Shown in pieces: positions 1-64,000 of a stretch of 64,000 bases of DNA. Made by a program: the position numbers and the translations under genes. The stretch is taken from positions 55,805-119,804 of the forward strand of contig NZ_JBHUHX010000009.1 in NCBI RefSeq assembly GCF_042682685.1. The letters run 5' to 3'. Source of the stretch: Thiorhodococcus fuscus (GTDB lineage Bacteria; Pseudomonadota; Gammaproteobacteria; Chromatiales; Chromatiaceae). Positions within the stretch are counted from its first letter, which is position 1. Each line of letters begins with the position of its first letter. The notes beneath the pieces are model-generated. The model saw only the letters and a list, made by a program, of their open reading frames with translations. It was not told the origin of the DNA and searched no databases.

Positions 1-495
1 GGCAGCGGCTGCGAGATCCAGCTCGCCCCGAGGGTCCTGCCGGAGGGGGCGTCACTGAACGAGGCGCAGGTCCAAGCGATCCAAGACGGCATCCAAGGCG
101 CGCTCGCATCGGGTCCGATCAATGGCACTCAGGTCATGGATGTGGCGATTCAGGTGACCGAGGTCGAACTCTTTGGACCCGGATCGACTCCCGAGGCCCT
201 CGTGGCCGCAACCTCGAAGGCCTTGCGCAAGGCCTTCGAGTCGGCGTCGCCAGCCCACATACATCCCATCATGCGTCTGGAGGCGGTGGTTCCGGCGACG
301 AGCCTCGGGACCGTGCTAGGTGACCTGCAGGCTCGCCACGCGCTCATCCAGGACACGGCGGCATTCGGCGATCAGGTGACCATCCAGGCCGAGGTCGCGC
401 TCGAACCGTTGCTCGGATACAGCACCCGCCTGCGCAGCATGACCCAGGGCCGGGGACAGTTCAGCATGCAGTTCGATCGCTTCGATCTCTGCTGA
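1..495 (+). CDS. Elongation factor G family GTPase, C-terminal fragment (5' end outside window)
   Basis: Frame 1 is open from nt 1 to the stop at 495. The C-terminal sequence ..AEVALEPLLGYSTRLRSMTQGRGQFSMQFDRF matches the EF-G domain IV/V signature (GY.T.LRS.TQGR..F.M.F..Y). Confidence 0.6.
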   Translation, partial: GSGCEIQLAPRVLPEGASLNEAQVQAIQDGIQGALASGPINGTQVMDVAIQVTEVELFGPGSTPEALVAATSKALRKAFESASPAHIHPIMRLEAVVPATSLGTVLGDLQARHALIQDTAAFGDQVTIQAEVALEPLLGYSTRLRSMTQGRGQFSMQFDRFDLC

Positions 496-516
496 GCCCG
501 TTCCACTCGGCGGAGA

Positions 517-1575
517 TCAACTCCCGCCCGGTGCCGGCGAACCCGCTCGGTCCTCGTTCACCACGACCCGGTTGCGCCCCAGGTCCTTGGCACGATAGAG
601 CGCCTGGTCCGCGCGCTCGATCAGACTCTCCACGCTCTCGCCCGACCAGGCCTGAACGACGCCGATCGAGACCGTGACGGCACTGATCACCTCCTGACTG
701 TTCTTGCGCCTGATGCGCACGCCTGCAGCTTTGTGCCGAATGTCTTCGGCGATCGCGCGGGCGGCGCTGATACCCTCGTTGACGATGACGACGAACTCCT
801 CGCCACCGTAGCGCGCGACAAACAGCGTATCGCTCTCGAACCCCTTGAGCAGACTGCCAAACATTTGGAGGATCCGATCGCCCATCGGATGACCATAGGT
901 ATCGTTGCAACGCTTGAAGTGATCCAGGTCCAGCAACAGCAGCGAGGTCGGTGCGCCAGGCAGGCTCAGCGACTGGAGTATGGCATCGTTGAAGGCGCGC
1001 CGATTGGCGATCTTGGTGAGCGGATCGACACGCGCGCTCTGCTGACTCTCCTCCAATTCGCTGCGGAGTCTCTCGACCTCAAGACTGGCCGATGCGAGCT
1101 GTTCCTGGAACGCCTTGTTGCGTTTCTCCAGCTCGACCGTCTCGGCGAGCAACCGACCGAGGACGTCCTGGATCTGTTCCTCGTCGATCGATAGGTCGAG
1201 GACCTCCATCGCATCCTTCAGCGTAGTGCCGTAGTCGCGCGCGCCTTCGGCGCTTTTCGAGACCGACTGCGCCAACTGCGCAAGCATACCGACGAGCAGA
1301 TGCTGGACGTCCGGACTGTTCGGCAGATAGTCCTTGATGATGTGCTCGAAAAAGAGCGACTCGCTTTTTTCTGGGTCGTAGCAGCCGGCACTCGGAAACT
1401 GTTCGAGCAACACCTTGCTCAGATCGGGGTTCGCGTTCTGGACATGCACATACCAGAGCGCATAGTTGTAGGGCGTCGGCGGAATCTGGCGCTGCACCAT
1501 CAAAGGGATGGCCATCCGCAGATAGTCCGAGGACGTGCGCAAATCCTCCCGAAACTCGATTCTCTTGCCAGCCAT
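517..1575 (-). CDS. GGDEF-domain diguanylate cyclase with N-terminal coiled-coil/sensor region
   Basis: 352 aa ORF. C-terminal GGDEF domain with RYGGEEF active-site motif and DLDHFKRCNDTYGH. Confidence 0.85.
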   Translation of the reverse strand: MAGKRIEFREDLRTSSDYLRMAIPLMVQRQIPPTPYNYALWYVHVQNANPDLSKVLLEQFPSAGCYDPEKSESLFFEHIIKDYLPNSPDVQHLLVGMLAQLAQSVSKSAEGARDYGTTLKDAMEVLDLSIDEEQIQDVLGRLLAETVELEKRNKAFQEQLASASLEVERLRSELEESQQSARVDPLTKIANRRAFNDAILQSLSLPGAPTSLLLLDLDHFKRCNDTYGHPMGDRILQMFGSLLKGFESDTLFVARYGGEEFVVIVNEGISAARAIAEDIRHKAAGVRIRRKNSQEVISAVTVSIGVVQAWSGESVESLIERADQALYRAKDLGRNRVVVNEDRAGSPAPGGS

Positions 1576-1907
1576 GAAAGGTCACTCTTGATCGCGCCCC
1601 GAAGCGGGACTCATCATCTAGTCGTCGGTCGATTCGTCGCCTCGGCGACCGCCATCATATTCCATGAACGAGCCGACGATACGGGTGTTTGGACACCATC
1701 ACGCCGGACCGAAGCTCCCAGCAGCCGTCGGGAACTGGCCGAGCGATTGCATCGTTCCTGGATCGGTCCCAATATGGAATCCGAGTCTAAACAGGCTTCA
1801 GCCGCCCAAGAATCCCGTATCCGCGCGTCTGTGGAAGCCCCTCCATTCGGGTATGCTTCCACCATCGACAATGTCACTCGCCCGCCCATCATCAGCAGTA
1901 CCGACCC

Positions 1908-2219
1908 ATGCCCCAGTCCGCCGAACTCATTCGATTGTCCGATCTTCCGCAAAGCACGCCGGCACGTCTGGCCGAAATCCAGGGCGGACGCCATCTGATG
2001 CGCCGCCTTCTATCACTGGGCCTGCGACAAGGCAGCCGGTTGAGCGTGGTACAGCGCCGCGGTCAAGGCCTGGTACTGGCGACCGGCGAGGTGCGCATCG
2101 CGGTCGGTTCCGGAATCGCCGACAAGCTCTGGGTCACCCTATGCGATCTCGCGGAGGAGGACCCAGGCCCGGATGCCGAAACGGCGACCGACCCCGCGCG
2201 GTCCAGCATGGGGCGGTGA
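1908..2219 (+). CDS. feoA: Ferrous iron transport protein FeoA
   Basis: 103 aa. SH3-like FeoA domain (LSDLP..G..ARLAEI.GG....RRLLSLGL..G..L.V) immediately upstream of feoB. Confidence 0.8.
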   Translation: MPQSAELIRLSDLPQSTPARLAEIQGGRHLMRRLLSLGLRQGSRLSVVQRRGQGLVLATGEVRIAVGSGIADKLWVTLCDLAEEDPGPDAETATDPARSSMGR

Positions 2220-2225
2220 GAAACG

Positions 2226-4571
2226 ATGACAGCGCCTAACAATCCACACACTGCCGCCGTCTCGGCACAGCCACCACGCCCACTGACCGTCGCACTGGCC
2301 GGCAATCCGAATTGCGGCAAATCCGCGCTCTTCAATGCCCTGACCGGCATCCGCCAGACCACCGGGAACTGGCCGGGCGTCACGGTCGAGCGCAAGGAAG
2401 GCGCCATGGAGCTGGATGGGCGCCGAATCAAGGTCATCGACCTGCCTGGCATCTATTCGCTCGATGCCAGCTCGCTCGACGAGGTGGTCACGCGGGATTA
2501 CCTCCTCAGCCGCGAGGCCGACCTCATCGTCAACGTCCTGGATGCGAACAACCTGGAGCGCAATCTCTACCTGTCCGTCCAACTGTTGGAGATGGGCGTT
2601 CCGGTCATCGTCGCCCTCAACATGATGGACGTCGCGCGTAAGCGCGGCGTGCGGATCGACATCGCTCAGCTCGCGCAGGCGATCGGCTGTCCCGTCGTCC
2701 CCGTGGTGGCGGTTGCCAAGGAGGGCCTGACCGAGCTCCAGGCACGTCTACTCGCCGTCGCCGAGGGGCGCGAACCGGCCGGACTGCCGCTGGGTCAGAG
2801 CGAATTCGTCGAGGAGGCGATCGCGGAGCTCGCACCGAGTCTGAGCGAGATCGCCGATCGGGCCAACAGCCGCTGGCTGGCGCTCAAGCTCCTCGAATCG
2901 GACCTTTCGGCCGAACAATCGGTCGCCCCCGAGATACTGGAACGCGCTGAGCAGTTGCGTCATCAGATCACCGTGCGCACTGGAGAGGACGCGGACCTCC
3001 ACATCGCCGATACCCGCTTCGGCCATGCACACGCTCTGGCGCAACGGGTCATGCGCGAGAGCCACCGGGTTGAGCGCACCCTATCGGACCGCATCGATCG
3101 GGTCGTTCTCAATCGCATCTTCGGCATCCCGCTGTTCCTGCTGATGATCTATCTCATGTTCATGTTCACCATGAACATCGGGGGCGCCTTCATCGACTTT
3201 TTCGATCTCGCCGGCCGGGCCCTGTTCGTCGACGGACTCGGAGCGCTGCTTGACGACCTGAACGCACCCGACTGGCTGTCCCTGGTGCTGGCCGAGGGCA
3301 TCGGCGGCGGTCTGCAGGTGGTCGGAACCTTCATCCCCATCATCGCCAGCCTCTACATCGTGCTCTCGATCCTGGAGGACTCGGGCTACATGGCGCGCGC
3401 GGCCTTCGTCATGGACCGCTTCATGCGCTCGATCGGGTTGCCGGGCAAGGCGTTCGTGCCCCTGATCGTGGGCTTCGGCTGCAACGTCCCGGCGGTAATG
3501 GCGACCCGCACGCTCGAAAGCGAACGCGAACGCAAGCTGACCATCCTCATGAATCCCTTCATGTCCTGCGGAGCCAGACTCCCGGTCTACGCACTGTTCG
3601 CGGCGGCCTTTTTCCCGCATTCGGGGCAGAATCTGGTCTTCGTGCTCTATCTGACCGGCATCGCCGTCGCCGTCCTGTCGGGACTGGCGATGAAGCACAC
3701 CCTGCTCAAGGGCGACAGCTCGGGCCTGCTGATGGAGCTGCCGCCCTATCACCTGCCGACCGTCAAGGGCGTGCTGCTGCGCACCTGGGACCGGGTCAGG
3801 CTCTTCCTGCGCGAAGCGGGCAAGGTCATCGTGGTGATGGTGCTCATCCTCAACGTGCTCGCCACCATCGGCAGCGACGGCACGATGGGCAACCATGAAA
3901 GCGACCAGTCCGTCCTGGCCGCCATCAGCCGCACCGCGACGCCGGTGTTCGCCCCCATGGGCATCCGCGAGGACAATTGGCCGGCCGTGCTTGGGATCTT
4001 CTCCGGCGTTCTCGCCAAGGAGGTCATCGTCGGAACATTGGATTCGCTCTACGGGCGCCTGGCCGAGGAAGAGCATCCGACCGAGACGCAGGAGCCATTC
4101 GATCTGTGGCGCGATCTGGGACGCGCGGCCTCCTCGATCCAAGAAAACCTCTCGGCGCTGGGCGCGCGCCTGCTCGACCCGCTCGGACTCGACGTCGGCG
4201 ATCTGAGCGATCAAGGACTGGCCGCAGAGGAACAGGGCGTCGGCAGCGAAACCTTCAACGCCATGACCGAACGCTTCGACGGACAGGCCGGCGCATTCGC
4301 CTATCTGCTGTTCGTGCTGCTCTACTTCCCCTGCGCGGCGACCATCGGGGCCATCGTCCGCGAGGCCGGCGTGCGCTGGGCGCTCTTCGTCGGGGCCTGG
4401 ACCACCGGGGTCGCCTTCCTCGCGGCCAGCATCTTCTACCAAACGGCGACCTTCGAGCGCGACCCGCTGGGCGCCGGACTCTGGATCGGAGGGGGACTGA
4501 CACTGCTGGTCGGGGTGCTCGTCGGGCTGCGGTTCTGGGCCATCGGCGCTCGCAAGGCCGACGCTGGCTGA
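2226..4571 (+). CDS. feoB: Ferrous iron transporter FeoB
   Basis: 781 aa. N-terminal G domain GNPNCGKSALFNALTG, DLPGIYSL, then a polytopic membrane domain with the gate motif region. Confidence 0.9.
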   Translation: MTAPNNPHTAAVSAQPPRPLTVALAGNPNCGKSALFNALTGIRQTTGNWPGVTVERKEGAMELDGRRIKVIDLPGIYSLDASSLDEVVTRDYLLSREADLIVNVLDANNLERNLYLSVQLLEMGVPVIVALNMMDVARKRGVRIDIAQLAQAIGCPVVPVVAVAKEGLTELQARLLAVAEGREPAGLPLGQSEFVEEAIAELAPSLSEIADRANSRWLALKLLESDLSAEQSVAPEILERAEQLRHQITVRTGEDADLHIADTRFGHAHALAQRVMRESHRVERTLSDRIDRVVLNRIFGIPLFLLMIYLMFMFTMNIGGAFIDFFDLAGRALFVDGLGALLDDLNAPDWLSLVLAEGIGGGLQVVGTFIPIIASLYIVLSILEDSGYMARAAFVMDRFMRSIGLPGKAFVPLIVGFGCNVPAVMATRTLESERERKLTILMNPFMSCGARLPVYALFAAAFFPHSGQNLVFVLYLTGIAVAVLSGLAMKHTLLKGDSSGLLMELPPYHLPTVKGVLLRTWDRVRLFLREAGKVIVVMVLILNVLATIGSDGTMGNHESDQSVLAAISRTATPVFAPMGIREDNWPAVLGIFSGVLAKEVIVGTLDSLYGRLAEEEHPTETQEPFDLWRDLGRAASSIQENLSALGARLLDPLGLDVGDLSDQGLAAEEQGVGSETFNAMTERFDGQAGAFAYLLFVLLYFPCAATIGAIVREAGVRWALFVGAWTTGVAFLAASIFYQTATFERDPLGAGLWIGGGLTLLVGVLVGLRFWAIGARKADAG

Positions 4572-4610
4572 AGGGCGATCGACGCCTGGAGAACGGAAAC
4601 CGGGGCGCCT

Positions 4611-5120
4611 CTAGAGGGCGCGCGGTCGAGTCAAGGACAAGAGCTGTGCACTCCCGGAATCGAGCTGCCCCCAATCGTCCGGCATTTCGAGCCGGGCGAC
4701 GGCGGCGGTGGGCAGGAGCTTGCCATCGTCTGGCGGCTCGTAATCGTCCGCGACGAGATGTCTCAGCAACGCTTCGAGTCCGGGGTTATGGCCGATCAGG
4801 AGCACGGTTGCGGCCTCGGGCGGAACCCGTGACAGCACCTCCAGCAGCTCGGGCAGTCCCGCCTCGTAGATGGCACTATCCCAAACGATGCGCTTCTTCT
4901 TGAAGTCCAGGCACTTGCATACCTTGGTCGCAGTCTGGCGGGCCCGCTCGGCCGGCGAGCTGACGACATGGTCGGGCACCAATCCCTCGCGATAGAGCCA
5001 GGCCCCCACCTTGGGTGCATCGTTCTTGCCGCGTTTGGCGAGCGGACGATCGAAATCGGTCGAGGCGCCAGAGTCCCAATCGGACTTGGCGTGACGGAGC
5101 AGCAGGAGTTCTCGAGACAT
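4611..5120 (-). CDS. sixA: Phosphohistidine phosphatase SixA-like (histidine phosphatase superfamily)
   Basis: LLLLRHAKS (RHG-type catalytic motif) and LLIGHNPGLE. Start taken at the internal MSRELLLL at 5120 rather than the ORF-track start at 5177. Confidence 0.65.
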   Translation of the reverse strand: MSRELLLLRHAKSDWDSGASTDFDRPLAKRGKNDAPKVGAWLYREGLVPDHVVSSPAERARQTATKVCKCLDFKKKRIVWDSAIYEAGLPELLEVLSRVPPEAATVLLIGHNPGLEALLRHLVADDYEPPDDGKLLPTAAVARLEMPDDWGQLDSGSAQLLSLTRPRAL

Positions 5121-5230
5121 GGAAAAGAAGGGATCGGCGTAGATCAATCTGGGTCGACAACCTGCCAATGACAACAATGGCGGTTTTTAACACATCCGTC
5201 ATTTTGGCGTAACCGCGCGACGCAATTCCC

Positions 5231-6106
5231 TTAGCGAATCTCGGCCAATAGGCGTGAAATCATCTGGCGCGACTGGCTGAGATAGCCGCCGCCAAAAAGA
5301 TTCAGGTGATTGAGGACGTGGTAGAGGTTGTAGAGCAGGCGGCGAACCCCATAGCCCGGGTCCAGTGGCCAGGCGGCACGGTAGGCCGCATAGAACTCCG
5401 AACCGAAGCCGCCGAACAGCTCGGTCATCGCCAGATCCGCCTCGCGATCTCCGTAATAAACGGCCGGATCGAAGATTACCGGCTGCCGGTCGGGGGTACT
5501 GCCGATGTTCCCGCCCCACAGGTCCCCGTGCAGCAGCGAGGGCACGGGATCGTGCCCGATCAGCAGGCCGAGATCCGCCATCAGGCGCTCGCCGTCGTGC
5601 TGCAAATCGCCGCCGTGTCCGTTGGCGGCGGCGAGTTTCAGCTGATGACCGAGACGCTGCTCGCGCCAGAAGGACACCCAGTCGCGCTCCCGGCGATTGG
5701 TCTGCGGGGTGGAGCCGATGGTGTTGTCCCGGTGCCAGCCGAAGGTCTCAGCGCTGGAGCGATGCATGGCCGCCAGCCGTTCGCCAGCGAGCGCGCCATC
5801 CAGCCTCCCGCCGAGATCCAACCGCTCCATGACCAGGAAGGACTGACCGTCGGCAACGCCGGTACAGATCGGACGGGGAACCCGAATGGCCTCGGCCGAG
5901 GCCAGCGCGGTCAACCCCTCGAATTCGGCCGCGAACATCTCGGCGCGGTCGGTCGAGTTCAGCTTGACGAAATAGCTGCGACGACCATCGCCGAGCACGG
6001 CCGCCCGATTGATGCAGCCGCCACCGACCGGTTGTTCGCGCTCGACCCGAAACGACTCGCCAGTCGCATCGCCGATCGCGTCGGCGATCCCACCCCATCG
6101 ACTCAT
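5231..6106 (-). CDS. Fructosamine/ketosamine-3-kinase family protein
   Basis: 291 aa. SLLHGDLWGGN catalytic loop and FDPAVYYGDRE..DLAM motifs typical of the fructosamine kinase family. Confidence 0.8.
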   Translation of the reverse strand: MSRWGGIADAIGDATGESFRVEREQPVGGGCINRAAVLGDGRRSYFVKLNSTDRAEMFAAEFEGLTALASAEAIRVPRPICTGVADGQSFLVMERLDLGGRLDGALAGERLAAMHRSSAETFGWHRDNTIGSTPQTNRRERDWVSFWREQRLGHQLKLAAANGHGGDLQHDGERLMADLGLLIGHDPVPSLLHGDLWGGNIGSTPDRQPVIFDPAVYYGDREADLAMTELFGGFGSEFYAAYRAAWPLDPGYGVRRLLYNLYHVLNHLNLFGGGYLSQSRQMISRLLAEIR

Positions 6107-6759
6107 GGATGAATCTCGCGTCCGAGCCGGCGCAACAGTGGGCTGTAGCGAGGAAAATGGGCACGCAGGAATTCCATCTGATCGGCCAGCACGTTGCGAC
6201 CCATCAGATAGACGTACTCGGCATGCGTCGGCGTGAAAGGAACCGCCAGCAACTCCATTCCAGCGTCCTCGGGAGAGCGGCCGGCCTTGTAGTTGTTACA
6301 GCGAATGCAGGCGGTGACCAGATTGTTCCAGTGATCCTCGCCCCCCTTGCTGGAGGGGCGGACATGATCGCGCGACAGCAGACGCGGCGAGAACCGCTGA
6401 CCGCAGTACATGCACATGTGATCGTCGCGCTGAAACAGGGTGCGATTGGAGAGCGGGGGGACATAGTCGTCGCTCTGCAGTTTATTCAGCGAGCGATGGA
6501 GGCCGACCGTGGCGATGATGGAGTGAATCCGAAGCCGGCTTTGCGTTTGGGTCGCGGCATTGATGCCGCCACGCAACAGAAATAGAGGGTCACCGCACGA
6601 GTAGGCGACCTGACCGAGAAAATAGAGTCGGGCGGCGGTCCGGTAGTCCACCCATTCGAGTGGCATACCGGCCAAATCCGTTCGCAGTACCTGTTGGTTC
6701 AATGGCAACATAGTCGGAAGCGGCTCGGAATTTGCGAGCATCATACACGCTTGCAGCAC
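6103..6759 (-). CDS. HNH endonuclease family protein
   Basis: 218 aa. CMYCGQ..DHVRPSSKGG..WNNLVTACIRCNNYK is an HNH motif with Zn-binding Cys pairs. 4-bp overlap with the preceding gene. Confidence 0.7.
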   Translation of the reverse strand: MLQACMMLANSEPLPTMLPLNQQVLRTDLAGMPLEWVDYRTAARLYFLGQVAYSCGDPLFLLRGGINAATQTQSRLRIHSIIATVGLHRSLNKLQSDDYVPPLSNRTLFQRDDHMCMYCGQRFSPRLLSRDHVRPSSKGGEDHWNNLVTACIRCNNYKAGRSPEDAGMELLAVPFTPTHAEYVYLMGRNVLADQMEFLRAHFPRYSPLLRRLGREIHP

Positions 6760-7184
6760 CTGCGCAAACGATGCTCGTTGGATGATCGGAAGAGGATCCT
6801 GCTCCTGGAAGCAGACCCAGAACCTCTGATGAGATCGAGAATCGAACAGCCTCTAAATGGGGTTAACCACTTGATCATTCACACCCTCTGAAGGGTCCCG
6901 GTTGAATTCCGAGCCTGTCAAGCCAGCCGCTCCACCCGAGCCGGGAATATCACGCAACCAATTGATTTTCAGTTACCAAACGGAAGCTGGTTAATCTTTT
7001 ACCAGAACCGCAGGAGCGCTTGACTGACGCCAACTTGGGAGCGCCCACGAAAGGCTATCCCCAGACTTATCCACAGGCATTGTGAACAAATGAAGATCCT
7101 TCTCGCTCGCCGGAACTGGCAGACGCCCCTCTCTGGCACCAACGGAGGACCAACACGGCCCTTGAATGGAGACACAGCGACGAC

Positions 7185-9422
7185 GTGAGCGTACACCTCG
7201 AACGCCCTTCCGATGACGCCACCACGGTCGTCTTGCGCGTCGCCATCGCGGCCCCTCTGCTCGGACTCTTCGACTATCTCCCCCCCTCGGATCCAACCGC
7301 CCGGCCGACCCCGGGACAACGACTCCTGGTGCCCTTCGGGCGGAGCCTGCGGGTCGGAATCCTGGTCGAGATCGTCGATGCGACCCAGGAGGACCCGGCA
7401 CGGCTCAAGCCGATCGAGAAAGCCCTGGATGCAGGACCCCTCTTCGGCGAAAAGGATCTCGCCCTCATCCAATGGGCGGCAGCCTACTATCAGCAGCCGC
7501 TCGGCACCGCACTCTTCACCGCCCTACCCGCCCGACTGCGCCAACCCAGCCCGATCTTGGAGGAAGCGGTCCCGGGGATCCGGGCGACAGCGCAAGGGCT
7601 GAGTCTAGACCTGACGACACTGGCCCGCGCACCCAAACAGCGTGTCTTATTGGAGACGGCCCGCGAGTGCCCCAACGGACTGCCACTGTCGGATCTCTCC
7701 GCTCGGCTCGGCGATTGCGCAGCCGCCATTCGCGCGCTCGAGCGCAAGGATCTGATCGAGCGCTGCCGACTGAAGGCGACGGCACCAGCCGCCGTGGATC
7801 TCAGCCCGGACGGTCCCGAGCTGAACGCGGATCAGCACAGGTCCGTCGAGACGATCGGCGAGGCGTTCGGCGCCTTCCGTCCCTTCCTGCTTCAAGGCGT
7901 CACCGGAAGCGGTAAGACCGAGGTCTATATCCGACTCATCCAGACCCTGGTCGCAACCGGACAGCAGGCGTTGGTGCTCGTGCCCGAGATCGGCCTGACG
8001 CCGCAGCTGCGCGACCGTTTCCGACAGCGCATTACCGGCCCCATCGCAGTGCTCCACTCCGCCCTGAACGCGAACGAGCGCGAGCTCAACTGGCACCGAG
8101 CCGCACGCGGAGAGGCGACTCTCATCCTCGGGACGCGCTCGGCGATCTTCGTGCCCATCCCGCGTTTGGGACTCATCCTAGTGGACGAGGAGCATGACGC
8201 CTCGCTGAAACAGCAGGACGGATTCCGTTACTCGGGCCGCGATCTGGCGGTGCGACGTGCCCAGCTGGTCGGCTGCCCGGTGGTGCTGGGTTCGGCCACG
8301 CCCTCATTGGAGAGCCTTCAGAACGCCACATCCGGACGCTATGGCTGGCTGAGACTGCCGCAGCGCGCAGGCGGCGCGCAGGCGCCGACGATCTCGCTGC
8401 TGGATATCCGCGCCCAGCCGCTCCAGGCCGGCCTCTCGCACGTGCTGCGCGCAGCCATGCAGTCGGAACTGGACGCCGGCAATCAGATCTTGCTGTTCCT
8501 CAATCGGCGCGGCTATGCACCGCTCTATACCTGCCACCAATGCGGCTGGGTCGGCGAATGCCCGCACTGCGACGCGCGCCTGACCCTGCATCTCGGTCAA
8601 CGGCGGCTCTGGTGCCATCATTGCGGCTGGTCGAACCGACTGCCGGAACGTTGCCCAAGCTGCAACGGCGAGGATCTGCGCATGATCGGACGCGGCACCG
8701 AACGGCTGGAGGATGAACTGCGTCCGCTCTTTCCCGAGGCTCGCATCGCCCGCATCGATCGCGACAGCACGCGGCGCCGGGGCGAGCTGGACCGCGTTCT
8801 GGAGTCGATCCGGCGCGGCGAGATCCAGATCCTGCTCGGGACCCAGATGCTCGCCAAGGGACACGATTTCCCACAGGTCACGCTCGTCGGCATCCTGGAT
8901 CTCGATCAGTCGCTCTATGCCAGCGACTTCCGCGCCCCCGAACGCACGGCGCAACTCATCGTTCAGGTCGCAGGCCGCGCCGGACGGGCCGAACGACCCG
9001 GTCGGGTGGTACTCCAGACGCGACACCCCGAGCACCCGCTGCTCCAGTCGCTGCTGCGCGACGGCTATTCCGGGTTCGCCGCCGCAGCCCTGGCCGAGCG
9101 GCAGGCCGCCGAACTCCCACCCTTCGCACACCTGGTTCTGATGCGCGCGGAATCCCCGCGCGCGGACCAGCCGACGGCCTTCCTGCGCGAGGCGCGCGCA
9201 CTGGCCGAAGGATTGGATCCGAGCGGGGTCCATCTGCTCGGTCCGGCACTCGCCCCGATGGAGCGCCGCGCCAACCGCTACCGCAGCCAGCTCATAGTGC
9301 TGTCGAGCGAGCGACCGGCGCTCCAACGTTTCCTCGCCCGCTGGAACCAGGCCCTGCATGCGCTCCGTCCTCCCAAGGGGCTACGTTGGTCGCTGGACGT
9401 GGACCCGCAGGACATGCTCTAG
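7185..9422 (+). CDS. priA: Primosomal protein N' (replication restart helicase PriA)
   Basis: 745 aa. Walker A LLQGVTGSGKTEVY, DEEH box, zinc-finger cluster CHQCGWVGECPHCDARLTLH..LWCHHCGW. GTG start. Confidence 0.9.
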   Translation: MSVHLERPSDDATTVVLRVAIAAPLLGLFDYLPPSDPTARPTPGQRLLVPFGRSLRVGILVEIVDATQEDPARLKPIEKALDAGPLFGEKDLALIQWAAAYYQQPLGTALFTALPARLRQPSPILEEAVPGIRATAQGLSLDLTTLARAPKQRVLLETARECPNGLPLSDLSARLGDCAAAIRALERKDLIERCRLKATAPAAVDLSPDGPELNADQHRSVETIGEAFGAFRPFLLQGVTGSGKTEVYIRLIQTLVATGQQALVLVPEIGLTPQLRDRFRQRITGPIAVLHSALNANERELNWHRAARGEATLILGTRSAIFVPIPRLGLILVDEEHDASLKQQDGFRYSGRDLAVRRAQLVGCPVVLGSATPSLESLQNATSGRYGWLRLPQRAGGAQAPTISLLDIRAQPLQAGLSHVLRAAMQSELDAGNQILLFLNRRGYAPLYTCHQCGWVGECPHCDARLTLHLGQRRLWCHHCGWSNRLPERCPSCNGEDLRMIGRGTERLEDELRPLFPEARIARIDRDSTRRRGELDRVLESIRRGEIQILLGTQMLAKGHDFPQVTLVGILDLDQSLYASDFRAPERTAQLIVQVAGRAGRAERPGRVVLQTRHPEHPLLQSLLRDGYSGFAAAALAERQAAELPPFAHLVLMRAESPRADQPTAFLREARALAEGLDPSGVHLLGPALAPMERRANRYRSQLIVLSSERPALQRFLARWNQALHALRPPKGLRWSLDVDPQDML

Positions 9423-9595
9423 TCGATGGATTCAGGTATTCTAATGGCCTGTGATCACAACCACTTCGGTCGCCGCGATCAGGTACCGAAGCATCCCGAT
9501 TCATCCCATTGCGGACCAGTTCTGGGCCCGACCCAGCCATCCAAGCGGCTGCGACGCGTGCTCGACCGTGTGCCAAGACCAAATCGTCAATCTGC

Positions 9596-11377
9596 ATGAA
9601 GCAAGACATCAAACATCTCATCGTCGCCGCGCTCCAGACCCTCGTCGACCAGGGTCAGCTCGATCTTCAAGAGTTGCCCGAGCCTCAGTTGGAACGCACC
9701 AAGGACGCCAGTCACGGCGATTTCGCCACCAATCTGGCGATGGTGCTCGCGAAGCTCGCCCGTACCAAGCCGCGCGATCTGGCGCAGCGACTGATCGAGG
9801 CATTGCCCGCCTCCCCGCTGATCGACAAGGTCGAAATCGCGGGCCCCGGATTCATCAACTTCTTCCTCGCCGAAGGCGCCTATCGCTCGGTCGTACCGCA
9901 GATCCTCACGACCGGACAGGCATACGGACTGAGCCAGGTCGGTGCCGGCAAGCGCGTGCAGGTGGAATTCGTCTCGGCCAATCCGACCGGTCCGCTGCAC
10001 GTCGGACACGGACGCGGCGCGGCCTACGGCGCGGTGGTGGCCGACCTGCTCGCTGCGGTCGGTTTCGACGTCCATCGCGAGTACTACGTCAACGACGCCG
10101 GCCGCCAGATGGATATCCTGGGCACCTCGGTCTGGTTGCGCTATCTGGAGCTGTGCGGCGAGGAGCTGCGCTTCCCGAGCAACGGCTACAAGGGCGACTA
10201 CGTCTGGGACATCGCCGCCACCCTGCACCGCGAGCACGGCGACGCCTACCGTGTGGACGCCGACCAGGTCTTCGCCGACCTCCCGGCCGACGCGCCGATC
10301 GACGGCGAACCGGAGAACGCGACCGGCGACAAGGAGGCCCATATCGACGGCCTCATCGCCGCTGCCAAGCGTCTGCTGGGCGACAACCGCTACCGCTATG
10401 TCTTCGAACTGGGGCTCAACACCATCCTCGACGACATCCGGGCCGACCTGTCGGAGTTCGGGGTCGACTATCAGGAATGGTATTCGGAGCGCTCGCTGAC
10501 CGAGAGCGGTGCGGTCAACCGGGCGATCGAGCGACTGCGCGCGAGCGATCACGTCTACGAACAGAATGGCGCGCTCTGGTTCCGCTCGACCGCGTTCGGC
10601 GACGAGAAGGACCGCGTGGTGGTGCGCGACAACGGCCAGACCACCTATTTCGCCTCCGACATCGCCTACCACATGGATAAGATGGAGCGTGGATTCGACC
10701 GCGTCATCGACATCTGGGGCGCCGACCATCACGGCTACATCCCGCGCGTGAAGGCCGCGCTGCAGGCGCTCGACAGCGACGCCGACCGGCTGGAGGTACT
10801 GCTGGTCCAGTTCGCCATCCTCTACCGTGGCGGCGAGAAGGCGCAGATGTCGACCCGCTCCGGCGAGTTCGTCACCCTGCGCGAGCTGCGCCAGGAGGTC
10901 GGACGCGACGCCGCTCGCTTCTTCTATGTGATGCGCCGCTGCGAGCAGCATCTGGACTTCGACCTCGACTTGGCCAAATCCGAGTCCTCGGACAACCCGG
11001 TCTATTACGTCCAGTACGCCCACGCGCGCGTCTGCAGCGTGCTGCGCCAGGCGGCCGAAAAGGGACTGGTGGTCGATCCGAGCCCAGGCACGACCAACCT
11101 GGAGCGACTGACCGAGGCGCACGAGGAGACCTTGCTGCGCACCCTCATCCGCTATCCGGAGGTCGTGGAGTCGGCCGCGCTCAAGGCCGAACCGCACCAG
11201 CTCACCCAGTATCTGCGCGAGTTGGCGAACGATTTCCACACCTATTACAACGCCCACCAGTTCCTGGTGGAAGACGGCGTCCTACGCGATGCCCGTATCA
11301 AGCTGATCCTGGCCGTGCGGCAGGTGTTGCGCAACGGCCTAGGGTTGATCGGCGTCTCGTCACCAGAGAGCATGTAA
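9596..11377 (+). CDS. argS: Arginine--tRNA ligase
   Basis: Class I HIGH motif [15 protein letters not shown] and the anticodon-binding C-terminal domain. Start taken at ATG 9596 (MKQDIKHL), internal to the ORF-track start. Confidence 0.9.
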
Positions 11378-11380
11378 CCT

Positions 11381-12010
11381 ATGCCCAGGGATTACCGGCA
11401 GAGCACTCCGATTCGAACGAGCCAGAAGCGCAAGCAAAACCGTTCCTGCGTCTGGTGGTTCCTGATGGGCACCGCGCTCGGTGTCCTGGCCACCAACATC
11501 CTGAGCTCGCGGCACAGCGACACCAGCGGCTCCCCCGAAACGGCCGCCAAGCCGGCGGCCGAGACGGAGAAGCCGCACGTCGCGCCGAACTTCAGGTTCC
11601 AGGAGATCCTGTCCGATACTCAGGTCGACATCGGCGACAACACACCACCTCCGCCACCCGCGCCACGCCCACAGCCGCGAGCGGAACCGGAGAAACCCGT
11701 CGAAAAGCCTGCGGCCAAGCCGCAAATGGCGGCCCCCACCCCCACACCGCCAGCCGAAACGGTGACACCACGCAGCGGAACCTATGTGGTCCAGATCGGT
11801 TCGTTCGGACGCCAGGCCGATGCCGAGCGACTCAAGGCCGAACTGGCGCTGCTGGGCATCTCCACCAACATCCAGACGGCGACCCTGTCGACAGGCCGGG
11901 TCACGCACCGCGTGCGCACCGGCGCCTACGCCAGCAAACAGGAAACCGAGAAGATCCGCGCCATCCTGAGAAAGCACGGCAAGGACAGCATGGTGTTCCC
12001 GATCAAATAG
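11381..12010 (+). CDS. SPOR-domain cell division/septal peptidoglycan-binding protein
   Basis: 209 aa. N-terminal TM segment, Pro/Ala-rich linker, C-terminal SPOR domain (YVVQIGSFGRQADAERLKAELALLGI...HRVRTGAY). Confidence 0.7.
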   Translation: MPRDYRQSTPIRTSQKRKQNRSCVWWFLMGTALGVLATNILSSRHSDTSGSPETAAKPAAETEKPHVAPNFRFQEILSDTQVDIGDNTPPPPPAPRPQPRAEPEKPVEKPAAKPQMAAPTPTPPAETVTPRSGTYVVQIGSFGRQADAERLKAELALLGISTNIQTATLSTGRVTHRVRTGAYASKQETEKIRAILRKHGKDSMVFPIK

Positions 12011-12059
12011 GGCACGCCGGACGGACGGGGCATCGCGCCGCGTCCGCGAAAAACCTGAT

Positions 12060-12095
12060 GGCCCAGCACAGCGGCTGGGCCATTCGTATTTTTGC
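12060..12095 (+). terminator. Putative rho-independent terminator downstream of the SPOR gene
   Basis: 8-bp GC stem ggcccagc/gctgggcc with a 6-nt loop, followed by cattcgtattttt. Confidence 0.4.
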
Positions 12096-12216
12096 GAACG
12101 ATTCATGGAGGAACCGACCGAAACGAAGCACGACGCGTCGCGACCGCATGATGCGCCGGAACAGGCCACTCGACTCGGCGGGTAATGACGAAGGACAGAC
12201 GAGAGGAGCAGACAGC

Positions 12217-13158
12217 ATGCTGTATCAACATACCATCGGAATCATTGGTGCCGGACAGGTGGGAATGGCGGCGGCCAACGCCCTCTTTCAGCAGCGCATC
12301 GCCAACGAGCTGATCCTCGTCGACCTGGATCGGAACCGGGCCGAGGGAGAGGCGATGGATCTGATGCACGCCCAGGGCTATGTCGGTCGGCGCCGGGTAC
12401 GAGCAGGAGATTACGCCGATCTGGCCCAGGCCCAGATCGTGATCGTCACGGCCGGCGTCGGACAACGGCCCGGCGAGGACCGACTCTCGCTGCTCAACCG
12501 CAACGCGGCGGTCTTCCGCCAGATCGCCGAACAGCTCGACCGTCACGCCCCCGAGGCCATCCTGATCATCGCCTCCAACCCGGTGGACGTGCTCACCTAT
12601 GTGATGCAGACGCTCTCCAAGCGCCCTCACGAACAGGTCATCGGCACAGGAACCATGCTCGACACCACCCGGTTGCGCACCCTATTGGCCGAGCACTACA
12701 TGGTGGATCCGCGCTCGGTCCATGCCCTCATCCTAGGCGAGCACGGGGATTCCGAGATCGCCGTCTGGAGCCATGCCAACATCGGCGGCACGCCGATCTG
12801 CGGCAACAGCATCCTCGGCAAGCCCTACGATCCGGCCCAGATGGACCAAATCCTGACCCAGGTGCGCCGCGCGGCCGAGGAAATCATCGCGCGCAAGGGC
12901 TACACCAACTGGGCCATCGGGCTGGTGCTCGCCCATCTGGTACGCACCATCCAGGAAGACCAGAACAGCGTGCTCCCCATCAGCGTACGGCTTGCCGGCG
13001 AATATGGTATCGAGGACGTCTGCCTGAGCATCCCGGTCGCCGTCGGACTCCGAGGCGCCGGGGGACGGGTCCCCATTCCGCTGAACGACACGGAGCGGCA
13101 AGCACTGACTGCATCGGCCGAGACCTTGAAACGCTGCCTGCACTCGCTCGATCTCTGA
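12217..13158 (+). CDS. L-lactate/malate dehydrogenase family (LDH-like) NAD-dependent dehydrogenase
   Basis: 313 aa. Rossmann motif IGIIGAGQVG and LDH/MDH catalytic-loop region ILGEHGDSE. Start at ATG 12217, embedded in a longer spurious ORF. Confidence 0.8.
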   Translation: MLYQHTIGIIGAGQVGMAAANALFQQRIANELILVDLDRNRAEGEAMDLMHAQGYVGRRRVRAGDYADLAQAQIVIVTAGVGQRPGEDRLSLLNRNAAVFRQIAEQLDRHAPEAILIIASNPVDVLTYVMQTLSKRPHEQVIGTGTMLDTTRLRTLLAEHYMVDPRSVHALILGEHGDSEIAVWSHANIGGTPICGNSILGKPYDPAQMDQILTQVRRAAEEIIARKGYTNWAIGLVLAHLVRTIQEDQNSVLPISVRLAGEYGIEDVCLSIPVAVGLRGAGGRVPIPLNDTERQALTASAETLKRCLHSLDL

Positions 13159-13201
13159 GCGCATACCGGAGCGCCTCCCCATCCGTCCAGCGGTTGAGGA
13201 C

Positions 13202-13240
13202 CTACCCCTTCACCGTCAAGACCTGCTTCCTTATGTGCAT
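13202..13240 (-). other. rtcB: Detached 3'-terminal fragment of rtcB (..MHIRKQVLTVKG*), split from the gene body by the inserted element
   Basis: The minus-strand translation ends RKQVLTVKG-stop. This is the canonical RtcB C-terminus that is missing from the rtcB body at 29.8 kb. Confidence 0.55.
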
Positions 13241-13281
13241 AATGGACCCCACTTCATCCAGCAATCCAAGTGGTGTCCTAA

Positions 13282-14832
13282 GTGCCGACCAAGACAGCAA
13301 GCGGCAGCCCTAAAGCCTTCTCATACCTTCGCTTCTCCACTCCTGAACAAGAGCGCGGCGACTCCTTCCGCCGTCAGACATCCCTAGCCCAAGCCTGGTG
13401 CATCCGTCGCGGGATCGACTTAGACGAGTCCAGCTACCAGGACTTGGGTGTCTCTGCCTACAGAGGAGCCAATGCCGAGACAGGCAAGCTCGGAGAGTTC
13501 ATGGACGCAGTGAAGGAGGGACTGATCCCTCGGGGGTCTTATCTGCTGATCGAGTCCTTGGACCGTCTGTCGCGCATGACTCCACGGCGAGCCCTTCGAG
13601 TGCTTACCGACATCTGCGATGAGGGAATCGTCGTGGTCACACTGTCAGACAACAGGGAATACACCTCAGAGACACTGGATGCTGATCCTCTGTCGTTCAT
13701 GGTGGCATTCCTGGTGACCATGAGAGCCAACGAGGAGTCGGCAGCCAAGGCTAGAAGGATCAAGGCCGTATGGGACAACAAGCGCAAGCAGGCACTGGAG
13801 CAAGGTAAGGCGCTGACCAGTGTGACGCCTGGATGGCTGCAGTTGGTAGATGGTCAGTACCGGCTGATCCCTGAGAGAGCGGCTGTGGTCAAGCAGATCT
13901 TCGCCTGGCTGGCTGAAGGCAGAGGCTTGGATCAGATCGTCAGGATGCTGAACACCCAAGAAATCCCCACCTTCGGGAAGTCCGAATACTGGAGCAAGGG
14001 TTACATCGCCAAGCTGAGAGACAACCCGGCAGTGGTTGGAACGCTGATCCCTCACGTTACGAGCTATGACAAAGGCAAACGGATCAGGACGCCTCAAGAT
14101 CCTGTCCCTGGCTATTTCCCGGCAGCCGTAGACCAAGACACCTTCAACACAGTGGCAGCAAGAGCGGCGACCAGACAGCCGAAGGTCAACCACGGAAGGT
14201 CTGTCTCATTCCTTCTGGCCAGCTTGGCGAAGTGTCCCGTCTGTGGTTCGAGCATGACACGGACCCAGAAAGGCAAAGGCATGGGACCAGGAGACTCAAG
14301 GCTTGTATGCACCAAGGGCAAGGCCGGCGCTGGGTGTTCTTATCGGTCTGTGGTGGTCCAGCGAACCGAAGATGCCTTGAGACAGCATGCTTCCTTCATC
14401 GTTGGGACTGCTCCATCAGGAGATGCCTTGGTCGATTCCGAGCTGACGGACGTTGAAGTCAAACTCACTGGTATCGAAGAAGTCATGGGCCACATCATGG
14501 AGGCAATCGAGCATGGAGGAGGCAGGGAAAGTGGATCGATGCCGCTGCTGTCCAGCAGGCTGGCAGCCTTGGAGGAGGAAAGAAGGGCATTGGAGCAGAC
14601 GAGACGAGAGCTGATGGAGAAGCTCTCGACAATGGACAGCACCATGGTCGACAAGAGACTTGCACGACTGGAGGATGTCTTGCTGTCTGGAGACATCCAC
14701 GCAGGCAACACTCTACTGAGAGAGCTGTTCACGAGTGTGGTGGTCGACTATGAGCGCGGGGAACTGAGGCTGCAGTGGATACATGGAGGAGAGACTTGCA
14801 TCCCCTACGCAATGCCGCTAAAGAGCGCATAG
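13282..14832 (+). CDS. Large serine recombinase (resolvase-type catalytic domain + recombinase domain + zinc ribbon)
   Basis: 516 aa. N-terminal YLRFSTPEQ..GDSFRRQ catalytic region, then LIESLDRLSR, and a later CPVCGS..C zinc ribbon. GTG start. An 11-bp imperfect inverted repeat (ggaccccactt/aagtggtgtcc) lies at 13244-13278, just upstream. Confidence 0.85.
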   Translation: MPTKTASGSPKAFSYLRFSTPEQERGDSFRRQTSLAQAWCIRRGIDLDESSYQDLGVSAYRGANAETGKLGEFMDAVKEGLIPRGSYLLIESLDRLSRMTPRRALRVLTDICDEGIVVVTLSDNREYTSETLDADPLSFMVAFLVTMRANEESAAKARRIKAVWDNKRKQALEQGKALTSVTPGWLQLVDGQYRLIPERAAVVKQIFAWLAEGRGLDQIVRMLNTQEIPTFGKSEYWSKGYIAKLRDNPAVVGTLIPHVTSYDKGKRIRTPQDPVPGYFPAAVDQDTFNTVAARAATRQPKVNHGRSVSFLLASLAKCPVCGSSMTRTQKGKGMGPGDSRLVCTKGKAGAGCSYRSVVVQRTEDALRQHASFIVGTAPSGDALVDSELTDVEVKLTGIEEVMGHIMEAIEHGGGRESGSMPLLSSRLAALEEERRALEQTRRELMEKLSTMDSTMVDKRLARLEDVLLSGDIHAGNTLLRELFTSVVVDYERGELRLQWIHGGETCIPYAMPLKSA

Positions 14833-14939
14833 GAAACCCTCAAAACGATCCTAGGCAAGACTGGTAGGCAGGCATCGCTGGTAGGCAGGCATCGTGCGAG
14901 GCATGCTCGCCCCAGTGAGGCTTAGGCGGCGTCTGAGAT

Positions 14940-15300
14940 GGCAGACAATTACTGCCACCCAGTAGAGGGAGGGAGCCGCCCGCTTCCCCTAGGTGATCCA
15001 GTCTCCAGAACACCCCGACCGACATCTACGCGAGAACCTCTGTAAGCCCTTGTTATGAAAGGCTCTCGCAAAAACCGGGTGATTAACACTCCCTAATAGA
15101 CCAGAGAAGCCGTCCGCTTCACCCAGGCGAGCCGCCCCCAGAACGCTCCAACCGACGCCCGCCTAGCCACGCTTGCAAGATTCTGTTCTAAAAATACTTT
15201 TCTTGAAACGGGTGATTAGGGCGGCCCTGTAGAGTAGAGAGCCGTCCTCTTCACTCAGGCGATCCAGCCTTCCAGCCATCCACCACGATGCCTCGTCCCT
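14940..15300. repeat. Three tandem degenerate ~110-120 bp direct repeats
   Basis: The unit ..cgggtgatta..tagag(g/t)agagagccg(c/t)ccgcttcac(c/t)caggcga(t/g)cc..cagaac..ccgac recurs three times between the integrase and the next gene. Confidence 0.5.
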
Positions 15301-15346
15301 GACGGACAACCATCACAGCCAACAACCTCAAGGAGGAGCCGACCCC

Positions 15347-15583
15347 ATGTCCACCCGCCGCCATGTGCAGGTCTCTCGGCACATCGAGCTGAGGACCGAG
15401 CTGGCATTCCTGCGTCTCCGCTTCTGCAAGCCCGTCTCGAAACTGGAGCTGTCCAGGATGACGGACGTTGAGCCTCAGACCATCCGCCGGATCGTGCGAA
15501 CGATGGAAGCCATCGAACAGGCTGGACAAGAACTGCCCGAGACCTGGAAGGACGCGAAAGCGTTGGCCAAGGTGCTCGGCTGA
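15347..15583 (+). CDS. Small HTH DNA-binding protein (possible excisionase/regulator)
   Basis: 78 aa. SKLELSRMTDVEPQTIRRIV looks like a helix-turn-helix. First gene after the recombinase. Confidence 0.4.
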   Translation: MSTRRHVQVSRHIELRTELAFLRLRFCKPVSKLELSRMTDVEPQTIRRIVRTMEAIEQAGQELPETWKDAKALAKVLG

Positions 15584-16276
15584 GAACGACGACACATCAC
15601 CCCGATAGGTCAGCCCAGGACGCTCTTGGTAGAGATTGAGAGTACCCGAGGCTGACTTGCCATTCAGCTGCTAATTCCCAATGCAGAAATTTGTGCATTG
15701 GAGACTGCCGGCAAGCGGGGCGGCAAACCCCGTAAGGATTACACCCTCAGCCGCAACCAGCAATCCAACAGGTTTTTCGCAGCTCAGAGAAAAACCCCTA
15801 GAGCGCACAGGCAAGGATGGTCGACTGGCTCAAGCTGGAGTCAGCCAAGGAATACCTGGCAGCCATGCGTCGTGCGCTCAAATGTGAGAAATCCTCACTT
15901 TTGACAACCACTCGGGGCAACGCTGGCCAGGGTCTCTTTTTGCTGGCTCGGCTAATGTCTATCGCCGATGTCGGTCCTTGGTTCCGATCACTCGGGACGC
16001 TTGTGCTACAGGCTCTTGAAGCTATCACCCTCTCAGCGGTGCCGTCCTTTCCCGGTCTAGCGACTCCTCGCACCTGCACTGCAGGAATGATCCATCCGGC
16101 AACACGCCAACTCTGATCATTCGATCAACAGCTCACACCAGGGCTACTCAGTCACACCAATCCATTCAGGTCAGCATCTACAGGCTTGCCAGCTAGCTTC
16201 CTTTTGTTCAGGGGAGTTGGTGGGCTAGCTGGATGGTGCTTGCCTGTGGGTGCTCACCTGAAAAGGAAACTGAACA

Positions 16277-17176
16277 ATGTCTATCACTGACAACATCAAC
16301 GAATACGAAGTCAAGAAGAACCGTAAGCGCCGCCGTGGTCCCAGCGATGGGAGAAGCCTCAAGGGAACCCACGACACAGCCACCGAGAAGCAGTACATGA
16401 TCGCAGGGTTCAGCGAGGAGTCGGCTAAGCGGATGATCAAACACCGTCACCGCTTCCCCTTCGAGCTGGACGGCACACAGCCAACGTATGACGCACGGAC
16501 GGTGTGGAGCTGGATCGGGAAGCCGCAAGGCAAATTTGCCAACTGGGTGAAGCGGGATCTCATGCCGACAACCAGTCACCTGATGTTTCAGTCACAGATT
16601 AGTGACCGAATCCTGACCCCCACAGGCAAACGAGGTGGGCAGCAGATTGACTACCTTCTGAGCCGCGATGTCGTGATGGATCTAGGCCAGCAAGCTAGAA
16701 CGCCTGAAGGGCAGGAGATCCGAGCCTACTTCCGTGACATGGAGAAGGCGGTCTACATCATGGGCTCGTTCCATCAATACCGAGTCTCTGACCTAGTGGA
16801 GCTGGACAAGACCCTGAAGCATTGGACACGCAAGACCTTCGGTTCTGCCGGTGCTAGCTGGGATGAGACGATCTTCAGTCTCGTTGCCCGTGCTGTCTCC
16901 GGCTATTCCGCTGGAGTGTGGAAGACTACATTCAATCGTCCAATCCGTGATGTCCTGAACATGAAAGACCTTGAGCGGTATGGGCGGTGCTTGGAGATGA
17001 TGATCACGCTATTGGATGCAGGGATCACCAACACCGACACGCTGTACGTCAAGGCTTCAGGCCGCTTCGGTGGAGATGTCGAGATTGGAGACTACATCAC
17101 TACAGTCGAGCAGACTGAACGCTTCCATCAAGCAACAGCCAAGAAGAAGGTCAAGGCACTGAAGGAGGTGGCGTGA
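16277..17176 (+). CDS. Phage antirepressor-like protein (ORF6N/ORF6C- or AntA-like)
   Basis: 299 aa. The central GQEIRAYFRDMEK resembles the KilA-C/ORF6C motif. Basic N-terminus. Confidence 0.4.
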   Translation: MSITDNINEYEVKKNRKRRRGPSDGRSLKGTHDTATEKQYMIAGFSEESAKRMIKHRHRFPFELDGTQPTYDARTVWSWIGKPQGKFANWVKRDLMPTTSHLMFQSQISDRILTPTGKRGGQQIDYLLSRDVVMDLGQQARTPEGQEIRAYFRDMEKAVYIMGSFHQYRVSDLVELDKTLKHWTRKTFGSAGASWDETIFSLVARAVSGYSAGVWKTTFNRPIRDVLNMKDLERYGRCLEMMITLLDAGITNTDTLYVKASGRFGGDVEIGDYITTVEQTERFHQATAKKKVKALKEVA

Positions 17177-17201
17177 CCATGACCCCCTGATAGAGGGGAC
17201 C

Positions 17202-17651
17202 ATGACGAGGGAGCGCTCTACAGACCATGAGCCCCCGGATAGGGAGACCATGGAGGCTGCCCTGGCTCCCGTCAGCCATGACCCCCCAGTCGAGGGGACC
17301 ATGGAACAACCGATCTCCGTCCCATCCGTCGAGGCACTGAGGCTCAATGCCCGTGGAACCAAGCGGTCCCTGGTCGACGCCTTTACCTGCCTGTTGAACC
17401 AGGGCATCTCCTTTCCCGAACACCTGGAGCCGTGGCACTGGGTCGAGGCTCTGGCTCCCAGGCTGAAGACCATGGCCAAGGAGCGCGGACTTCCATCCGC
17501 CCTGGAGCTGGCAAGCTTCTCGACACGCCATCGCAGCGCCTTTGCCGTCGACGAGATCGCCAGGGATTACCTGATCGACCTGAAGTCCTGGGCCAGACAC
17601 CCCAAGCGACACCATCCCCACCAACCACTGCAGGCCGTCCCTGCGTCCTGA
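17202..17651 (+). CDS. Hypothetical protein
   Basis: 149 aa ORF in the same orientation as the element's operon. No recognisable motif. Confidence 0.3.
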   Translation: MTRERSTDHEPPDRETMEAALAPVSHDPPVEGTMEQPISVPSVEALRLNARGTKRSLVDAFTCLLNQGISFPEHLEPWHWVEALAPRLKTMAKERGLPSALELASFSTRHRSAFAVDEIARDYLIDLKSWARHPKRHHPHQPLQAVPAS

Positions 17652-17665
17652 AGAGACAGAAACCC

Positions 17666-17860
17666 ATGAACGATCCAACCCATTCACCCGTCAACGGGAC
17701 CGACACACCACTCGGCTTGCCCGAGAGCTGCCCGTGGGCGGACCAGATCCTCCTCATGCTCGGTCGAATCGAAGGCAAGCTCGACGCCTTTCAGCGCCAC
17801 ATGGCCGTCATGGACCGGAAGCTGGAGAGCGTCTCGACTCAGCGCCAGCAGAAGCACTGA
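17666..17860 (+). CDS. Hypothetical small protein
   Basis: 64 aa. ATG at 17666. Confidence 0.25.
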   Translation: MNDPTHSPVNGTDTPLGLPESCPWADQILLMLGRIEGKLDAFQRHMAVMDRKLESVSTQRQQKH

Positions 17861-18001
17861 GAATGCCTCAGAGCCTCGCTGTACGTCGATCTCAGGGTCT
17901 CTTGTCCTTTCGGTATGACTCACATCACCGAGAGCGGCGGGAGGCTCAGAGAGCCGCACAGAGGGACTTAGGCAGAGACCCAGCAGAACAGGATAAACAC
18001 A

Positions 18002-18262
18002 GTGATCGAATCGACACCATACAAAGCATGTGCCACTGAGACCGGCGAGATGTCATTAGGCGGCATCCGAGTTGTCGTACCAGTGGCTGACCGATTAACG
18101 GACCCAGAGTACATCGTATTTCTTGAGACCCTCACCGTCGTGAGTGACGGACGGAAGATGGTGCGTCAAGTCCGTGAGACTGAGTACGGCGCACAGAATA
18201 TATTCATCGACGCAATGAACACGCTCGTACTGACATACCCAGAAGACGTGGTGACAGTATGA
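18002..18262 (+). CDS. Hypothetical protein
   Basis: 86 aa. Its stop overlaps the next gene's start (ATGA coupling). Confidence 0.3.
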   Translation: MIESTPYKACATETGEMSLGGIRVVVPVADRLTDPEYIVFLETLTVVSDGRKMVRQVRETEYGAQNIFIDAMNTLVLTYPEDVVTV

Positions 18263-18666
18263 GCAGGCAAGTCCACAGGATCGAACATCAAACCATCAGA
18301 GAGCTGGTAAGCGACGCTACAGAGTATAAGCGCCTGCTCAAGGTGTACCGTGCCTTCCGTGCGAAGAAACCAGAAATGCTGGAGACATGGCCCGCTCTAG
18401 TGGATTCGGTCGCCATGACTGTTCAGAGCGAAAAGCTGACAACGGAAGCAGTGGAGAAGTACATACACCACCTATGGCAAGGTGGACGTGCGCCTATCCT
18501 TCCTCACCTGGCCAAGGTATACGGGCTGAAGCGCGGCCAAGCCACACGCCTTGACAGCCTCAGATTCCATGTGGATCTGATGAAGCTGGAAAAGTGGACT
18601 GTCGACTACGAGAAGCTGCTCGAATACGACAGAGCCCTAGAGTACGTCCTGCCCGAATATGAGTAA
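18259..18666 (+). CDS. Hypothetical protein
   Basis: 135 aa. Translationally coupled to the preceding ORF. Confidence 0.35.
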   Translation: MSRQVHRIEHQTIRELVSDATEYKRLLKVYRAFRAKKPEMLETWPALVDSVAMTVQSEKLTTEAVEKYIHHLWQGGRAPILPHLAKVYGLKRGQATRLDSLRFHVDLMKLEKWTVDYEKLLEYDRALEYVLPEYE

Positions 18667-18827
18667 CACTGCCTGACCCCACAGGCCGCACTGCGCGGAT
18701 CCCCTCCGCGACCTCTGAATACTGTGCGTAATCAGCACAGAAACCCAATCGACACAACCCTTTCTCGTTGAGTCCTTCCGCATTGCCACAGGCACTGGCT
18801 TTCTCTTGAGCCGGTTGTGGGTGCTAT

Positions 18828-20846
18828 GTGGATGGGACTCTGCGGGAGGATTCAACAAGAATGAATCAAGAGACAATGACCCTCTACAAGCAACAACCTC
18901 ACGTCCTCCCTGAAGTCTTCGCCGCCACCATGCGCGAGCACTGGGAGACCTCCCTCGGCAACGTCCCAAGCCCAGCCCTGCAAGCCCTGTGGCGAACCAT
19001 GGCCAAGGCATTCAATGCGTCCATCAATGACGAGGAGCATCGCTGGACTGTGCTCCAACCGCCCACGGGCACCGGCAAGACTCAAGGTGCCTGCCTATTC
19101 TCGGCCATGACAGCCAAGAAGAACGAAGGTCTCTTCATGGACGAGCGTGTCGGAATCCTGATCGTGACCCGGCTCATCAGTCAGGCCAACGAGATCGTGG
19201 AAACCGTCAACCGCATGGCCGGCTTCGAGTGTGCCGCAGCCAAGCATTCCGAGTCCGACCTCACGGCGGAAGAGGCTCAAGCCTTCGATGTTCTGGTGGT
19301 CACTCATGCCGCCTATACCAACGCCCTGGAAGGGCTCTGCAAGGATGACAGGAGCCGCTGGGATGCCCTGGTCCGCTGGGAGCATGGCTACCGGAAGCTG
19401 ACCATCGTGGATGAGGCCATCGCCAACATCGTGGAGGAGTACAACGTCAAGGCGGACGATGTCCGACTGACCCTGGCCTTCATCACCCCGGACATCCGCC
19501 ACCGCTACCCGAATGAGGTCGCTGCCGTGGAGCTGGTCAGGGATCTGCTGGAGCGGATCGCCGAGATGCACAAGGATGCCGAGGGCGACGAGGACGACAC
19601 CACCTCCAGGTTCACCGAGTCCAAGGTGCTCTGGACACCCGAGCGCAAGGCTCAACTCCTCGGCTCTGATGCCTCCATCTCCCTCGACAACCTCCGTGCG
19701 GCCATGAAGGAGGTCCGCTATGACCTGATCGGCAGCAGACGGGAGTCCAAGGACGACCGCAAGCGTCAGGCTGAACGGTTCGACAAGATCCTCCGCAGCA
19801 TCGAGGCGATCATGAACAGGTTCATGTGGTACGCGAAGAAGGGCTTAGAGTACAGCTTCAACGGATCCGAGCTACTGATCCCGGATGACCTCCCGTCCCC
19901 CGTGGTCCTGGATGCGACGGCTCGACAGAACTTCCTCTGGACCCTCCTGGAGGACCGAGCGGTCATCCTTCCCGTGCCACCCAAGACTCGGAACTACCGC
20001 AACGTCACGCTCCATGTGGCTCGGGCGAGAGGGACCGGGAAGACGGCGATGAAGGAGAAGGGCAAGGATCGGATTCCCCGACTCATCCATCAGCTCCAGC
20101 AAGATCTGGATCCAGGCAGGAAGGTCTTCGTCGCTCTGCACAAGGACATCGAGCACCATGCCGTCAAGTACGACCCTGGCTTCTCTGAGTGGTCTGTCGG
20201 TCACTGGGGAGCCATCGACGGTCGGAACGATTGGATGACCTATGACACTGCCGTCATCTTCGGCCTTCCATACCGGGACACTATCTGGGCGACCAACGCC
20301 TTCTTCGCCACCCAAGGTGTCCAGAGCAACGAGTGGCTGAAGAACCCCGAGTGGAAGGGCTACAAGGATGTCCGGGAGGAGATGCAGATCAGACAGGTCT
20401 GTGTGTCCGTGGTCCAGGCCGTCAACCGAGTCCGCTGCCGGAAGGTGACCGATGCGGATGGAAGCTGCGATCAGTCGGATGTCTTCATCATCCTGCCGAC
20501 CGGGAAGATGGGAGAGCAGATGCTGAAGGCTCTGGTGGAGGAGATGCCAGGGATCCAGGTCAAGGGTTGGGACTTCGAGTTGGATGGAGCCAAGCCAAGG
20601 CAACGGATCAAGAAGGGCTCAAGTCATGAGGCGCTCCTGACTCTGATGCAGAACGCGCTGCCTGGAGATTACTCGGTGAGCCACTTGAACACCGAGCTGG
20701 GCCTAGCGCCCAAGGGGCTTGAGAAGATCAAGGCTGCCCTTCGCGATCCAAGCCACCCTCTGACCCGAGCCCTGCTGGAGGTCGGGGTCAAGGTTCAACA
20801 CTCTGGTGCCAAGCGAGGAGCAAGGACGACGCTCATCAAGACGTGA
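18828..20846 (+). CDS. SF2 (DEAD/DEAH-like) helicase-family protein, phage/island-encoded
   Basis: 672 aa (alternative start at 18861, MNQETM). Walker A LQPPTGTGKTQ, DEAH-like box LTIVDEA, a late QAVNRVRCRK resembling helicase motif VI (QxxGRxxR). Confidence 0.55.
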   Translation: MDGTLREDSTRMNQETMTLYKQQPHVLPEVFAATMREHWETSLGNVPSPALQALWRTMAKAFNASINDEEHRWTVLQPPTGTGKTQGACLFSAMTAKKNEGLFMDERVGILIVTRLISQANEIVETVNRMAGFECAAAKHSESDLTAEEAQAFDVLVVTHAAYTNALEGLCKDDRSRWDALVRWEHGYRKLTIVDEAIANIVEEYNVKADDVRLTLAFITPDIRHRYPNEVAAVELVRDLLERIAEMHKDAEGDEDDTTSRFTESKVLWTPERKAQLLGSDASISLDNLRAAMKEVRYDLIGSRRESKDDRKRQAERFDKILRSIEAIMNRFMWYAKKGLEYSFNGSELLIPDDLPSPVVLDATARQNFLWTLLEDRAVILPVPPKTRNYRNVTLHVARARGTGKTAMKEKGKDRIPRLIHQLQQDLDPGRKVFVALHKDIEHHAVKYDPGFSEWSVGHWGAIDGRNDWMTYDTAVIFGLPYRDTIWATNAFFATQGVQSNEWLKNPEWKGYKDVREEMQIRQVCVSVVQAVNRVRCRKVTDADGSCDQSDVFIILPTGKMGEQMLKALVEEMPGIQVKGWDFELDGAKPRQRIKKGSSHEALLTLMQNALPGDYSVSHLNTELGLAPKGLEKIKAALRDPSHPLTRALLEVGVKVQHSGAKRGARTTLIKT

Positions 20847-21556
20847 TCAGTTATCCCCCTGGAGACCCCTAAAGGAATACTTTAGAGATGTTGGGGGGGT
20901 ATTCGCATGGCCAAGGACGGCCAGGATCCACCTGATCCAAGCTTGACAAAGAGACTCCACTCCTTCGTCGCTACGTGCGTCGACCACCATCAGCCATCAC
21001 CCTGGACCACCTTCCTCCGGGCTTCGCCCTGATCGACATAACAGAGGATGGAAGGGAAGATCTTCATGGTCCCCTTCCACCTCAGCCGGCCTCAAGCTGC
21101 CTCAAGCCTCTCGGCTCGGAGTCCGATCAAGCTGCCTTCCTCGCTGATCGAGCCGGATCCCTTGGCTGTCCAGCTTTCTATGTCGATCAGTCGAGAGAAT
21201 CCGACTGAGCCAAGGAAGACCGTGGTCCCCTGATCTAGGGGGGCATGGCGCTGCTCTGGGCTTGTTGTCATCCGCTGCCGAGAGGCTTGAGCCCTCGCTG
21301 CGCCTAATCCTGCTGTCCTGGTGGTGCGAAGGTCGGCGGATCTTCTGGCTGTCTCTCTTCTTGTATCTGTGATTTTTCCAGAGGGACAGCTCTAGTCCCT
21401 CCATACCGCCTCCCTCTGCCTGCCTCTCTACCACCGAAGGTCTTCGTCTCCTTCGCTCTTGCACCCCACCCGCTGCCTGTCGGCCTTCGACAGTGACGCC
21501 CTTCGCCTCCCAGACAGCCGATCTGGTCTCCCTCATCCTCACTGGAGACAGACACC

Positions 21557-21751
21557 ATGAACGACATGACCTCTGCCCTTGGAGACGCCCTCGCCACTTG
21601 GGCGAGCGGTCGGCACATCAGCCGTGAGATCCGCAACAGCCTGCTTGAGTCCGGCTACAGCGCCGACGACATCGCAATGATGGAACTCCATCACTTCAAG
21701 CCCGCACACCTCCACCTTTCGCGTACCTCCCAGACTGGAGAGAACCAATGA
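21557..21751 (+). CDS. Hypothetical small protein
   Basis: 64 aa. 4-bp overlap with the downstream Bro-N gene. Confidence 0.3.
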   Translation: MNDMTSALGDALATWASGRHISREIRNSLLESGYSADDIAMMELHHFKPAHLHLSRTSQTGENQ

Positions 21752-22707
21752 CCGCACTGTCCACCTTCACCTTCCCCGTCACTGCAGCCCAGGTCCGTAC
21801 CGTCACTGACGAGAATGGCGATCCATGGTTCGTCGCCAAGGATGTGGCCGATGCCCTTGGGTATGAGAACACGATGGAAGCGGTGCGCTACCACTGCAAA
21901 CGCGCTAAGGCGTTGAATACATTGAAGCAGAGCAAAATGCTCTCCTTGCATCCGCACACGAAGCTCATCCCCGAGGCCGACATCTACCGTCTGGTGATGC
22001 GCTCCAAGCTCCCGTCCGCCGTTGAGTTCGAGGAATGGGTTGTCGAGGAAGTCCTGCCCTCCATCCGCAAGACTGGCAGCTACTCCATGCAGCCTGCTCT
22101 CCCTGACTTCACCGATCCGGCAGCCGCCGCTGAAGCATGGGCGAAGGAGTACCGGGACAAGATGGTCATGATCGACTTCGCCAAGAAGCAGGCAGCCCAG
22201 CTCACCGAGCAGGCCCCGCTGGTGGACTTCGCCGAGGCTGTCGTCGCCGACAGTGAGGACTGCTACATCCGCGATGCAGCCAAGACGGTCGATGTCGCCC
22301 CCTTCCGGCTCTACGAGATCCTCCGTCAGTACAAGTGGATCCCTGAGTCCGATGTCTACCGGATGGTGATGCGTTCCACCCTCTCGGCTGCCTCTCGATC
22401 ACTGAGCTGGTGGGCTCTCGTCACGACAAGGTCAAGCAAAGCATCGAGCGCCTCGCAAACCGTGGTGTTATCACTCAACCTCCAATGGAGGATGCGTCCT
22501 ACAAAGACGGACCCGGCAGCACCATCGTCACCTAGCTCTTCATCTTCTCCGGTGAGCAAGGCCGGCTGGACTCCTTCTCGGTGGTCGCCCAGCGGTTGCC
22601 CACACCGAGCGTCTCACCTGCATGCTGGATATAGACGAAGTTCAAAGCCACCGGTTTGGTGGGTTTGGACCTCGCGGGTCGATGCCGCCGAAGCACAAAA
22701 CCTATAA
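21748..22707 (+). CDS. Bro-N domain phage antirepressor, apparently frameshifted into a Rha-like segment
   Basis: N-terminal Bro-N signature: GDPWFVAKDVADALGY..EADIYRLVMRSKLP.A.EFE.WV...VLPSIRKTGSY. After ~aa 230 the frame becomes low-complexity, while another frame encodes SELVGSRHDKVKQSIERLANRGVI (Rha-family motif). Confidence 0.55.
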   Translation: MTALSTFTFPVTAAQVRTVTDENGDPWFVAKDVADALGYENTMEAVRYHCKRAKALNTLKQSKMLSLHPHTKLIPEADIYRLVMRSKLPSAVEFEEWVVEEVLPSIRKTGSYSMQPALPDFTDPAAAAEAWAKEYRDKMVMIDFAKKQAAQLTEQAPLVDFAEAVVADSEDCYIRDAAKTVDVAPFRLYEILRQYKWIPESDVYRMVMRSTLSAASRSLSWWALVTTRSSKASSASQTVVLSLNLQWRMRPTKTDPAAPSSPSSSSSPVSKAGWTPSRWSPSGCPHRASHLHAGYRRSSKPPVWWVWTSRVDAAEAQNL

Positions 22708-23640
22708 ATCGTCGGTTTTCGGACCTTGTGGCGTAAATTTAATAAACTAATCATAGGCTTACAATGAATCCCTCGGTGAAAGCGAGGCAGCAAATCACCT
22801 CAATGAGGACGAAGCACAAAACCTGCAAATCGCCGGTTCTGGAAATTGTGATGTGAATTTGATAAGTGAATCAGGGCTTTACGGGGCGATCCTTGGTAGC
22901 CACAAGGCGGAAGCCAACCGGGTTCAAGCGCTGTTCAGCAAGGATTTTCACGGCAACTCTCGCGAATCACGAGGGTCGCGGTTGCGTTCGGATACCAAGC
23001 TGAATCCCCGAGGCTGACATCTACCGTCTGGTGATGAAGTCCCGCTTCCCGTCCGCTACGCGGTTTTAGGAGTGGGGTGTCGATCCGTTCGACCCCCTTG
23101 GCGAGCGGGAAAGGGGCCGCATCCGTTGTGACCCCTGGCGCGTGGATAGGGTGGACGGCAAATTTCCTCCCCCTCTGAAAAGACCAAGCGGATAACCTCG
23201 ATTATGGTTCGCCTGACTGGAAGGGGGTTAATCCGATTAACACCCCTGGGGGAAATCAAGAGGTTACGGTGCTCACCGAGCAGGGTCTCTACTTCTTCGT
23301 CGCCCGCTCCGACAAGCCCTGCGCTCGGCCCTTCCAGAAGTGGAAGGGTACGAAACCGATTCGTACCCCTGGTGGAGCCCAGAAGGTGACCAAATCGTTG
23401 GTTCATGGACCCAAGGGTGGAAGGGGGCGAGCCTCGATTCCTGGCGTTGTATGTTGCACTGGTGCCGAGCCACTCCGATGCCCACAACATGACCACCAGG
23501 CTGGACACGGACGAAGTACAAAACCTGCAAATCCCAGGTTTGCTCACTCGCGGCGTGAATTTGATAAGCGAATCATGGCTTTACGAAGCGATCCTTGGTA
23601 GCCACAAGGCGGAAGCCAAGCGGTTCAAGCGCTGGGTCAA
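22690..23640. repeat. Array of degenerate direct repeats made of Bro-N antirepressor gene fragments
   Basis: Three copies of a 70-125 bp unit beginning gaag(c/t)acaaaacct(g/a)(c/t)aaatc.. at about 22690, 22811 and 23512. Copies 2 and 3 are ~90% identical over ~125 bp. Additional Bro-N-like peptides occur at 22990-23050 (ADIYRLVMKSRFPSA) and 23204-23350 (LTEQGLYFFVARSDKPCARPFQKW). Confidence 0.55.
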
Positions 23641-23995
23641 GCGTGAAGTCCTGCCCACCATCCGCAAGACCGGCAGCTATTCGCTCCAGCCTCAACCCCA
23701 GATCCCACAGTCCTTGCCCGAGGCACTCCGTCTCGCCGCCACGCTGGCCGAAGAGAAAGAGCGCCTCGCCCAGGAGAACGCGCAGCTCACCCACATCACG
23801 TCCGTCCAGAACGACATGCTTGAAGCCACTGCCCCCAAGGCTGCCCTTCTCGATCAAGCGTTCGAGGATGACCGCTGGGTTAACGTGACCGACTTCGCCA
23901 GCCGGCTGGAAGGCGTCAACCGCAACAGCCTGACTTCAGTGATCCGGGTTATAGGAGGCGCGGTTGCAGTTAGCTATCAAGCCACTCGTTTGTAA
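23405..23995 (+). pseudogene. Bro-N C-terminal half fused to a KilA-C-like tail (antirepressor remnant)
   Basis: ESWLYEAILGSHKAEAKRFKRWVKREVLPTIRKTGSYSLQ is the distal half of a Bro-N domain without its N-terminal half. Preceded by repeat debris. Confidence 0.45.
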
Positions 23996-25037
23996 CTTCA
24001 CGGTACTTGCCGATGAAGTCCTCACGACCACAAAGCCGAGGTTCTGTCAGCAAATGGTAGGCTCTATTTATGGCCTGCCCGATCTCTTCCCGAGTCAACT
24101 CTGCACAGAACACCGAGAAGAAATCAGATAGATCGACAACAGCAAGATCGAAGCTCAGGTGCTCGATGAAATCTATTAGTTTGGACGCGGGATATAGATC
24201 GCTATCACCCCGGACATCGGAAGCGAATATTACGTATTTTGGCAGATTGCCCCGAACCGCTTTCTTTTGAAAATCACTAAGTCGGTTCTTCCAATCATCC
24301 CTTACCGTTACCTCGAATGCCGCTATTAGCAAGTCCTCTCTGTATTCCTCAATATCTCCAGTTGCCCCATCGAATTTGTCAGATGCATGCGGGTGATGTG
24401 TAATAACTCGATGCCCATATCGCTTTCGATGGACTTCAATGAAGGCGGCAACCAAGAACTGCTGGATGTGACCCTCTGAGGGTACTTTCATCAGCCTTTC
24501 GCAGAGACGAAGACTTCTCGCATACGACAAATAACCCCTTGGTAAAACTGGCAGTGCTTGCGGAATCACCTTGGATTGTTCAAGTCTCCATACAATGTGA
24601 TTGACAAGCGCTTCCCTTTCTGCTGGCTGCAGGCATTCAAGGTTGCTCACGAATGATGCAAAGCGTATATCAGCCGAGAGATCAAACTGGCGCACCGCTC
24701 CCTTCCAGCCTAAATTTTCACCAAATGCCGTTATGCTGTTGTGAAGTGTGACATGCCGTTGAGTCAGCTCCCCTGCGAGTCTCTTATCACCATACTTACC
24801 TCGCGCCCCTACTGGGACGGTCTTAAAATCCCACTCTTCATCAATCAACGAATATGCTGCCAGGAAAGCACAAGCAAGTCTCACGCTTCCGCGCTGCGAT
24901 TCTATATGGCTATCAAATATCGCTTTGACATTTCTAGGCGCAGGCTCTCCAAGAACCTCTCCTTCTGATAGGCGATCAAGCCTATCAAGAATAATATCTA
25001 CAGCCTTCTCTACACTTTCATTTCGTCTTCGTTTCAT
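23970..25037 (-). CDS. Putative Type II restriction endonuclease (partner of the adjacent C5-MTase)
   Basis: 355 aa, markedly low-GC ORF. 4-bp overlap with the methyltransferase gene. No motif assignable by eye. Confidence 0.5.
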   Translation of the reverse strand: MKRRRNESVEKAVDIILDRLDRLSEGEVLGEPAPRNVKAIFDSHIESQRGSVRLACAFLAAYSLIDEEWDFKTVPVGARGKYGDKRLAGELTQRHVTLHNSITAFGENLGWKGAVRQFDLSADIRFASFVSNLECLQPAEREALVNHIVWRLEQSKVIPQALPVLPRGYLSYARSLRLCERLMKVPSEGHIQQFLVAAFIEVHRKRYGHRVITHHPHASDKFDGATGDIEEYREDLLIAAFEVTVRDDWKNRLSDFQKKAVRGNLPKYVIFASDVRGDSDLYPASKLIDFIEHLSFDLAVVDLSDFFSVFCAELTREEIGQAINRAYHLLTEPRLCGREDFIGKYREVTNEWLDS

Positions 25038-26083
25038 AGCGCCAATTCCATTTGATTGAAATCCTCATTTGCAGGCACAAGACCCGAAGGAGATTGAACT
25101 CCATTGGCCTGAGAATACAAAGCCGCGCCTATGGCAAATGCCAGATCAGGTGGAACTGCGTCTCCCACTTGCTTGTACTGAGACGAGCGTTTGCCAGAGA
25201 AAGCCATCTCGCTAGGAAAGGTCTGGATTATGGCGCACTCTTCCACGCTAAGGCGACGAGCACCAGGCACTATACCTTGCCACGGCTCTCCACCAGCGCG
25301 GAGATGAGAGTGGTACTTCGGGGCAATATTTTCCGTATCTATCCAGTGAGTCTTGTATCCGCCCGATGATGCCAGGATTGTGTGGCAGGGTCCGTTGGGA
25401 TCGATAGGGCGTCCACCTCCATTATAGACATGCCCAGCGTATGGACTCGGGCGTAAGTCTGGATACTTAGCGAAACGCACAGGGCAGTTCGGTGCTTCAC
25501 CGATAGGATCCGGGCCAAGCCTACTAGCCGCACTTACGTGCGGTAGCGATGTGTTTTCGCCATGGGTTGGCGTAGGTAGAAGTAAGCGATGTGAGCGGGA
25601 GCCGAGTATAAATAGTCGCCTTCTCTTCTGCGGCACGCCATAATCCGCAGAGTTAATTACAGACCAGTTAATGTGATATCCACATGCAGCCAGCCTTGAA
25701 AGGACTGACTCAAAATACGGGCGAGCCTTCTTGAGTGTAAGACCAGGAACATTTTCCATGAGGAAATACGCTGGCCGAACTTCGTTGAGACATCGGATGA
25801 ACTCTGGAATCATATCCCTTTCGTCCGCATGCCCTTTGCGCAACCCACCGATTGAAAAAGGTTGGCACGGAGGTCCGCCAACGACAATGTCAACTCGGCC
25901 TCGAAATGGCGAGAAGTCAATCTTGCGAACATCTTCGTTGAAGTGGTTTGAGCTGCCATGGTGCAAGGCGTATGTATCCATAGCATCTCGGTTGATCTCG
26001 ACATTTGCCACAATATCGAAACCAGCCCTCTGGATGCCTAAAGAAAGACCGCCTGGCCCTGAGAATAGGTCGATGCCTTTCAC
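25034..26083 (-). CDS. DNA (cytosine-5)-methyltransferase
   Basis: 349 aa. Motif I DLFSGPGG, motif IV GGPPCQPFS, motif VI ENV, motif VIII QKRRRLF. Confidence 0.9.
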   Translation of the reverse strand: MKGIDLFSGPGGLSLGIQRAGFDIVANVEINRDAMDTYALHHGSSNHFNEDVRKIDFSPFRGRVDIVVGGPPCQPFSIGGLRKGHADERDMIPEFIRCLNEVRPAYFLMENVPGLTLKKARPYFESVLSRLAACGYHINWSVINSADYGVPQKRRRLFILGSRSHRLLLPTPTHGENTSLPHVSAASRLGPDPIGEAPNCPVRFAKYPDLRPSPYAGHVYNGGGRPIDPNGPCHTILASSGGYKTHWIDTENIAPKYHSHLRAGGEPWQGIVPGARRLSVEECAIIQTFPSEMAFSGKRSSQYKQVGDAVPPDLAFAIGAALYSQANGVQSPSGLVPANEDFNQMELAL

Positions 26084-26496
26084 TGATATTGGTATCGCTT
26101 CTGGTCGGATAAGCCCCTGCTCTTGCTATCGGATGTGGGAGATCTTTCCGACAACGAGGCAGACAGGGCTAGTAGGGAACTTGCAGCAAAGAGGCTAGGC
26201 AAACCTAGCTTGCTTGACGTAGAGTAAAAGCCGTCCGCCGAGGTGCTGACAACACCCCGACGACAAAGCAAGGCCGCCACTAACGGCTTGCACCGGCTCG
26301 GACATGATACAGCCCCAGGGGTTGGTCTGTCCGCTCAAGGCCCAACTACGCTGATTCCTAGCCAAGTTGCGCCTGGAGTTCCCGTTCCTTCCTCCTGGGA
26401 GAGCCTCTGCCCCTGACGCTGCTGCCTCACCGACAGCGTCGGACTGCCTGTGTGAGCGGTCGATTTCTCAAATCCAACTCTTGGAGAGATCGACCC

Positions 26497-26793
26497 ATGA
26501 AATCCCATGAACAGCTCCTCGCCCCTGGCTCCACCGAGAAGACCGTCGCCACTGCCGACCTGAACATCCGCAGCACGATCAGTCTGGATGTTTACGCCGG
26601 AACCAGATCCTGGATGTGGAAGGTCTACCTCAACAAGGAGGAGCTGACGAGCCAGAGCGGCTACTCCACCCACGCCTTGGCCAGCCAGGCCGGATTGGCG
26701 GAATGGGACCGGATCGTCTCGGCGGTCACCGGCTCGAACATCAAGGCCATCGAAGCCAATGTCGCTGCCGCTGAGAAGGAGCCGTCCGCATGA
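26497..26793 (+). CDS. Hypothetical protein upstream of the replication ATPase
   Basis: 98 aa. ATG at 26497. Its stop overlaps the downstream start (ATGA). Confidence 0.35.
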   Translation: MKSHEQLLAPGSTEKTVATADLNIRSTISLDVYAGTRSWMWKVYLNKEELTSQSGYSTHALASQAGLAEWDRIVSAVTGSNIKAIEANVAAAEKEPSA

Positions 26794-28406
26794 ACCCAAG
26801 CCCCCTCCTTGCTGAGGGGGTGTCCAACACCTCCAGGCACACTTCCGTATCCAACGCTGTTGGAGCCTCAGCATCTAGCGCTGTTGAAGCCTCTGCGCCC
26901 AGCACAGCCGAAGCCCCCGACACTCCGCTGCCGGACTTCACCCCAGTCGCCACCATCCGCCGACCCGATGGTCAAGAGACCCAAGTCGTCCGTGACCGCT
27001 GGGGCAGCCATCTGCTGCACTCTCCCGACAACCCCGGATGGGTCCGGGTCCATCGAGACGGAGCGGGCAACTGGATCGAGCGCGAGACCGGGATCGTCCA
27101 TGCCACCGATGGCAGCGTGATCCACCCCAAAGACATCTTCGGCGCATCATCCGAGGGATTCATCGACGTGAACACCAAGGCAGCCTCGACCATCAAGCCC
27201 GACCCCGTGCGTTGGCTTTGGCCCGGATGGCTCGCGGCCGGGAAGGTCCACCTCCTGGCTGGAGCACCAGGCACAGGGAAGACCACCGTCAGCATGGCTC
27301 TGGCGGCGACGGTCTCGCTTGGAGGCAGATGGCCCGATGGAACCGAAGCCCTCCAAGGTGATGTCCTGATCTGGTCCGGGGAGGACGACATCAAGGACAC
27401 CCTGGTCCCGAGGCTCATGGCTGTGGGGGCTGATCTCAATCGCGTCCACTTCATCACGACCACCAACACCGAGGATGGCCTGAGAGCCTTCGATCCAGCC
27501 GTCGACATCGACCTCCTGGCCGACAAGATGGCCTGGATGGATCCTTGCCCTTCCTTGCTGATCGTCGATCCCATCGTGGCAGCGGTCTCTGGAGACAGTC
27601 ACCGCAACGCCGAGGTCCGGCGAGCCTTGCAGCCCTTGGTTGACCTGGCCGCTTCCCGTCACTGCGCTGTTCTGGGGATCTCCCACTTCAGCAAGGGCAG
27701 CTCGGGACGAGATCCGATTGACCGGGTGACCGGATCGCTGGCCTTCGGTGCCCTGGCGCGGGTGGTCATGGCAACCGCTCGGCTGCCGGACGACCACCCC
27801 AGTGGAGTGAGGCGGATCCTGGCCCGAGCCAAGAGCAACATCGGCGAGGATGGTCAGGGGTTCGGATACGACCTGGAGCTGGAGGAACCGGTCGAGGGAA
27901 TCGAGGCGACCCGAGTCCTCTGGGGCGAGATGCTCGAAGGCAGCGCCAGGGAACTCCTGAGCATGGCCGAGCCGGTCCCTGATGGCGAGGGTGAGAGCAA
28001 CGCCGATGTCGAGTCCTTCGTTCGCGGGCTCCTGGCCGATGGTCCAGTCTCCGCCAAGCAGATGAAGGCCGATGCCGATGGAGCCGGCTACTCCTGGGAT
28101 CGGGTGAAGCGAGCCGCCAGCCGGATCGGAGTGGAGCGGAGGAAGGAGGACTTCAGCAAGGGCTGGGTATGGTCGCTCTCCACGGACCATGACGGTCGAT
28201 CAAGAACGGTCGCTCTGGAGGAGCTGATCCGGGATGCCCTGGCACAGGGAGAACGCACGGCCCAGGAGATGAAGGTCATGATCGAGGAAGCCGGCTATTC
28301 CTGGGATCAAGGCAAGCGAACCGCCGCCAAGCTGGGCATCGAGCGCCAAAAGTCCGGTTACCAGGGACCGTGGACCTGGACGCTGGGAGAGGCTGCCGCC
28401 GCCTAG
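26790..28406 (+). CDS. RepA-like AAA_25/RecA-fold replication ATPase of integrative elements, with two tandem ~57-aa C-terminal repeats
   Basis: 538 aa. WLAAGKVHLLAGAPGTGKTTVSMALAATVSLGGRWPDG (Walker A in AAA_25 context), LLIVDPI (Walker B). The C-terminus has a duplicated module ..GAGYSWDRVKRAASRIGVERRK.. / ..EAGYSWDQGKRTAAKLGIERQK.. Confidence 0.75.
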   Translation: MNPSPLLAEGVSNTSRHTSVSNAVGASASSAVEASAPSTAEAPDTPLPDFTPVATIRRPDGQETQVVRDRWGSHLLHSPDNPGWVRVHRDGAGNWIERETGIVHATDGSVIHPKDIFGASSEGFIDVNTKAASTIKPDPVRWLWPGWLAAGKVHLLAGAPGTGKTTVSMALAATVSLGGRWPDGTEALQGDVLIWSGEDDIKDTLVPRLMAVGADLNRVHFITTTNTEDGLRAFDPAVDIDLLADKMAWMDPCPSLLIVDPIVAAVSGDSHRNAEVRRALQPLVDLAASRHCAVLGISHFSKGSSGRDPIDRVTGSLAFGALARVVMATARLPDDHPSGVRRILARAKSNIGEDGQGFGYDLELEEPVEGIEATRVLWGEMLEGSARELLSMAEPVPDGEGESNADVESFVRGLLADGPVSAKQMKADADGAGYSWDRVKRAASRIGVERRKEDFSKGWVWSLSTDHDGRSRTVALEELIRDALAQGERTAQEMKVMIEEAGYSWDQGKRTAAKLGIERQKSGYQGPWTWTLGEAAAA

Positions 28407-28419
28407 CGGTTAGCCGCCA

Positions 28420-28610
28420 AAGGGAGCGGAAGGGGGCGAAGAAGTGGACTCAAGTCTACGTGCTCCCTTCCGCGCTCTTTGCTCCCTTCTGCACTCTTTG
28501 GCTGCATTCTTCCGCATTCTTTGGCGCGACCACGGCTCAAAGGGAGCAGAAGAGTGCAAGGGAGCAGAAGGGAGCACTGGAATTTGAGTGCATCCTTCGC
28601 CTTCTTCGGT
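28420..28610. repeat. Iteron-like direct repeats inside a long imperfect palindrome (candidate origin/regulatory region downstream of repA)
   Basis: Direct repeats gcactctttgg / gcattctttgg / gcattcttcc, flanked by inverted arms gtgctcccttc..tgctcccttctgcact and agtgcaagggagcagaagggagcac. Confidence 0.35.
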
Positions 28611-29040
28611 GCTCCCTTCGCGTCGATTCATGCGCAGCCGAGGGACTGAGGCGCGTCCGCCGACTGTCCGCGCCGGTGAGAGTGAAGACCTTGGATGTTT
28701 TGCCATAAAAATCTGAAGTGGCACATCTAGAGCGCGGCTTCTGAATTCCCCCCCGTCCCGCCCCTGCATTCCGCCATTCGCCTTCTTTCGTCCCGCCTCT
28801 GGGGTATGCCCCAGTCTCCACCGCAAGCCAGCCGCCAAGCAGACAACCAAGCCTCTCCGGTCCACCGCTCCGGCCATCCACCGAGCCCTCCAAGCCTTGC
28901 CCTACCGGTGAAGCCCCGAGGCTCTGGCACCTTAGCGCTTCCGTCTTCGATGGAGCCTGATACATCGGCACTCTGTCGCCGCTCTTTCCGTTGCCGCAGC
29001 ACCAGCTCATCCGACTGCCAAGGGACGTGATGTGTCCCTT

Positions 29041-29190
29041 CGATGTCGTGTCCAGTGGGTACACCTTCTTGGACACTTCGGCCATGCCCATGGATCAGCG
29101 GGTTATCGTGTCCAACAAAGTTGATATTGCATTATCTTGACACTTGCAAAGATGAGCTTTAGGCTTTTTTGGACACTTCGAGACACGCCC
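29041..29190. promoter_or_regulatory. Candidate res-like site / resolvase operator
   Basis: Several TGTCCA/TGGACA half-site dyads (cgtgtccagtggg, ttggacacttcgg, cgtgtccaacaaa, ttgacacttgcaa, ttggacacttcga) and an AT-rich core directly upstream of the resolvase start. Confidence 0.4.
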
Positions 29191-29211
29191 ACATGAGAGG
29201 AGCGCACAGCC

Positions 29212-29769
29212 ATGTCAGGACAGCAGGTCGGATATATCCGGGTCTCTTCGGTCGATCAGAACAGCGACAGACAGTTGGTCGATGTCGAGCTGGACAAGAC
29301 CTTCACCGAGAAGGCATCGGGCAAGAACACCGCAGGTCGGCCAATCCTGGCTCAGTGCCTGGCATATGTGCGCGAAGGCGACACCATCCACGTCCACAGC
29401 ATCGACAGGCTGGCCCGGAACCTCGCCGAGCTGCAGTCCCTGGTGGACGATCTGGTGAGCTGTGGCGTGTCGGTCCAGTTCCACAAGGAGAACCTGACCT
29501 TCCAGGCTGGAGCGGGTGATCCGATGCAGCGGCTGATGCTGCAAATGATGGGAGCCTTCGCCGAGTTCGAGCGGTCGATGATCCGAGAGCGCCAGCGGGA
29601 AGGGATCGCGGAAGCGAAGCGCCAGGGCAAGCAGATCGGGAGAGCCAGGAAGCTGGACGATGATCAGATTGCAGCGGTCAGGGAACGCATCGCCAAGGGT
29701 GAGAACAAGAAGGCGATTGCTGCCGATCTGGGGATCTCAAGGCAGACGCTGTACAGCGCCTTGGGCTGA
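29212..29769 (+). CDS. Small serine recombinase (resolvase/invertase family) with C-terminal HTH
   Basis: 185 aa. GYIRVSSVDQNSDRQ catalytic serine region, DRLARN, C-terminal HTH ISRQTLYSAL. Confidence 0.9.
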   Translation: MSGQQVGYIRVSSVDQNSDRQLVDVELDKTFTEKASGKNTAGRPILAQCLAYVREGDTIHVHSIDRLARNLAELQSLVDDLVSCGVSVQFHKENLTFQAGAGDPMQRLMLQMMGAFAEFERSMIRERQREGIAEAKRQGKQIGRARKLDDDQIAAVRERIAKGENKKAIAADLGISRQTLYSALG

Positions 29770-30979
29770 ACACCCGAGAGACACTACGACCTAGATCAAT
29801 TATTTTGGGGTCTATTGTTAATGATGTGTTCAGCGTATGCACCACCTCGACCAGATCGCTCTGGTTCGCCATGACGGCGTCGATGTCCTTATAGGCGGCG
29901 GGGATCTCGTCGATGACCCCCTTGTCCTTGCGGCACTCGACGCCCTGGGTCTGGACCTCCAGATCCTTGCGGGTGAAGCGCCGGGTCGCCTCGCCACGAC
30001 TCATACGCCGACCCGCTCCGTGCGAACAGGAACAGAATGACATGGGGTTCCCCAGTCCGCGCACGATGTAGGACTTGGCGCCCATGCTCCCCGGGATGAT
30101 GCCCAGATCGCCCTCGCGCGCCCGGATGGCACCCTTGCGGGTCAGATAGACCTCCTTGCCGAAATGCTGCTCGCGCGTCACGTAGTTGTGGTGACAGTTG
30201 ATCGCCTCCGAGGTCGCCTCGAACGGCGGCAGCTGTCCGCGCAGCGCCTCGATGATGAGCCGCATCATCTGACGACGGTTCTCCATCGCATAGTCCTGGG
30301 CCCAGCCGACCGCCTCGACATAGTCGTCGAAGTGCTGGCTGCCCTCGGGCAGATAGGCCAGGTTGTGATCGGGAAGCTGGATCTTCCAGCGCTCCATCTC
30401 GCGCTTAGCCAGCTCGATGAAATGCATCCCGATCCGATTGCCGATCCCGCGCGATCCCGAGTGGAGCATGATCCAGACCTGCTGGGACTCGTCGAGACAG
30501 AGTTCGATGAAATGGTTTCCGCCACCCAGCGAGCCGAGCTGACTCTTCCAGCGCGCATTGACCTTGGGATGCTTGGCCAGGATCGGCTCGAGACCGGGCG
30601 CCACCCGGGCGAGCCCCTCCTCGCACCAGTGCTCCTGACCGTGTCCGTCCATCCCGACCGGCACCCTGGCCTCGATCGCCGAACGCACCCGGGCCAGCGA
30701 GTCCGGCAGCTGGTCCGCGCGCAGCGAGAGCCGCAGGGCGTTCATGCCGCAACCGATGTCGACGCCCACGGCTGCCGGGATGATGGCCCCGACTGTCGGG
30801 ATCACCGAGCCGATGGTCGCGCCCATCCCCCAGTGCACGTCCGGCATCGCCGCCACGTGCGAATGGATGAAGGGCAGATGGGAGACGTTTTCGAGCTGCT
30901 TCATGGCGTTCTCGGCCACGTCGTCCGTATAGATCTTGACCGGAACCCGGCCCTTGCTGATGACTCGCTTGATAGGCAT
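29678..30979 (-). CDS. rtcB: RNA-splicing ligase RtcB, native C-terminus replaced by the element junction
   Basis: Hallmark motifs GGGNHFIE, HSGSRG, CHHNY, SHGAGR. The native frame runs 30979 down to ~29834 (..DLVEVVHTL) and then reads 50 unrelated codons antisense to the resolvase gene instead of the canonical ..KQVLTVKG end. Confidence 0.85.
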   Translation of the reverse strand: MPIKRVISKGRVPVKIYTDDVAENAMKQLENVSHLPFIHSHVAAMPDVHWGMGATIGSVIPTVGAIIPAAVGVDIGCGMNALRLSLRADQLPDSLARVRSAIEARVPVGMDGHGQEHWCEEGLARVAPGLEPILAKHPKVNARWKSQLGSLGGGNHFIELCLDESQQVWIMLHSGSRGIGNRIGMHFIELAKREMERWKIQLPDHNLAYLPEGSQHFDDYVEAVGWAQDYAMENRRQMMRLIIEALRGQLPPFEATSEAINCHHNYVTREQHFGKEVYLTRKGAIRAREGDLGIIPGSMGAKSYIVRGLGNPMSFCSCSHGAGRRMSRGEATRRFTRKDLEVQTQGVECRKDKGVIDEIPAAYKDIDAVMANQSDLVEVVHTLNTSLTIDPKIIDLGRSVSRVFSPRRCTASALRSPDRQQSPSCSHPWRCVP

Positions 30980-31004
30980 GGTCTTCTCCGTCGATGAAGC
31001 TGGG

Positions 31005-31095
31005 TTCACCGAATCGAACCGCAAAAGCGCAAAGGGCGCGAAGCCGGAATATCAAAGCTCTTTGCGTTCTTCGCGCCTTTGCGGTTCAAACTGTC
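31005..31095. repeat. MITE/REP-like hairpin element, copy 1 (in the rtcB upstream region)
   Basis: Inverted arms gaaccgcaaaagcgcaaagggcgcgaag / cttcgcgcctttgcggttc. Related to the copy at 33661-33795. Confidence 0.5.
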
Positions 31096-31391
31096 TTATC
31101 CGTATTCCCGCGACCTCGCACTCGGTCCGATTCGACCGGATCGCGTCCGTGGAAGGCGTCGATGCCGTCCTCGATGGCCTGGCGATGGCCGGCGCGGATG
31201 CTGGAGGCGGATCGCACGTGCGGACCGCCCTTGCGCAACAGTGGCGATCGGGCCACCGGGTTTCTCCGTTTGTTCATCTCGATTCGTCCTTTCATGAAGG
31301 GCCGCCGTCCATGGCGGCATTCCGTTTCATCCTGACCAGCGCGACCTATCCCGCATTCGCTGGAAGCTGACCGCTGGAGGCTGGCCGCTCA

Positions 31392-32609
31392 TCACCCCTT
31401 GGGCGCCTCGATCCGGACCAGTCCCTGCAGCAGCGATTCCATGCCGCCGAAGACGGTCAGGCTGCCGACCCGCTCGGTGACGCGTTCGAGCGCCTCCAGT
31501 TCCTTGAGCCGCAGCAGCACCGGGTTCTGGTCCATCAGCTTGGCGGTGTTGAGCAGCGACCGGGTCGCGGCCGTCTCCTCGCGCCGACGGATGAGGTTGG
31601 CCTGAGCCGCCTTCTCCGCCTCCACCACCTGGTTGAGGATCTGCTTCATGTCGCCCGGCAGGATGACGTCCTTGATCCCCAATGATTCGATCGTGATCCC
31701 ATGCGGGTCGGCCCGCTCGCGAATGGCGACCAGCACCTCCTGTTCGGTCGTGCCCTTCCGCTCCAGGAGTTCATCCAGGGTCCGGTCTGAGATGGCCCGG
31801 CGCAGTCCGAACTGAAGCTCCCGGTACAGGAAGTCCTTGTGCTTGGGCAACCCGGCCCGAAGCCGGACCGGATCCATGACCCGATACTGGGCGCTCAGGT
31901 TGATCCGCAGACTTACCTTGTCGCGGGTCAGAATCTCCTGGCCCTGGACCTCGATCTCCTGCAGACGCAGATCCGTCAGCTCCACCTGAACATTGCGATC
32001 GAAGTTCCAGAAGGCGTGCACACCCGGCTCTAGGATCCCGACCAGCCGGCCATCGAGCAACAACAGACCCGTCTCATGGTCGGCGATCTCCTCCTCGATG
32101 ATGTCGTCCAGGAACTCGGCACCCGGCAGCTTGCTGCCGGCCGACCGTGCCTTGGCCCGATACTCGGCCGGGGCCCTGGTCCAGCCATCCCGATGACGCA
32201 TCCGGCGGATGCGATCCATCACCTCGGGCCCCACGGCGACACCCTCTGTCAGATCGATTCGCTCGACCCGCACCTCGACCGGCCCCTTCCAGTAGAAGCG
32301 ACGGCTCATGGGCGGAATCAGGCGGGTCAGCTGTCCGTCCAGATAGACGAGCCCGGCCTCATGCTCGCCGGTCTCGACCGTTTCGACCCACAGATTCCAG
32401 AGCGTTGAGGACTCCTTGCGGAACACCTCGGCATGCGGATGGGCCAGTTCCGGATCGGTCAGATCGAAGGTCTCGAACTCCAGCGATCCGACGATATCCA
32501 GCCAGCGATAGACGCCAGGTCCGAGCACCTGCTCCAGCACTCCATTCTTCAGTACCAGCACACGCTCGTGCTGGGCGACGACCTGTCGCTTGTATCCCAT
32601 GATGTTCAT
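31392..32609 (-). CDS. SPFH/band-7 (slipin-like) family protein
   Basis: 405 aa. The C-terminal half carries the SPFH signature (ITIESLGIKDVILPGDMKQILNQVVEAEKAAQANLIRRREETAA). Co-oriented immediately upstream of rtcB. Confidence 0.75.
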   Translation of the reverse strand: MNIMGYKRQVVAQHERVLVLKNGVLEQVLGPGVYRWLDIVGSLEFETFDLTDPELAHPHAEVFRKESSTLWNLWVETVETGEHEAGLVYLDGQLTRLIPPMSRRFYWKGPVEVRVERIDLTEGVAVGPEVMDRIRRMRHRDGWTRAPAEYRAKARSAGSKLPGAEFLDDIIEEEIADHETGLLLLDGRLVGILEPGVHAFWNFDRNVQVELTDLRLQEIEVQGQEILTRDKVSLRINLSAQYRVMDPVRLRAGLPKHKDFLYRELQFGLRRAISDRTLDELLERKGTTEQEVLVAIRERADPHGITIESLGIKDVILPGDMKQILNQVVEAEKAAQANLIRRREETAATRSLLNTAKLMDQNPVLLRLKELEALERVTERVGSLTVFGGMESLLQGLVRIEAPKG

Positions 32610-33137
32610 CTTCCCGCTCTCCTCTGTGCCGTCGCTGTCGGCGGCATGACCAGCCGTTTCGGCCTGCCCGCCGCCCCGATCAAGAATCCGGCATTGCTGT
32701 ATGTCCCGTTGTCGTTGGTCGGTTGGTGGAGCCGGAGTCGGGTCGCCAACGTTCGGCCCGATCCCGGCGTTCTATCGATTCGGTGTCCGGCTCGGACCGG
32801 ACATCGTTCGGAGCCGGCCGCTCGAAACCGCCGGCTGAAAGAAGGAAAGGCTCGCCCCGCGTCGCGCCGATGGGCCAGGACAGCTGCATGGCCGGAATCG
32901 TTCAGCTCGATCGATCCGCATCCCTGCGGCACCGCCCGCCATCCGGCGAGATCGCCCGAAACCGCACGATGTCTATCCATGCGTCGTATCCTGGCTCGAG
33001 ATCGCCACGACGCCCCCGATCCGGCCTCCCTGCCGGCCCGCCATTCGGCGCGCATATCCATCTGATCGGGCCGGGGCTCACCCTGTGGTCTTGATTGGAC
33101 AGGTCATCCAATCGAGTGCGACGGTCAGTCGCCAAAG

Positions 33138-33210
33138 AGACAGCGGCGGGATTCGAACCCGCGCCGGACTGGTTATCGGCCAGTTGCTCTACCCACTGAG
33201 CTACGTTGTC
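33138..33210 (-). tRNA. tRNA-like element, Ile(GAU)-like anticodon, noncanonical (C at position 33, A-C mismatch at 5:68). Possible pseudo-tRNA or tRNA-mimic ncRNA.
   Basis: Folds into a 73-nt cloverleaf: acceptor GACAACG/CGCUGUC, D-arm GCUC-AGUGGGUA-GAGC, anticodon arm ACUGG-CCGAUAA-CCAGU, T-arm GCGGG-UUCGAAU-CCCGC with GGTTCGAATCC. No CCA encoded. Confidence 0.5.
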
Positions 33211-33357
33211 GCCTCACGGCCGCCAGGCAATGGGTACGGACCGAGGGAACGCACTGGGCGCCCTGGCCCGCCACCGGGGCATACCGAACCCCAGGCGCTG
33301 ATCGCTCGACGATCGCCGCAAGATGGTGATGCCTGAAATCCTCGATCTTCAGGCATG

Positions 33358-33391
33358 AAAAAACCCCGACCAGTGCTCCCGGTCGGGGTTT
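33358..33391 (-). terminator. Rho-independent terminator (strong on the minus strand, weak on plus)
   Basis: Stem ccccgacc/ggtcgggg with a 9-nt loop. The minus-strand transcript is followed by UUUUUU, the plus-strand one only by UUU. Confidence 0.5.
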
Positions 33392-33660
33392 CGTATCCCA
33401 CCGGAAGGCCCTCCAATCGAGCCTTCCGAGATTGCAATCGCGAAATGACTCAGCGCAGAGACAGGGTACTCAGCGTCCGCCCCAGCAAGGAGCCGTGCTT
33501 CCCTCGTTGATCCATGTCGTCTCTGAATGTCATCTGAACTCTATTCCTCGCGATTCATTGATGCGTTGATTCGATGGGCGGTTAGTCTAGCCAGAAATTC
33601 AAGCAAGTCAACGAAAATATCAAGATTCTTGTAAAATCCATGTAAAGCGCCCATCAGACC

Positions 33661-33795
33661 GAAGCAATCGAACCGCAAAGGCGCAAAGATCACGAAGAAA
33701 AACAATCGGCTCTGCATATGTCGCGTTTCTCTCGATCCGAATGCATCGAACATATCGCATAGAGGTTCTTTGCGTCCTTTGCGTCTTTGCGGTTC
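33661..33795. repeat. MITE/REP-like hairpin element, copy 2 (upstream of the XRE regulator gene)
   Basis: gaaccgcaaaggcgcaaagatcacgaag ... ttctttgcgtcctttgcgtctttgcggttcc. Shares terminal sequences with the copy at 31005-31095. Confidence 0.5.
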
Positions 33796-33834
33796 CAAAT
33801 TCCCGTATCAGGAACAGGATCCAAACCACCCACC

Positions 33835-34425
33835 ATGCAATCAGCCAACATCCCTGGCCGTATCAAGCTCGCCCGCAAGATGGCGGGGTTTCGCACCCAG
33901 GCCAGTCTTCTCGCCCGGATATCTGGATGGAAATCCTCTCGTCTCGGCAACTACGAGGCCGGCATCTCCACGCCCAGCGCGGACGACATGCTGCTGATCG
34001 CCGAGGCGACCGGCGTATCGGCCTGCTGGCTGATGTTCGGACAGGGACCCATCCGGCCCAATGAGCGCGACCTGCAGGCGGTTCGTCATCAGAACCTGGC
34101 GCACGTACTGGATGGAATCGAAGGGGATCGGGAGCGTCTCGAGGAGACGGTGAAAGGGCTGCGGATCTCGCGCAAGCGGCTCAGGGAACATCTGGACAAT
34201 CCCTTCCTGCCGATCACGGACGAGTTGGCGCGACGTCTGGAACGTCTGCTCGGCACTCAGCCGGGCTGGGTCGACGAGCAGCATGTGGAGCGCGACCCGC
34301 TGTTCCTCTCGTTTCCCGAGGAGATGCGGGAACTGATGATGATCTATTCGGAGCTGCCGGCCGCCCAGCGGCCGGTGCTGATGGCGACGGTCCGAGCCTT
34401 GAGGGATTCGCTTCAGACCGTCTGA
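33835..34425 (+). CDS. XRE-family (Cro/C1-type HTH) transcriptional regulator with C-terminal domain
   Basis: N-terminal HTH IKLARKMAGFRTQASLLARISGWKSSRLGNYEAG. Start taken at the internal ATG 33835 (MQSANIPG). Confidence 0.6.
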   Translation: MQSANIPGRIKLARKMAGFRTQASLLARISGWKSSRLGNYEAGISTPSADDMLLIAEATGVSACWLMFGQGPIRPNERDLQAVRHQNLAHVLDGIEGDRERLEETVKGLRISRKRLREHLDNPFLPITDELARRLERLLGTQPGWVDEQHVERDPLFLSFPEEMRELMMIYSELPAAQRPVLMATVRALRDSLQTV

Positions 34426-34478
34426 GGGAATACCGATCGACGCACTGGCATGGATCGGCTCAGAAGAAGGCGCGTGCC

Positions 34479-35144
34479 TCAATCCAAATCCGGCGTATAC
34501 CCCGAGGCGACATAGATGGCGCGCTCCGCGACGTTGGTCGCACGATCCGCGACGCGCTCGTAGTTGTGCACGATCCACAGCAGATAGGTGCCGGTGGTTG
34601 CGAACGAGGCATCGGAGCGCATTCGGCTCAGCATCTGCTCGATGAAGGCGTCTTCCTCCCGGTCGACCTGCTCCTCCATGGAGACGGCCTCGCGAATGGC
34701 CGCCTCGTTCTCGTTGGAGGTAAAGGCGGACAAGGTGCCGGCCAGCATGCCGATCGCGTCGCTCGCGAGCTGGACAATGGCGGCCACGGGCTCGGGTGGA
34801 AGCGGGGTCTTTCCGTTTTTCAGGATGATGCGTGCCACGTCAGCCGCATAGTCGCCGATACGCTCCAGCTCCGAAACCAGCTCCATGCAGGCGCCGACGG
34901 CGCGGAGGTCTTCGCCGGCGGGCTTATAGGCGGCGAGCGTCACCAGACAGTCCTGCTCCAACATACGACGGTGCCGATTGATGGCGGCATCCTCGGCGAC
35001 GATGCGCTCGGCGAGTTCGAGGTCCTGGCGCTTGATGCAATCGACCGAGCGGTTCAGGGCCTCGATAACCAGAGCACCCAGCTCCCCTACCGCAGACTGC
35101 AAATGCTGGCGCCTCTTCTGCACAAGACTCAGGTTATCGGTCAT
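34479..35144 (-). CDS. PhoU-family protein (stand-alone, not in a pst operon)
   Basis: Two PhoU repeats (..ERIGDYAADVARII.. and ..YERVADRATNVAERAIYV..). Start possibly at the upstream ATG 35183. Confidence 0.7.
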   Translation of the reverse strand: MTDNLSLVQKRRQHLQSAVGELGALVIEALNRSVDCIKRQDLELAERIVAEDAAINRHRRMLEQDCLVTLAAYKPAGEDLRAVGACMELVSELERIGDYAADVARIILKNGKTPLPPEPVAAIVQLASDAIGMLAGTLSAFTSNENEAAIREAVSMEEQVDREEDAFIEQMLSRMRSDASFATTGTYLLWIVHNYERVADRATNVAERAIYVASGYTPDLD

Positions 35145-35459
35145 CGCTGCATCCTCGTCGATTATTCTGTCTGACTCGCTCAATAGGCCGCGCGGTGTTC
35201 GGCGCAGCGCGGGGGCGACATCTTAGTCTTCTAAGAACGCACGCGCATGAATAGTGTCTCCAGCGCCCCATGAGGCCAGCCGAAAACCGCGTTCCATCAT
35301 AGATAGTGTCTCGGTAGACCGCCGAACAGAGGAAGCAGTCGAAGGCCGTCGAAAGGTGCGTCCGGCACAGAAGCGCAACGTGGCGAACGAGGATGTCCAA
35401 CGAAAAACCGCCCCGAAGGGCGGTTCGCGAGAGAATGCAGCGTGACGGTCGCCTGGAAT

Positions 35460-35813
35460 CTAACGGAAACCCCAACGCAGCGCCGCGGCACCGTGCCCGA
35501 TGCTCTGGGCCGCTTGGCCGATCGAATTGAAGCCATTGGCCACATTGGAGGTGTTGGTGCCGAAGACCTCGGTGTTCTCGGTCCGATTCTTGACCCGAAC
35601 GCGGTTGTCCATATAGTCGGCACGGCTGTTGGTCAGGCGCGCGTTGGCGCGGGATTCTCGATCGATCGCACCTGCAGTCGCGTAGTTGACATCGGCCTGA
35701 CTGCGCAGGACTTCGTTACGGGCGCTGCGGTTGTAGACGTCGAAGCTGTCAGCAAAGACAGCCGTCGATGCCAGCAAGGCACTCACGGCGGCCAGGATCA
35801 TTCTTGCCTTCAT
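35460..35813 (-). CDS. Hypothetical secreted protein (signal peptide)
   Basis: 117 aa. N-terminal MKARMILAAVSALLASTAVFA signal-peptide-like segment. Confidence 0.4.
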   Translation of the reverse strand: MKARMILAAVSALLASTAVFADSFDVYNRSARNEVLRSQADVNYATAGAIDRESRANARLTNSRADYMDNRVRVKNRTENTEVFGTNTSNVANGFNSIGQAAQSIGHGAAALRWGFR

Positions 35814-35893
35814 CGCTCAGTCCTCAGGATGCGTGTAGTCACTAAAACATTCGCGGAACGCCAAACGGCTTCACGAATATCCTAGTCAGAGCA

Positions 35894-36175
35894 TCAGTCT
35901 TCATCAAGTTCCCCGCCCCGGTCACGGCGCTCCACCGTCTCGGGATCGGCGATGATGGGACGGTAGATCTCCACCCGGTTGCCGTCGACGAGCTTGGCAT
36001 CGAGCTTGGAGATCTTGCCGAAGATGCCGACCTTGTTGACTTCGAGATCGATCTCCGGGAACTGGTTCAGCAGCCCGGAGCGCTCGATGGCATCGCGGAT
36101 GGTGCTGCCCTCAGGCACATCCAGCTTCAGCCAGGTCTGCTTGAATTTGTCTGCGTAGGCGACGCCAACGAGCAT
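35894..36175 (-). CDS. rnfH: RnfH family protein
   Basis: 93 aa. VGVAYA..G.TIRDAIERSGL...FPEIDL..NKVGIFGK....D..L.DGNRVEIYRPIIADP is a ubiquitin-like RnfH signature. Last gene of the rnf cluster. Confidence 0.7.
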   Translation of the reverse strand: MLVGVAYADKFKQTWLKLDVPEGSTIRDAIERSGLLNQFPEIDLEVNKVGIFGKISKLDAKLVDGNRVEIYRPIIADPETVERRDRGGELDED

Positions 36176-36237
36176 CGGGGTCTACTCCGTATCGAATCGA
36201 AAATGTAGCCGGGGCACGTCGGCGGCGCCCCTGCCGA

Positions 36238-36945
36238 TCATGACGCCAGCGCCTGGGCGCCCCCGTCCTGACGTTTCCTGGCCTCGGCGACGCGGGTATC
36301 GATCAGACGCTTTCCGGCCAGCATGAAGCCCAAGGCGATGAAGCCGCCCGGCGGCAGGATCGCCAGCAGGAATCCGCGATAGTCCGGGATCAGCGTCACC
36401 TCCAGGAAGGACATGCCCTGTCCCAGCAGCAGCGAGGCGTTTGCAAACAGGGTGCCGCTGCCGATGATCTCGCGGACCCCGCCGAGCGCCACCAGAGCGA
36501 AGGTGAAACCCAACCCCATCATGAGACCGTCGAAGGCCGATGCCCCGAGCGGATTGCGCGAGGCGAAGGACTCGGCACGTCCCAGGATGGCGCAGTTGGT
36601 GACGATCAGGGGAATGAAGAGCCCAAGGATCTTGTGCAGGTCGTGCAGCCAAGCGTTCATCGCCAGATCGACCAGGGTCACCAGCACCGCGATGACCAGG
36701 ACGAAGATGGGGATGCGCACCTCGGGGGTCACCAGATTGCGGATCAGCGCGATCAGCAGGCCGGAGGCCACCATGACTGCGGTGGTCGCCAGCCCCATCC
36801 CGAGCCCGTTGGTCGCGGTCCCCGTGACCGCCAGCAGCGGACAAAGCGCCAGCAACTGGGCGAAGACGACGTTATTGCCCCAGATGCCATCCGAAGCGAT
36901 CTTGCCCCAGTTGGCCTTGGGCGTGGTCTCTGTGTCGTTGCTCAT
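36238..36945 (-). CDS. rnfE: Rnf electron transport complex subunit E
   Basis: Start at MSNDTE (36945). Polytopic membrane protein homologous to RnfA/NqrD-type subunits ([21 protein letters not shown]). Confidence 0.85.
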   Translation of the reverse strand: MSNDTETTPKANWGKIASDGIWGNNVVFAQLLALCPLLAVTGTATNGLGMGLATTAVMVASGLLIALIRNLVTPEVRIPIFVLVIAVLVTLVDLAMNAWLHDLHKILGLFIPLIVTNCAILGRAESFASRNPLGASAFDGLMMGLGFTFALVALGGVREIIGSGTLFANASLLLGQGMSFLEVTLIPDYRGFLLAILPPGGFIALGFMLAGKRLIDTRVAEARKRQDGGAQALAS

Positions 36946-37610
36946 GGCTGGCTCCGAGTCGGTTGATCCGTATCGGTTGTGGCGACCTCGGCTGGGGCCG
37001 TCAGCGCATCGCGATGCTCGGCGAAGAACTGCAGCCCCTCGCGGATGGAGCGCACCACGCCGCGCGGCGTGATGGTGGCCCCGCTGAACTGGTCGAAATC
37101 GCCGCCGTCCTTTTTGACGCCCCAACGGTCAAGCGGAGGATCGCCAATCGCGCGTCCGTCGAAGCCGAGGATCCAGTCGTCCTTGGCCAATTCGATCTTA
37201 TCGCCCAACCCAGGCGTCTCGGCATGGGCGAGGACGCGCACGCCGATGATGCGTCCCTGGGCGTCGAGCCCCAGGATGGAGTCGATCTCGCCGGCATAGC
37301 CGAAGCCGACGATGCGGTAGGCGACACCGGTGACATCGAGTCCCTTGAGCGCGCGATAGACCACCACGTCCTGCCCGTCGTCGCCCTTGACGACCAGGGG
37401 GTTCGCAAGCAGGTCGTTGTCGTGGATCTCGGGCGGAATGACCTGGGTCAGCGACGCCTTGAGATCCTCGGCATGACGCTGCTCGATGGCCCCTTCGGTC
37501 GCGAGATCTCCGATCACCAGGAGCGCGGCGGCCAGGAGGGTGAATCCGCCGAGCAATCCGGCCTGATAGCCGACGCTCTGACGATCGAGGGACTTTGCGG
37601 CAAAGTTCAT
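36942..37610 (-). CDS. rnfG: Rnf complex subunit G (FMN-binding)
   Basis: 222 aa starting MNFAAKSL. Covalent FMN attachment motif SGATITPRG. ATGA overlaps with rnfD and rnfE. Confidence 0.8.
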   Translation of the reverse strand: MNFAAKSLDRQSVGYQAGLLGGFTLLAAALLVIGDLATEGAIEQRHAEDLKASLTQVIPPEIHDNDLLANPLVVKGDDGQDVVVYRALKGLDVTGVAYRIVGFGYAGEIDSILGLDAQGRIIGVRVLAHAETPGLGDKIELAKDDWILGFDGRAIGDPPLDRWGVKKDGGDFDQFSGATITPRGVVRSIREGLQFFAEHRDALTAPAEVATTDTDQPTRSQP

Positions 37611-38698
37611 GGCTTCACCTCCACGTCGTTGGCGTACTCGATCGGCTGACCGCGACGATCGCGGCCGTAGACGCGCGGTTTGACATAGTGGTCGATCAAG
37701 GGTGTGCAGGCGTTCATCAGCAGCACCGCGAAGGCCACGCCCTCGGGATAGCCGGCCCAGGTGCGAATGACATAGATCAGCAGACCGCAGCCGGCGGCGA
37801 AGATGATCTGACCACGCCGGGTGACCGGTGAGGTGACCAGATCGGTCGCGATGAAGAAGGCGCCGAGCAGGGTCGCGCCGGAGACCAGATGATAGTAGGG
37901 GCCGGTGTAGTGCTCGGGGTCGATGAGGTGCATGACCGTCGCCAGGATGGCGATGGTGGCCATCATGGTCACCGGGATGTGCCAGCTGATGATCCGCTTG
38001 TAGATGAGGAAGACCCCGCCGCCGAGCAGCAGCAACGCGGAGGTCTCGCCCATGCTGCCGGCCACCGTGCCGATGGCGCCCGAGAAGGGACCGAAGACCT
38101 CGGGCAGGATTGTCGAAAGACCATGCCCTTGCCCCAATTCGGTGCGGACATGCCCGAGCACCGTGGCACCGCTGAATGCATCGAAACCCTGGCCGCCGAA
38201 GGTGATCGCTAGGCTCTCGAGCAGGCCGGGCGCATGCGAGGATAACAGCGGGGCCGGAACGACGAAGCTGGTCATCTCCAGCGGGAAGGTGATGAGCAGG
38301 GCCACGCGCGCGATCATGGCCGGATTGAAGAGGTTCTGGCCGATGCCGCCGAAGACCTGCTTGGCGACGACGATGGCCAGCACGCTGCCGACGACCCCGA
38401 TCCACCAGGGCGCCCAGGGCGGCAGAGTCATGGCGAGCAGCCAGCCGGTGAGGATCGCCGAGCCGTCCATCAGATAGGGACGCACCGGCTTTCCGGCCAC
38501 GCGCAGCGAGGCGGCCTCGGCCAGCACCGCCGCGAGGATGGTGACGACGAACAGATAGAGCGCGGGCCAGCCGAACTGGACGATGCCGAACAGGGTGGCC
38601 GGCAACAGGGCCAGCATGACCAGCCCCATGGTCCGGGAAATGCTGACCGGCTCGTGCGCGAATGGACCGGCCTTGGCCGCCGGTGTTTCGATACTCAT
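37607..38698 (-). CDS. rnfD: Rnf complex subunit D
   Basis: Start at MSIETP (38698). NqrB/RnfD-family membrane protein (..FSGATVLG.., ..GGGVFLIY..). Confidence 0.85.
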   Translation of the reverse strand: MSIETPAAKAGPFAHEPVSISRTMGLVMLALLPATLFGIVQFGWPALYLFVVTILAAVLAEAASLRVAGKPVRPYLMDGSAILTGWLLAMTLPPWAPWWIGVVGSVLAIVVAKQVFGGIGQNLFNPAMIARVALLITFPLEMTSFVVPAPLLSSHAPGLLESLAITFGGQGFDAFSGATVLGHVRTELGQGHGLSTILPEVFGPFSGAIGTVAGSMGETSALLLLGGGVFLIYKRIISWHIPVTMMATIAILATVMHLIDPEHYTGPYYHLVSGATLLGAFFIATDLVTSPVTRRGQIIFAAGCGLLIYVIRTWAGYPEGVAFAVLLMNACTPLIDHYVKPRVYGRDRRGQPIEYANDVEVKP

Positions 38699-38699
38699 C

Positions 38700-40241
38700 T
38701 CATGCCTCCGTCTCGGCTGCGGACCGAACCGGTCGATCCGTCTGGCCCTCTTGAGCCGCCTGAGCCTCGGCGGCGGCCTTCTTCTCGGCCTCCGCCTTCT
38801 TCTTCGCCGCCATCTCGCGCTTGCGCTTCGCCATGGCCTCGCGCTTGGCCTGCTTGATCGCCTCCATGCGCGCGGTGCGCTGCTCGGCGAGACGCTTGGT
38901 CTCGGCCTGCTTCTGCTTGGCCCGTCCGCGCGCCGCCATCTCGCCCTTGGCATAGTTGAAGAACTGGACCAGCGGGATATGCCCCGGACAGACATAGGCG
39001 CATGAACCGCAGCCGATGCAGTCCATCAGCCCCAGCTCGACCGCGCCCTCGAGATCCCCGATCCGGGTATGGGACGCCATCTCCAGCGGGACCAGACCGC
39101 AGGGACAGGCCTGGACGCAGCTTCCGCAGCGGATGCAGGGCATGGGCTCGCGCGCGTTGGTCTCCTCGGCCGTGAGGGCGAGGACGCCGTTGCTGCCCTT
39201 GACCATGGGGACACGGGTACTCGGCAGCGGCTGTCCCATCATGGGGCCGCCGCTGATGAGTCGCGTTGGATCGACCTTGAAGCCACCGCAGTGGTCCAGC
39301 AGATCCTGGACCTTGGTGCCCAGCGGAACGCGCAGATTGCGCGGCTGGGCGATGGCGCCGCCGGTGACGGTGACCACGCGCGAGACCAGCGGATACCCGA
39401 AACGCAGCGCCTCGTGCACGGCGAAGGCGGTGGCCGGGTTGTGCACCACGACACCGATCTCGGCGGTCAGGGCGCGGGCCGGGGTCTCGCGCCCGGTCAG
39501 GGTCTGCACCAGATGCTTCTCCGACCCCATCGGATAGCGGGTCGGCAAACGGGCGATGCGGATATCGGGATAGGCCGAGGCGGCAACGGCCATGGCGGCC
39601 TGAGCCTCGGGCTTGTTGTTCTCGATCGCGACGATGATCTGCTTCACGCCCAGGGCGTGGGCCATGATGCGGATGCCGTCGATCACCGCGTTCGCGCACT
39701 CGCGCATCAGACGATCGTCGCAGGTCAGATAGGGCTCGCACTCGGCGCCGTTGATGACCAGGGTGTGGACCTGGAATCGCTTGCGCAGGTTCAGCTTGAC
39801 CGCCGCCGGGAAGGTCGCCCCGCCCAGACCCACGATCCCGGCCTTGGCCACACGTTCGGCCACCGCCTCGGGTTCGAGCGCAAAGGGATCCTCGACGCCC
39901 TGGATATGGTCCGCCCAGCGATCCTCGCCGTCTGGCTTCAGGGTGATGGTCGGCACCGAAAGACCGGAGGCATGGTGGGCCGGATAGCTGCCGACGCCCA
40001 TGATGCGCCCGGAGGTCGGCGCATGCACCGGGGCCGAGATCACGCCCTGGCCCTGGGCCAGCAGATCGCCCTTGGCGACCATCTGACCGCGTCGCACCGC
40101 CGGACTGGCGGGCGCGCCGATGTGCTGCTGCAACGGGATATGCAGCAGGGCCGGCATCGGCAGCGACTCGATCGACTGCCCGGCGGCCAACTGCTTGCGG
40201 TCGTCCGGGTGGACACCGCCTCGAATCTTGAAGAGTTTCAT
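38700..40241 (-). CDS. rnfC: Rnf complex subunit C (NADH-binding, 2x[4Fe-4S])
   Basis: 513 aa. CIRCGSCVQACP and CIGCGSCAYVCP ferredoxin motifs. Lys/Ala/Glu-rich C-terminal tail. Confidence 0.85.
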   Translation of the reverse strand: MKLFKIRGGVHPDDRKQLAAGQSIESLPMPALLHIPLQQHIGAPASPAVRRGQMVAKGDLLAQGQGVISAPVHAPTSGRIMGVGSYPAHHASGLSVPTITLKPDGEDRWADHIQGVEDPFALEPEAVAERVAKAGIVGLGGATFPAAVKLNLRKRFQVHTLVINGAECEPYLTCDDRLMRECANAVIDGIRIMAHALGVKQIIVAIENNKPEAQAAMAVAASAYPDIRIARLPTRYPMGSEKHLVQTLTGRETPARALTAEIGVVVHNPATAFAVHEALRFGYPLVSRVVTVTGGAIAQPRNLRVPLGTKVQDLLDHCGGFKVDPTRLISGGPMMGQPLPSTRVPMVKGSNGVLALTAEETNAREPMPCIRCGSCVQACPCGLVPLEMASHTRIGDLEGAVELGLMDCIGCGSCAYVCPGHIPLVQFFNYAKGEMAARGRAKQKQAETKRLAEQRTARMEAIKQAKREAMAKRKREMAAKKKAEAEKKAAAEAQAAQEGQTDRPVRSAAETEA

Positions 40242-40284
40242 GACCGTGCGCCCCCTGTGGTCCGAAGAAGAGCCCCGATACCGT

Positions 40285-40818
40285 TCATGCCGCCACCGCC
40301 GCCGGCTTGGGCCAATGCCAGGTCTGCAGGGTCGGCGTCAATGGACGCATCTCGATGCATTCGGTGGGACAGACGTCGAAGCAGAGTTCGCAGCCGATAC
40401 AGGCATCGGCGAAGACGCTGTGGATCATGTTGTTCGCCCCCATGATGGCGTCGGTCGGGCAGCGCTTGAAGCACTTGGTGCAACCGATGCAGATGTTCTC
40501 GTGGATGTGGGCGATCATCGGCGGCTTGTCCTCGACGCCGGACAGATCGGCCGTCACCCCGAGCAGACTTGCCAGTTCCTCGGCCAAGACGCGGCCGCCA
40601 GGCGGGCAGATGGTGACGGGCGCAGCACCCGAGGCGATGGCCTCGGCGGCGGGACCGCAGCCGGGGTAGCCACACTGTCCGCACTGAGAGCCGGGCAGGA
40701 GGGCCGCCACCTGCTCGGTCGCGGCGCTGGACTCCACCTTGAGATAGCGCGAGGCGATACCGAGGAGCAAGCCCAAGGCGAGACCTAGCGTGGTGAGACT
40801 GGCGATCGCGGCAAGCAT
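40285..40818 (-). CDS. rnfB: Rnf complex subunit B (polyferredoxin)
   Basis: 177 aa. N-terminal CGQCGYPGC, then CIGCTKCFKRCP and CIGCELCFDVCP. Confidence 0.85.
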   Translation of the reverse strand: MLAAIASLTTLGLALGLLLGIASRYLKVESSAATEQVAALLPGSQCGQCGYPGCGPAAEAIASGAAPVTICPPGGRVLAEELASLLGVTADLSGVEDKPPMIAHIHENICIGCTKCFKRCPTDAIMGANNMIHSVFADACIGCELCFDVCPTECIEMRPLTPTLQTWHWPKPAAVAA

Positions 40819-40906
40819 GTCTGACAGATCTCCGTTTGGATGACGTGGAGTTCGATGGTTTCGCTGGTCGAGACGGACACGCCCACCAAGACGTATCCGG
40901 CAGGCA

Positions 40907-41482
40907 CTAGGTCAACCCGGCGAAGCCCATGAAGGCGAGCGAGAGCAGCCCCGCCGCAACGAAGGCGATGGGAGCGCCGGCGAAGGCGGCGGGCACCTGG
41001 GCGAGCGCGAGCCGCTCGCGCATCCCGGCGAACAGCACCATCACCAGGGTGAAGCCGAGCGCCGAACCGAATCCGTAGAGCACGCTCTCCAGGAAGCCGT
41101 GATCCTCCTGGACGTTCAGCAGGGCGACGCCGAGCACGGCGCAGTTGGTGGTGATGAGCGGCAGATAGATGCCCAGCACCTGATAGAGAGAGGGCGAGAT
41201 CTTGCGCACCGCCATCTCGGTGAACTGCACGACGGCCGCGATCACCAGAATGAAGGTGAGGATGCGCAGGAAGCCGATGTCCAGCGGCTGCAGCACGAAA
41301 TGCTCCAGCAGCCAACCGGCGACTGCGGCCAGGGTCAGCACAAAGGTGGTCGCAAGCCCCATACCAAGCGCCGAATCGAGTTTGTTCGACACCCCCATGA
41401 AGGGGCAAAGACCGAGAAATTTGACCAGCACCACATTGTTAACCAGTGCGGTGCCGAGGATCAGCATGAGATACTCGCCCAT
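40907..41482 (-). CDS. rnfA: Rnf complex subunit A
   Basis: Start at MGEYLM (41482). [21 protein letters not shown] is the RnfA/NqrE signature. Confidence 0.85.
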
Positions 41483-41525
41483 CGGTAACGAAACCTTTCG
41501 CATTCGGCCAGGATGACGTCACGCA

Positions 41526-41541
41526 TGCAAACGGGGTGCCA
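41526..41541 (-). promoter_or_regulatory. Sigma-54 (-24/-12) promoter of the rnf operon
   Basis: The minus strand reads TGGCAC-cccgt-TTGCA (perfect GG/GC spacing), ~45 bp upstream of the rnfA start. Confidence 0.6.
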
Positions 41542-41696
41542 TCTTGATCCTGCCTCCCACCGTCTCCATCTGTTCGGGCCTTGCGCGCATACTCCCCGGC
41601 GAGATCGGGAGCACCGAAACAGCCACTTGGCGGGTTCGTCACACGACTGGACGACGCATCCGAGCACCAAGCGCAACACCCGACAAAAACAGCGAC

Positions 41697-41712
41697 TGTC
41701 GTGCTGACAACA
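41697..41712. promoter_or_regulatory. NifA upstream activator sequence (TGT-N10-ACA) in the rnf/nifL intergenic region
   Basis: TGTcgtgctgacaACA. A second TGTtggaaaactgACA lies at 41740-41755. Confidence 0.5.
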
Positions 41713-41864
41713 GAATTCTTGTTGCGGCGCGGCTAGAAATGTTGGAAAACTGACAAGGGATTTCGCTCGGGCCGGCGCCCGAGACACTGCCGAAACGGAA
41801 GAAATCTGGTCTATTTTGTGCTTGACACTCGCATCAAGCCCGCTGAACTTCTCAGGAGAATGCC

Positions 41865-43505
41865 GTGCCGGTTCGACAAGCCCCGGAACCCGCCCAGCAA
41901 GCCGTCATCAATGCGCTGGGCGAATTTCTCGCCTCGCCTCCGGTCGGAACGCCACCGGAAGTGGTGGAAGCGCTGGCCTTGATGGGGGGCGACCCAAGCG
42001 ATCCCCTGCCACCGCGACTGTTCTTCGAGGCCGTTGAGCAATCGCCCATCGCCATCTCGATCACCGACGCCAAGGCGACCATCCTCTACGCCAACCATGC
42101 CTTCGAGACGCTCACCGGCTACAGCCGCGAAGAGGTACGGGGACAGAACGAGGCGATCCTGTCCAACAACGCCACCCCGGACAGCGTCTATCAGCACCTG
42201 TGGCGCACCATCCAGCATAAACAGACCTGGACCGGCACCCTAGTGAACCGCACCAAGCAAGGCGGCGACTACCTGGCCGAGTTGACCATCTCGCCGGTGC
42301 TGGACGGCGACGGCGACCTCAAATACTTCCTCGGCATGCATCGCGACGTCACCAAGATGCACGAGCTCGAGGGGGCGTTGCGCCAGCAGAAGACCCGCAT
42401 CGAGACGGTACTCGATGCCGCGCCGGTGATCGTGGTGCTGCTCGACAGCGAGGGACGGGTCATCCTCGACAACCAGGAATACAAAAAGCTGCTCGACGAC
42501 CTCCAGGGCAAGGAGCCGGTCGAGGTCTTGCGCAAGGCGGTCGGCGAGCAGCTCGGACTCGATGCCTTCGCCGCCTGTCTGGACGGACATGGATTCAAGA
42601 ACGTCGAGGTCAGCATCGACATCCGAGGCAATCAGGGACCGCGCTGGTTCTCCTGCTCCGGAACCCCGGTCGACGAGGCGGACCCAACGGCACGCAGCTT
42701 TTTCGGTCAGCAGGCGCCGAGCGATCGCCGACTGCTGCTGCTCGCGAACGACATCACCGGACGCCGACGCGAGATCGAGCGCGCCCACCTTGAGCATCTG
42801 CGCGCCCGGCTCGCCGAACAGCAGATGATGCACGGCATGCGCGAGGCGCTCGCCGCCGCCATCTACCAGATCCAGGTGCCGCTCAACGTCATCAACGCCG
42901 CCTCTGGCATGCTGCGCAGCGGCGCCGGCAACGTCGACACGCTGATCGGCATGCTCGACCAGATCAGCGACTCGGGCGCCAAGGCCCTGGCCACGCTCAA
43001 CGCCGCCCTACCCGAGGGGCCGCGCGAGTCCGGGGTGCGGGTCAACGTCAACGCCCTGCTGCGCCAGGTCCTGGAGCTGGAGACCGCACGACTGCTGGCG
43101 ACCGGCATCGTGGTCGACTGGCGGCCGGCGACCGTGCTGCCCGAGCTGAACGGCCACAAAAACCAGCTGCGCTCCATGTTCAAGCACCTGATCGACAACG
43201 CCATCCTGGCACTGCGCGAATGCAAGGCCCCGCAGCCCGAGCTCCGCATCACGACGCGCAGCCTGGACAAAGGGGTCGAGGTCGAGATCCAGGACAACGG
43301 ATCCGGCATCGCCCCGGAAGACCGCTACAGGGTCTTCGAGCCCTTCTATATCGGCTGGCGCAACCGCCAAGGGCGCGCCGGCATGGGGCTCGCCCTGTCG
43401 CAAGAGATCGTCAATGCCCATGGCGGATCGATCGAGATCGATCCCGACTGCAGCGATGGCTGTCTGATCCGCCTGTCCTTGAACGCCGTACTACCGGACG
43501 ACTGA
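41865..43505 (+). CDS. nifL: Nitrogen fixation regulatory protein NifL (PAS-PAS-GHKL)
   Basis: 546 aa. FFEAVEQSPIAISITDAKATILYANHAFETLTGYSREEVRGQNEAILSN..LWRTIQHKQTWTGTLVNRTKQG matches the NifL N-terminal PAS domain. C-terminal HATPase-like domain (..QDNGSGI..GMGLAL). Confidence 0.85.
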   Translation: MPVRQAPEPAQQAVINALGEFLASPPVGTPPEVVEALALMGGDPSDPLPPRLFFEAVEQSPIAISITDAKATILYANHAFETLTGYSREEVRGQNEAILSNNATPDSVYQHLWRTIQHKQTWTGTLVNRTKQGGDYLAELTISPVLDGDGDLKYFLGMHRDVTKMHELEGALRQQKTRIETVLDAAPVIVVLLDSEGRVILDNQEYKKLLDDLQGKEPVEVLRKAVGEQLGLDAFAACLDGHGFKNVEVSIDIRGNQGPRWFSCSGTPVDEADPTARSFFGQQAPSDRRLLLLANDITGRRREIERAHLEHLRARLAEQQMMHGMREALAAAIYQIQVPLNVINAASGMLRSGAGNVDTLIGMLDQISDSGAKALATLNAALPEGPRESGVRVNVNALLRQVLELETARLLATGIVVDWRPATVLPELNGHKNQLRSMFKHLIDNAILALRECKAPQPELRITTRSLDKGVEVEIQDNGSGIAPEDRYRVFEPFYIGWRNRQGRAGMGLALSQEIVNAHGGSIEIDPDCSDGCLIRLSLNAVLPDD

Positions 43506-43522
43506 CCTTGCCAGATCGATCA

Positions 43523-45118
43523 ATGAGTCCAAATTCTTCCGCCTTCGCCAGCGCCGAAGAGGCCAGCCGGCTCGCACTCCTCGAATCCCAACTGGCGGCA
43601 CTCTTCGAGGTGAGCAGCGTTCTCAGCCGATCGTTGAACCTGCGCCAGACCCTGCGCGAGGTGCTCAGCGTCCTGAGCGAGCGCGGACGCATGCACCATG
43701 GCCTGGTGTGCCTGCTCGACGAGGACCGCGGCGAGCTGATGATCAGCGCGCTGCACGACAAGGATGCCGAACCCTTCGAAAAGGTCACCTACCAGCCCGG
43801 CGAAGGTGTGATCGGACACATCCTCTCGTCGAACGAACCCTGGATCCTGCCCCGGATCGGCGACGAGCCGCGCTTCCTCGACCGTCTGAATCTCTACAAT
43901 CCGGATCTCCCCTTCATCGGGGTCCCCATCCGCGTCGGCGAGGAACACCCGATCGGCGTTCTCGCCGCCCAGCCACCACCGGGCGACGCGCTGCTCGGTC
44001 ACCAGGCACGCTTTCTGGAAATGGTCGCCAACCTCACCGGGCAGGCGGTCCGTCTCGCGCGCACGGTCGAGGCCGAGCAACAGGCGCTGCGCGAGGAGCG
44101 CGACAAGCTGCGCCGCGAGGTCAAGGGAACGCACGGCTTCGACAGCATCATCGGCCGCGCCGATTCCATGCGGCTGGTGTTCGAGCAGGTACGCCAGGTC
44201 GCCAAATGGAACACGACGGTACTGATTCGCGGCGAATCCGGTACCGGCAAGGAGCTGATCGCCAACGCCATCCACTACAACTCGCCGCGCGCGCGCGCGC
44301 CCTTCGTCAAGCTCAACTGCGCGGCGCTCCCGGACAACCTGCTCGAATCCGAGCTGTTCGGTCATGAGAAGGGCGCCTTCACCGGCGCCATCAACCAGCG
44401 CAAGGGACGTTTCGAACAGGCCGATGGCGGCACCCTCTTCCTCGACGAGATCGGCGAGATCACGCCGGCCTTCCAGGCCAAGCTCCTGCGGGTCTTGCAG
44501 GAGGGCGAGTTCGAGCGCGTCGGCGGCGGACGCACGCACAAGGTGGACGTCCGCGTCATCGCCGCCACCAATCGCGATCTGGAAGCCGAGGTACAAAGCG
44601 GGGAGTTCCGCGAGGATCTCTATTACCGGCTGAACGTCATGCCGATCCGCATGCCGGCCCTGCGCGAACGCATGGAGGACATCCCCGACCTGGCCCGCTT
44701 CCTGGTGAACAAGCTTTCCCGCACACAGGGACGCGATCTCCAAATCACCGACAGCGCGTTGCGCGTCCTGATGCGCTACGACTGGCCGGGCAACGTGCGC
44801 GAACTGGAGAACTGCATGGAGCGCGCCGCCGTCATGTGCGAAAACGGCCTCATCGACCGCGACGTCATCAACCTGACCGGACTGGATCTGAGCACGTCCA
44901 GCGCCGACCTGTCGCCGCCGGCCGCCGGCAGCAACGGTGGCAACGGCGCCCAACCGGTCGACCTCAACGACCCCAACCTGGATGAACGCGAACGCGTCAT
45001 CGCCGCGCTGGAAGAGGCCGGCTGGGTTCAGGCCAAGGCCGCCCGACTGCTCAACATGACGCCGCGCCAGATCGCTTACCGGATCCAGACGCTCAACATC
45101 AAGATGCGGCAGTTCTGA
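43523..45118 (+). CDS. nifA: Nif-specific sigma-54-dependent activator NifA (GAF-AAA+-HTH)
   Basis: GAF domain, AAA+ core with GESGTGKE and the GAFTGA sigma54-contact motif (HEKGAFTGA), ESELFGHEKGAFTGA, C-terminal HTH ..QAKAARLLNMTPRQIAYRI. Start 18 bp after the nifL stop. Confidence 0.9.
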   Translation: MSPNSSAFASAEEASRLALLESQLAALFEVSSVLSRSLNLRQTLREVLSVLSERGRMHHGLVCLLDEDRGELMISALHDKDAEPFEKVTYQPGEGVIGHILSSNEPWILPRIGDEPRFLDRLNLYNPDLPFIGVPIRVGEEHPIGVLAAQPPPGDALLGHQARFLEMVANLTGQAVRLARTVEAEQQALREERDKLRREVKGTHGFDSIIGRADSMRLVFEQVRQVAKWNTTVLIRGESGTGKELIANAIHYNSPRARAPFVKLNCAALPDNLLESELFGHEKGAFTGAINQRKGRFEQADGGTLFLDEIGEITPAFQAKLLRVLQEGEFERVGGGRTHKVDVRVIAATNRDLEAEVQSGEFREDLYYRLNVMPIRMPALRERMEDIPDLARFLVNKLSRTQGRDLQITDSALRVLMRYDWPGNVRELENCMERAAVMCENGLIDRDVINLTGLDLSTSSADLSPPAAGSNGGNGAQPVDLNDPNLDERERVIAALEEAGWVQAKAARLLNMTPRQIAYRIQTLNIKMRQF

Positions 45119-45227
45119 CCGCCCTGGGGTCGTGGGCGGCCAGACCGACCCACGGCCCGAATCGAATCCGCCCCGAACCGAGACAGGAAGTCAGAACGCC
45201 GGGGCCGCATTGACCGAGGTCTCGATC

Positions 45228-45887
45228 ATGACAGGGCTCGCGATCCTCATCGGCTCGATTGTGCTGTTTCTGCTCTCGAAGGTCTGGTCGAACCGACGAC
45301 GGAAGAAACGGGCGGACTTCATTCGCTCCCACCCCTTCCCGAACGGCCTGCTCGACCGGCTCGCGGCCAGACACCCGTCACTCTCGACGCACGATCGGCA
45401 CCTGGTCTCGCGCGCGCTGCGCCAGTTTTTTCTCGTCTATCTGGCCAGCGGACGCCGATTCGTCTCCATGCCGTCGCGGGTCGCGGACGATCTCTGGCAC
45501 GAGTTCATCCTCTATACCCGCCACTACGACGCCTTCTGCCGACGCGCCTTCGGACGTTTCCTGCACCACACCCCAGCCGTGGTCATGGGATCGGATCGAA
45601 TCGGTAACGCCGGTCTGCGGCGCGCCTGGTGGTTCGCCTGCCGCGAGGAACGCCTGGATCCGAAAAAACCGGCCCGGCTGCCGCTCCTCTTCGCGCTGGA
45701 CGCGCAGCTCGGGATCGAGGACGGGTTCCGCTACGCGCTCGATTGCCACCCGCAGCGGGGAAGCGACACGGACGAGCCGATCCATTGCATCGCCGATCTG
45801 GCCAGCGGCGACTCAAGCGACGGATGCGGCGGCTCCTGGTTCGGATGCGATGGCGGAGGCGATGGCGGAGGATGCGGCGGGGATTGA
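45228..45887 (+). CDS. Hypothetical membrane-anchored protein with Gly/Asp/Cys-rich C-terminal tail
   Basis: N-terminal TM helix (LAILIGSIVLFLL), conserved-looking DLWHEFILYTRHYDAFC..FGRFLHHTP block, C-terminal ..DGCGGSWFGCDGGGDGGGCGGD. Confidence 0.4.
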   Translation: MTGLAILIGSIVLFLLSKVWSNRRRKKRADFIRSHPFPNGLLDRLAARHPSLSTHDRHLVSRALRQFFLVYLASGRRFVSMPSRVADDLWHEFILYTRHYDAFCRRAFGRFLHHTPAVVMGSDRIGNAGLRRAWWFACREERLDPKKPARLPLLFALDAQLGIEDGFRYALDCHPQRGSDTDEPIHCIADLASGDSSDGCGGSWFGCDGGGDGGGCGGD

Positions 45888-46019
45888 TCGCCGCCTGCCC
45901 GGCGAATAATCCGCCTCAAAGGTTGCACGCTCGGCCCAAGGAAACCAAGATTCGCCCACTCCGGCCGCACCTGGCCTCAGCCGTGCCATCGACACGCCAC
46001 CGAGGAGAGTCAAGACCGA

Positions 46020-47465
46020 ATGCATTGGCGCGCCATCATTCGACTGTTCGGCATCCTGCTGATGCTCTACAGCCTGAGTTTCCTGCCCTCGATCGTCGTC
46101 GCGCTCATCTACAACGACGGCGAATGGCTGGTGTTCGGGGTCTCCCTGGTCATCACGGCGAGTATCGGCGTCTTCCTCTGGCTGCCCAACATTCGGGAGC
46201 AGACCGAGCTCTCGGTGCGCGACGGCTTTCTCATCGTCACCCTGTTCTGGGCGTTGCTCGGCATGGTCGGCGCCCTGCCCTTCATCCTGGGCCTGCACCT
46301 GAACGTCACCGACGCGGTGTTCGAGTCCATCTCCGGGTTCACCACCACCGGGGCCACCGTCATCGAGGGACTGGATCGGCTGCCGCCCTCCGTTCTCTAC
46401 CATCGCCAGCAGATCCACTGGCTCGGCGGAATGGGCGTCATCGTGCTCGCGGTCGCCATCCTGCCGCTACTCGGCGTCGGAGGCATGCAGCTCTACCGCG
46501 CCGAGACCTCCGGGGTCGCCAAGCACGAGAAGCCCACCCCGCGCATCGCCGAGACCGCGCGCGTTCTCTGGGCCATCTATTTCGCCCTCACCGCCGCCTG
46601 CGCGCTCGCCTTCTGGCTCGCCGGAATGAATACCTTCGACGCCATCGGTCATGCCTTCGCGACCGTCTCGACCGGCGGCTTCTCCACCCACGACGCCAGC
46701 ATCGGCTATTTCGACAGCCCGCTCATCGAGGCCATCGCCACCTTCTTCATGCTCGCTGGCGGTATCAACTTCACGATCCATTTTCTCGCTTGGCGCAAAC
46801 GCGACCCCGGTGCCTACCTGATCGATCCCGAGGTCCGTGCCTTCGGACTCATCTTTCTCGGCGGATCCCTGTTCGTAGCGGCCAGCCTCTACTGGGCAAA
46901 CGCCTATCCCGAAGGCTTGACCTGTCTGCGCTACGCCTCCTTTCAGGTCGCCTCCATCCTCACCAGCACCGGCTTCGGCACCGCCACCTACGCACTCTGG
47001 CCGCTACACGTCCCACTGGTGCTCGTGATCCTTTCATTCACCGGCGGCTGTGGCGGGTCGACGGCTGGTGGAATCAAGGTGCTGCGGGTGATACTGCTGG
47101 TCAAACTGGGCTTCCGCCAGCTCTTCCAGCTCGCACACCCGCAGGCGCTCGCCGTGGTGAAGGTGGGCAACCGCTCGGTGACCGAAGACATCCTGTTCTC
47201 GGTCTGGGGCTTCTCCGTCCTCTATGTGGTGACCTGCGTACTCCTGACCGTCGCCATGATGGCAGCCGGACTCGATCTGGAATCCGCATTCGGCGCAGTG
47301 GTCGCCACCGTCAACCTGCTCGGCCCCGGACTCGGCAAGGTCGCCACCAACTTCGCCACGGTCGACCCGGTCGTCAAATGGCTAGGCGTCTTCGGCATGC
47401 TCGCCGGACGCCTTGAGATCTTCACACTCTTCATCCTCTTCCTCCCGGACTACTGGCGGAACTGA
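46020..47465 (+). CDS. trkH: TrkH/KtrB-family K+ uptake transporter membrane subunit
   Basis: 481 aa. Repeated M-P-M motifs with selectivity-filter-like glycines ([31 protein letters not shown]). Confidence 0.85.
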
Positions 47466-47496
47466 TCCAGCAGGGTCAACCGGCTGATCCGCACCA

Positions 47497-47780
47497 GTGG
47501 CTCTTCGTCTCGGCTTCAAACATGCCATCGAGCATCGCCTGACCAAACCCAGAACCCCGCAGACCAATGGCATGGTCGAACGCTTCAATGGGCGCATCGC
47601 CAAGGTACTGGCCAACACGCTTCGACTCGTCGCAGAGTTTGGAGCAAACCATCACCCGCTACGTCCAGGTATACAACCAGCATATTCCGCAAAAAGCACT
47701 CAGGCACATGGCCCCGATTCAAGCCGTCAAGGATTGGGCTGAGAAACGCCCCGAACTATTCAAAAAGCAGGTATATAATT
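47497..47780 (+). pseudogene. IS481-family transposase, 3'-terminal remnant (5'-truncated, internal frameshift)
   Basis: ..TKPRTPQTNGMVERFNGRIAKVLANT then, after a -1/+1 shift, ..RFDSSQSLEQTITRYVQVYNQHIPQKALRHMAPIQAVKDWAEKRPELFKK is the rve-domain C-terminus typical of IS481-family transposases. It abuts the trkH stop. Confidence 0.6.
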
Positions 47781-47797
47781 TTCGGGGATTTTACACC

Positions 47798-47849
47798 GGC
47801 TTCATACTGCGTCCTTCGCTCTCGCTCAGGCCGCAGTATGAAGCCGGCT
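47798..47849. repeat. Perfect 15-bp inverted repeat hairpin between the IS remnant and the TIR gene
   Basis: ccggcttcatactgcg-N20-cgcagtatgaagccgg. Confidence 0.5.
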
Positions 47850-47880
47850 GTGCAAAGCTTTGGATGCTTGGAGAGAAGTA

Positions 47881-48702
47881 ATGGTCGATAAAAACGAGAA
47901 GTCGCTTGAAGAGCAGATAGTCGAGCGTTACCGAGCAGTTGTGGCCCAGCACTACCCCGAGCAGTTATCTGCGTGGCCCGTGCTGTCCGGCTATGACTCA
48001 AAAATCGGGAGTTACCAGGGTTGGCTCGTTGTCATCCTCAATCACACTGGCAATCCTGTGATGAGATCGTTCAGCGGGATCGGCGATCTTCCGCAGAATC
48101 TTTTGGGAGTCGCGCAGCTTGATGTAGCAAGCAAAGAGAAAGCTCGCTCAAGGCTTAACCGTCATTTCAATCTTCGCCCAACAGACGCAATAGTATTCAT
48201 AGATCCCGCTGGAAGCATCAATGACGAGCTTGGTCACATGCTCAAGAAGCACGAATTCGCCATGGGCCTAACACCGATGAAGATATTCCTCAGCCATAAA
48301 GGTGCCGACAAACCGCTAATTAGGGAATACAAGAAGACTTTGGAAATCATTGGATTTGATCCGTGGCTGGACGAAGATGCAATGCACGCAGGATTGGAGT
48401 TAGAGAGAGAACTCTTGAAGGGCTTCGCAGACTCATGCGCAGCCGTCTTCTTTGTAACCACCAACTACAAGGATGAAAACTTTCTAGCCTCTGAAGTTGA
48501 CTATGCAATTCAAGAGAAGCGCAAAAAGGGAGATAAGTTTTCCATCATTACTCTGGTCTTTCACGAACCAAGCGAGAAGGCGAAGGTGCCAGACCTCCTG
48601 ACACGCTATGTCTGGAAAGAACCATCTGGGCAGCTTGAAGGGCTTCGGGAAATTTTAAAGGCACTTCCCGTACAAACTGGTCAAGTCTATTGGCGTCCGT
48701 GA
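47881..48702 (+). CDS. TIR-domain protein with ~135-aa N-terminal domain of unknown function
   Basis: 273 aa on a low-GC patch. The C-terminal ~135 aa (MKIFLSHKGADKPLIREYKKTLEIIGFDPWLDEDAMHAGLELERELLKGFADSCAAVFFVTTNYKDENFLASEVDYAI) fits the bacterial TIR fold pattern (hFlSH...D, W.D, conserved Glu). Good RBS (ggagagaag) before ATG 47881. Confidence 0.65.
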   Translation: MVDKNEKSLEEQIVERYRAVVAQHYPEQLSAWPVLSGYDSKIGSYQGWLVVILNHTGNPVMRSFSGIGDLPQNLLGVAQLDVASKEKARSRLNRHFNLRPTDAIVFIDPAGSINDELGHMLKKHEFAMGLTPMKIFLSHKGADKPLIREYKKTLEIIGFDPWLDEDAMHAGLELERELLKGFADSCAAVFFVTTNYKDENFLASEVDYAIQEKRKKGDKFSIITLVFHEPSEKAKVPDLLTRYVWKEPSGQLEGLREILKALPVQTGQVYWRP

Positions 48703-48800
48703 ACGTCGCATCCAAACAGGTTCTAGCCGATGTCCCTGCCTCCGCTTCGCTCCGGCAGGGCCGCGCCTGAACCTGAGCGTTGGACGGATCCTGATCGCAC

Positions 48801-49982
48801 TTACGCGAGCTCGCTGTCCTGTTCCCGAGCGTTTACCGACTGGACCGATGCATGTCCCGGCGTTCCGGCTTGGTAGAGGAAGGCCGCGACCAGCGCGGTG
48901 AAGGGGGCCACGGTGATGAGTCCGAAGCTGCCGACCAGGATGTTGACCACCTCGGCGGCGACGAAGGGGGCGTTGAGGATGTTCGCGGCCGGGAGCCCCT
49001 TGGCCATGAACAGCAGGAACATGGCGATGTGGCTGCTCGAATAGGCGAGCAGCAGCGTGGTGGTCATGGTCCCGATCACCGCCCTTCCGACCCTCAGCCC
49101 CGAGGTCAGGTGCTCGAACAGCCCGATGCCCGGATGATTGCGCTGGATCTCGTCCATGCTGGCGGCGATGTCCATCGCCAGATCCATGACTGCGCCCGAT
49201 GAGGCGATGAAGATGCTGGCGATGAAGATATCGGTCAGACGCAGGTCGTAGTAGCCCGCATAGAGCAGCGTCTCGGCGAATGGCCTCACCGCGCCGTGCA
49301 GATGGAAGGCGTTGACGGACCAGAGCGCCAGGGCGCAGGTCAGGGAGACCCCGAGCATGGAGCCGGCGAAGGTCGCGATGCCGCGCCGGCTGAGTCCTCC
49401 AACCGAGAAGGTGATGACCCCGGTCAGCAGCGCAACCAGCGCCAGCCCGGACGGGATTGGCGAATAGCCGAGCAGTACCAGTGGAAAGAAGACCTTCCAC
49501 AGCACCAGGGCGGCGAAGACGAACGACAGCGCCGCCTTGAGCCCGGTGACTCCGGCGACCGCGATCAGCAGTACCACGAAGACACCGATCAGCATCAGCT
49601 CCAAGCCCAGCCGGTAATAGCCGCGCGCCATTCCATTGGCCGGCTTGCCGTTCTTGACCCCGTACTCGACCAGGATGACCTGGCCCTCCTCGTAGAACTC
49701 GTCGAGTTCCATCTTGCCGGTCAGGATGTTGGTGACCGCCAATTCCTGACCTTTGTATGGACCGTCGAGCAGACGCACGATGAGGAATTGATCCTCGGTC
49801 TTGACGATGAGATTGACCCGCACCTGACTGTTGTCGACCTGGGTAACCAGGGCGCGCGCGTGCAGACCCGTCTCGGCGGAGGGCACGGGCGACAGATCGA
49901 TCAAGGCGAGCAGACCGCAGATGAGCGCGATGACCAGGGCGAACAGCCAGTCTCGGCTCAAAACAAATCGAAAGGGTTTCAT
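48801..49982 (-). CDS. YibE/F-family membrane protein
   Basis: 393 aa. N-terminal periplasmic segment plus a multi-TM YibE/F-like core. Confidence 0.65.
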   Translation of the reverse strand: MKPFRFVLSRDWLFALVIALICGLLALIDLSPVPSAETGLHARALVTQVDNSQVRVNLIVKTEDQFLIVRLLDGPYKGQELAVTNILTGKMELDEFYEEGQVILVEYGVKNGKPANGMARGYYRLGLELMLIGVFVVLLIAVAGVTGLKAALSFVFAALVLWKVFFPLVLLGYSPIPSGLALVALLTGVITFSVGGLSRRGIATFAGSMLGVSLTCALALWSVNAFHLHGAVRPFAETLLYAGYYDLRLTDIFIASIFIASSGAVMDLAMDIAASMDEIQRNHPGIGLFEHLTSGLRVGRAVIGTMTTTLLLAYSSSHIAMFLLFMAKGLPAANILNAPFVAAEVVNILVGSFGLITVAPFTALVAAFLYQAGTPGHASVQSVNAREQDSELA

Positions 49983-50099
49983 CGAGGCTCCATGGCCGAA
50001 CCGCCGTCTCTCGCGCGACGCCGTGGCGGTCCGGTAAACAGGAACGGCGCCGTCGCGAGAACGGCGCCGTATGGCGGGAAACGGAGACGGCGGGAGGTC

Positions 50100-51620
50100 T
50101 TATTTGACGACCGGAAGGGTCTCCCGGAAGCCCATTGCCTTGGACAGATTCTTGGCGATGTCCGTGTTGTCGTAGAAGCCGGCAAAGAGATCTGCCTGAC
50201 CTCCTTGCGCGAAGACGGGTACCGGAACGCCAGTGTGGGAGTAGGACGTCCAGCCGATGCTGGCGACCTCGTTCAGGATGTGGGTAATGGTGACGACGAT
50301 CGGCTCGTAGCTGCCGTACAACAGCGTGTTCTCGGCACCGCTGTTGTCGTTCTCGCCGATCATGGACATGTCGTAGGCGTCTTCCAGCTTCTCCTTCTGG
50401 TAGTCGTTCAGGTCGTCCCAGACGAGTCCGAAGTCATCCTTCAGCAGGGCGACCATCTCGGCGTTGGAGGAGAGATTGTCGTCGGCCGTCCAGTCGTAGC
50501 CGCTCTCGTATTTCGCCTTGTGGGCCTCCCATTGATTGGCGGCGAAATACTCGAAGCTGTTCGACTGACCGAAGAGCTTGTCGTAATGGGCGCTATAGCC
50601 CGTGGTCGCGTGACCGATGGTCATGCCGCCGGTTTCGTGGTCGCCGGTTACGACGATCAGGGTGTCGTTCGGGTGCTTGGCGTAGAAGGCCAGCGCCTTG
50701 GCGATGGCCGCGTCGAAGTCGAGCACGTCATTGATCGCGGCGACCGCGTCGTTGGCGTGGCAGGCCCAGTCGACCTTGCCGCCCTCGACCATGATGAAGA
50801 AGCCGCGATTGTTCTTCGCGTAGAGGTTTTCGATCGCGACCTCGGTCATTTCGGCCAGCGAGAGATTGGTCGCCGGACGATCGATCGCGTAGGGCATGGC
50901 GGAGGAGTTGTCCAGGGTCTCGTTGATGGCGACGACCTTCTCCGGGGCACCACGACCCTTCAGCGCCAGGATGGACTCGCGATCGTTGACCACGGTGTAG
51001 CCGTTGGCGGTCAGCAGATCCCAGATGTTGTTCTCGGAGTCTCCGCTTCGAGCGGCACCGGTCGGGGCGACAAGGCCGCCGCCACCGAAGAAGTCGTAAC
51101 CGGACTCGGCGAGCTGGGTCTCGATCTGGTTCATGTAGCCACGGCTAGTCACGCTCGCGTAGTAGGCGGCCGGGGTGGCGTGATCCAGCGAGACGCTGGT
51201 GAGGATACCGACATTGCGGCCATGCTCGTGGGCGAGCTGGGCGACGCTCTTGTAGCTGGTGGTCAGGGTCTCGTCCATGCCGAGGACACCACTCTTGGTC
51301 TTGATACCGGTCGCGAAGGCGGTACCGGCCGAGGCCGAGTCGGTCATGAGCGCACCGGCGTCATAGGTAGTCTGCATGCCCTGGACGGGCAGCTTGGTCA
51401 TGTTCAGGCGATTGTCGGGGTTGAGCAGATCGACCGCCTTGGTCGCCGAACCGCCGTTCTTGGTGGTCAGATAGGCCTCGGTCGCCTGGATCTGGCCGCT
51501 CGCCATGCCGTCGCCAAGGAAAAAGAAAACATACTTCGCCAATGGTGCAGCGTCGGCCAAGCTGGCGGAGCAAAGCGCCGCCACGGCCAATAGCCGGGAA
51601 ATCGAATGTGTCGGGGTCAT
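50100..51620 (-). CDS. Alkaline phosphatase (PhoA family)
   Basis: 506 aa. Signal peptide, FLGDGM, active-site DSASAGTA (nucleophilic Ser), VVTGDHETGG, SYSHTG metal ligands. Confidence 0.85.
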   Translation of the reverse strand: MTPTHSISRLLAVAALCSASLADAAPLAKYVFFFLGDGMASGQIQATEAYLTTKNGGSATKAVDLLNPDNRLNMTKLPVQGMQTTYDAGALMTDSASAGTAFATGIKTKSGVLGMDETLTTSYKSVAQLAHEHGRNVGILTSVSLDHATPAAYYASVTSRGYMNQIETQLAESGYDFFGGGGLVAPTGAARSGDSENNIWDLLTANGYTVVNDRESILALKGRGAPEKVVAINETLDNSSAMPYAIDRPATNLSLAEMTEVAIENLYAKNNRGFFIMVEGGKVDWACHANDAVAAINDVLDFDAAIAKALAFYAKHPNDTLIVVTGDHETGGMTIGHATTGYSAHYDKLFGQSNSFEYFAANQWEAHKAKYESGYDWTADDNLSSNAEMVALLKDDFGLVWDDLNDYQKEKLEDAYDMSMIGENDNSGAENTLLYGSYEPIVVTITHILNEVASIGWTSYSHTGVPVPVFAQGGQADLFAGFYDNTDIAKNLSKAMGFRETLPVVK

Positions 51621-51852
51621 TTGCTCAACTCCTGCAAATAGAGATGGGCACCGCCCCGAAAACCGGGGCGGCGAAAAAATCGAGGGGAAATCCCAAGCGG
51701 TCCCCCTTGGTTTGACGCAGGAAATCTAACGAATAACCATTTCGACAGTGTGACAATTGGATGAAGCTGTTGCCCAACCGCCGTCACTGACGGCACGGCC
51801 TCACCGACCGAAAGCGCCCGCCGACCACCCGTTCGACAGGGATGTCGTCAGC

Positions 51853-51902
51853 TGTTCCGATTCTCACAAGCGCTCGCCCAGAGACCTGTCGTAATCCTCA
51901 CA
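51853..51902 (+). promoter_or_regulatory. Two NifA UAS elements (TGT-N10-ACA) upstream of nifB
   Basis: TGTtccgattctcACA at 51853-51868 and TGTcgtaatcctcACA at 51887-51902, followed by an AT-rich IHF-like stretch (aaatcaatctcataataaa) at ~51925-51960. Confidence 0.55.
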
Positions 51903-51964
51903 ACGTGGAAAAACGGCACAGAATAAATTTATTAAAATCAATCTCATAATAAATTTCATCACGC

Positions 51965-51980
51965 AGGCATGACAATTGCT
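51965..51980 (+). promoter_or_regulatory. Sigma-54 (-24/-12) promoter of nifB
   Basis: aGGCATgacaaTTGCT with canonical GG-N10-GC spacing, ~65 bp upstream of the nifB ATG. Confidence 0.6.
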
Positions 51981-52044
51981 TTCACCTGGATCAGATTCTT
52001 CGATCCACTGGGGCGGGCGCCCCCGATTCTCTGGAGGCAGCGTG

Positions 52045-53538
52045 ATGGAGTTGAAGGTAAAGAGCCAGGGCGGTTGCGCATCGAGCGGCTGCGGCAGCAG
52101 CACGGACCGACTCGCCCATCTGCCGGAGGCGATCCGCGCAAAGGTCAACAACCATCCCTGTTTCTCCGAGGATGCGCACCATCACTATGCGCGGATGCAC
52201 GTCGCCGTGGCGCCGGCCTGCAATATCCAGTGCCACTACTGCAACCGTAAGTACGACTGCTCCAACGAATCCCGCCCCGGCGTGGTCTCCGAGGTCTTGA
52301 GCCCGGACCAGGCAGTGAAGAAGGTGCTGGCTGTCGCGGCCAACATTCCACAGATGACGGTGCTCGGCATCGCCGGCCCCGGCGATCCGCTGGCCAACCC
52401 GGAGCGCACACTGGAGACCTTCCGCCAGCTCTCCGAGAAGGCCCCGGACATCCGTCTCTGCGTCTCGACCAACGGCCTGGCCCTGCCCGAGTTGGTCGAC
52501 GAGATCTGCAAGCACAACATCGAACACGTCACCATCACCATCAACTGCGTGGACCCGGACGTCGGGGCCAAGATCTATCCCTGGATCTTCTGGAACAACC
52601 GCCGCATCAAGGGCCGGAAGGCCGCCGAGATCCTGATCGCACAGCAGCAGAAGGGTCTGGAGATGCTGGTCGAGCGCGGCGTGCTGGTGAAGGTCAACTC
52701 GGTGCTCATCCCCGGCGTGAACGACGCGCATCTCAAGGAGGTCAGCCGCGTCGTCAAGGCGAAGGGCGCCTTCCTGCACAACGTGATGCCCCTGATCGCC
52801 GAGCCCGAGCACGGCACCTTCTACGGCCTCATGGGCCAGCGCGGCCCGACCAACGAGGAGCTTCAGACCCTACAGGACGCCTGCGCCGGCGATATGGCCA
52901 TGATGCGCCACTGCCGCCAATGTCGCGCCGATGCGGTCGGCATGCTCGGCGAGGATCGGGGACACGAGTTCACCCTCGACAAGATCGAAACCATGGAGAT
53001 CGACTACGCCGCAGCCATGACCCGCCGCGCCCAGGTCCATGCCGAGATCGAGGCCAATCGGGCGGCCCAACGCCAGCAGAGCGGCGAGGTCTTCGTCTCG
53101 CTCGCCTCGCTCAAGCGACCGGCCCCCAAGAAGACCGAAACGCGTCCGGTGCTGATGGCGGTCGCCACCACCGGCGGCGGTGTCGTCAATCAGCATTTCG
53201 GCCATGCCCGCGAGTTCCTCGTCTACGAGGCATCGAGCACGGACGTGCGTTTCATCGGGGTCCGTAAGGTCGATCTCTACTGCTCCGGCGGCGATACCTG
53301 CGGGGACGCGGAGACCACGCTGCAAAAAACCATTCGCACGCTGTCGGGCTGCGAGGTCGTGCTCTGTTCCAAGATCGGCTATGAGCCCTGGGGCATGCTG
53401 GAGGCCGCAGGCATCACCCCGAACGGCGAGCACGCGATCGAGCCGATCGAAGAGGCCGTCGCCACGGTCTATCGCGAGATGCTCGAATCGGGCCGCCTCG
53501 ACAGCGCGCCCGCCCCCGAACAACGCATGTCGGCCTGA
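52045..53538 (+). CDS. nifB: FeMo cofactor biosynthesis radical-SAM protein NifB (with C-terminal NifX-like domain)
   Basis: Radical SAM CNIQCHYCNRKYDC and the NifB signature around HPCFSEDAHHHYARMHVAVAPACN. C-terminal NifX/NafY-like domain. Confidence 0.9.
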   Translation: MELKVKSQGGCASSGCGSSTDRLAHLPEAIRAKVNNHPCFSEDAHHHYARMHVAVAPACNIQCHYCNRKYDCSNESRPGVVSEVLSPDQAVKKVLAVAANIPQMTVLGIAGPGDPLANPERTLETFRQLSEKAPDIRLCVSTNGLALPELVDEICKHNIEHVTITINCVDPDVGAKIYPWIFWNNRRIKGRKAAEILIAQQQKGLEMLVERGVLVKVNSVLIPGVNDAHLKEVSRVVKAKGAFLHNVMPLIAEPEHGTFYGLMGQRGPTNEELQTLQDACAGDMAMMRHCRQCRADAVGMLGEDRGHEFTLDKIETMEIDYAAAMTRRAQVHAEIEANRAAQRQQSGEVFVSLASLKRPAPKKTETRPVLMAVATTGGGVVNQHFGHAREFLVYEASSTDVRFIGVRKVDLYCSGGDTCGDAETTLQKTIRTLSGCEVVLCSKIGYEPWGMLEAAGITPNGEHAIEPIEEAVATVYREMLESGRLDSAPAPEQRMSA

Positions 53539-53552
53539 GAGGAAACGCGACA

Positions 53553-53831
53553 ATGGCACTGACAATCATCGAAAGCTGCGTCAATTGCTGGGCCTGCGAG
53601 CCCCTGTGTCCGAGCAAGGCTATCGTCGCGGCCAAACCGCACTTCCTGATCGACGCCAAGAAGTGCAGCGAATGCGACGGCGATTTCGCCGAGCCTCAAT
53701 GCGCAAGCATCTGTCCGATCGAGGGGGCGATTCTCGACGCGGCTGGACGCGCGGTAAATCCGCCAGGCTCCTTGACCGGAATCCCACCCGAACGCCTGGC
53801 GGCGACCCAGGCCGAAATCCGCGCCCGCTGA
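53553..53831 (+). CDS. fdxN: 2x[4Fe-4S] ferredoxin (FdxN-like) downstream of nifB
   Basis: 92 aa. CVNCWACEPLCP and CSECDGDFAEPQCASICP cluster motifs. Confidence 0.8.
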   Translation: MALTIIESCVNCWACEPLCPSKAIVAAKPHFLIDAKKCSECDGDFAEPQCASICPIEGAILDAAGRAVNPPGSLTGIPPERLAATQAEIRAR

Positions 53832-54031
53832 TCCAGGGCGCGAACTCGAAACACCATCGATTGCGTAGCGGGATTGCGTTGAACGCCACACAGAATCGCG
53901 TTGTGTCGCATTCAGGTCGAACGGACGACCGGCATCGGACGGCCGAACTCGGCGATCCGAATCATGACGAGCGCCGCGCCGCATCCAGGTGGAGGGCTCA
54001 TCGAACAGACTGACAAGAGGAGAAGGGCAAC

Positions 54032-54475
54032 GTGAGCAGGTCCGTGATCTTCTACGAGAAGCCGGGATGCATCTCCAACGCCAAGCAGAAATCACTGCTG
54101 AAGTCGCTCGGCCACCGCCTGAGCGTGCGCAATCTGCTGACCGAGTCCTGGACGGCGGAGCGGCTGCGTCCCTTTTTCGGCGAGCGTCCGGTACGCGACT
54201 GGTTCAATCCGACCGCGCCCCGCATCAAGGCGGGCGAGGTCGAGCCGGGTGCGCTCGATGCGGCGACCGCCCTATCCCTGATGATTGCCGATCCGCTACT
54301 GATCCGCCGTCCCCTGATCGAGTGCGACCTCGGGGTAAGCTGCGGTTTCGACGCGGATCCCCTGCTCGATGCCTTGGGCGTGCAACTGACCGAGGGCCAG
54401 GACCTGCAGTCCTGCTCGCAGACGGGGCCGGATCCCCATTGCGATCTGCCGAGCGCCGAGGCGGATCTACGATGA
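54032..54475 (+). CDS. nifO: ArsC/Spx-family nitrogenase-associated protein (NifO-like)
   Basis: 147 aa. IFYEKPGCISNAKQKSLL is the ArsC-family redox-active CxxN/S region. GTG start. Position matches nifB-fdxN-nifO-nifQ synteny. Confidence 0.65.
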   Translation: MSRSVIFYEKPGCISNAKQKSLLKSLGHRLSVRNLLTESWTAERLRPFFGERPVRDWFNPTAPRIKAGEVEPGALDAATALSLMIADPLLIRRPLIECDLGVSCGFDADPLLDALGVQLTEGQDLQSCSQTGPDPHCDLPSAEADLR

Positions 54476-55767
54476 CGCACCTTCCGCCGACTTCCCGAAA
54501 CGGCATGGCCGAGGCGACCGAGGCGGTCGAGATCCGGCCCGGTCTGCATTGGATCGGTGCGCTCGATCCGGGACTGCGCACCTTCGACATCATCCTGCGC
54601 ACGGCCAACGGTACCACCTACAACGCCTATCTGGTGCGCGGGAGCGATGGGGTCGCCGTCATCGATACCGTCAAGGCGGAGTTCGCCGACGACTTCTTCG
54701 CCCGGCTGGAATCGGTCGCCCGTTACGACGAGATCAAGGTCATCGTGCTCAATCATCTTGAGCCGGACCACACGGGCGCGCTGCCCGAACTCATGCGTCG
54801 CGCACCCCAGGCGCGGCTCCATATCTCGGTCCGCGCGCCGGCCATGCTCAAGGCGCTGCTCAAGCCGAGCGAGGAGCATCCGCTCGAATACCAGACCGTC
54901 GACACCGGAGACGAGGTCTCGCTCGGCGACCGCACGCTGCGCTTCCTGCATACGCCCTTTCTGCATTGGCCGGATACCCAATGCACCTATCTGGTCGAGG
55001 AAGCGACGCTCTTCTCCGGGGACATTTTCGGCTGTCATCACTGCGACAGCCGCATGTTCAACGAGCAGTGCGGGGACTTCCGTTTCTCGTTCGATTACTA
55101 CTACGCGCACATCATGCGACCGTTCAAGACGCACGTGATGGACGCCCTCAAGCTGATCGAACCACTGCCGCTCAAGATCATCGCGCCGACCCACGGCCCC
55201 ATTCTGCGCGACCGGCCCAGACGCTATCTGACCCGGTATCGCGAACTCTCGACATCGACCTTCGCCGAGCGGATCGGCAACGAGGACCCGACGCTGGTCG
55301 TCTTCTATATGAGCTCCTACGGCAACACCGCGCGGATGGCCGAGGCCGTTCGCACCGGTGCCGAGGAGGCCGGGGCGCGCGTCTCGCTCTACGACCTGGA
55401 AGGCGGCGAGATCCAGCCCTTCGTGGACCTGGTCGAATCGGCCGACGCGCTGGCCTTCGGATCGCCAACCATCAATGGGGACGCGGTAAAGCCGATCTGG
55501 GACCTGCTTTCCTCGCTCGCCGTGATCGAGCTCAAGGGCAAGCTCGGTGCCGCCTTCGGTTCCTACGGCTGGACCGGCGAGGCGGTACGCATGATCGAGG
55601 ACCGCATGCGCGGATTGAAGATGCGTGTTCCGGTGGCGGGGCTGCGCATCAAACTCATCCCGACCGATGAGGAACTGGCCGAGTGCCGCGACTTCGGACG
55701 TGCGCTGGCCGGTGCCATCGTGAGTGGAGAGAAGGGTCGAGTCATCGATTTCGCCGACTTGGGCTGA
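54472..55767 (+). CDS. Flavodiiron protein (metallo-beta-lactamase-like diiron domain + flavodoxin domain)
   Basis: NHLEPDHTGA (H-x-E-x-D-H diiron site), C-terminal flavodoxin-like MSSYGNTARMAEAV. ATGA-coupled to the preceding gene. Confidence 0.8.
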   Translation: MTHLPPTSRNGMAEATEAVEIRPGLHWIGALDPGLRTFDIILRTANGTTYNAYLVRGSDGVAVIDTVKAEFADDFFARLESVARYDEIKVIVLNHLEPDHTGALPELMRRAPQARLHISVRAPAMLKALLKPSEEHPLEYQTVDTGDEVSLGDRTLRFLHTPFLHWPDTQCTYLVEEATLFSGDIFGCHHCDSRMFNEQCGDFRFSFDYYYAHIMRPFKTHVMDALKLIEPLPLKIIAPTHGPILRDRPRRYLTRYRELSTSTFAERIGNEDPTLVVFYMSSYGNTARMAEAVRTGAEEAGARVSLYDLEGGEIQPFVDLVESADALAFGSPTINGDAVKPIWDLLSSLAVIELKGKLGAAFGSYGWTGEAVRMIEDRMRGLKMRVPVAGLRIKLIPTDEELAECRDFGRALAGAIVSGEKGRVIDFADLG

Positions 55768-55994
55768 ACAGGTCCGGGACCTTGACTCGACCTGCGGAGC
55801 CTATGCGATTGGCTAGGCTGTGCACCCTCTCCCACGGTCATTCTCCCGTCCGAGGGAGAGGAGAACCTGTCCGGCGCCCCTCGGGGATTCGGGTCCGGGA
55901 GAGCGGGAAATGGACCGAAAAGCGACGCCCCCTGGTTGTCCCGGGACGGCCCGCCGATCGCCAGCCATTGACCAAATCAACCATCGAAACATAG

Positions 55995-56291
<297 letters not shown>

Positions 56292-56308
56292 TACAGGGGA
56301 GAAGTATC

Positions 56309-56659
56309 GTGCCACTCGTAACCTTTTCGAACCCCGAGTACAAGGACAAGACCGTTTATGCCGTGGCGGGAAGCCACACCGAAACGCTGCTCAAGCTGGC
56401 CAAGGAGCACAAGATCCCGGTCCATCACGACTGCCAGGACGGCGAGTGCGGCAATTGCGTCGTGCGCGTGTCCAGCGTCGACAACAAGCAACAGCGGATG
56501 GGATATCATCTGACCGACAAGGAGCAGACCGTTCTGCGCCACCTAGGCAAACTGACCAAGGAAGACATCGAACGCCTGGCGCTCGATGACATGCCCAGCG
56601 AATGGCGTCTGGCCTGCCAGATGATCGTTCGCGACGAAGACATCCTCGTGGAGTACTGA
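56309..56659 (+). CDS. 2Fe-2S ferredoxin-like protein
   Basis: 116 aa. CQDGECGNC...C. GTG start with ggggagaag RBS. Confidence 0.6.
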   Translation: MPLVTFSNPEYKDKTVYAVAGSHTETLLKLAKEHKIPVHHDCQDGECGNCVVRVSSVDNKQQRMGYHLTDKEQTVLRHLGKLTKEDIERLALDDMPSEWRLACQMIVRDEDILVEY

Positions 56660-56661
56660 TC

Positions 56662-57243
56662 ATGTCGACCCTGGCCTACGACCTGACGCGGGAAGCCGAT
56701 CGCGTCTTCGCCCGATTGATGGTGCGTGCGGCCGGGGACGGCAATGATCGAGCCTTCGCGGCGATGATCGCAACGCGCGCCGCCGGTGGCGGTGCGCTCC
56801 CCGCCTGGCTGGGGCTGGATCTGGGCGATTTTCGCAATCTCATGGCCCATCATTTCCCGGGCGTCTCGCCCGACGTGCTCAGCGCCATCGACTCGGGCCA
56901 ACCTCTGACCGACGCGCGCCAGGACGAGCGCGATGAACTGATCGAACTCATGCTGACGCATCGCGCCAACCGCACCCTCTCCGAGGTCTGGATGGCCAGC
57001 GTCGTCGCCGCCGGCTGCATGGCCAGCGACCATCTGTGGCAGGATCTCGGGCTCTGGGAACGTCCCGAGCTGACCGCCCTGATGAACAGAAACTTCCCGA
57101 CCCTGGCCGAGCGCAACACCAAGGACATGAAGTGGAAGCGCTTCCTCTACAAGCAGTTGTGCGAGGCCGAGGGCATCTATGTCTGCCGCTCCCCGTCCTG
57201 CGAGGTCTGCGTCGACTACCATGTTTGTTTCGAATCCGACTGA
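56662..57243 (+). CDS. nifQ: NifQ (molybdenum donor for FeMo-co synthesis)
   Basis: C-terminal CRSPSCEVCVDYHVC (Cx4Cx2Cx5C) and overall NifQ-like sequence. Immediately follows the ferredoxin gene. Confidence 0.75.
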   Translation: MSTLAYDLTREADRVFARLMVRAAGDGNDRAFAAMIATRAAGGGALPAWLGLDLGDFRNLMAHHFPGVSPDVLSAIDSGQPLTDARQDERDELIELMLTHRANRTLSEVWMASVVAAGCMASDHLWQDLGLWERPELTALMNRNFPTLAERNTKDMKWKRFLYKQLCEAEGIYVCRSPSCEVCVDYHVCFESD

Positions 57244-58216
57244 CTCTTCGCCCATCCAAGGCCAAAGCGACCGGCTACAGCAACGCGCCATCGGCGCCTA
57301 TCTGGGCATGGCCGTCGGCGACGCCCTGGGCGCGACCGTCGAATTCCTCACCCCGCGCGAGATCCGGGATCAGTACGGCGAGCACCGCGACATCATCGGC
57401 GGCGGCTGGCTGCGTCTGCGCAAGGGACGGGTAACGGACGACACCGAGATGAACCTGGCGCTGGGCCGAAGCCTGCTCGCCGCAGGCGGCCTGGATGCCG
57501 TCGCCATCGCCGAGTCCTTCAGCGACTGGATGCGCACCAAACCGGTCGACATCGGACACACGGTCCGGCGCGGCATCAGTCTCTATCGGCGCACCGGACA
57601 GACCCAAGTCCCGGAGAACGAGTACGACGCCGGCAATGGCGCCTGCATGCGCGCCCTGCCGATCGCGCTCTACACCCTGGGCGCGACGCCCGACGAGGTC
57701 GACACGGCCAACCGCCTCCAGGCCCACATCACCCATCACAACGCCTTGTCCGATCTCGGTACGTTCGCCGTGATCCGCATGGTCCAGACCGCCCTGCTGG
57801 GCGGAACCGTCATCGATCTGGCGACGCTCGCCAAACAACTCGTCGACGCCGACGCCCATTTCCGCTACGACCGCAAACGCACCGAGAATCCCGGCGGCTA
57901 TATCGTCGAAACCCTTCAAGCCGTCATCCAGTCGCTGTTGCAGACCGACTCATTCGAATCGGCGCTGGTGGATGTGGTCAATCGAGGAGGCGACGCAGAC
58001 ACCACGGGGGCGATCCTGGGCATGATCGCGGGCGCGCTCTACGGTCCCGAGGCAATCCCCAAGCGCTGGATGAACACGCTGGACAAGGAGACGGCCAAGG
58101 CCTGCCGAGCGCAGGCTCTGGCCCTGGTGCGGGCATCCCCGCACCAGGGCGGGAATCTGAGGCTGAGCCTCAAGCCTGGCGAGCGGACGAGCACTCAGCA
58201 AGCCGCCCCTTCCTGA
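57221..58216 (+). CDS. draG: ADP-ribosyl-[dinitrogen reductase] glycohydrolase DraG
   Basis: AIGAYLGMAVGDALGATVEFLTPREIRDQYG..GGGWLRLRKGRVTDDTEMNLALGRSL..GGDADTTGAILG closely matches the DraG/ADP-ribosylglycohydrolase family. Overlaps the nifQ 3' end in another frame. Confidence 0.8.
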   Translation: MFVSNPTDSSPIQGQSDRLQQRAIGAYLGMAVGDALGATVEFLTPREIRDQYGEHRDIIGGGWLRLRKGRVTDDTEMNLALGRSLLAAGGLDAVAIAESFSDWMRTKPVDIGHTVRRGISLYRRTGQTQVPENEYDAGNGACMRALPIALYTLGATPDEVDTANRLQAHITHHNALSDLGTFAVIRMVQTALLGGTVIDLATLAKQLVDADAHFRYDRKRTENPGGYIVETLQAVIQSLLQTDSFESALVDVVNRGGDADTTGAILGMIAGALYGPEAIPKRWMNTLDKETAKACRAQALALVRASPHQGGNLRLSLKPGERTSTQQAAPS

Positions 58217-58607
58217 GCGCATCACGCCACAGATGGGCCGCCAGGGCGCTGTCCATCGTAAGTGCGTGCTGGGCGAACCAGTCCGGCATCTGCTCGATCA
58301 CATAGGCACGCGCCATGGCGACCTGCCCGCGCCGCACCTGCCGTGCGAACCGCTCCAGGTCGCCGAGGACGCGTTGATGATCGGCGCGATGCTCGGCGAT
58401 CGGGCCGAAGGCCGTCTCGCGCATCATCGCCTCCTCCGCTGCGAAGTGGGCGTGGGTGTGAAGCACCATCTCACCGAAGAGATCGGCGAAGCTCGCGTTC
58501 GACGCACCGTCCATGCGGTTGAGAAGATCGACGAACTCACGGTGGTTCCGGTCCATGGCGGGCATGCCCAACAGAAAGCGTGCCTCGAAATCCTCGATCA
58601 GGGCCAT
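58170..58607 (-). CDS. Hemerythrin-like (HHE cation-binding) domain protein
   Basis: 145 aa. H..F..L, HTHAHFAAEE, AEHRADHQR His/Glu ligand spacing of bacteriohemerythrins. The 3' end overlaps draG by ~47 bp, so the true stop may be earlier. Confidence 0.55.
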   Translation of the reverse strand: MALIEDFEARFLLGMPAMDRNHREFVDLLNRMDGASNASFADLFGEMVLHTHAHFAAEEAMMRETAFGPIAEHRADHQRVLGDLERFARQVRRGQVAMARAYVIEQMPDWFAQHALTMDSALAAHLWRDALRKGRLAECSSARQA

Positions 58608-58712
58608 GAATCCTCCTTGGCCAAATCGACGAGCCTGGGTATCGGTCCGAGGTCCGAATCGGCCCGCCGATGATTCGTCCCTCCGCTATGTCATCCGGTC
58701 ACCGGACACGGA

Positions 58713-59600
58713 TCAGCAGCCGCTCTCATGCGCGACAGGAATCAGCTCGCCCATCGGGTCCAGCGTTCCGGCCGCCGCCAGGAAATCCGGGATATCGGCC
58801 TCGATGATCTCCACATCCTTGGTCGCACAGAAACGGCGTTCCTTGTCGGTAGGATTGGGAATCAAGGCCCAGCCCGCCGGTGAGCCGGCCGCATAGATCA
58901 TATCCGACATCACCATCCGCTCGGTGTCGCGGTTGAGGCTCAGCCCGAGGAAGAGATAGCGCTTACCCGGCCGATAGGCCTTGATGAAGGATGGAATGGC
59001 AAAGCCGCCCATCAGTTCGGTGATGTAATCCACATAGTCGGCGTCGGACGCGATGTAAGTGGAGTCCGGGCGCGGACTGCCCATCGGCTTGAACAGGATC
59101 GGCAGACTCGGGTCAACCGCTTCCTGCGCCACCTCGCGGTAAACCGTCCCGTCGTAGGCATGGATTCGGAACCGATAGTCCGTGCCGCCGGTTCGGGCGA
59201 TCCCCCTAACCAGGGTGTGCGGCACGTCGGAATAGGAATCCTGCAGCTGCAGGTCGCGGTTGATGTCGATCAGATAGCGAGGGCGAATCGACCGCAACCA
59301 ATCGTGCAGGGGCGCACGCGTCCAGGAACGCGTCGCATAGGTCGCTTCGAGAAAACGGTGGACGGCACCACGCCCACGCTTGAGTTCGACATCCATGGCC
59401 GCGCGCGAGAACTCCCACATGAGACGGGGGGACATGGGTCGACCGTTGTTCATGGCCAGAATCAGACTGTCGCTATCGGCCGGAATGGGCTCGCCCGTGG
59501 ACGTATCCACGGAGCCGGTCAGAGCGCCGGCCCCCAGATAGGGAACCAGTTCGCCGCGAGCCACCTCGTTCGCGAGAGATTCAAGTCGTGCAGACACCAT
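58713..59600 (-). CDS. SIR2-like (SIR2_2 family) domain protein, solitary
   Basis: 295 aa. LVPYLGAGALTGS (GAGxS NAD-binding loop), YLIDINRDLQLQ (TTNYD-like), FRIHAYDG (His), YLFLGLSLNRDTE (lFlGySl.D). Confidence 0.5.
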   Translation of the reverse strand: MVSARLESLANEVARGELVPYLGAGALTGSVDTSTGEPIPADSDSLILAMNNGRPMSPRLMWEFSRAAMDVELKRGRGAVHRFLEATYATRSWTRAPLHDWLRSIRPRYLIDINRDLQLQDSYSDVPHTLVRGIARTGGTDYRFRIHAYDGTVYREVAQEAVDPSLPILFKPMGSPRPDSTYIASDADYVDYITELMGGFAIPSFIKAYRPGKRYLFLGLSLNRDTERMVMSDMIYAAGSPAGWALIPNPTDKERRFCATKDVEIIEADIPDFLAAAGTLDPMGELIPVAHESGC

Positions 59601-59855
59601 CGGTTTACCCCTGAGCAGCTTAACGAATCACTGAAGCTCAGCAAGAAATCTGCCATCAAACGAAGAACGAGGTGTGTTCGGGCGTTTATCGTGCCGATTC
59701 AATCGGCTGCGGGCTTCCGCCGATGCCGATCCAATGCCTGGATCGAAACGCATCGCGCGGGAGACCACGCATTTCGTGCAAAGGGGTACGCACTGTCGCA
59801 AAGACGACAGAGCCGTCGCCTTCCAGACCGCACGCACCCCTCGGGTCAGCCAAGC

Positions 59856-61763
59856 TCAATCGCGCGGTTTGCGGCCGCCCGGTCCGTGATCGCCACGGAA
59901 ACCCTTGGAGTCCTTGCTACCAAAGGATTTACGCGGCCCAGCGCCCTCGGCTTGACGACGGACATTGCCCGACTGCCGGAAGGTCTTCGGCTTGCCCTGA
60001 CCCGGGCCGCCCTTGAAGCGCGACGCGCCCGCGTCCTGACGGGGCTCCCAGGTGCGCCGCGCTGGGGAATCCTCGCTCGTGGCTCCAGCGGCCGAGATGC
60101 GCAACGCCTGACCGCAGACGAAGACGCGCTTGAGATGACTGAAGACCTCGCGCGGCATCCCGTCCGGGAGATCGACGATCGAATGGTCGTTCTGGATGTT
60201 GATGCGACCGATGAAGCGGCCTTCCAGACCCGACTCGTTGGCAATGGCGCCGACGATCTCGCGCGGCGTCGCCCCATGCTGATGTCCGACCTCGATGCGG
60301 TAGCTGACCAGGTTCTCGTTGTCGCGCCGCCCCGGGCCACGCTCCGGACGCGGCGAACGACCCTCGCGCGACTGATTGCGACCCTCGCCGCGACGCGGAC
60401 GCTCGTCCGACCACTCTCGACGCTGGGGCCGAGGCAGATCTTCCTTGACGTCCAGCGGACGCTCGCGCTGATAGAGATAGGCCAGGGAGGCGGCCACATC
60501 GATCATCTCGATTTCCTGCTCCTGACCGATACGGGAGAGCAATCGATAGAAGAAATCGAGGTCCTGCTCGTTCATCGTCTTGCGCACGTCGGCGATGAAG
60601 CGATCGATGCGCGACTCGCTGAGCGCCTCGGCGGACGGCGGATCCATCGGCGGCACACTGCGCCGGATGGTACGCTCGATCGCCTTGAGCAAACCGCGCT
60701 CGCGCGGCTCGACCAGCAGGATGGCGCGCCCCGAGCGCCCGGCACGCCCGGTGCGACCGATGCGATGCACATAGGCCGCCGGATCGGTGGGGATGTCGTA
60801 ATTGACCACGTGACTGATGCGATCCACGTCCAGACCGCGCGCGGCGACATCGGTCGCGACCAGGATGTCGAGCTGCCCCTGCTTGAGCCGCTCGACCGTG
60901 CGCTCGCGCATCTCCTGGTTCATGTCGCCATTGAGCGGCTCGGCCGCGAAGCCCTGCGCCTTGAGCTTATCCGAAAGCTCCGTGGTCGCATTCTTGGTGC
61001 GCACGAAGATCAGCATGCCGTCGAAGGGCTCGAGCTCCAGGATGCGCGTCAGGATGTCGAGCTTGTGAAAGCGGGTGACGATGCAGTGATGCTGATCGAT
61101 GGTATCGACCGTCTCGGAGTTGGCTGCGATCCGCACCTCGACGGGGTCGACGAGCCGTTCCTGCGCCACCTTGCGGATCGCCGGCGGCATGGTCGCCGAG
61201 AAGAGCGCAACCTGGCGCTTTGCGGGCGCCTGGTCGAAGATCCAATCGATGTCCTCGGCGAAACCCATGTTGAGCATCTCGTCGGCCTCGTCCAGCACCA
61301 GTGTGCGGATGCCGTCCATCGAGAGGGTTCCGCGCCGAATGTGGTCCATGACACGACCCGGCGTACCCACGATCACCTGCGGGTTGCGCTTGAGATGACT
61401 CAGCTGCAAGCCATAGCCTTGACCACCATAGATCGGCAGGACGTTGAAGCCCCGCAGGTGAGTGGCATATTGCTGGAAGGCCTCGGCGACCTGGAGCGCC
61501 AGCTCGCGGGTCGGAGCCAACACCAGCACCTGGGGCTGTTTGAGCGAGGGGTCGACCCGGCTGAGCAAGGGCAGCGCGAAGGCCGCCGTCTTGCCGGTGC
61601 CCGTCTGGGCCTGACCGAGCAGATCGCGCCCGGCAAGCAGATGGGGAATGCACTGACTCTGAATGGCGGTCGGGGATTCGTAACCGAGATCTTTTACGGC
61701 TTGTTCAACGCCGGGCGCAAGACCGAGTTCGCCGAAGCTGATGCTCGTGTCGGGGGTATCCAT
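59856..61763 (-). CDS. deaD: DEAD-box ATP-dependent RNA helicase DeaD/CsdA
   Basis: Q-motif FGELGL, AQTGTGKTAAF, DEAD, SAT, HRIGRTGRAGRSG, and a long Arg/Gly-rich C-terminal tail. Confidence 0.9.
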   Translation of the reverse strand: MDTPDTSISFGELGLAPGVEQAVKDLGYESPTAIQSQCIPHLLAGRDLLGQAQTGTGKTAAFALPLLSRVDPSLKQPQVLVLAPTRELALQVAEAFQQYATHLRGFNVLPIYGGQGYGLQLSHLKRNPQVIVGTPGRVMDHIRRGTLSMDGIRTLVLDEADEMLNMGFAEDIDWIFDQAPAKRQVALFSATMPPAIRKVAQERLVDPVEVRIAANSETVDTIDQHHCIVTRFHKLDILTRILELEPFDGMLIFVRTKNATTELSDKLKAQGFAAEPLNGDMNQEMRERTVERLKQGQLDILVATDVAARGLDVDRISHVVNYDIPTDPAAYVHRIGRTGRAGRSGRAILLVEPRERGLLKAIERTIRRSVPPMDPPSAEALSESRIDRFIADVRKTMNEQDLDFFYRLLSRIGQEQEIEMIDVAASLAYLYQRERPLDVKEDLPRPQRREWSDERPRRGEGRNQSREGRSPRPERGPGRRDNENLVSYRIEVGHQHGATPREIVGAIANESGLEGRFIGRINIQNDHSIVDLPDGMPREVFSHLKRVFVCGQALRISAAGATSEDSPARRTWEPRQDAGASRFKGGPGQGKPKTFRQSGNVRRQAEGAGPRKSFGSKDSKGFRGDHGPGGRKPRD

Positions 61764-62069
61764 GGTGGGCCTCGAAGGGAAGGGAGCGTCCTCGAGGCCG
61801 ACCTAATGCAACCTTTGGGACGACATGCAGAAGAACAGGGTATTATCCGCGCAAAAACGCACTCTGGCAACCCGGTTCTCGCAACAAGCACGACTTCGCA
61901 CCCTGTCGCGAAGACTCCCGGATCAGGCGATCGTTCTATCCCGGCGGCGACACACCGAACCACGGGGAGTGGTCGAAACGGGAACCGCCGCTTGACCGAG
62001 GGGTCTATCGGCAGCAGACCCGTGGCTCTCGGCAGCCGCACAGCACTCGCATCCTCAGGAAGTCATCCC

Positions 62070-63398
62070 ATGTCCGAATCGTCCGGCCCCCGTGGAACCG
62101 CCGTTCCCAGCAAACGACTGAGCCGACTCTGGCACCTGGGTCGCGCGACCGGCGATCTGGCCGCCGGCATCGGCGTCAAGGGGCTCGTCGACCTGGCCCG
62201 TAGCCGCAACAGCGACCAGCCGGCGCGCATCCAGCTCTCGCCCGATCGCACCCGCCGCTTCACCGACCGGCTCGCCCGCATGCGCGGCGCCGTGATGAAG
62301 ATGGGTCAGCTCATGTCGATGGACGGCTCCGACGTCTTCACCGCCGAGACGGCAGAGATCATGAGCGCACTGCGCGACAGCGCCGAGCCCATGCCGATGA
62401 GCCAACTCGTACAGGTTCTGGAGGGCGAGTACGGCCACGATTGGAACCGCCGCTTCAAACGCTTCGAGTTCACCCCCATCGCCGCCGCCTCCATCGGTCA
62501 GGTGCACCGGGCGGAGACGCAGGACGGCCGGCATCTGGCGCTCAAGATCCAGTTTCCGGGCGTGCGCGAGAGCATCGACAGCGACATCGACAACCTGGCC
62601 TTCCTCGGCCGCTCGCTCGGAATGGCGCCCAAAGGCGTCGATATCGCCCCCTTTCTCGACGAGGCCCGCCGCCAACTGCACCGCGAGGCCGACTACGCCG
62701 CCGAAGCCGAGGCGCTGGAGCGCTACCGGACACTGATCGGCGACGATCCGGATCTCGTCATCCCGAGCGTGCACCAGGACCTCACCACCCACAACATCCT
62801 TGCCATGGACTTCGCCGAAGGCGTCTCGATCGACCGTCTCTCCGGCCCGGACTACCGCCGCGCCGAGCGCGATCACGCCGCCGAGTCGCTGATGCGGCTC
62901 ACCCTGCGCGAGCTGTTCGAGTTCGGCCTGGTCCAGACCGATCCCAACTTCGGCAACTATCTCTACGACGCGTCGAGCGGGCGCATCACGCTACTGGATT
63001 TCGGCGCTACCAAACCGGTCTCGCCCGAGCTGGTCGAACGTTTCCGCAACCTGGCCCGCTCCACCATCGACGGCGACCGCGAGGGGATGCGCGCCGCCTG
63101 CGTGGCGATCGGCTATGTCGGCGAGGACGATCCGCGCGAGCATGTCGACACCATGCTCGATCTGTTGCAGATGGCCGCCGAACCGCTGCGCCATCCTGGA
63201 CAATACGACTTCGCCACCTCAGACCTGTTCGAGCGGGTCTATCGAAACGGCCGAGCCATGTTCCATTCGGGCGTCTTCAGCACCGCACCCGCGCCGGAAA
63301 CGCTCTTCCTGCACCGCAAGTTCATGGGCTCGTTCATGCTCTCGCGCCGTCTGCGCGCACGGGTCAATCTCGCTGAGATGGCCGAAACATTCATCTGA
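62070..63398 (+). CDS. ABC1/UbiB-family atypical protein kinase
   Basis: 442 aa, ATG at 62070. F.PIAAASIGQVHRA, ALKIQFPG, HGDLHPGN-like TDPNFGNYLY and LLDFG motifs. Embedded in a 1412-aa spurious ORF in the track. Confidence 0.75.
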   Translation: MSESSGPRGTAVPSKRLSRLWHLGRATGDLAAGIGVKGLVDLARSRNSDQPARIQLSPDRTRRFTDRLARMRGAVMKMGQLMSMDGSDVFTAETAEIMSALRDSAEPMPMSQLVQVLEGEYGHDWNRRFKRFEFTPIAAASIGQVHRAETQDGRHLALKIQFPGVRESIDSDIDNLAFLGRSLGMAPKGVDIAPFLDEARRQLHREADYAAEAEALERYRTLIGDDPDLVIPSVHQDLTTHNILAMDFAEGVSIDRLSGPDYRRAERDHAAESLMRLTLRELFEFGLVQTDPNFGNYLYDASSGRITLLDFGATKPVSPELVERFRNLARSTIDGDREGMRAACVAIGYVGEDDPREHVDTMLDLLQMAAEPLRHPGQYDFATSDLFERVYRNGRAMFHSGVFSTAPAPETLFLHRKFMGSFMLSRRLRARVNLAEMAETFI

Positions 63399-63596
63399 GC
63401 GCGGCCGGACTCGCCCCGCGCGGATGTTCGGTCAGAGGCAGGGCGTGGGACGGGCGTCGAGCGGATTCGGCGGCAACGCATGTACGCCATCTCGATCCTC
63501 CGCCCGAGACGCAGGATTCACCCAATATAATAGGGGTATCTCGCCCGATCCGATGCACAACCCCTCGGCCGGCATTCTTGCAATAGAGTAGCGACC

Positions 63597-64000
63597 ATGG
63601 AACTCAGCAGCTTCGTCTTCTCGGCCATCGTGCTCCTCTCGGCAGCCGCCATCTCGGTCGCACTCTTCAAACATCTCGGGCTGGGGTCGATCCTCGGGCT
63701 ACTGGTGGCCGGCATCGTCGTTGGTCCGCACTCGCCCGGCCCCTACGTCACGGCGCACGTCGACGACGTGCGCAACTTCACCGAACTCGGCGTGGTCCTC
63801 CTGCTCTTCATGATCGGACTGGAGATGCAACCCAAGCGACTCTGGGCGCTGCGCCGCGAGGTGTTCGGGCTGGGGACCATTCAGATCCTGCTGAGCGGCC
63901 TGGCGATCTCGGCCTACGTCTCCATCTACGAACCATCCTGGCGGGTCGCGCTTCTGATCGGGCTGACCCTGGCGCTCTCATCTACGGCGTTGGTGATGCA
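63597..64000 (+). CDS. CPA2 monovalent cation:proton antiporter (KefB/KefC-like), 5' portion; continues beyond the window
   Basis: N-terminus LGSILGLLVAGIVVGPH..FTELGVVLLLFMIGLEMQP is the Na_H exchanger/Kef signature. Confidence 0.7.
   Translation, partial: MELSSFVFSAIVLLSAAAISVALFKHLGLGSILGLLVAGIVVGPHSPGPYVTAHVDDVRNFTELGVVLLLFMIGLEMQPKRLWALRREVFGLGTIQILLSGLAISAYVSIYEPSWRVALLIGLTLALSSTALVM

What the first reader, a model, noticed from the sequence alone, without database searches (positions are those of the whole stretch)
30979..33835. The RNA-repair locus is atypical: SPFH protein-rtcB, no rtcR or rtcA, more than 1 kb of noncoding DNA and an XRE regulator
rtcB is co-oriented with an upstream 405-aa SPFH/band-7 gene, not the usual sigma54 activator RtcR and cyclase RtcA. 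I could not find a convincing -24/-12 promoter upstream of rtcB. Comparative-genomics surveys of RNA-repair operons have reported band-7/SPFH partners for RtcB, so this may be one of those poorly understood variants. An XRE-family regulator gene lies 2.8 kb upstream, beyond a long noncoding stretch that contains a tRNA-like element.
Basis: partly seen in the sequence, partly recalled or inferred. Interest (0 to 1): 0.55.

Follow-up and report, generated by a model that had tools for sequence, protein, structure and literature searches.

The report
SPFH–tRNA-like RNA–RtcB repair cassette, ligase split
This is a member of a predicted but never tested bacterial RNA-repair cassette (a soluble SPFH scaffold protein, its tRNA-like RNA and the RtcB ligase); the "empty" 1.2 kb upstream holds a conserved control region and a large structured RNA, and the ligase gene in this genome is split by a 16.6-kb mobile element.

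Summary
A 405-aa SPFH gene (31392-32609) lies upstream of and co-oriented with rtcB (start 30979). There is no rtcR, rtcA or sigma54 promoter here, 1.2 kb separate SPFH from a divergent XRE gene (33835), and that stretch holds a tRNA-like element (33137-33210).

- rtcB is split. A 16,602-bp serine-recombinase element (13230-29831) replaces its last 8 codons, and the remnant sits at 13203-13229.
- The "tRNA-Ile" is not a decoding tRNA. It has C33 and no CCA, and relatives carry 26 different triplets.
- In this clade it lies inside a covarying structured RNA of about 330 nt (33322-32983), followed by a further conserved hairpin at 32877-32849.
- Across the family, a sigma70 promoter, a short leader ORF, a hairpin and a strong terminator precede the RNA. 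This looks like a ribosome-sensing attenuator.
- A conserved small basic protein lies between SPFH and rtcB.

Verdict: a new member of a known, uncharacterised kind, with new regulatory and RNA detail. The mechanism is inferred, not shown.

The parts
33835..34425 (+). XRE-family regulator gene (196 aa from the conserved ATG), divergent from the cassette
   Evidence: Pfam HTH_3 1.4e-8. Weak NCBIfam hits to DicA/RstR repressors. Homologues (73-93% identity in the close clade, 44-55% in four more distant loci) lie at the same divergent position in 13 loci.
33621..33631 (.). Palindrome CAAGAATCTTG, a candidate operator just upstream of the -35 hexamer
   Evidence: ACAAG...CTTG is invariant in 10 clade sequences while the flanks diverge. 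The operator role is inferred.
33584..33611 (-). Sigma70-type promoter, TTGACT-16-TAGACT
   Evidence: It is the only promoter-like site in 30900-33900. TTGAC and TAGACT are invariant in 10 clade sequences. Competibacter loci have TTGACT-17-TATAAT at the same place.
33450..33533 (-). Leader ORF of 27 codons (MTFRDDMDQRGKHGSLLGRTLSTLSLR), with stop TGA at 33452-33450
   Evidence: The 27-codon length and the position are kept in 6 clade sequences (window, L001, L002, L005, L086, L088), and L091 has 29 codons at the same place, although the peptide varies. Family-wide, an ATG ORF of 15-60 codons ends 55-110 nt before the terminator T-run in 34 of 35 loci, against 8.8 +/- 2.5 in shuffles. With a stricter definition it is 27 of 33, against 1-12 of 33 in other windows.
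33401..33430 (-). Hairpin 1 (CTCGGAAGGC...GCCTTCCGG). Its 3' arm can also pair with the 5' arm of the terminator.
   Evidence: 97% paired across 14 sequences, with 3 compensatory pairs. For the alternative pairing, duplex z averaged -1.45, with 24 of 34 loci below -1 (the window's own row in that test was mis-positioned and should be disregarded).
33358..33390 (-). Strong intrinsic terminator (AACCCCGACCGG-GAGCA-CTGGTCGGGGTT followed by TTTTTT)
   Evidence: Hairpin 1 and the terminator together fold at about -46 kcal/mol, and the terminator hairpin alone at about -24 kcal/mol in the near-identical L001. A homologous terminator lies 73-419 nt (mostly 150-320) upstream of the first tRNA-like element in 34 of 65 loci, against 9 of 65 on the opposite strand. 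91% paired, with 3 compensatory pairs.
33329..33356 (-). Covarying hairpin directly after the terminator
   Evidence: The arms change together between species: GCCTGAA/TTCAGGC, TCCGAAAT/ATTTCGGA and CCCGCGGG/CCCGCGGG.
33214..33322 (-). 5' structured RNA domain: a long closing stem that encloses two hairpins
   Evidence: Predicted by RNAalifold. On 11 sequences, 7 of 12 pairs of helix 2 and 5 of 11 pairs of helix 4 show compensatory changes. An insertion in Thiorhodovibrio falls in a loop.
33137..33210 (-). b7a-tRNA-like element, called tRNA-Ile(GAT) by ARAGORN
   Evidence: It has C33 instead of U33, an A5.C68 mismatch and no encoded CCA. On 65 family members the cloverleaf is 93% paired with strong covariation. 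The anticodon differs among close relatives.
33093..33133 (-). Two hairpins 3' of the tRNA-like element (GGCGAC..GTCGC and GATTGGA..TCCAATC)
   Evidence: 3 of 6 and 3 of 7 pairs are compensatory on 11 sequences.
33012..33077 (-). 3' four-way-junction (cloverleaf-like) domain: a closing helix and three hairpins
   Evidence: Independent MFE folds of most of the 11 sequences give the same layout. The closing helix changes in step between species: GCCCGATC/GATCGGGC, GCCGTC/GACGGC and GCTGCTCC/GGAGCAGC. Hairpins H2 and H3 are 94-96% paired.
32849..32877 (-). Conserved GC-rich hairpin block (TGGCCCATCGGCGCGACGCGGGGCGAGCC), role unknown
   Evidence: It is the most conserved stretch between the RNA and SPFH in all 11 clade sequences. 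It is recognisable in Competibacter loci as CCCATCG...GGGG.
31392..32609 (-). SPFH/Band-7 ('slipin family') protein, 405 aa, soluble
   Evidence: Pfam Band_7 2.2e-28. 100% identical to a T. fuscus protein. The AlphaFold model (pLDDT 79) shows an N-terminal beta domain, an SPFH domain and a long helix. Foldseek finds stomatin, HflK/C and prohibitin, and major vault protein over the whole length. The highest 19-residue hydropathy is 1.20, so there is no membrane segment.
31086..31277 (-). Small basic protein ORF, 63 aa, pI 11.6, motif NPVARSPLLRKGGPH
   Evidence: It is conserved between SPFH and rtcB in L001, L002, L005, L086, L088, L089 and L090, and at other positions in L020 and L027. 49 homologues were found, all unnamed and without a Pfam family.
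29829..30979 (-). rtcB, codons 1-383 (native part, up to the crossover core GAA)
   Evidence: Pfam RtcB 1.4e-130. The catalytic motifs GCGM, GGGNHF, HHN and SHGAGR are present. It is collinear with the intact 391-aa rtcB of T. drewsii and T. minor.
29678..29828 (-). Foreign 50-codon tail fused to rtcB. It is read from the end of the inserted element and overlaps the invertase gene on the other strand.
   Evidence: The hybrid ORF is 433 aa and ends ...VVHTL|NTSLTIDPKIIDLGRS....
13230..29831 (.). 16,602-bp integrative element inserted in rtcB. The TTC core is present at both junctions, at 13227-13229 and 29829-29831.
   Evidence: The empty site in T. drewsii reads CATACGCTGAAGCAGGTCTTGAC. GC content is lower, 0.48-0.65 per 1-kb window and mostly below 0.61, against about 0.64 in the flanks. 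Cargo includes Ant/Bro anti-repressors, a DEAD helicase, a type II restriction enzyme with a C5 methylase, an AAA_25 primase/helicase-like protein and a small invertase.
13282..14832 (+). Large serine recombinase (516 aa) at the left end of the element
   Evidence: Pfam Resolvase, Recombinase and Zn_ribbon_recom. PHROG integrase phrog_95 at 2e-71.
13203..13229 (-). Displaced 3' end of rtcB: the core GAA, then codons for KQVLTVKG and the stop
   Evidence: Found by a six-frame motif search. Joining 29832 to 13229 restores a 391-aa RtcB that ends like its orthologues.

Best explanation
The locus is a Band-7(SPFH) / b7a-tRNA / RtcB RNA-repair cassette of Thiorhodococcus fuscus.

Shown:
- The gene order is XRE (divergent), then promoter, 27-codon leader ORF, hairpin, terminator, structured RNA with a tRNA-like core, soluble SPFH protein, small basic protein, and rtcB.
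- This order recurs in relatives that sit in different genomic surroundings.
- rtcB is split near its 3' end by a serine-recombinase element.

Inferred mechanism:
1. Transcription starts at the conserved sigma70 promoter, which the XRE protein represses through the palindrome beside the -35 hexamer.
2. Most transcripts stop at the intrinsic terminator after the leader ORF.
3. When translation is disturbed (damaged or scarce tRNA, stalled ribosomes), the ribosome on the leader ORF changes the fold. The 3' arm of hairpin 1 then pairs with the 5' arm of the terminator, and RNA polymerase reads through.
4. Read-through yields the multi-domain RNA, the SPFH protein, the small basic protein and RtcB.
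5. SPFH proteins assemble into rings or cages. This membrane-free one is proposed to hold the tRNA-like RNA and bring RtcB to broken tRNA or rRNA ends (2',3'-cyclic phosphate plus 5'-OH), which RtcB seals. The RNA acts either as an adaptor or as a tRNA look-alike that soaks up anticodon nucleases.

In T. fuscus the ligase carries a 50-residue foreign tail in place of its last 8 residues. It is therefore probably impaired unless the element excises.
For: Identity of the cassette:
- Band_7 and RtcB domains are present.
- A tRNA-like element lies upstream of SPFH on the same strand in 67 of 80 loci. rtcB lies downstream in 34 of 68.
- The published description of the system is quoted.

The RNA is not a decoding tRNA:
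- It has C33 and no CCA.
- 26 different triplets occur in 52 seven-nucleotide loops, including ACA, AAT, ATA and ATT. 13 of 65 loops are not 7 nt long.
- The outer three acceptor pairs are unpaired in 23-66% of members.

Structured RNA beyond the tRNA-like core:
- 81 pairs are 93.5% paired.
- 27 pairs show compensatory changes, against 12.1 +/- 2.3 in shuffles and 5-10 in slid controls.

Attenuator-like leader.

No sigma54 route.

XRE partnership.

SPFH fold, and lack of a membrane anchor.

rtcB split, with the empty site in relatives.

Independent experimental context:
- In Anabaena, rtcB, a slipin-family gene (alr0740) and a tRNA array are co-repressed by TrcR and induced by translation inhibitors (PMC10272220 and PMC8421152).
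- In P. aeruginosa PA14, an SPFH gene lies inside the rtcR-rtcA-rtcB locus (PMC13086221).
Against: - No experiment shows that the RNA, SPFH and RtcB interact, or that the RNA is made. The b7a-tRNA had not been validated as of the 2018 source.
- The leader ORF ends about 17 nt before hairpin 1, so a terminating ribosome would barely touch it. The way stalling would open the hairpin is not worked out.
- No regulatory codon run was found.
- SD-like motifs precede only 9 of 32 leader ORFs.
- The default fold strongly favours termination.
- rtcB is absent, truncated or interrupted in 5 of 12 loci of the close clade (the window, L004, L005, L089, L091). The SPFH-RNA core may therefore work without the ligase.
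- Loci were collected through SPFH, so the counts are biased towards SPFH being intact.
- Whether Anabaena alr0740 is an orthologue was not tested.
Confidence: 0.7

Rival explanations
1. Decoy version of the same cassette. The tRNA-like RNA is bait for anticodon nucleases from toxins, colicins or phage-defence and counter-defence systems. The SPFH cage presents or shields it, and RtcB re-seals it. The cassette therefore buffers the real tRNA pool rather than repairing it directly.
For: - The loop frame is kept (C32 71%, U33 69%, A37 and A38 79%) while the triplet is free. This fits a molecule that must look like a tRNA anticodon loop without decoding.
- 20 of 84 loci carry arrays of 5-34 ordinary tRNA genes beside the cassette.
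- A sponge role was proposed for array tRNAs in Anabaena (PMC8421152).
- The cassette sits in different genomic contexts, and rtcB is often lost. Both are typical of conflict systems.
Against: - Triplet variability can equally be simple lack of constraint. The variable loop and parts of the D loop are just as free.
- PADLOC models give no hit for SPFH or RtcB.
- No nuclease is encoded in the locus.
Confidence: 0.25
2. The promoter, leader ORF and terminator form a separate small gene (a small protein or small RNA) that merely neighbours the cassette. The tRNA-like RNA, SPFH and rtcB are then transcribed from an unrecognised promoter downstream of the terminator, controlled by XRE alone.
For: - The terminator is strong. 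The leader ORF stops 17 nt before hairpin 1, and no regulatory codons were found.
- Promoters in GC-rich DNA are hard to recognise, so one between 33357 and 33211 cannot be excluded.
Against: - The unit is linked to the tRNA-like element across distant taxa even though the genes upstream of it differ.
- The peptide sequence is poorly conserved, while its length and position are kept.
- The 3' arm of hairpin 1 stays complementary to the 5' arm of the terminator through different sequences in different lineages.
- The block once read as a -24/-12 promoter is a hairpin whose loop length varies.
Confidence: 0.25
3. Coincidental neighbours. On this reading, 33137-33210 is an ordinary tRNA-Ile gene, perhaps an island attachment site. 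SPFH is a membrane-scaffold gene and rtcB an unrelated paralogue.
For: - ARAGORN and Rfam call it a tRNA.
- tRNA genes are common integration sites.
- A mobile element is indeed present nearby.
Against: - The same position holds Gln, Ser, Met, Leu or non-standard loops in close relatives, while the body is unchanged.
- It has C33 and no CCA.
- No integrase lies next to it. The mobile element is inserted in rtcB, not in the tRNA-like gene.
- SPFH has no membrane segment.
- Linkage is conserved in dozens of loci.
Confidence: 0.03
4. The interruption of rtcB is a reversible genetic switch. The serine-recombinase element excises under some condition and restores the intact ligase gene, as with the skin element in sigK or the fdxN element excised by XisF.
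For: - The recombinase ORF is intact, and both junctions keep the GAA core.
- Precise joining restores a perfect 391-aa ORF.
- The element carries anti-repressor genes, which suggests inducibility.
Against: - Insertion in the last 8 codons is what elements do to minimise damage, not to gate a gene.
- No recombination directionality factor was identified.
- rtcB is also lost by plain deletion in relatives (L005, L089). This points to decay rather than control.
Confidence: 0.15

Closest known systems
Band-7/SPFH - b7a-tRNA - RtcB system (Burroughs and Aravind, Nucleic Acids Res 2016; summarised in bioRxiv 10.1101/312249)
   Same: A Band-7 protein, a tRNA-like RNA just upstream and RtcB downstream, all on one strand. 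There is no Ro protein and no Y RNA.
   Different: Several features seen here are not in the accounts I could read:
- a family-wide leader ORF with hairpin and terminator;
- 5' and 3' structured RNA domains around the tRNA-like core;
- an XRE partner;
- a small basic protein;
- a ligase gene split by a mobile element.
The original paper was not available, so I cannot say which of these its authors already noted.
RtcR-RtcA-RtcB operon of E. coli and Salmonella
   Same: An RtcB ligase with an intact catalytic core. It probably responds to damage of the translation machinery.
   Different: - There is no RtcR (CARF domain plus sigma54 activator), no sigma54 promoter and no RtcA in the window.
- Control appears to be through a sigma70 promoter, an XRE protein and a terminator.
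Rsr(Ro60)-YrlA/YrlB-RtcBA operon of Salmonella
   Same: A scaffold protein and an RNA with a tRNA-like module are encoded in front of rtcB.
   Different: - The scaffold is an SPFH protein, not a TROVE protein.
- The RNA keeps a complete anticodon arm.
- There is no Rfam match other than tRNA.
TrcR regulon of Anabaena PCC 7120 (rtcB, slipin alr0740, tRNA L-array)
   Same: rtcB and a slipin-family gene are co-regulated by a small repressor that does not use sigma54, and are induced by translation stress. tRNA arrays are associated with the system.
   Different: - TrcR is a ribbon-helix-helix protein, not an XRE protein.
- The Anabaena genes are dispersed.
- Orthology of alr0740 with this SPFH protein was not tested.
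Ribosome-dependent transcription attenuators (trp, his, pheA leaders; antibiotic-inducible leaders)
   Same: A short leader ORF is followed by two mutually exclusive hairpins and an intrinsic terminator, ahead of the regulated genes.
   Different: - The ORF stops about 17 nt before the first hairpin instead of overlapping it.
- There is no run of regulatory codons.
- The first product downstream is an RNA, not a protein.
Eukaryotic vault particle (major vault protein, vault RNA, TEP1)
   Same: The SPFH-type shoulder and long helix are preceded by beta-rich repeat domains. Major vault protein aligns over the whole model. A small structured RNA partners the protein.
   Different: - TM-scores are low (0.37).
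- There is no evidence of a cage.
- The protein is half the size of major vault protein.
Large-serine-recombinase elements that split genes (skin/sigK, SPbeta/spsM, fdxN element/XisF)
   Same: The recombinase gene lies at one end. The junctions share a 2-3 nt core, and precise excision would restore the gene.
   Different: - Only the last 8 codons are displaced.
- No directionality factor and no developmental context is known.

Membership tests
Band-7/b7a-tRNA/RtcB system | Band-7/SPFH domain protein | tested here: met
   Pfam Band_7 2.2e-28. The structure model matches stomatin, HflK/C and prohibitin.
Band-7/b7a-tRNA/RtcB system | tRNA-like RNA gene immediately upstream of the Band-7 gene on the same strand | tested here: met
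   33137-33210 (-) lies 527 nt upstream of SPFH. The same arrangement occurs in 67 of 80 related loci. The cloverleaf is supported by covariation on 65 sequences.
Band-7/b7a-tRNA/RtcB system | RtcB ligase encoded next to the Band-7 gene | tested here: met
   rtcB starts 412 bp downstream on the same strand. It is intact in T. drewsii and T. minor. In this genome it is interrupted after codon 383.
Band-7/b7a-tRNA/RtcB system | Physical or functional association of the protein, the RNA and the ligase | not testable with these tools
   This needs RIP-seq or pull-downs. The source says the RNA had not been validated experimentally.
RtcR-RtcA-RtcB operon | Divergent sigma54 activator RtcR with a CARF domain | tested here: not met
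   The divergent gene is an XRE HTH protein. The only sigma54 activator found in the window has a GAF domain and sits in the nif/rnf cluster. The rest of the genome was not searchable.
RtcR-RtcA-RtcB operon | Sigma54 (-24/-12) promoter upstream | tested here: not met
   No match with two or fewer mismatches lies upstream of rtcB, SPFH or the RNA. A perfect site at 41526-41541 serves as positive control. The GG..GC block at about 33293-33279 is a hairpin with variable loop length.
RtcR-RtcA-RtcB operon | RNA 3'-phosphate cyclase RtcA in the operon | tested here: not met
   rtcB is followed by the element and then by a convergent lactate/malate dehydrogenase gene. No RtcA was found among the window ORFs scanned.
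Rsr/Y-RNA-RtcB operon | Ro60/TROVE protein and a Y RNA (YrlA/YrlB) | tested here: not met
   No TROVE domain occurs in neighbouring ORFs. Rfam gives only tRNA, even at E <= 5.
Canonical decoding tRNA-Ile(GAU) | Universal U33, an encoded or addable CCA end on a fully paired 7-bp acceptor stem, and an anticodon kept in orthologues | tested here: not met
   It has C33, an A5.C68 mismatch and the 3' sequence TCTTTGG. Relatives at the same position carry TTG, GCT, CAT, TGA, CAG or a 6-nt loop.
Large-serine-recombinase integrative element | Recombinase with Resolvase, Recombinase and zinc-ribbon domains at one end; junctions with a short shared core; empty site in relatives | tested here: met
   for the domains. 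for the GAA core at both junctions and the intact attB in T. drewsii and T. minor.
Ribosome-dependent transcription attenuator | Short leader ORF followed by an intrinsic terminator ahead of the regulated genes | tested here: met
   A 27-codon ORF and a strong terminator (hairpin 1 plus terminator fold at about -46 kcal/mol) are present. The ORF is position-specific in 27 of 33 to 34 of 35 loci.
Ribosome-dependent transcription attenuator | Alternative antiterminator pairing that excludes the terminator | tested here: inconclusive
   The 3' arm of hairpin 1 pairs with the 5' arm of the terminator better than shuffled sequence does (mean z -1.45; 24 of 34 below -1). The pairing is kept through different sequences in different lineages. 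Its register varies, so no formal pair count was possible.
Ribosome-dependent transcription attenuator | Leader ORF overlaps the first hairpin, or carries regulatory codons | tested here: not met
   The stop codon lies about 17 nt before hairpin 1. No codon run was found, and there is no link between the b7a anticodon and leader codons (P = 0.59).

The most novel reading that the evidence does not exclude
The 1.2 kb of 'noncoding' DNA encodes two things that the accounts I could read do not describe for this system.

1. A family-wide attenuator that senses ribosomes: a leader ORF with mutually exclusive hairpins. It would switch the cassette on when translation falters.
2. A multi-domain RNA of about 330 nt (a 5' three-way junction, a tRNA-like core and a second cloverleaf-like junction), followed by a further conserved hairpin.

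Together with a small basic protein, this RNA would be housed by a membrane-free SPFH cage that carries RtcB. That would be a bacterial, vault-like ribonucleoprotein for rescuing or shielding tRNA.
Probability: 0.25. Interest if true: 0.75.

Novelty: new member of a known kind. Interest (0 to 1): 0.5.

Why it matters
The Band-7/tRNA-like RNA/RtcB cassette is widespread. This search found thousands of SPFH homologues across Proteobacteria and beyond. Yet, as far as the sources I could read show, no experiment has touched it.

This locus and its relatives give concrete, testable parts:
- a promoter with a likely operator;
- a leader ORF and terminator that may read the state of translation;
- a defined structured RNA;
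- a small basic partner protein.

Confirmation would explain how bacteria without RtcR induce RNA repair. It would also give SPFH proteins a cytoplasmic, RNA-linked role beside their known membrane roles.

The frequent loss of rtcB, here through a mobile element, suggests that the SPFH-RNA pair is the core of the system.

Tried and rejected
- **Sigma54 promoter at about 33293-33279** (TGGGG..N..ATGC). Rejected. In 11 sequences the spacing changes by 1-2 nt while the GGGG/CCCC arms stay paired, so it is a hairpin.
- **Small ORF as an ArfA-like rescue factor.** There was no Pfam or NCBIfam hit even at E <= 1, and all homologues are unnamed.
- **b7a anticodon matched to codons of the leader ORF** (a T-box-like idea). 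No association, P = 0.59.
- **SPFH or RtcB as parts of a catalogued defence system.** No PADLOC hit.
- **Known RNA families in 30800-33900.** Only tRNA was found. The weak mir-127 and RsmZ hits are far below threshold.
- **Relatives of the serine recombinase in viral contigs.** None.
- **Metagenome scan with a conserved 5'-domain pattern, to enlarge the RNA alignment.** One short contig only, which was not usable.
- **The original 2016 paper.** It could not be read, so what its authors already described is known to me only through a later preprint and my memory of the abstract.

Full report
**What is there**

The window comes from Thiorhodococcus fuscus, a purple sulfur bacterium of the Chromatiaceae. 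Its SPFH protein is 100% identical to a T. fuscus entry.

On the minus strand the order is:
- a tRNA-like gene at 33137-33210 (ARAGORN Ile-GAT; Rfam tRNA 64.7 bits);
- a 405-aa SPFH/Band-7 gene at 31392-32609 (Pfam 2.2e-28);
- a 412-bp spacer;
- rtcB starting at 30979 (Pfam RtcB 1.4e-130).

An XRE-type gene runs the other way from 33835 (HTH_3 1.4e-8). The 1,225 bp between it and SPFH hold no supported protein gene.

No rtcR or rtcA was found in the window. The only sigma54 activator is a GAF-domain, NifA-like protein in the nif/rnf cluster. No -24/-12 consensus with two or fewer mismatches lies upstream of rtcB, SPFH or the RNA. A perfect one lies before rnf at 41526-41541.

**rtcB is split**

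Similarity to RtcB stops at ...VVHTL. The ORF then runs on for 50 foreign codons into the opposite strand of an invertase gene.

The missing end (KQVLTVKG plus stop) lies at 13203-13229. T. drewsii and T. minor have an intact 391-aa rtcB in the same synteny (Ldh, SPOR, ArgS, PriA), with the empty site CATACGCTGAAGCAGGTCTTGAC. Both junctions in the window share the core GAA, so the insert is 13230-29831, or 16,602 bp. Joining the halves restores a perfect ORF.

The insert has these features:
- lower GC content;
- a 516-aa large serine recombinase at its left end;
- Ant/Bro anti-repressors, a DEAD helicase and an AAA_25 primase/helicase-like protein;
- a type II restriction enzyme with a C5 methylase, and a small invertase;
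- no virion genes.

The catalytic motifs of RtcB are intact. The replaced C-terminal strand aligns to the very end of the solved Thermus RtcB. Whether the hybrid protein works is unknown.

**What kind of locus it is**

The SPFH family is large: 7,997 of the 8,000 candidates scored had E <= 0.001. I collected 84 loci through it.
- A tRNA-like element lies within 900 nt upstream on the same strand in 67 of 80 loci with room. BLAST finds it in several more.
- rtcB follows on the same strand in 34 of 68, usually within 130 nt, and precedes in 4.

This is the Band-7 / band-7-associated tRNA / RtcB system predicted by Burroughs and Aravind in 2016. I could not read that paper. A later preprint describes the system and states that the RNA had not been validated.

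Related observations from the literature:
- An SPFH gene lies inside the rtcR-rtcA-rtcB locus of P. aeruginosa PA14.
- In Anabaena, rtcB, a slipin gene and a tRNA array are co-repressed by TrcR and induced by translation inhibitors.

**The tRNA-like element is not a decoding tRNA**

On 65 family members the cloverleaf is 93% paired.
- The anticodon and T stems covary, and the D stem is invariant.
- The three outer acceptor pairs are unpaired in 23-66% of members.
- Only 12 of 65 carry CCA.

The window's copy has C33, an A.C mismatch and no CCA. Close relatives share its body, but at the same position they read Gln-TTG, Ser-GCT and Ser-TGA (neither with the extra-long arm of a true tRNA-Ser), Met-CAT, Leu-CAG or a 6-nt loop. 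Across the family there are 26 triplets in 52 seven-nucleotide loops, including ones bacteria do not use. The loop frame (C32, U33, A37, A38) is kept in about 70-80%.

**The RNA is larger than a tRNA in this clade**

I aligned eleven sequences whose SPFH proteins are 61-96% identical to the window's. They share:
- a 5' domain of about 110 nt;
- the tRNA-like core;
- two hairpins;
- a four-way junction that resembles a second cloverleaf;
- a further hairpin;
- a conserved GC-rich block.

For 81 proposed pairs, 93.5% of cells pair. 27 pairs show changes on both sides, against 12.1 +/- 2.3 in shuffles and 5-10 when partners are slid. Independent folds of most of the sequences give the same 3' junction, and its closing helix changes in step between species.

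Two caveats apply. Part of the structure came from RNAalifold run on five of these sequences, and the sample is small and related. Outside the clade only the tRNA-like core is alignable. However, many loci have two tRNA-like units in tandem, and Competibacter loci keep the same overall layout.

**A conserved control region**

Ten clade sequences share an invariant ACAAG...CTTG palindrome, TTGAC(A/T) and TAGACT.

Downstream come, in order:
- a leader ORF, 27 codons in six sequences and 29 in one;
- hairpin 1;
- a strong intrinsic terminator;
- a covarying hairpin;
- the RNA.

This unit is family-wide.
- A homologous terminator lies upstream of the first tRNA-like element in 34 of 65 loci, against 9 of 65 on the other strand.
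- An ATG ORF of 15-60 codons ends 55-110 nt before the T-run in 34 of 35 loci, against 8.8 +/- 2.5 in shuffles.
- With a stricter definition it is 27 of 33, against 1-12 of 33 for ORFs ending in other windows.
- The 3' arm of hairpin 1 is complementary to the 5' arm of the terminator more than shuffled sequence is (mean z -1.45). This holds through different sequences in different lineages.

This is the layout of a ribosome-dependent attenuator. Three weak points remain:
- The ORF ends about 17 nt before hairpin 1.
- No regulatory codons were found, and the b7a anticodon does not match leader codons (P = 0.59).
- Only 9 of 32 ORFs have an SD-like motif.

I found no promoter between the terminator and the RNA, but one cannot be excluded in GC-rich DNA.

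**Other parts**

The XRE gene is a divergent partner in 13 loci of Chromatiales, Methylococcales and relatives. It is absent from Competibacter, Burkholderiales and Xanthomonadales loci.

A 63-aa basic protein (pI 11.6; motif NPVARSPLLRKGGPH) lies between SPFH and rtcB in the clade, and elsewhere in the locus in two distant taxa. It belongs to no named family.

The SPFH protein has no membrane segment. Its model shows a duplicated beta domain, an SPFH domain and a long helix. It matches stomatin, HflK/C and prohibitin, and major vault protein over its full length at low TM-score.

**How it probably works**

Steps 1-4 below are inferred. The parts themselves and their conservation are shown.
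1. XRE represses the sigma70 promoter.
2. Transcripts that start there mostly end at the terminator.
3. Disturbed translation of the leader favours the antiterminator, so the RNA, SPFH, the small protein and RtcB are made.
4. The soluble SPFH oligomer holds the tRNA-like RNA and RtcB. Together they either repair cut tRNA or rRNA, or offer a tRNA look-alike to nucleases.

The induction of Anabaena rtcB and slipin by translation inhibitors fits this picture but does not prove it.

rtcB seems the most expendable part. In the close clade it is interrupted (window), reduced to residues 326-391 (L005) or 172-391 (L089), or absent (L004, L091). Remnants also occur in L043, L045 and L081. These loci were found through SPFH, which biases the comparison.

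**Verdict**

The locus is a new member of a known but untested kind.

New here, as far as I can tell:
- the split ligase gene;
- the leader-terminator unit;
- the extended RNA;
- the XRE partner;
- the small-protein partner.

The mechanism remains inference.

Noticed in passing
L008, L036, L068, L072 and 16 other loci (e.g. L036:431-4046): 20 of 84 SPFH loci carry 5-34 ordinary tRNA genes in arrays beside the cassette, mostly upstream on the same strand. In L068 they lie on both sides. They resemble the long tRNA arrays linked to rtcB and translation stress in cyanobacteria.
   Followed up: partly
L092:5670-5830 (E. coli STEC639, CP061233.1): An E. coli relative of the SPFH protein (42% identical) is followed by a nucleotidyltransferase gene rather than rtcB. 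It is preceded by a perfect sigma54 promoter (CTGGCACGCTTCTCGCA) and a T-arm-like GGGTTCGATTCCC, with no full tRNA call. This is a sigma54-driven variant in a tractable host.
   Followed up: partly
window 23970-26083: The inserted element carries a type II restriction enzyme (PADLOC REase_II, 6e-99) next to a C5 cytosine methylase. This is the lowest-GC part of the window (0.48-0.52).
   Followed up: partly
window 17175-17306 and 21218-21250: Three direct copies and one inverted copy of a 33-nt repeat (GACCATGACCCCCTGATAGAGGGGACCATGACG) lie inside the inserted element. They may be iterons or binding sites.
   Followed up: no
window 47860-48702: A 280-aa ORF with a TIR_2 domain (2.9e-13) sits in a local GC dip (0.53). 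It may be a defence gene.
   Followed up: no
window 41526-45118: A perfect sigma54 promoter (TGGCACCCCGTTTGCA) lies upstream of the rnf genes. Nearby are a PAS histidine kinase and a GAF-domain sigma54 activator (NifL/NifA-like), with NifB-like and DraG-like genes further on.
   Followed up: no
L091:3029-5200: In this relative no rtcB follows SPFH. Instead there is a Prim-Pol/PriCT_1 gene on the other strand, perhaps another mobile element at the same place.
   Followed up: no
L005:7129-7491 and L089:4620-5342: rtcB is reduced to its last 66 residues in L005, where it is fused in frame to the small basic ORF. In L089 it is reduced to its last 220 residues. These losses are independent of the insertion seen in the window.
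   Followed up: partly
L015:7280-8230, L051:7158-7898, L052:2874-3902, L055:7146-7973: In other lineages the SPFH-rtcB spacer holds different, unrelated genes of 250-360 aa. These form at least four small families, which suggests a variable cargo slot.
   Followed up: no
window 34479-35183: A PhoU-family gene lies next to the XRE gene in T. fuscus. It was not seen at this position in the relatives examined, so it is probably unrelated to the cassette.
   Followed up: no

Follow-up and report, generated by a model that had tools for sequence, protein, structure and literature searches.

Organization of the locus

The window considered here, a 64-kb stretch of the Thiorhodococcus fuscus chromosome, carries a single tRNA gene (ARAGORN) and no rRNA genes (Rfam). 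The tRNA gene, on the minus strand at 33138..33210 and with a GAU anticodon, sits within the 1,225 nt that separate the start of an SPFH gene (32609) from that of a divergently oriented HTH gene (33835), and lies 528 nt upstream of the former, in agreement with the SPFH-rtcB pair that a first-pass annotation had placed some 500 bp away. The SPFH gene (31392..32609, minus) encodes a 405-aa slipin with a Band_7 domain (Pfam PF01145, 2e-28; 100% identical to a T. fuscus 'slipin family protein') and is followed on the same strand by an ORF (31086..31277) for a small basic protein of 63 aa, in which the motif NPVARSPLLRKGGPH is invariant, and by the gene for an RtcB RNA ligase (29678..31024; Pfam PF01139, 1e-130; phrog_1075, 3e-145). 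The small ORF has no Pfam or NCBIfam match even at E<=1, and an ArfA-like identity was rejected on those grounds. Homology of rtcB with T. drewsii stops at a blastn junction at 29829, the final ~50 codons being part of an inserted island (13230-29828, 16.6 kb), the sole strain-specific one, whose junctions fall within the rtcB 3' end and beside mdh. On the opposite side, the divergent gene (33835..34425, plus) encodes a 196-aa XRE/CI-type HTH repressor (Pfam HTH_3; PHROG transcriptional repressors; NCBIfam DicA/RstR-like), and a repressor gene of this kind also stands beside the cassette in loci L135, L136, L139, and L141. Exact-sequence look-ups of the window's HTH and SPFH proteins, P0002, P0128 found none on record.

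Two conserved hairpins, both evident from the ortholog alignment, lie between the tRNA and slipin genes on the minus strand. Hairpin A (33118..33133, GGCGAC-loop-GUCGC) begins 4 nt past the tRNA 3' end; its stem GGCGA/UCGCC is found in most of six aligned orthologs and is degenerate in L139, with a variable loop. Hairpin B (33093..33113, GAUUGG-loop-CCAAUC) retains its stem through two-sided changes in T. minor, L139, L138, and L141. On the far side of the tRNA gene, and outside the conserved unit, a repeat search revealed a T. fuscus-specific MITE-like insert at 33670..33795, missing from the other aligned orthologs, with 30-nt inverted repeats at its ends (33670-33699/33766-33795). The MITE-like hairpins initially thought to bracket the tRNA are thus represented by this one element; the remaining structures are the two hairpins at 33093-33133 and a hairpin plus terminator at 33358-33428, described below. 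Two further candidates were discarded: an ORF at 32606-33061 (minus), which overlaps the SPFH start through an ATGA and has an Arg/Ala-rich product with no family match, and a single prophage-like island spanning 13.2-34.4 kb and bearing the tRNA, an idea prompted by a related metagenome strain (L019) that loses homology at 34399. In the latter case, the HTH-tRNA-slipin-RtcB unit is conserved in T. drewsii and T. minor and the island ends at 29828. An integrase adjoins the cassette in T. drewsii and a Y1 transposase is present in a related strain; no slipin relatives were found among viral contigs.

A genuine tRNA fold with noncanonical features

ARAGORN reports a tRNA-Ile(gat) at 33137-33210 on the minus strand, and cmscan aligns the 73-nt sequence to the full RF00005 model (1-71) with 64.7 bits against a gathering score of 29 (E=8.9e-12), the sole Rfam match within the 64 kb. 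The complete cloverleaf noted at first inspection is therefore upheld, with a T arm of GCGGG-UUCGAAU-CCCGC, a D arm of GCUC-AGUGGGUA-GAGC, an anticodon stem of ACUGG/CCAGU, and an acceptor stem of GACAACG/CGCTGTC, the last interrupted by a single A5·C68 mismatch. The anticodon loop reads C32-C33-G34-A35-U36-A37-A38 (CCGAUAA). The first-pass annotation had conceded that a good covariance score might expose C33 and the acceptor mismatch as mis-indexing: its score is indeed that of a good tRNA, yet both anomalies are upheld as real by the sequence and the cmscan alignment, and the molecule thus lacks the near-universal U33 as well as a fully paired acceptor stem. Both deviations recur identically in T. 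drewsii, while the L139 tRNA has U33 and retains A5·C68. Two oddities had not been listed before, namely a U73 discriminator and the absence of an encoded CCA, with CUUUGG as the 3' flank.

The GAU anticodon is accompanied by A37 and A38, as in housekeeping tRNA-Ile(GAU). The E. coli set of IleRS identity elements comprises A73, C4:G69, C29:G41, and U12:A23, of which only U12:A23 is present here, the other positions carrying U73, A4:U69, and U29:A41. G34-A35-U36-A37-A38 likewise agrees with the IleRS elements, reportedly defined by Nureki and colleagues in 1994.

Conserved linkage and a drifting anticodon

Slipin has roughly 8,000 homologs, and seven independent loci, located via the protein and independently of the tRNA, were compared: T. 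fuscus, T. drewsii, T. minor, the MAG L139, Thiorhodovibrio winogradskyi, the L141 group, and the Competibacter-like L149 group. In every one, a same-strand tRNA lies ~0.45-0.55 kb upstream of the slipin gene, and in five of the seven RtcB follows the slipin. The suspected tie between the tRNA and the SPFH-RtcB genes is hence borne out, and the linkage is conserved in purple sulfur bacteria. The cloverleaf itself is under evident constraint: 97.3% of cells are paired across the seven orthologs and two-sided changes affect 9 of 21 pairs, a result matched by none of 500 shuffles, with slid controls giving at most 2, while the slipin proteins of the compared species are just 52-80% identical. The T loop and D stem are near invariant and the flanking intergenic DNA aligns poorly. 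Together, these data establish a genuine, conserved tRNA-fold gene at 33138..33210.

The anticodon, by contrast, is not conserved among these clear orthologs even as the cloverleaf is kept. Three carry GAU, two CAU, one UUG, and one GCU, in loops that read CCGAUAA, UUGAUAA, UUUUGGA, CUGCUAA, CUCAUCA, and CUCAUAA on the same backbone; six of the seven anticodon-loop positions vary, against two of seven in the T loop. U73 is shared by five of the seven and CCA is absent from six, and the L141 tRNA bears C37. The three GAU and two CAU versions (the latter possibly Ile2 or Met) mean that some members may have retained the reading of Ile codons, and true isoacceptor switches rather than relaxed constraint could underlie the anticodon differences. 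In L149, the sequence GCGGTTCGACTCCGC after the tRNA is a possible tRNA-arm relic.

A predicted leader-ORF attenuator upstream of the tRNA

Consensus scanning identified a sigma-70-type promoter directed toward the tRNA strand (33584..33611, minus; TTGACT-N16-TAGACT), and TTGAC(A/T)...TA(G/A)ACT is kept in all seven orthologs. Directly upstream of its -35 hexamer, a conserved block of the Chromatiaceae intergenic alignment contains the near-palindrome CAAGAATCTTG (33621..33631), from which we infer a candidate operator for the divergent HTH repressor. Downstream of the promoter lies a probable leader ORF of 27 codons plus TGA (33450..33533, minus; MTFRDDMDQRGKHGSLLGRTLSTLSLR), preceded by GAGGA and presumably translated; ORFs of 27-37 codons occupy the same place in all orthologs, four having exactly 27 and all ending in TGA. 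The ~1.2 kb described originally as noncoding is accordingly confirmed as a 1,225-nt gap in which the tRNA is the lone RNA gene, but, given the probable leader ORF, not as wholly noncoding.

The ORF is followed by hairpin 1 (33402..33428, minus; CGGAAGGCC...GGCCUUCCG), a CGGAAGG hairpin in all seven orthologs that is supported by folding and by compensatory pairs in RNAalifold, and by an intrinsic terminator (33358..33392, minus) with a 12-bp G+C stem and U6, 147 nt upstream of the tRNA (fold z=-4.9). The terminator is conserved with compensatory changes across the seven orthologs and its spacer to the tRNA measures 142-186 nt; it was found by folding, as the terminator scan, with a loop limit of 8, missed the 9-nt loop of the simplest stem reading. 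In five orthologs the 3' strand of hairpin 1 is predicted to pair alternatively with the 5' strand of the terminator (-12.7 to -14.3 kcal/mol), with one compensatory change in L139. Of the hallmarks of a leader-peptide attenuator, ORF and terminator are therefore found at all seven loci and the alternative pairing is predicted at five. The stop codon lies ~21 nt ahead of hairpin 1, so that a ribosome merely terminating there would not melt the hairpin, and the leader-ORF codons of the seven orthologs follow no consistent pattern with respect to the tRNA anticodon. For the conserved CCGTACCCATTGC block, we rejected both a sigma-54 promoter, as the spacing is unlike GG-N10-GC, and pairing with the D loop, for which L138 and L141 show no covariation.

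Related cassettes and known systems

Searching metagenomes for the tRNA pattern yielded five loci in which a slipin homolog lies downstream of an Ile(GAU)-type tRNA; one of them also has RtcB, and in all five this tRNA is the end of, or stands beside, an array of 4-15 tRNA genes. Cassettes of the RtcB-tRNA array-slipin type exist in several phyla and are present in L003, L012, L013, L004, and L011; RtcB and slipin homologs flank the arrays in L003, L012, L013, L130, and L132, and the slipin-proximal tRNA is of the Ile(GAU) type in L004, L011, and L130-L132. Several of these distant cassettes, with their long arrays, hold C33 Ile(GAU) tRNAs, and the slipin-proximal copies have weakened or interrupted acceptor stems. 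Through its RtcB and slipin genes, whose homologs flank arrays, and its homology to the array loci, the T. fuscus locus matches the neighborhood expected of L-array cassettes (rtcB, HNH, translation-related genes), but lacks their long tandem array (Santamaria-Gomez et al. 2021), with one tRNA against 4-20 in related cassettes. The attenuator hairpin motif was not found ahead of array-type cassettes, and the regulatory link to arrays is thus one of gene content only.

The closest known system is the trn array/rtcB/slipin stress regulon of Anabaena, in which translational stress jointly induces a long tRNA array (the trn operon), rtcB (all3526), a slipin gene (alr0740), and an HNH gene (all8564) of strain PCC 7120, under repression by TrcR (PMC8421152, PMC10272220). 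Both systems link horizontally spread supernumerary tRNAs functionally to RtcB, an HNH endonuclease, and a slipin-family protein, with silencing by a repressor that is predicted for the T. fuscus cassette, and in L003, L013, L130, and L132 RtcB, tRNA array, and slipin are physically joined, with HNH in L130. Unlike in Anabaena, however, the T. fuscus array is down to one tRNA, its genes are gathered in one compact unit instead of being spread over a regulon, the repressor belongs to the XRE-type HTH proteins and not, like TrcR, to the RHH proteins, a predicted leader-ORF/terminator attenuator precedes the tRNA, and the anticodon drifts between species. Furthermore, stress induction is known in PCC 7120, whereas repressor, operator, and attenuator control of the T. 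fuscus cassette is predicted from the sequence.

Phage-encoded tRNAs with altered anticodon loops, which escape anticodon nucleases (PMC10264068, PMC11555353, PMC11464382), provide a second parallel: each is an extra tRNA with an anticodon loop unlike the host type and is tied to conflict and repair functions. CCGAUAA-form loops with C33 occur in 23 of 82 distinct viral tRNA-Ile(GAU) sequences of one framework. The T. fuscus gene is nonetheless chromosomal rather than phage-borne and vertically conserved within the genus, and phage and plasmid collections yielded generic tRNA similarity and no close homologs of the tRNA region; any nuclease resistance of its C32-C33 is hypothetical. Toxins are known to cleave tRNA-Ile(GAU) at the C32-U33 bond, and the resulting 2',3'-cyclic-P/5'-OH termini are of the kind joined by RtcB (PMC11724271), and the HepS nuclease cleaves both tRNA-Ile(GAU) and tRNA-Ser(GCU) (PMC13043305).

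Discussion

In light of the results presented here, we propose with moderate confidence that the T. fuscus tRNA is the single survivor of a cassette comprising an accessory tRNA array, RtcB, and slipin, and that the leader in which it now resides regulates an operon of tRNA, slipin, small protein, and RtcB genes through an attenuator responsive to translation stress. Because the anticodon changes between sister species, the molecule probably serves as an accessory tRNA in the stress response, the normal isoleucine tRNA of the cell being another one, presumably a canonical rrn-spacer tRNA-Ile(GAU) as is general in Gammaproteobacteria. It is probably cotranscribed with slipin and rtcB, as suggested by the layout of the sequence. 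An arrangement of this kind is seen in E. coli thrU-tyrU-glyT-thrT-tufB, where tRNAs upstream of a protein-coding gene are part of a tRNA-mRNA cotranscript and are freed by RNase P and 3' processing; those, however, are housekeeping tRNAs whose anticodons are fixed and which lack an attenuator, whereas the T. fuscus tRNA sits behind a terminator and varies in anticodon between orthologs.

How attenuation might work, and how the tRNA might be processed, charged, and used as a decoy or spare, can be envisaged from the sequence as follows. Transcription would start at the sigma-70 promoter, whose palindromic operator would be bound by the divergent XRE-type repressor, and would proceed through the 27-codon leader ORF, hairpin 1, and the strong intrinsic terminator. 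In unstressed cells both hairpin 1 and the terminator would form, ending transcription 147 nt before the tRNA. Abnormal behavior of ribosomes on the leader, whether stalling or read-through and whether provoked by translation inhibitors or by tRNA damage or depletion, would instead allow the 3' strand of hairpin 1 to pair with the 5' strand of the terminator, so that RNA polymerase could continue through the tRNA, slipin, small basic protein, and RtcB genes. RNase P and a 3' endonuclease would then cut out the tRNA, detaching the attenuator from the mRNA, with CCA added later; the freed molecule could serve as a spare or decoy of the tRNA(Ile-GAU) type, while RtcB would reseal tRNAs cleaved in the anticodon loop.

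The alternative that fares best, possible though distinctly less likely, is that the cloverleaf is a non-decoding, tRNA-shaped module, a structural signal in the operon leader that never enters the ribosome and acts either as an RNase P/Z processing and stabilizing site or as an anticodon-nuclease decoy or sensor rejoined by RtcB. Four anticodons on an otherwise conserved backbone in seven orthologs, the greater variability of the anticodon loop relative to the T loop, and its noncanonical residues in several lineages (C33 in T. fuscus, C37 in L141) are all consistent with such a module, as are U73, the missing CCA, and the weakened or interrupted acceptor stems of the slipin-proximal array copies. 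Moreover, the GCU version has no long variable arm, making it unusable by SerRS, and acceptor features for GlnRS are missing from the UUG version. On the other hand, the strictly kept anticodon stem and 7-nt loop with A38 would be superfluous in a pure RNase P/Z signal, and both the tertiary-interaction nucleotides, which match those of a working tRNA, and the recurrence of GAU in three species and CAU in two speak for decoding. A bolder and more doubtful form of the idea would make the slipin-associated tRNA a new class of non-decoding tRNA-shaped RNA, obligatory in an RNA-repair/translation-stress operon: its loop would act as bait or sensor for anticodon-loop nucleases and would for that reason be free to diversify, the 2',3'-cyclic-P/5'-OH cleavage ends would be resealed by the coencoded RtcB, and C33 would have been repeatedly selected in phage and array tRNA-Ile(GAU) for nuclease evasion.

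An ordinary host tRNA-Ile(GAU), lying next to SPFH-rtcB by chance and with anomalies that are tolerated polymorphisms, appears improbable. Such a gene would account for the high covariance-model score and intact cloverleaf, for the fit of G34-A35-U36-A37-A38 and U12:A23 to IleRS identity elements, and for the identical C33 and A5·C68 in T. drewsii; yet the orthologous gene of related species bears UUG, GCU, or CAU, the identity elements A73, C4:G69, and C29:G41 are missing, the gene sits behind a strong terminator, and few non-universal positions are held in common with the gammaproteobacterial rrn-spacer tRNA-Ile type (L002 compared). Gammaproteobacterial housekeeping tRNAs normally encode CCA, and this one does not. 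A housekeeping role, already doubted in the first-pass annotation, is thus unlikely chiefly from the ortholog anticodons and compensatory cloverleaf, with U73, the missing CCA, and C33 adding to that evidence.

Less probable still is a decaying pseudogene, the functionless last remnant of a lost tRNA array. It would explain a lone survivor where relatives have arrays, the combination of C33, acceptor mismatch, and drifting anticodon, and the possible tRNA-arm relics flanking the survivor, as in L149, but neutral decay would have broken the helices, which instead remain intact through nine compensatory double-change pairs with 97% of cells paired despite the slipin divergence, and poorly alignable flanks surround a T loop and D stem that hardly vary. 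Two proposals of the first-pass annotation can be set aside as very improbable. A Y-RNA-like (YrlA-type) mimic tethering a Ro/Rsr protein is suggested by the rtcB adjacency and tRNA-like shape, as in the RNA-repair operon rsr-yrlBA-rtcBA of Salmonella, where YrlA depends on Rsr, is controlled by RtcR/sigma-54, carries a Ro-binding stem instead of a free acceptor end, and has no normal anticodon arm (PMC4201824; bioRxiv 10.1101/312249); the T. fuscus locus has none of these features, its 73-nt cloverleaf being complete with a normal anticodon arm, with no Y-RNA/YrlA covariance-model match at E<=10 in 32000-34500, no flank in the seven orthologs pairing across the acceptor end into a Ro-binding stem, and no TROVE/Ro (rsr) gene near the T. 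fuscus locus or five orthologous loci (window ORFs scanned and Pfam lists of L135, L136, L138, L139, L141, and L149, ±5-10 kb). A 3' remnant left by an integrative element directed at tRNAs, or the target of one, would fit the mobile DNA nearby (the 13230-29828 island, the T. drewsii integrase, the Y1 transposase), but the gene is full length, its 3' end is neither copied nor directly repeated elsewhere in the 64-kb window, the island junctions lie in rtcB and beside mdh, away from the tRNA, and the tRNA holds the same place in species without the island.

To our knowledge, bacterial RtcB is without a well-defined natural substrate or trigger outside the enterobacterial RtcR system. As the surviving member of an accessory array, the T. 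fuscus tRNA would form a compact unit with RtcB, a cytosolic-looking slipin, and a conserved small basic protein behind the predicted leader-ORF attenuator, a unit conserved from Chromatiaceae to Competibacter-like bacteria that offers a simple, testable model in which translational trouble activates RNA repair jointly with 'cryptic' accessory tRNAs. One backbone with four anticodons further constitutes a natural experiment on whether such tRNAs decode, and, to judge by how often viral and array tRNA-Ile(GAU) carry C33, a near-universal tRNA nucleotide may be dispensable, or even selected against, in conflict settings.

An atypical tRNA gene between an HTH regulator and the slipin and rtcB genes

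The element at 33138-33210 on the minus strand is called as tRNA-Ile(gat) by ARAGORN and matches the Rfam tRNA model RF00005 over its whole length (64.7 bits against a gathering score of 29, E=8.9e-12), the sole Rfam match within the 64-kb window. It lies in the 1,225 nt separating the start of the SPFH/Band_7 (slipin) gene (31392-32609, minus) from a divergent HTH gene (33835-34425, plus), with RtcB encoded after slipin (29678-31024, minus). Its cloverleaf comprises an acceptor stem GACAACG/CGCUGUC with a single mismatch, A5·C68, a D arm GCUC-AGUGGGUA-GAGC, an anticodon stem ACUGG/CCAGU closing the loop C32 C33 G34 A35 U36 A37 A38, a variable loop CCGGC and a T arm GCGGG-UUCGAAU-CCCGC. Because the numbering is fixed by the cmscan alignment, the two anomalies flagged by the first-pass annotation, C33 and A5·C68, are real; additional oddities are the discriminator U73 and a 3' end with no encoded CCA. 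The identity set of Escherichia coli IleRS comprises anticodon-loop elements, U12:A23, A73, C4:G69 and C29:G41, of which the window tRNA carries the anticodon-loop elements and U12:A23 and lacks the other three.

The slipin protein is 100% identical to a T. fuscus "slipin family protein" and 96% identical to its T. drewsii AZ1 counterpart. The neighboring PhoU shares 94% identity with a JGI metagenome protein and 69-79% with PhoU from named Chromatiaceae (Thiocystis, Allochromatium). The T. drewsii locus (L135) is collinear with the window on both sides of a 16.6-kb mobile island, with L135 3930-7737 corresponding to 33637-29829 and L135 7735-16177 to 13229-4782; only 13230-29828 is strain-specific and absent from T. 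drewsii, which rules out a single prophage-like island spanning 13-34 kb. The island encodes a large serine recombinase (13282-14832), a type II REase (23970-25037) with its C5 methylase (25034-26083), an AAA_25 primase-helicase (26790-28406), a resolvase (29212-29769), Bro-N/Ant proteins and a DEAD helicase. It interrupts rtcB in its last codons, about 8 short of the gene end and with a 3-nt overlap common to its junctions, so that some 50 codons at the end of T. fuscus RtcB (ORF to 29678) are foreign. The proposal that the tRNA is the remnant of an old integration falls, as the gene lies outside the island and a search for its 3' end found no second copy in the window. Nor is it a Y-RNA or YrlA-type mimic, as had also been suggested: covariance-model match, closing stem and nearby Ro gene are all absent.

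The tRNA is conserved with the cassette, and its anticodon is not

Orthologous loci were retrieved via the slipin protein, which makes the sampling independent of the tRNA, and in 7/7 a same-strand tRNA lies about 0.45-0.55 kb upstream of slipin: in T. fuscus, T. drewsii (L135 4360-4432), T. minor (L136 9406-9479), the metagenome-assembled genome GCA_028277465.1 (L139 1322-1395), Thiorhodovibrio winogradskyi (L138 9445-9518), a metagenome group (L141-L148, 5526-5599) and a Competibacter-like group whose slipin is 52% identical (L149-L158). Judged by their shared acceptor (GACAAC..), D stem, ACUGG/CCAGU and GCGGG/CCCGC stems and 5' and 3' flanks, the seven are clearly the same gene. In their alignment, 97.3% of cloverleaf cells are paired and both sides have changed in 9/21 pairs, a value reached by 0/500 shuffles and compared with a maximum of 2 in slid controls; the tRNA fold is thus under selection, which rules out a decaying pseudogene.

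The order HTH, about 1 kb of intergenic DNA, slipin, small ORF and RtcB is common to T. drewsii, T. minor and two uncultured relatives, the L139 genome (where the small ORF is not called) and the L141 metagenome group, and SPOR-argS follows the cassette in T. drewsii (with mdh before SPOR), T. minor and L139. The small basic ORF kept between slipin and rtcB (58-63 aa; 31086-31277, minus; L135 6289-6480; L136 11369-11548; L141 7339-7515) has an invariant motif, NPVARSPLLRKGGPH, and no match in Pfam or NCBIfam; its database relatives are all "hypothetical" (37/37), several on contigs also bearing slipin homologs. On its far side the HTH gene borders an insertion hotspot, with a Y1 (REP-associated) transposase in a closely related metagenome strain (L019 10784-11620) and a tyrosine integrase in T. 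drewsii (L135 2118-3023).

Among the seven orthologs, 6/7 anticodon-loop positions vary vs. 2/7 in the T loop. The loop reads CCGAUAA (GAU, C33) in T. fuscus and T. drewsii, UUGAUAA (GAU) in L139, UUUUGGA (UUG) in T. minor, CUGCUAA (GCU) in Thiorhodovibrio, CUCAUCA (CAU, with a pyrimidine at position 37) in the L141 group and CUCAUAA (CAU) in the L149 Competibacter-like group; the short, normal variable loop of the Thiorhodovibrio tRNA means that it is not serine-type despite its GCU anticodon. A5·C68 is retained in three species; in T. minor 5:68 is paired but A2·C71 is mismatched, and the acceptor stems of L138, L141 and L149 have no mismatch. U73 occurs in 5/7 orthologs, and CCA is encoded in L149 only. 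Such anticodon drift, together with the partial IleRS identity set, is not the behavior of a housekeeping decoder; the slipin linkage and unconserved anticodon uphold the earlier reading of an RtcB-linked, non-housekeeping tRNA.

C33 and the link to tRNA arrays

When metagenomes were scanned for a degenerate pattern built on the window tRNA, five loci emerged (L130-L134), in which an Ile(GAU)-type tRNA with U33 stands at the end of or beside an array of 4-15 genes; a slipin homolog follows it in the four with enough flank, and HNH and RtcB genes are additionally present in L130 and L132, respectively. Across 185,579 species genomes, GAU tRNAs with C32-C33 occur at only 18 loci, 12 of them in long tRNA arrays and five (L003, L004, L011, L012 and L013) adjoined by slipin and/or RtcB, whereas among IMG/VR viral contigs 33 loci of this framework carry C33 and 74 carry U33 (C33 in 23/82 distinct sequences). 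Cells therefore rarely have C33 in tRNA-Ile(GAU), while among phage and array tRNAs it is common, a pattern (loop CCGAUAA) for which our literature search found no mention. Since L139 retains U33, the Thiorhodococcus lineage gained C33 independently.

In two of the array loci a hairpin interrupts the slipin-proximal Ile(GAU)-like tRNA (L131 8867-8970; L132 1380-1490) after the T arm, separating that arm from a distal 3' acceptor strand. The pairing strands are TCGGCAG and, about 25 nt downstream, CTGCCGA in L131, and CATTGCA and, beyond a GCGCA..TGCGC hairpin, TGCAATG in L132; the Rfam match is limited to model positions 6-65 or 3-68. In L149 (1092-1130) a hairpin follows the tRNA, and beyond it lies a perfect T-arm-like stem-loop, GCGG-TTCGACT-CCGC, which may be left over from a second tRNA, as would be expected had an array been reduced.

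A conserved leader with a predicted attenuator

The intergenic regions of the orthologs are alignable in blocks. On the tRNA strand, the first element is a near-palindrome, CAAGAATCTTG (33621-33631), followed by a promoter, TTGACT-N16-TAGACT (33611-33584), and a 27-codon ORF with a GAGGA ribosome-binding site (33533-33450). An ORF of 27-37 codons occupies this position in 7/7 loci, with exactly 27 in four and a TGA stop in all. Next come hairpin 1, CGGAAGGCC/GGCCUUCCG (33428-33402), and a terminator with a 12-bp G+C stem and U6 (33392-33358), a region that folds at -50.4 kcal/mol (z=-4.9). Both hairpins are retained in seven species with compensatory change in 8/22 pairs. An alternative pairing, between the hairpin 1 3' strand and the terminator 5' strand, is predicted at -12.7 to -14.3 kcal/mol for five species, with compensatory change in L139. 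From the U-run to the tRNA start there are 142-186 nt. The 528 nt between tRNA and slipin are filled by blocks and two more hairpins (33133-33118 and 33113-33093), all of them conserved, and a scan of this interval found no terminator-like site.

In T. fuscus the ORF's frame stays open past its TGA (33450-33452) through hairpin 1 and the terminator to a TAG inside the tRNA. The shared TGA stops and this open frame hint that the predicted attenuator may sense stop-codon read-through or RF2 activity. Two blocks hardly vary across the orthologs: GTCCGTACCCA(T/C)TGC (33226-33240, minus), which lies 16-30 nt ahead of the 5' end of the tRNA, and CAGCGCCTGGGGTTC.GTATGCCCCGGTGGCGG, about 100 nt upstream; compared with σ70 and σ54 promoters, neither fits.

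Given the conservation of the leader hairpins, the "MITE-like hairpins" first described around the tRNA are mainly predicted attenuator and leader structures. The description holds for one feature, a 30-nt, 83% complementary inverted repeat (33670-33699/33766-33795) that encloses about 130 nt of inserted DNA between the operon promoter and the HTH gene. Among the orthologs, the insert occurs in T. fuscus only, and it looks like a small MITE/REP-type element. The HTH protein itself resembles phage CI/DicA/RstR repressors.

Relation to known systems

Anabaena PCC 7120 carries a silent array of 26 tRNA genes that translation inhibitors induce, and in other cyanobacteria rtcB and HNH endonuclease genes adjoin such arrays and are co-induced (PMC8421152). 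The TrcR repressor acts on the array and also on rtcB (all3526), a slipin gene (alr0740) and HNH genes (PMC10272220). The authors of this work suggested that the array tRNAs might be sponges for toxin RNases. Toxins cleave tRNA-Ile(GAU) between C32 and U33 to leave 2',3'-cyclic phosphate and 5'-OH ends (PMC11724271), HepS cuts tRNA-Ile(GAU) and tRNA-Ser(GCU) (PMC13043305), and altered anticodon loops let phage tRNAs escape such nucleases (PMC10264068). Once released, the T. fuscus tRNA may decode, may be a decoy or may mainly be a processing module. Compared with the Anabaena system, the T. fuscus locus is reduced to one tRNA, with an XRE repressor and a predicted leader-ORF attenuator, and our literature search found no paper describing such a one-tRNA/slipin/RtcB arrangement. 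Taken from sequence, the element is most likely an accessory tRNA that would be co-transcribed with slipin and rtcB upon attenuator override, and the locus resembles a compact, proteobacterial form of the Anabaena system.

Follow-up and report, generated by a model that had tools for sequence, protein, structure and literature searches.

Genes and features of the trkH–yibE/F interval

The analyzed stretch of Thiorhodococcus fuscus DNA, 64,000 nucleotides long and referred to here as the window, carries a gene for a 273-residue TIR protein between trkH and a yibE/F-like gene, together with a transposase remnant and a hairpin upstream and an attC site downstream of the TIR gene (Table 1). The GC content was 0.47–0.55 across positions 47400–48800, compared to about 0.64 in the flanks, and the GC3 of the TIR gene was 0.55, compared to 0.86 for trkH and 0.85 for yibE, in agreement with a preliminary description of this DNA in which composition and codon usage were said to differ from the surroundings. 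The TTG triplet at 47860, upstream of the ORF, represents the cassette boundary and not a start codon.

Table 1. Features of the locus, in window coordinates. L081 to L083 are loci of homologues.
Feature	Position	Strand	Details
trkH, backbone gene	46020–47465	+	Pfam TrkH, E=4e-86; identical protein on record for T. fuscus
IS481-family 3' remnant, last ~97 transposase codons	~47499–47795	+	Frameshift near 47618; rve_3 and rve_2 in two frames
Partial attC of a lost upstream cassette (most likely)	47796–47865	+	Arms 47796–47815/47828–47847, spacer, degenerate R' TTTGGAT (47859–47865)
Gene cassette, 920 bp, starting at TTGGAT and ending with the first base (G) of the R' box	47860–48779	+	Homology block with L081–L083
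Ribosome-binding site GGAGAG	47870–47875	+	5 nt ahead of the ATG; conserved in L081; sequence inspection
TIR-protein ORF	47881–48702	+	ATG start, 273 aa, uninterrupted
N-terminal alpha/beta domain, aa 1–131	47881–48273	+	Candidate sensor/regulatory module; AF2 model
TIR domain, aa 133–273, with putative catalytic Glu205, and stop codon	48277–48702	+	TIR_2 match
attC of the TIR cassette, 76 nt	48710–48785	+	82% identical to the L081 site
yibE/F-like membrane protein gene, right backbone flank	48801–49982	-	Convergent with the cassette; Pfam YibE_F, E=7e-71

Contigs of Thiorhodococcus drewsii (L092–L094) matched the window with 93% nucleotide identity up to position 47498 and not beyond; synteny stopped 33 nt past the trkH stop codon. 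The transposase remnant had been described as the frameshifted end of an IS481 element fused to the trkH stop codon; the family and the frameshift held, with about 97 codons preserved, whereas the fusion did not, the remnant starting 33 nt later. It shared 61% amino acid identity with annotated IS481 transposases (tblastn) and 89–90% nucleotide identity with three T. drewsii copies, whose similarity to the window was lost at 47794–47796, and the right end of the element lies at about 47795. In L095, a fuller T. drewsii copy, the upstream ORF matched transpos_IS481 (E=1.5e-33) with 116.6 bits, which is below the curated cut-off of 224. Judged by its DDE transposase C-terminus and defined element end, the remnant can be assigned to the IS481 family. 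A recombinase fragment in L095, considered as a possible T. drewsii IntI, was unsupported in that role, as it gave XerC/D-like matches well below the cut-off.

An integron cassette with its attC site

An attC site was defined as an imperfect palindrome of ~57–141 nt that follows an ORF and is bounded by R'' (RYYYAAC) and R' (GTTRRRY), and the canonical 5' boundary of a cassette is G|TTRRRY. Comparison of the window with loci L081–L083 revealed 87% nucleotide identity restricted to 47860–48783, with unrelated flanks on both sides (hemA-prfA-prmC in L081, trkH/yibE in the window). A homologue that is 93% identical but has unrelated surroundings shared DNA homology solely over the ORF and the recombination site, from TTGGAT to GTTGG. 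TTGGAT is the start of the cassette in L081 as well as in the window, preceded by G in the former and by T in the latter. The attC of the TIR cassette has an R'' of ATCCAAAC (48710–48717), 2 nt shorter than the canonical ATCCAACAAC stretch in L081, an R' of GTTGGAC (48779–48785), and the inner pairs AGGTTC/GAACCT and CCCTGCC/GGCAGGG; its loop motif CGCTTCGC is common to the attC sites of other family members. The bottom strand of the L081 site folds with CCAAC/GTTGG pairing. Because the homology block shared with L081 ends at TTGGAT and GTTGG, the TIR gene of the window is, on sequence evidence, an integron gene cassette, and it evidently moves between genomes as a unit of ORF and attC. The preliminary description had missed this cassette nature, which is apparent from the homology with L081 covering the ORF and attC only.

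The hairpin upstream of the gene had been reported with 15 perfect base pairs. A strong hairpin is indeed present, with 16 perfect base pairs (47796–47811/47832–47847), or 20 with one mismatch, and the 106 nt around it (47780–47885) fold with −48.8 kcal/mol (z=−4.6); it is most likely no free-standing feature. It aligned in register with two attC sites located downstream of trkH in L092 (a T. drewsii-like contig), with which it has in common the CATACTGCG/CGCAGTATG core, CATACTGCG / CAGTATG, and the R' position. The motif is unique within the window, and the motif pair was found only in L092 among 97 loci. Given the match to the L092 sites, a preceding cassette most likely contributed this hairpin as the stem of its attC. 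Three other origins were considered and rejected: part of the IS, as the three IS copies lose similarity just where the hairpin begins; an intrinsic terminator, as there is no T-run; and a dispersed repeat, as the window contains it only once and a metagenome scan gave no exact match. The R'' side of this upstream attC is replaced by the IS end. An IS481 element would have inserted into the upstream attC and been truncated at its 5' end later; nothing ties the element to the function of the TIR gene.

No integron integrase was detected in the 64-kb window (tblastn with 182 aa of IntI1), nor was a recombinase found among the ten window ORFs scanned, which makes the locus an integrase-less remnant and not a complete integron. 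Positions 47796–48785 are best explained as the remnant of an integrase-less cassette array (CALIN) downstream of trkH, consisting of a truncated attC followed by a complete single-gene cassette. Such an array accounts for a foreign low-GC gene between nifA and nifB. As the region downstream of trkH in Thiorhodococcus carries a small, variable cassette array, the position of the gene in the nif region is incidental, with no functional link to nitrogen fixation.

Distribution and genomic contexts of the homologues

The search returned 1421 homologues of the TIR protein, annotated only as 'TIR domain-containing protein' and found in bacteria of many phyla, both free-living environmental ones and gut inhabitants. 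Of the 12 closest loci, 5 (L081, L001, L002, L004, and L008) have an RYYYAAC box 2–8 nt past the stop codon, where chance would give ~1% per locus, and so do the separately obtained loci L088 and L090. Cassette arrays were observed in L002, L090, and L092, including an attC-ORF-attC arrangement around the homologue in L002, and L090 differs from L089 by the exact insertion of one cassette at G|TT. Bona fide integron integrases were recognized in two loci with the TIGR02249 model, whose cut-off of 265 bits was well exceeded by their scores of 395.6 and 396.7: in L008 (intI at 61–1305, minus strand) the TIR gene is the first cassette, and in L019 (intI at 4712–5662, minus strand) it lies ~4.3 kb downstream. 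The element following the Halotalea homologue was 100% identical over 56 nt to the aadA6/aadA10 attC, which is present in at least 5000 matching plasmid records; an attC of the aadA6 type is that of a class 1 integron resistance cassette. A group II intron resides inside the attC of the homologue in L001, and on a 3.5-kb plasmid the TIR gene is the sole annotated non-backbone gene.

All-against-all BLASTP of the ORFs within ±6 kb of 36 loci gave no conserved partner gene, and the inspected neighborhoods consisted mostly of housekeeping genes and not of defense islands, with no partner apparent; the earlier observation that no partner gene is adjacent holds across these loci. Two findings that had been named in advance as contrary to the first proposal, a consistent housekeeping partner and loss of the TIR glutamate, were both looked for among the homologues, and neither was seen. 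No homologue was found in phage records. No E. coli homologue that could connect the family with the published E. coli TIR systems was found at the DNA level, and a paper on TIR proteins of the gut microbiome (PMC9092222) contained nothing specific to the present family.

Domain structure of the TIR protein

Pfam TIR_2 matched residues 135–243 of the 273-residue protein (E=2.9e-13; 50.8 bits, compared to a curated cut-off of 28), and in the AF2 model of this part beta and alpha elements alternate. The TIR motifs are FLSH (136–139), WLDEDAM (162–168), and E205 within ASEVDYA. The columns that are invariant in an alignment of 27 homologues include H139, W162, D164, and E205, which upholds the C-terminal TIR domain with a conserved glutamate proposed at the outset. 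The nearest solved TIR structures were 7uxr (deposited as 'TIR domain protein'), which we take to be BtTir, and AbTir (E ~1e-6). Glu205 aligned with the glutamate of the AbTir ELD motif, presumably the catalytic residue of that protein. When models of PADLOC, a check suggested in the preliminary description, and of NCBIfam were applied, the TIR part was matched, but the matches were weak and limited to that part. The dN/dS of 0.057 between the TIR gene and its closest relative points to strong purifying selection. Taken together, the low-GC gene encodes a real and intact two-domain TIR protein of the NAD-cleaving type, its activity being predicted.

The N-terminal domain was modeled with confidence (pLDDT 87, pTM 0.80) as an alpha/beta fold with four strands. 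It matched no Pfam family, no solved or viral fold in the fold searches, and none of the SAVED, STING, CARF, or cNMP-binding folds. It was present in only 95 representative clusters, in some of which it is fused to PF10137 TIR domains of the CAP12/Pycsar type, and the TIR module, in turn, is joined to five unrelated groups of N-terminal domains, including the present one. Both domains have evidently been shuffled independently among other proteins. The N-terminal domain is well conserved, with the invariant polar residues H55, T56, R89, and D102, a pattern that would fit a small-ligand pocket better than a fast-evolving interface with a phage protein.

Proposed function and alternatives

We considered what a TIR gene traveling alone might do, and on balance we favor a cassette-borne single-gene protein in which a sensor is joined to a TIR NADase, a candidate for abortive infection that in T. 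fuscus lies in the remnant of an integrase-less array. This reading is adopted because of the TIR_2 match, the invariant E205, the alignment with AbTir, and the low dN/dS; because there is no conserved neighbor and the gene is the only non-backbone gene on the 3.5-kb plasmid; and because the TIR module and the N-terminal domain each recur in other fusions. From these observations we infer defense or NADase activity, and a single-gene anti-phage role appears plausible. The N-terminal alpha/beta domain would keep the activity of the TIR domain in check and release it on binding a trigger, which may be a component of a phage or a small ligand; the TIR domains would then self-associate to build the kind of composite NAD+ glycohydrolase site that AbTir and SpbK have, and the depletion of NAD+ would lead to the loss of the infected cell. 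SpbK provides a precedent for such a mechanism (PMC12847820), and about one-third of the mobile-integron cassettes of unknown function give phage resistance (10.1101/2024.07.02.601719). The weak PADLOC and NCBIfam matches, the housekeeping neighborhoods, and the lack of a homologue in phage records count against the functional reading, as do the strong conservation of the N-terminal domain, with its invariant polar residues, and the possibly immobile and silent state of the window copy. A more specific version, which we hold tentatively and somewhat less firmly, is that the family constitutes an undescribed single-gene abortive-infection 'TIR BRiC' (BRiC, bacteriophage-resistance integron cassette) spread across phyla via integron cassettes, in which a new N-terminal trigger sensor may drive NADases of both the TIR_2 and the CAP12/Pycsar type.

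Alternatively, the protein could be an orphan signal-responsive effector, in which a nucleotide second messenger, produced by a cyclase or TIR protein encoded elsewhere, is bound by the N-terminal domain, upon which the TIR domain depletes NAD+; the models here are the effectors TIR-cNMP, TIR-SAVED, TIR-STING, and Cat1 of Pycsar, CBASS, or type III CRISPR systems. The invariant polar residues suggest a ligand pocket, the N-terminal domain is also joined to CAP12/Pycsar-type TIR domains, and the top PADLOC match was the TIR part of SAVED_TIR. However, neither a cyclase nor any partner is conserved within ±6 kb of the 36 loci, cassettes travel as single genes, and the N-terminal domain does not resemble the ligand-binding folds of those effectors, so that we regard this explanation as unlikely. 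We judge equally unlikely that the T. fuscus copy is an inert hitch-hiker, a silent and immobilized relic that serves no function at present, irrespective of the role of the family in other genomes. A search for a sigma-70-like promoter of the TIR gene gave none, and since the R'' is degenerate, T and not G precedes TTGGAT, and no intI is present in the window, this copy may indeed be immobile and silent; a very stable hairpin directly upstream and the truncation of the adjoining IS point the same way. On the other hand, the ORF is intact, with a ribosome-binding site and all invariant residues, the dN/dS with the closest relative is low, and read-through from trkH or the IS end is possible.

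A signal producer like ThsB, whose cADPR isomer switches on an effector from another locus of the genome, seems less probable still. The nearest relatives of solved structure, AbTir and the 7uxr protein, belong to the TIR NADases that produce cADPR isomers, weak matches to ThsB models were obtained (E ~0.01), and an ORF with a SIR2_2 domain is located 10 kb away (58713–59600). This ORF, however, has no PADLOC ThsA match, and nif genes lie between it and the cassette; no neighbor resembling ThsA occurs in the 36 loci, and the TIR gene moves without a companion, both in cassette form and on the 3.5-kb plasmid. A secreted or host-directed virulence factor of the TcpB, TcpC, or AbTir type, suggested by the AbTir-like layout of a ~130-residue N-terminal domain plus TIR and by the nearest solved structures, is very improbable in view of the free-living environmental and gut hosts from many phyla, a protein in which no signal sequence is evident, and an N-terminal domain modeled as alpha/beta, whereas that of AbTir is a coiled coil.

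The family makes a clearly delimited candidate for testing: it is compact, widespread, and mobilized in cassettes, and its confidently modeled N-terminal domain, which resembles no solved structure, has been swapped between two TIR-type effector families.

Comparison with known systems

Thoeris ThsB, the TIR effectors of CBASS/Pycsar, and the TIR-APAZ protein of SPARTA have the TIR fold in common with the window protein, and their chemistry is presumed to be alike; in contrast, the window gene has no ThsA, cyclase, or Argonaute partner, and the model matches were weak and TIR-only. Thoeris is defined by an adjacent ThsA (SIR2 or TM + SLOG), and the genes found here were trkH and yibE/F in the window, with no ThsA in the 36 loci; likewise, neither the nearby cyclase nor the recognized ligand-sensor domain of CBASS, Pycsar, or type III CRISPR systems was present. 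The TIR domains of AbTir and BtTir (PDB 7uwg, 7uxu, 8g83, and 7uxr) are the closest solved ones, in proteins of the same overall size and domain order, but the alignment covers only ~80 residues, there is no relationship between the N-terminal domains, and the biology of those proteins is that of a pathogen or commensal and not of a cassette.

SpbK of the Bacillus subtilis element ICEBs1, a single-protein TIR NADase acting by abortive infection, likewise lacks a partner gene and is borne by a mobile element. Its N-terminal domain is a four-helix bundle that binds the phage portal (PMC12847820), whereas the window protein has an unrelated alpha/beta fold there; it gave no match to the PADLOC spbK model, and SpbK was absent from the solved-structure matches.

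The literature searched contained no description of a single-gene TIR cassette of the present architecture; the nearest case is the two-gene cassettes of the Kieffer preprint, in which the first ORF encodes a ThsB (TIR) homologue. BRiCs (Kieffer et al., 2025; Darracq et al., 2025; Getz et al., 2025) are, like the unit described here, compact cassettes of ORF and attC. As a further likeness, members of the TIR family occur in arrays with an integrase and in arrays that lack one, and one member has the attC of a class 1 integron resistance cassette. The window copy differs in having no integrase within 64 kb, and phage resistance is a candidate trait of the family. Should the family act in defense, integrons would gain a TIR NADase for their defense repertoire, together with a new sensor module.

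Genomic context of the TIR gene

Exact matches of TrkH (WP_386024104.1) and the TIR protein (WP_386024107.1) identified the source as Thiorhodococcus fuscus. [quoted passage not shown] The frameshifted IS481 transposase remnant described upstream was recovered as an rve_3 integrase core in two frame fragments (Pfam); its translation, with the frameshift repaired, shared 61% identity with annotated IS481-family transposases, up to their last residues. The strong hairpin reported there was also found, as an inverted repeat with arms at 47796-47815 and 47828-47847 and 16 perfect bp, within 106 nt folding at -48.8 kcal/mol (z=-4.6).

Three IS copies of T. drewsii AZ1 showed 89-90% DNA identity to window positions 47510/47526 to 47794-47795, where similarity ended in all three; the right end of the IS therefore lies at about 47795 and the hairpin outside it. 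Assignment of the hairpin to the IS was rejected, since the T. drewsii copies lose similarity to the window before reaching it. The IS481 copies of the window (about 47499-47513) and of T. drewsii locus L097 (about 905-925) are both 5'-truncated within a few nt of one IS coordinate, just before TCGAGCATCGCCT; they are independently located and have unrelated flanks. An attC-like 3' end (GTTAAGCGTTGAAC) comes after the IS end in L097, which also has a YefM/YoeB pair upstream. There are hints of a recurring association between this IS and cassette arrays in Thiorhodococcus.

Coordinates of features in the window and in comparison loci
Sequence	Feature	Position	Strand	Remark
Window	TIR gene	47881..48702	+	273 aa
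Window	trkH	46020..47465	+	one flank
Window	yibE/F-like gene	48801..49982	-	other flank
L092	core site	~3255		downstream of trkH
L092	118-aa ORF			between core site and first attC
L092	attC	3758-3859		102 nt
L092	224-aa ORF			between the two attC sites
L092	second attC	~4583-4686
L092	DUF6946 ORF			234 aa, after second attC
L001	TIR homologue			Pseudomonas sp. MAG, JAUCCC010000026.1; 68% identical, attC directly after

Integron cassette origin

Comparison of loci made it very likely that the TIR gene began as an integron cassette. The window and L081, where the 93%-identical homologue is encoded, were similar in DNA over 47860-48783 only (87% identity). This block opens with TTGGATGC and closes with ...GAGCGTTGG; in L081 a G stands before it, so that GTTGGAT there forms a perfect GTTRRRY core. 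On the 3' side of the L081 stop codon stand ATCCAAC (RYYYAAC), inner complementary boxes and GTTGGCA, and CCAAC pairs with GTTGG in the bottom-strand fold of this attC recombination site. The window attC is 82% identical to it, with an R'' stretch that is 2 nt shorter and reads ATCCAAAC. RYYYAAC was located 2-8 nt 3' of the stop in 5 of the 12 closest loci (L081, L001, L002, L004 and L008), and also in L088 and L090. The L002 array comprises an ORF at 865-1686 between attC sites at 782-847 and 1691-1777, with another attC upstream, and L090 differs from L089 by exactly one additional cassette, inserted at G|TT. A bona fide integron integrase is encoded beside the TIR gene in Desulfuromonas sp. 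SDB, where the gene is the first cassette (TIGR02249, 395.6 bits vs a cut-off of 265), and in Sorangium sp. So ce1099 (396.7 bits, same cut-off).

In Halotalea alkalilenta DSM 17697, a 60-nt element 3' of the TIR homologue (L003 10832-10891) includes 56 nt that are 100% identical to the aadA6/aadA10 attC. It has matches in 5000 or more plasmid records; the one in pB12 is located where aadA6 ends, within a class 1 integron. For this environmental chromosomal cassette, recent exchange or attC sharing with the mobile-integron cassette pool is implied. Sites of the attC type are the target of one group II intron class, IIC-attC, and the L001 attC is interrupted by a group II intron at 3030-3420 (RF02001, 123.9 bits; RF01998, 54.3 bits). 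L001 and L035 are overlapping stretches of one contig in opposite orientation, each with a gene copy; either an assembly artefact or an inverted duplication of large size may account for this. More distant homologues (Pontibacter, two plasmid copies) have a GC-rich stem and then a T-run after the stop in place of an attC.

A remnant array downstream of trkH

Synteny with T. drewsii (rnf, nifA, a UCP032817-like gene and trkH) ends at window position 47498. In the T. drewsii-like metagenome contig L092, positions 2807-5600 hold a cassette array 3' of trkH, with genus-type attC repeats and three small ORFs but no integrase between trkH and the first cassette; the cassettes downstream of trkH therefore vary from strain to strain. 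CCATACTGCGC...CAGTATGG recurs in both attC sites of L092, the arms of the window hairpin are CCGGCTTCATACTGCG / CGCAGTATGAAGCCGG, and the three align in register, R' position included. Among 97 loci compared, the motif pair was present in no locus besides L092. In the simplest reading, the hairpin would be the L''-loop-L' stem of an attC that belonged to a cassette once present upstream, and the IS481 element would have inserted into the 5' side of this attC; the site is a candidate attC, proposed from sequence similarity and position rather than from a formal attC call. Its R' box reads TTTGGAT (T where G is expected) and adjoins the TIR cassette. No integron integrase was detectable in the 64-kb window, and the locus is therefore the remnant of an array, with two attC sites and no integrase. 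The T. fuscus TIR gene is a stranded integron cassette, which explains its origin.

Protein family and domain architecture

At E<=1e-3, 1421 homologues were recovered. Nearly all of the best 120 were full-length (~270 aa, 51-93% identity), and these came from Gallionella, Halotalea, Pontibacter, Desulfuromonas, Rhodoblastus, Uhrbacteria and many metagenomes; the family is widespread and uncharacterised. Invariant columns of a 27-sequence alignment include H139, W162, D164, E165, D166 and E205, the last being the conserved TIR glutamate that had been predicted. A PDB profile search (best E ~1e-6) matched 7uxr (deposited as 'TIR domain protein', which we take to be BtTir), AbTir (7uwg, 7uxu, 8g83), PdTIR, Cat1 and Brucella TcpB, and aligned E205 with the Glu of the AbTir ELD motif, presumably the catalytic residue of AbTir. 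Comparison with the 93%-identical homologue gave dN=0.036, dS=0.63 and dN/dS=0.057, and the gene has therefore been kept by selection.

The N-terminal domain proved to lack a known match, as anticipated: no Pfam match was found in 22 members scanned, and Foldseek returned nothing convincing from PDB (best E 0.17) or BFVD (best E 0.04). AlphaFold2 modeled it with confidence when given it alone (pLDDT 87, pTM 0.80), combining four strands with helical segments at 9-31, 85-95 and 114-127. When 1.84 billion representative proteins were searched exhaustively by profile, it was present in only 95 clusters, most of them ~270-aa proteins of the same architecture; several proteins of 600-770 aa have it at the N-terminus and also contain a CAP12/Pycsar-type TIR (PF10137; E-values as low as 1.5e-13). 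The window-type TIR module (47-66% identity, ~140 aa) was in turn joined to four other unrelated N-terminal groups, five with its own. Such two-way shuffling is typically seen in sensor-effector immune proteins.

Gene neighbourhoods and other features of the window

Clustering of the ORFs up to 6 kb on either side of 36 full-length homologues from named genomes showed nothing recurrent except the TIR gene and its antisense ORFs, in agreement with the earlier statement that no partner gene is adjacent. The neighbourhoods were heterogeneous (Pfam): hemA-prfA-prmC, HMG-CoA genes with IS elements and SymE, TetR and AraC regulators, or a two-component system. On a 3.5-kb Citrobacter plasmid, which also carries Rop, an excisionase-family protein and a small hypothetical gene, the TIR homologue is the only non-backbone gene annotated. 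No homologue turned up in phage records.

Elsewhere in the window, a complete type II restriction-modification pair (23970-26083, minus strand) joins a 354-aa REase_II (PADLOC E=6.4e-99) to a C-5 cytosine methyltransferase (E=2.9e-93). Not far from the pair is a BRO-N/ANT antirepressor-like ORF (21748-22707), which suggests another foreign island. A 294-aa ORF with SIR2_2 (58713-59600, minus strand; Pfam E=6.7e-8), 10 kb from the TIR cassette, is overlapped by an opposite-strand 1412-aa ORF, and either of the two may be the real gene; the SIR2_2 ORF had no PADLOC match and is a potential second NAD-consuming domain. The ADP-ribosylglycohydrolase gene at 57179-58216 (plus strand; Pfam E=2.5e-64) is presumably draG, from nif regulation; it is unrelated to the cassette but adds another enzyme of ADP-ribose chemistry to the window. 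A tRNA gene occupies 33138-33210 (minus strand; Rfam RF00005, 64.7 bits).

Proposed function and relation to known systems

We considered that the TIR enzyme would cleave NAD+, and the domain is probably an NADase. Cleavage would need TIR self-association, comparable to AbTir filaments and to SpbK clusters, which assemble on the phage portal (PMC12847820). The N-terminal domain would control this self-association on a trigger; ranked second is a role as small-ligand sensor, for which its invariant polar residues leave room. The analysis itself showed the TIR fold, conserved Glu, single-gene mobility, purifying selection and modularity, whereas NAD+ cleavage and triggered self-association are inferred. 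There is no partner effector, and NAD+ depletion is therefore more likely than signalling. A single-gene abortive-infection function has about an even chance, and the family is a plausible candidate for a role in defence; the T. fuscus copy may be silent. As a prior, we used the report that about one third of mobile-integron cassettes of unknown function gave phage resistance on testing (10.1101/2024.07.02.601719), which also describes two-gene cassettes with a ThsB (TIR) homologue as first ORF.

No homologue was found at the DNA level in 5,426 complete E. coli genomes, so the family probably lies outside the E. coli TIR systems tested in PMC11350192, and our literature search found no link between integrons and a single-gene TIR cassette of this architecture. 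PADLOC matches were confined to the TIR part (SAVED_TIR, E=3.8e-9; PDC-S66, E=1.1e-6; Aga_TIR, E=0.003; ThsB, E ~0.01), and NCBIfam matches fell far under the cut-off; given such weak, TIR-confined matches, the protein cannot be placed under Thoeris, CBASS/Pycsar, SPARTA or SpbK. Its nearest likeness in architecture is SpbK, and that of its gene in vehicle, the cassette, is the bacteriophage-resistance integron cassette (BRiC).
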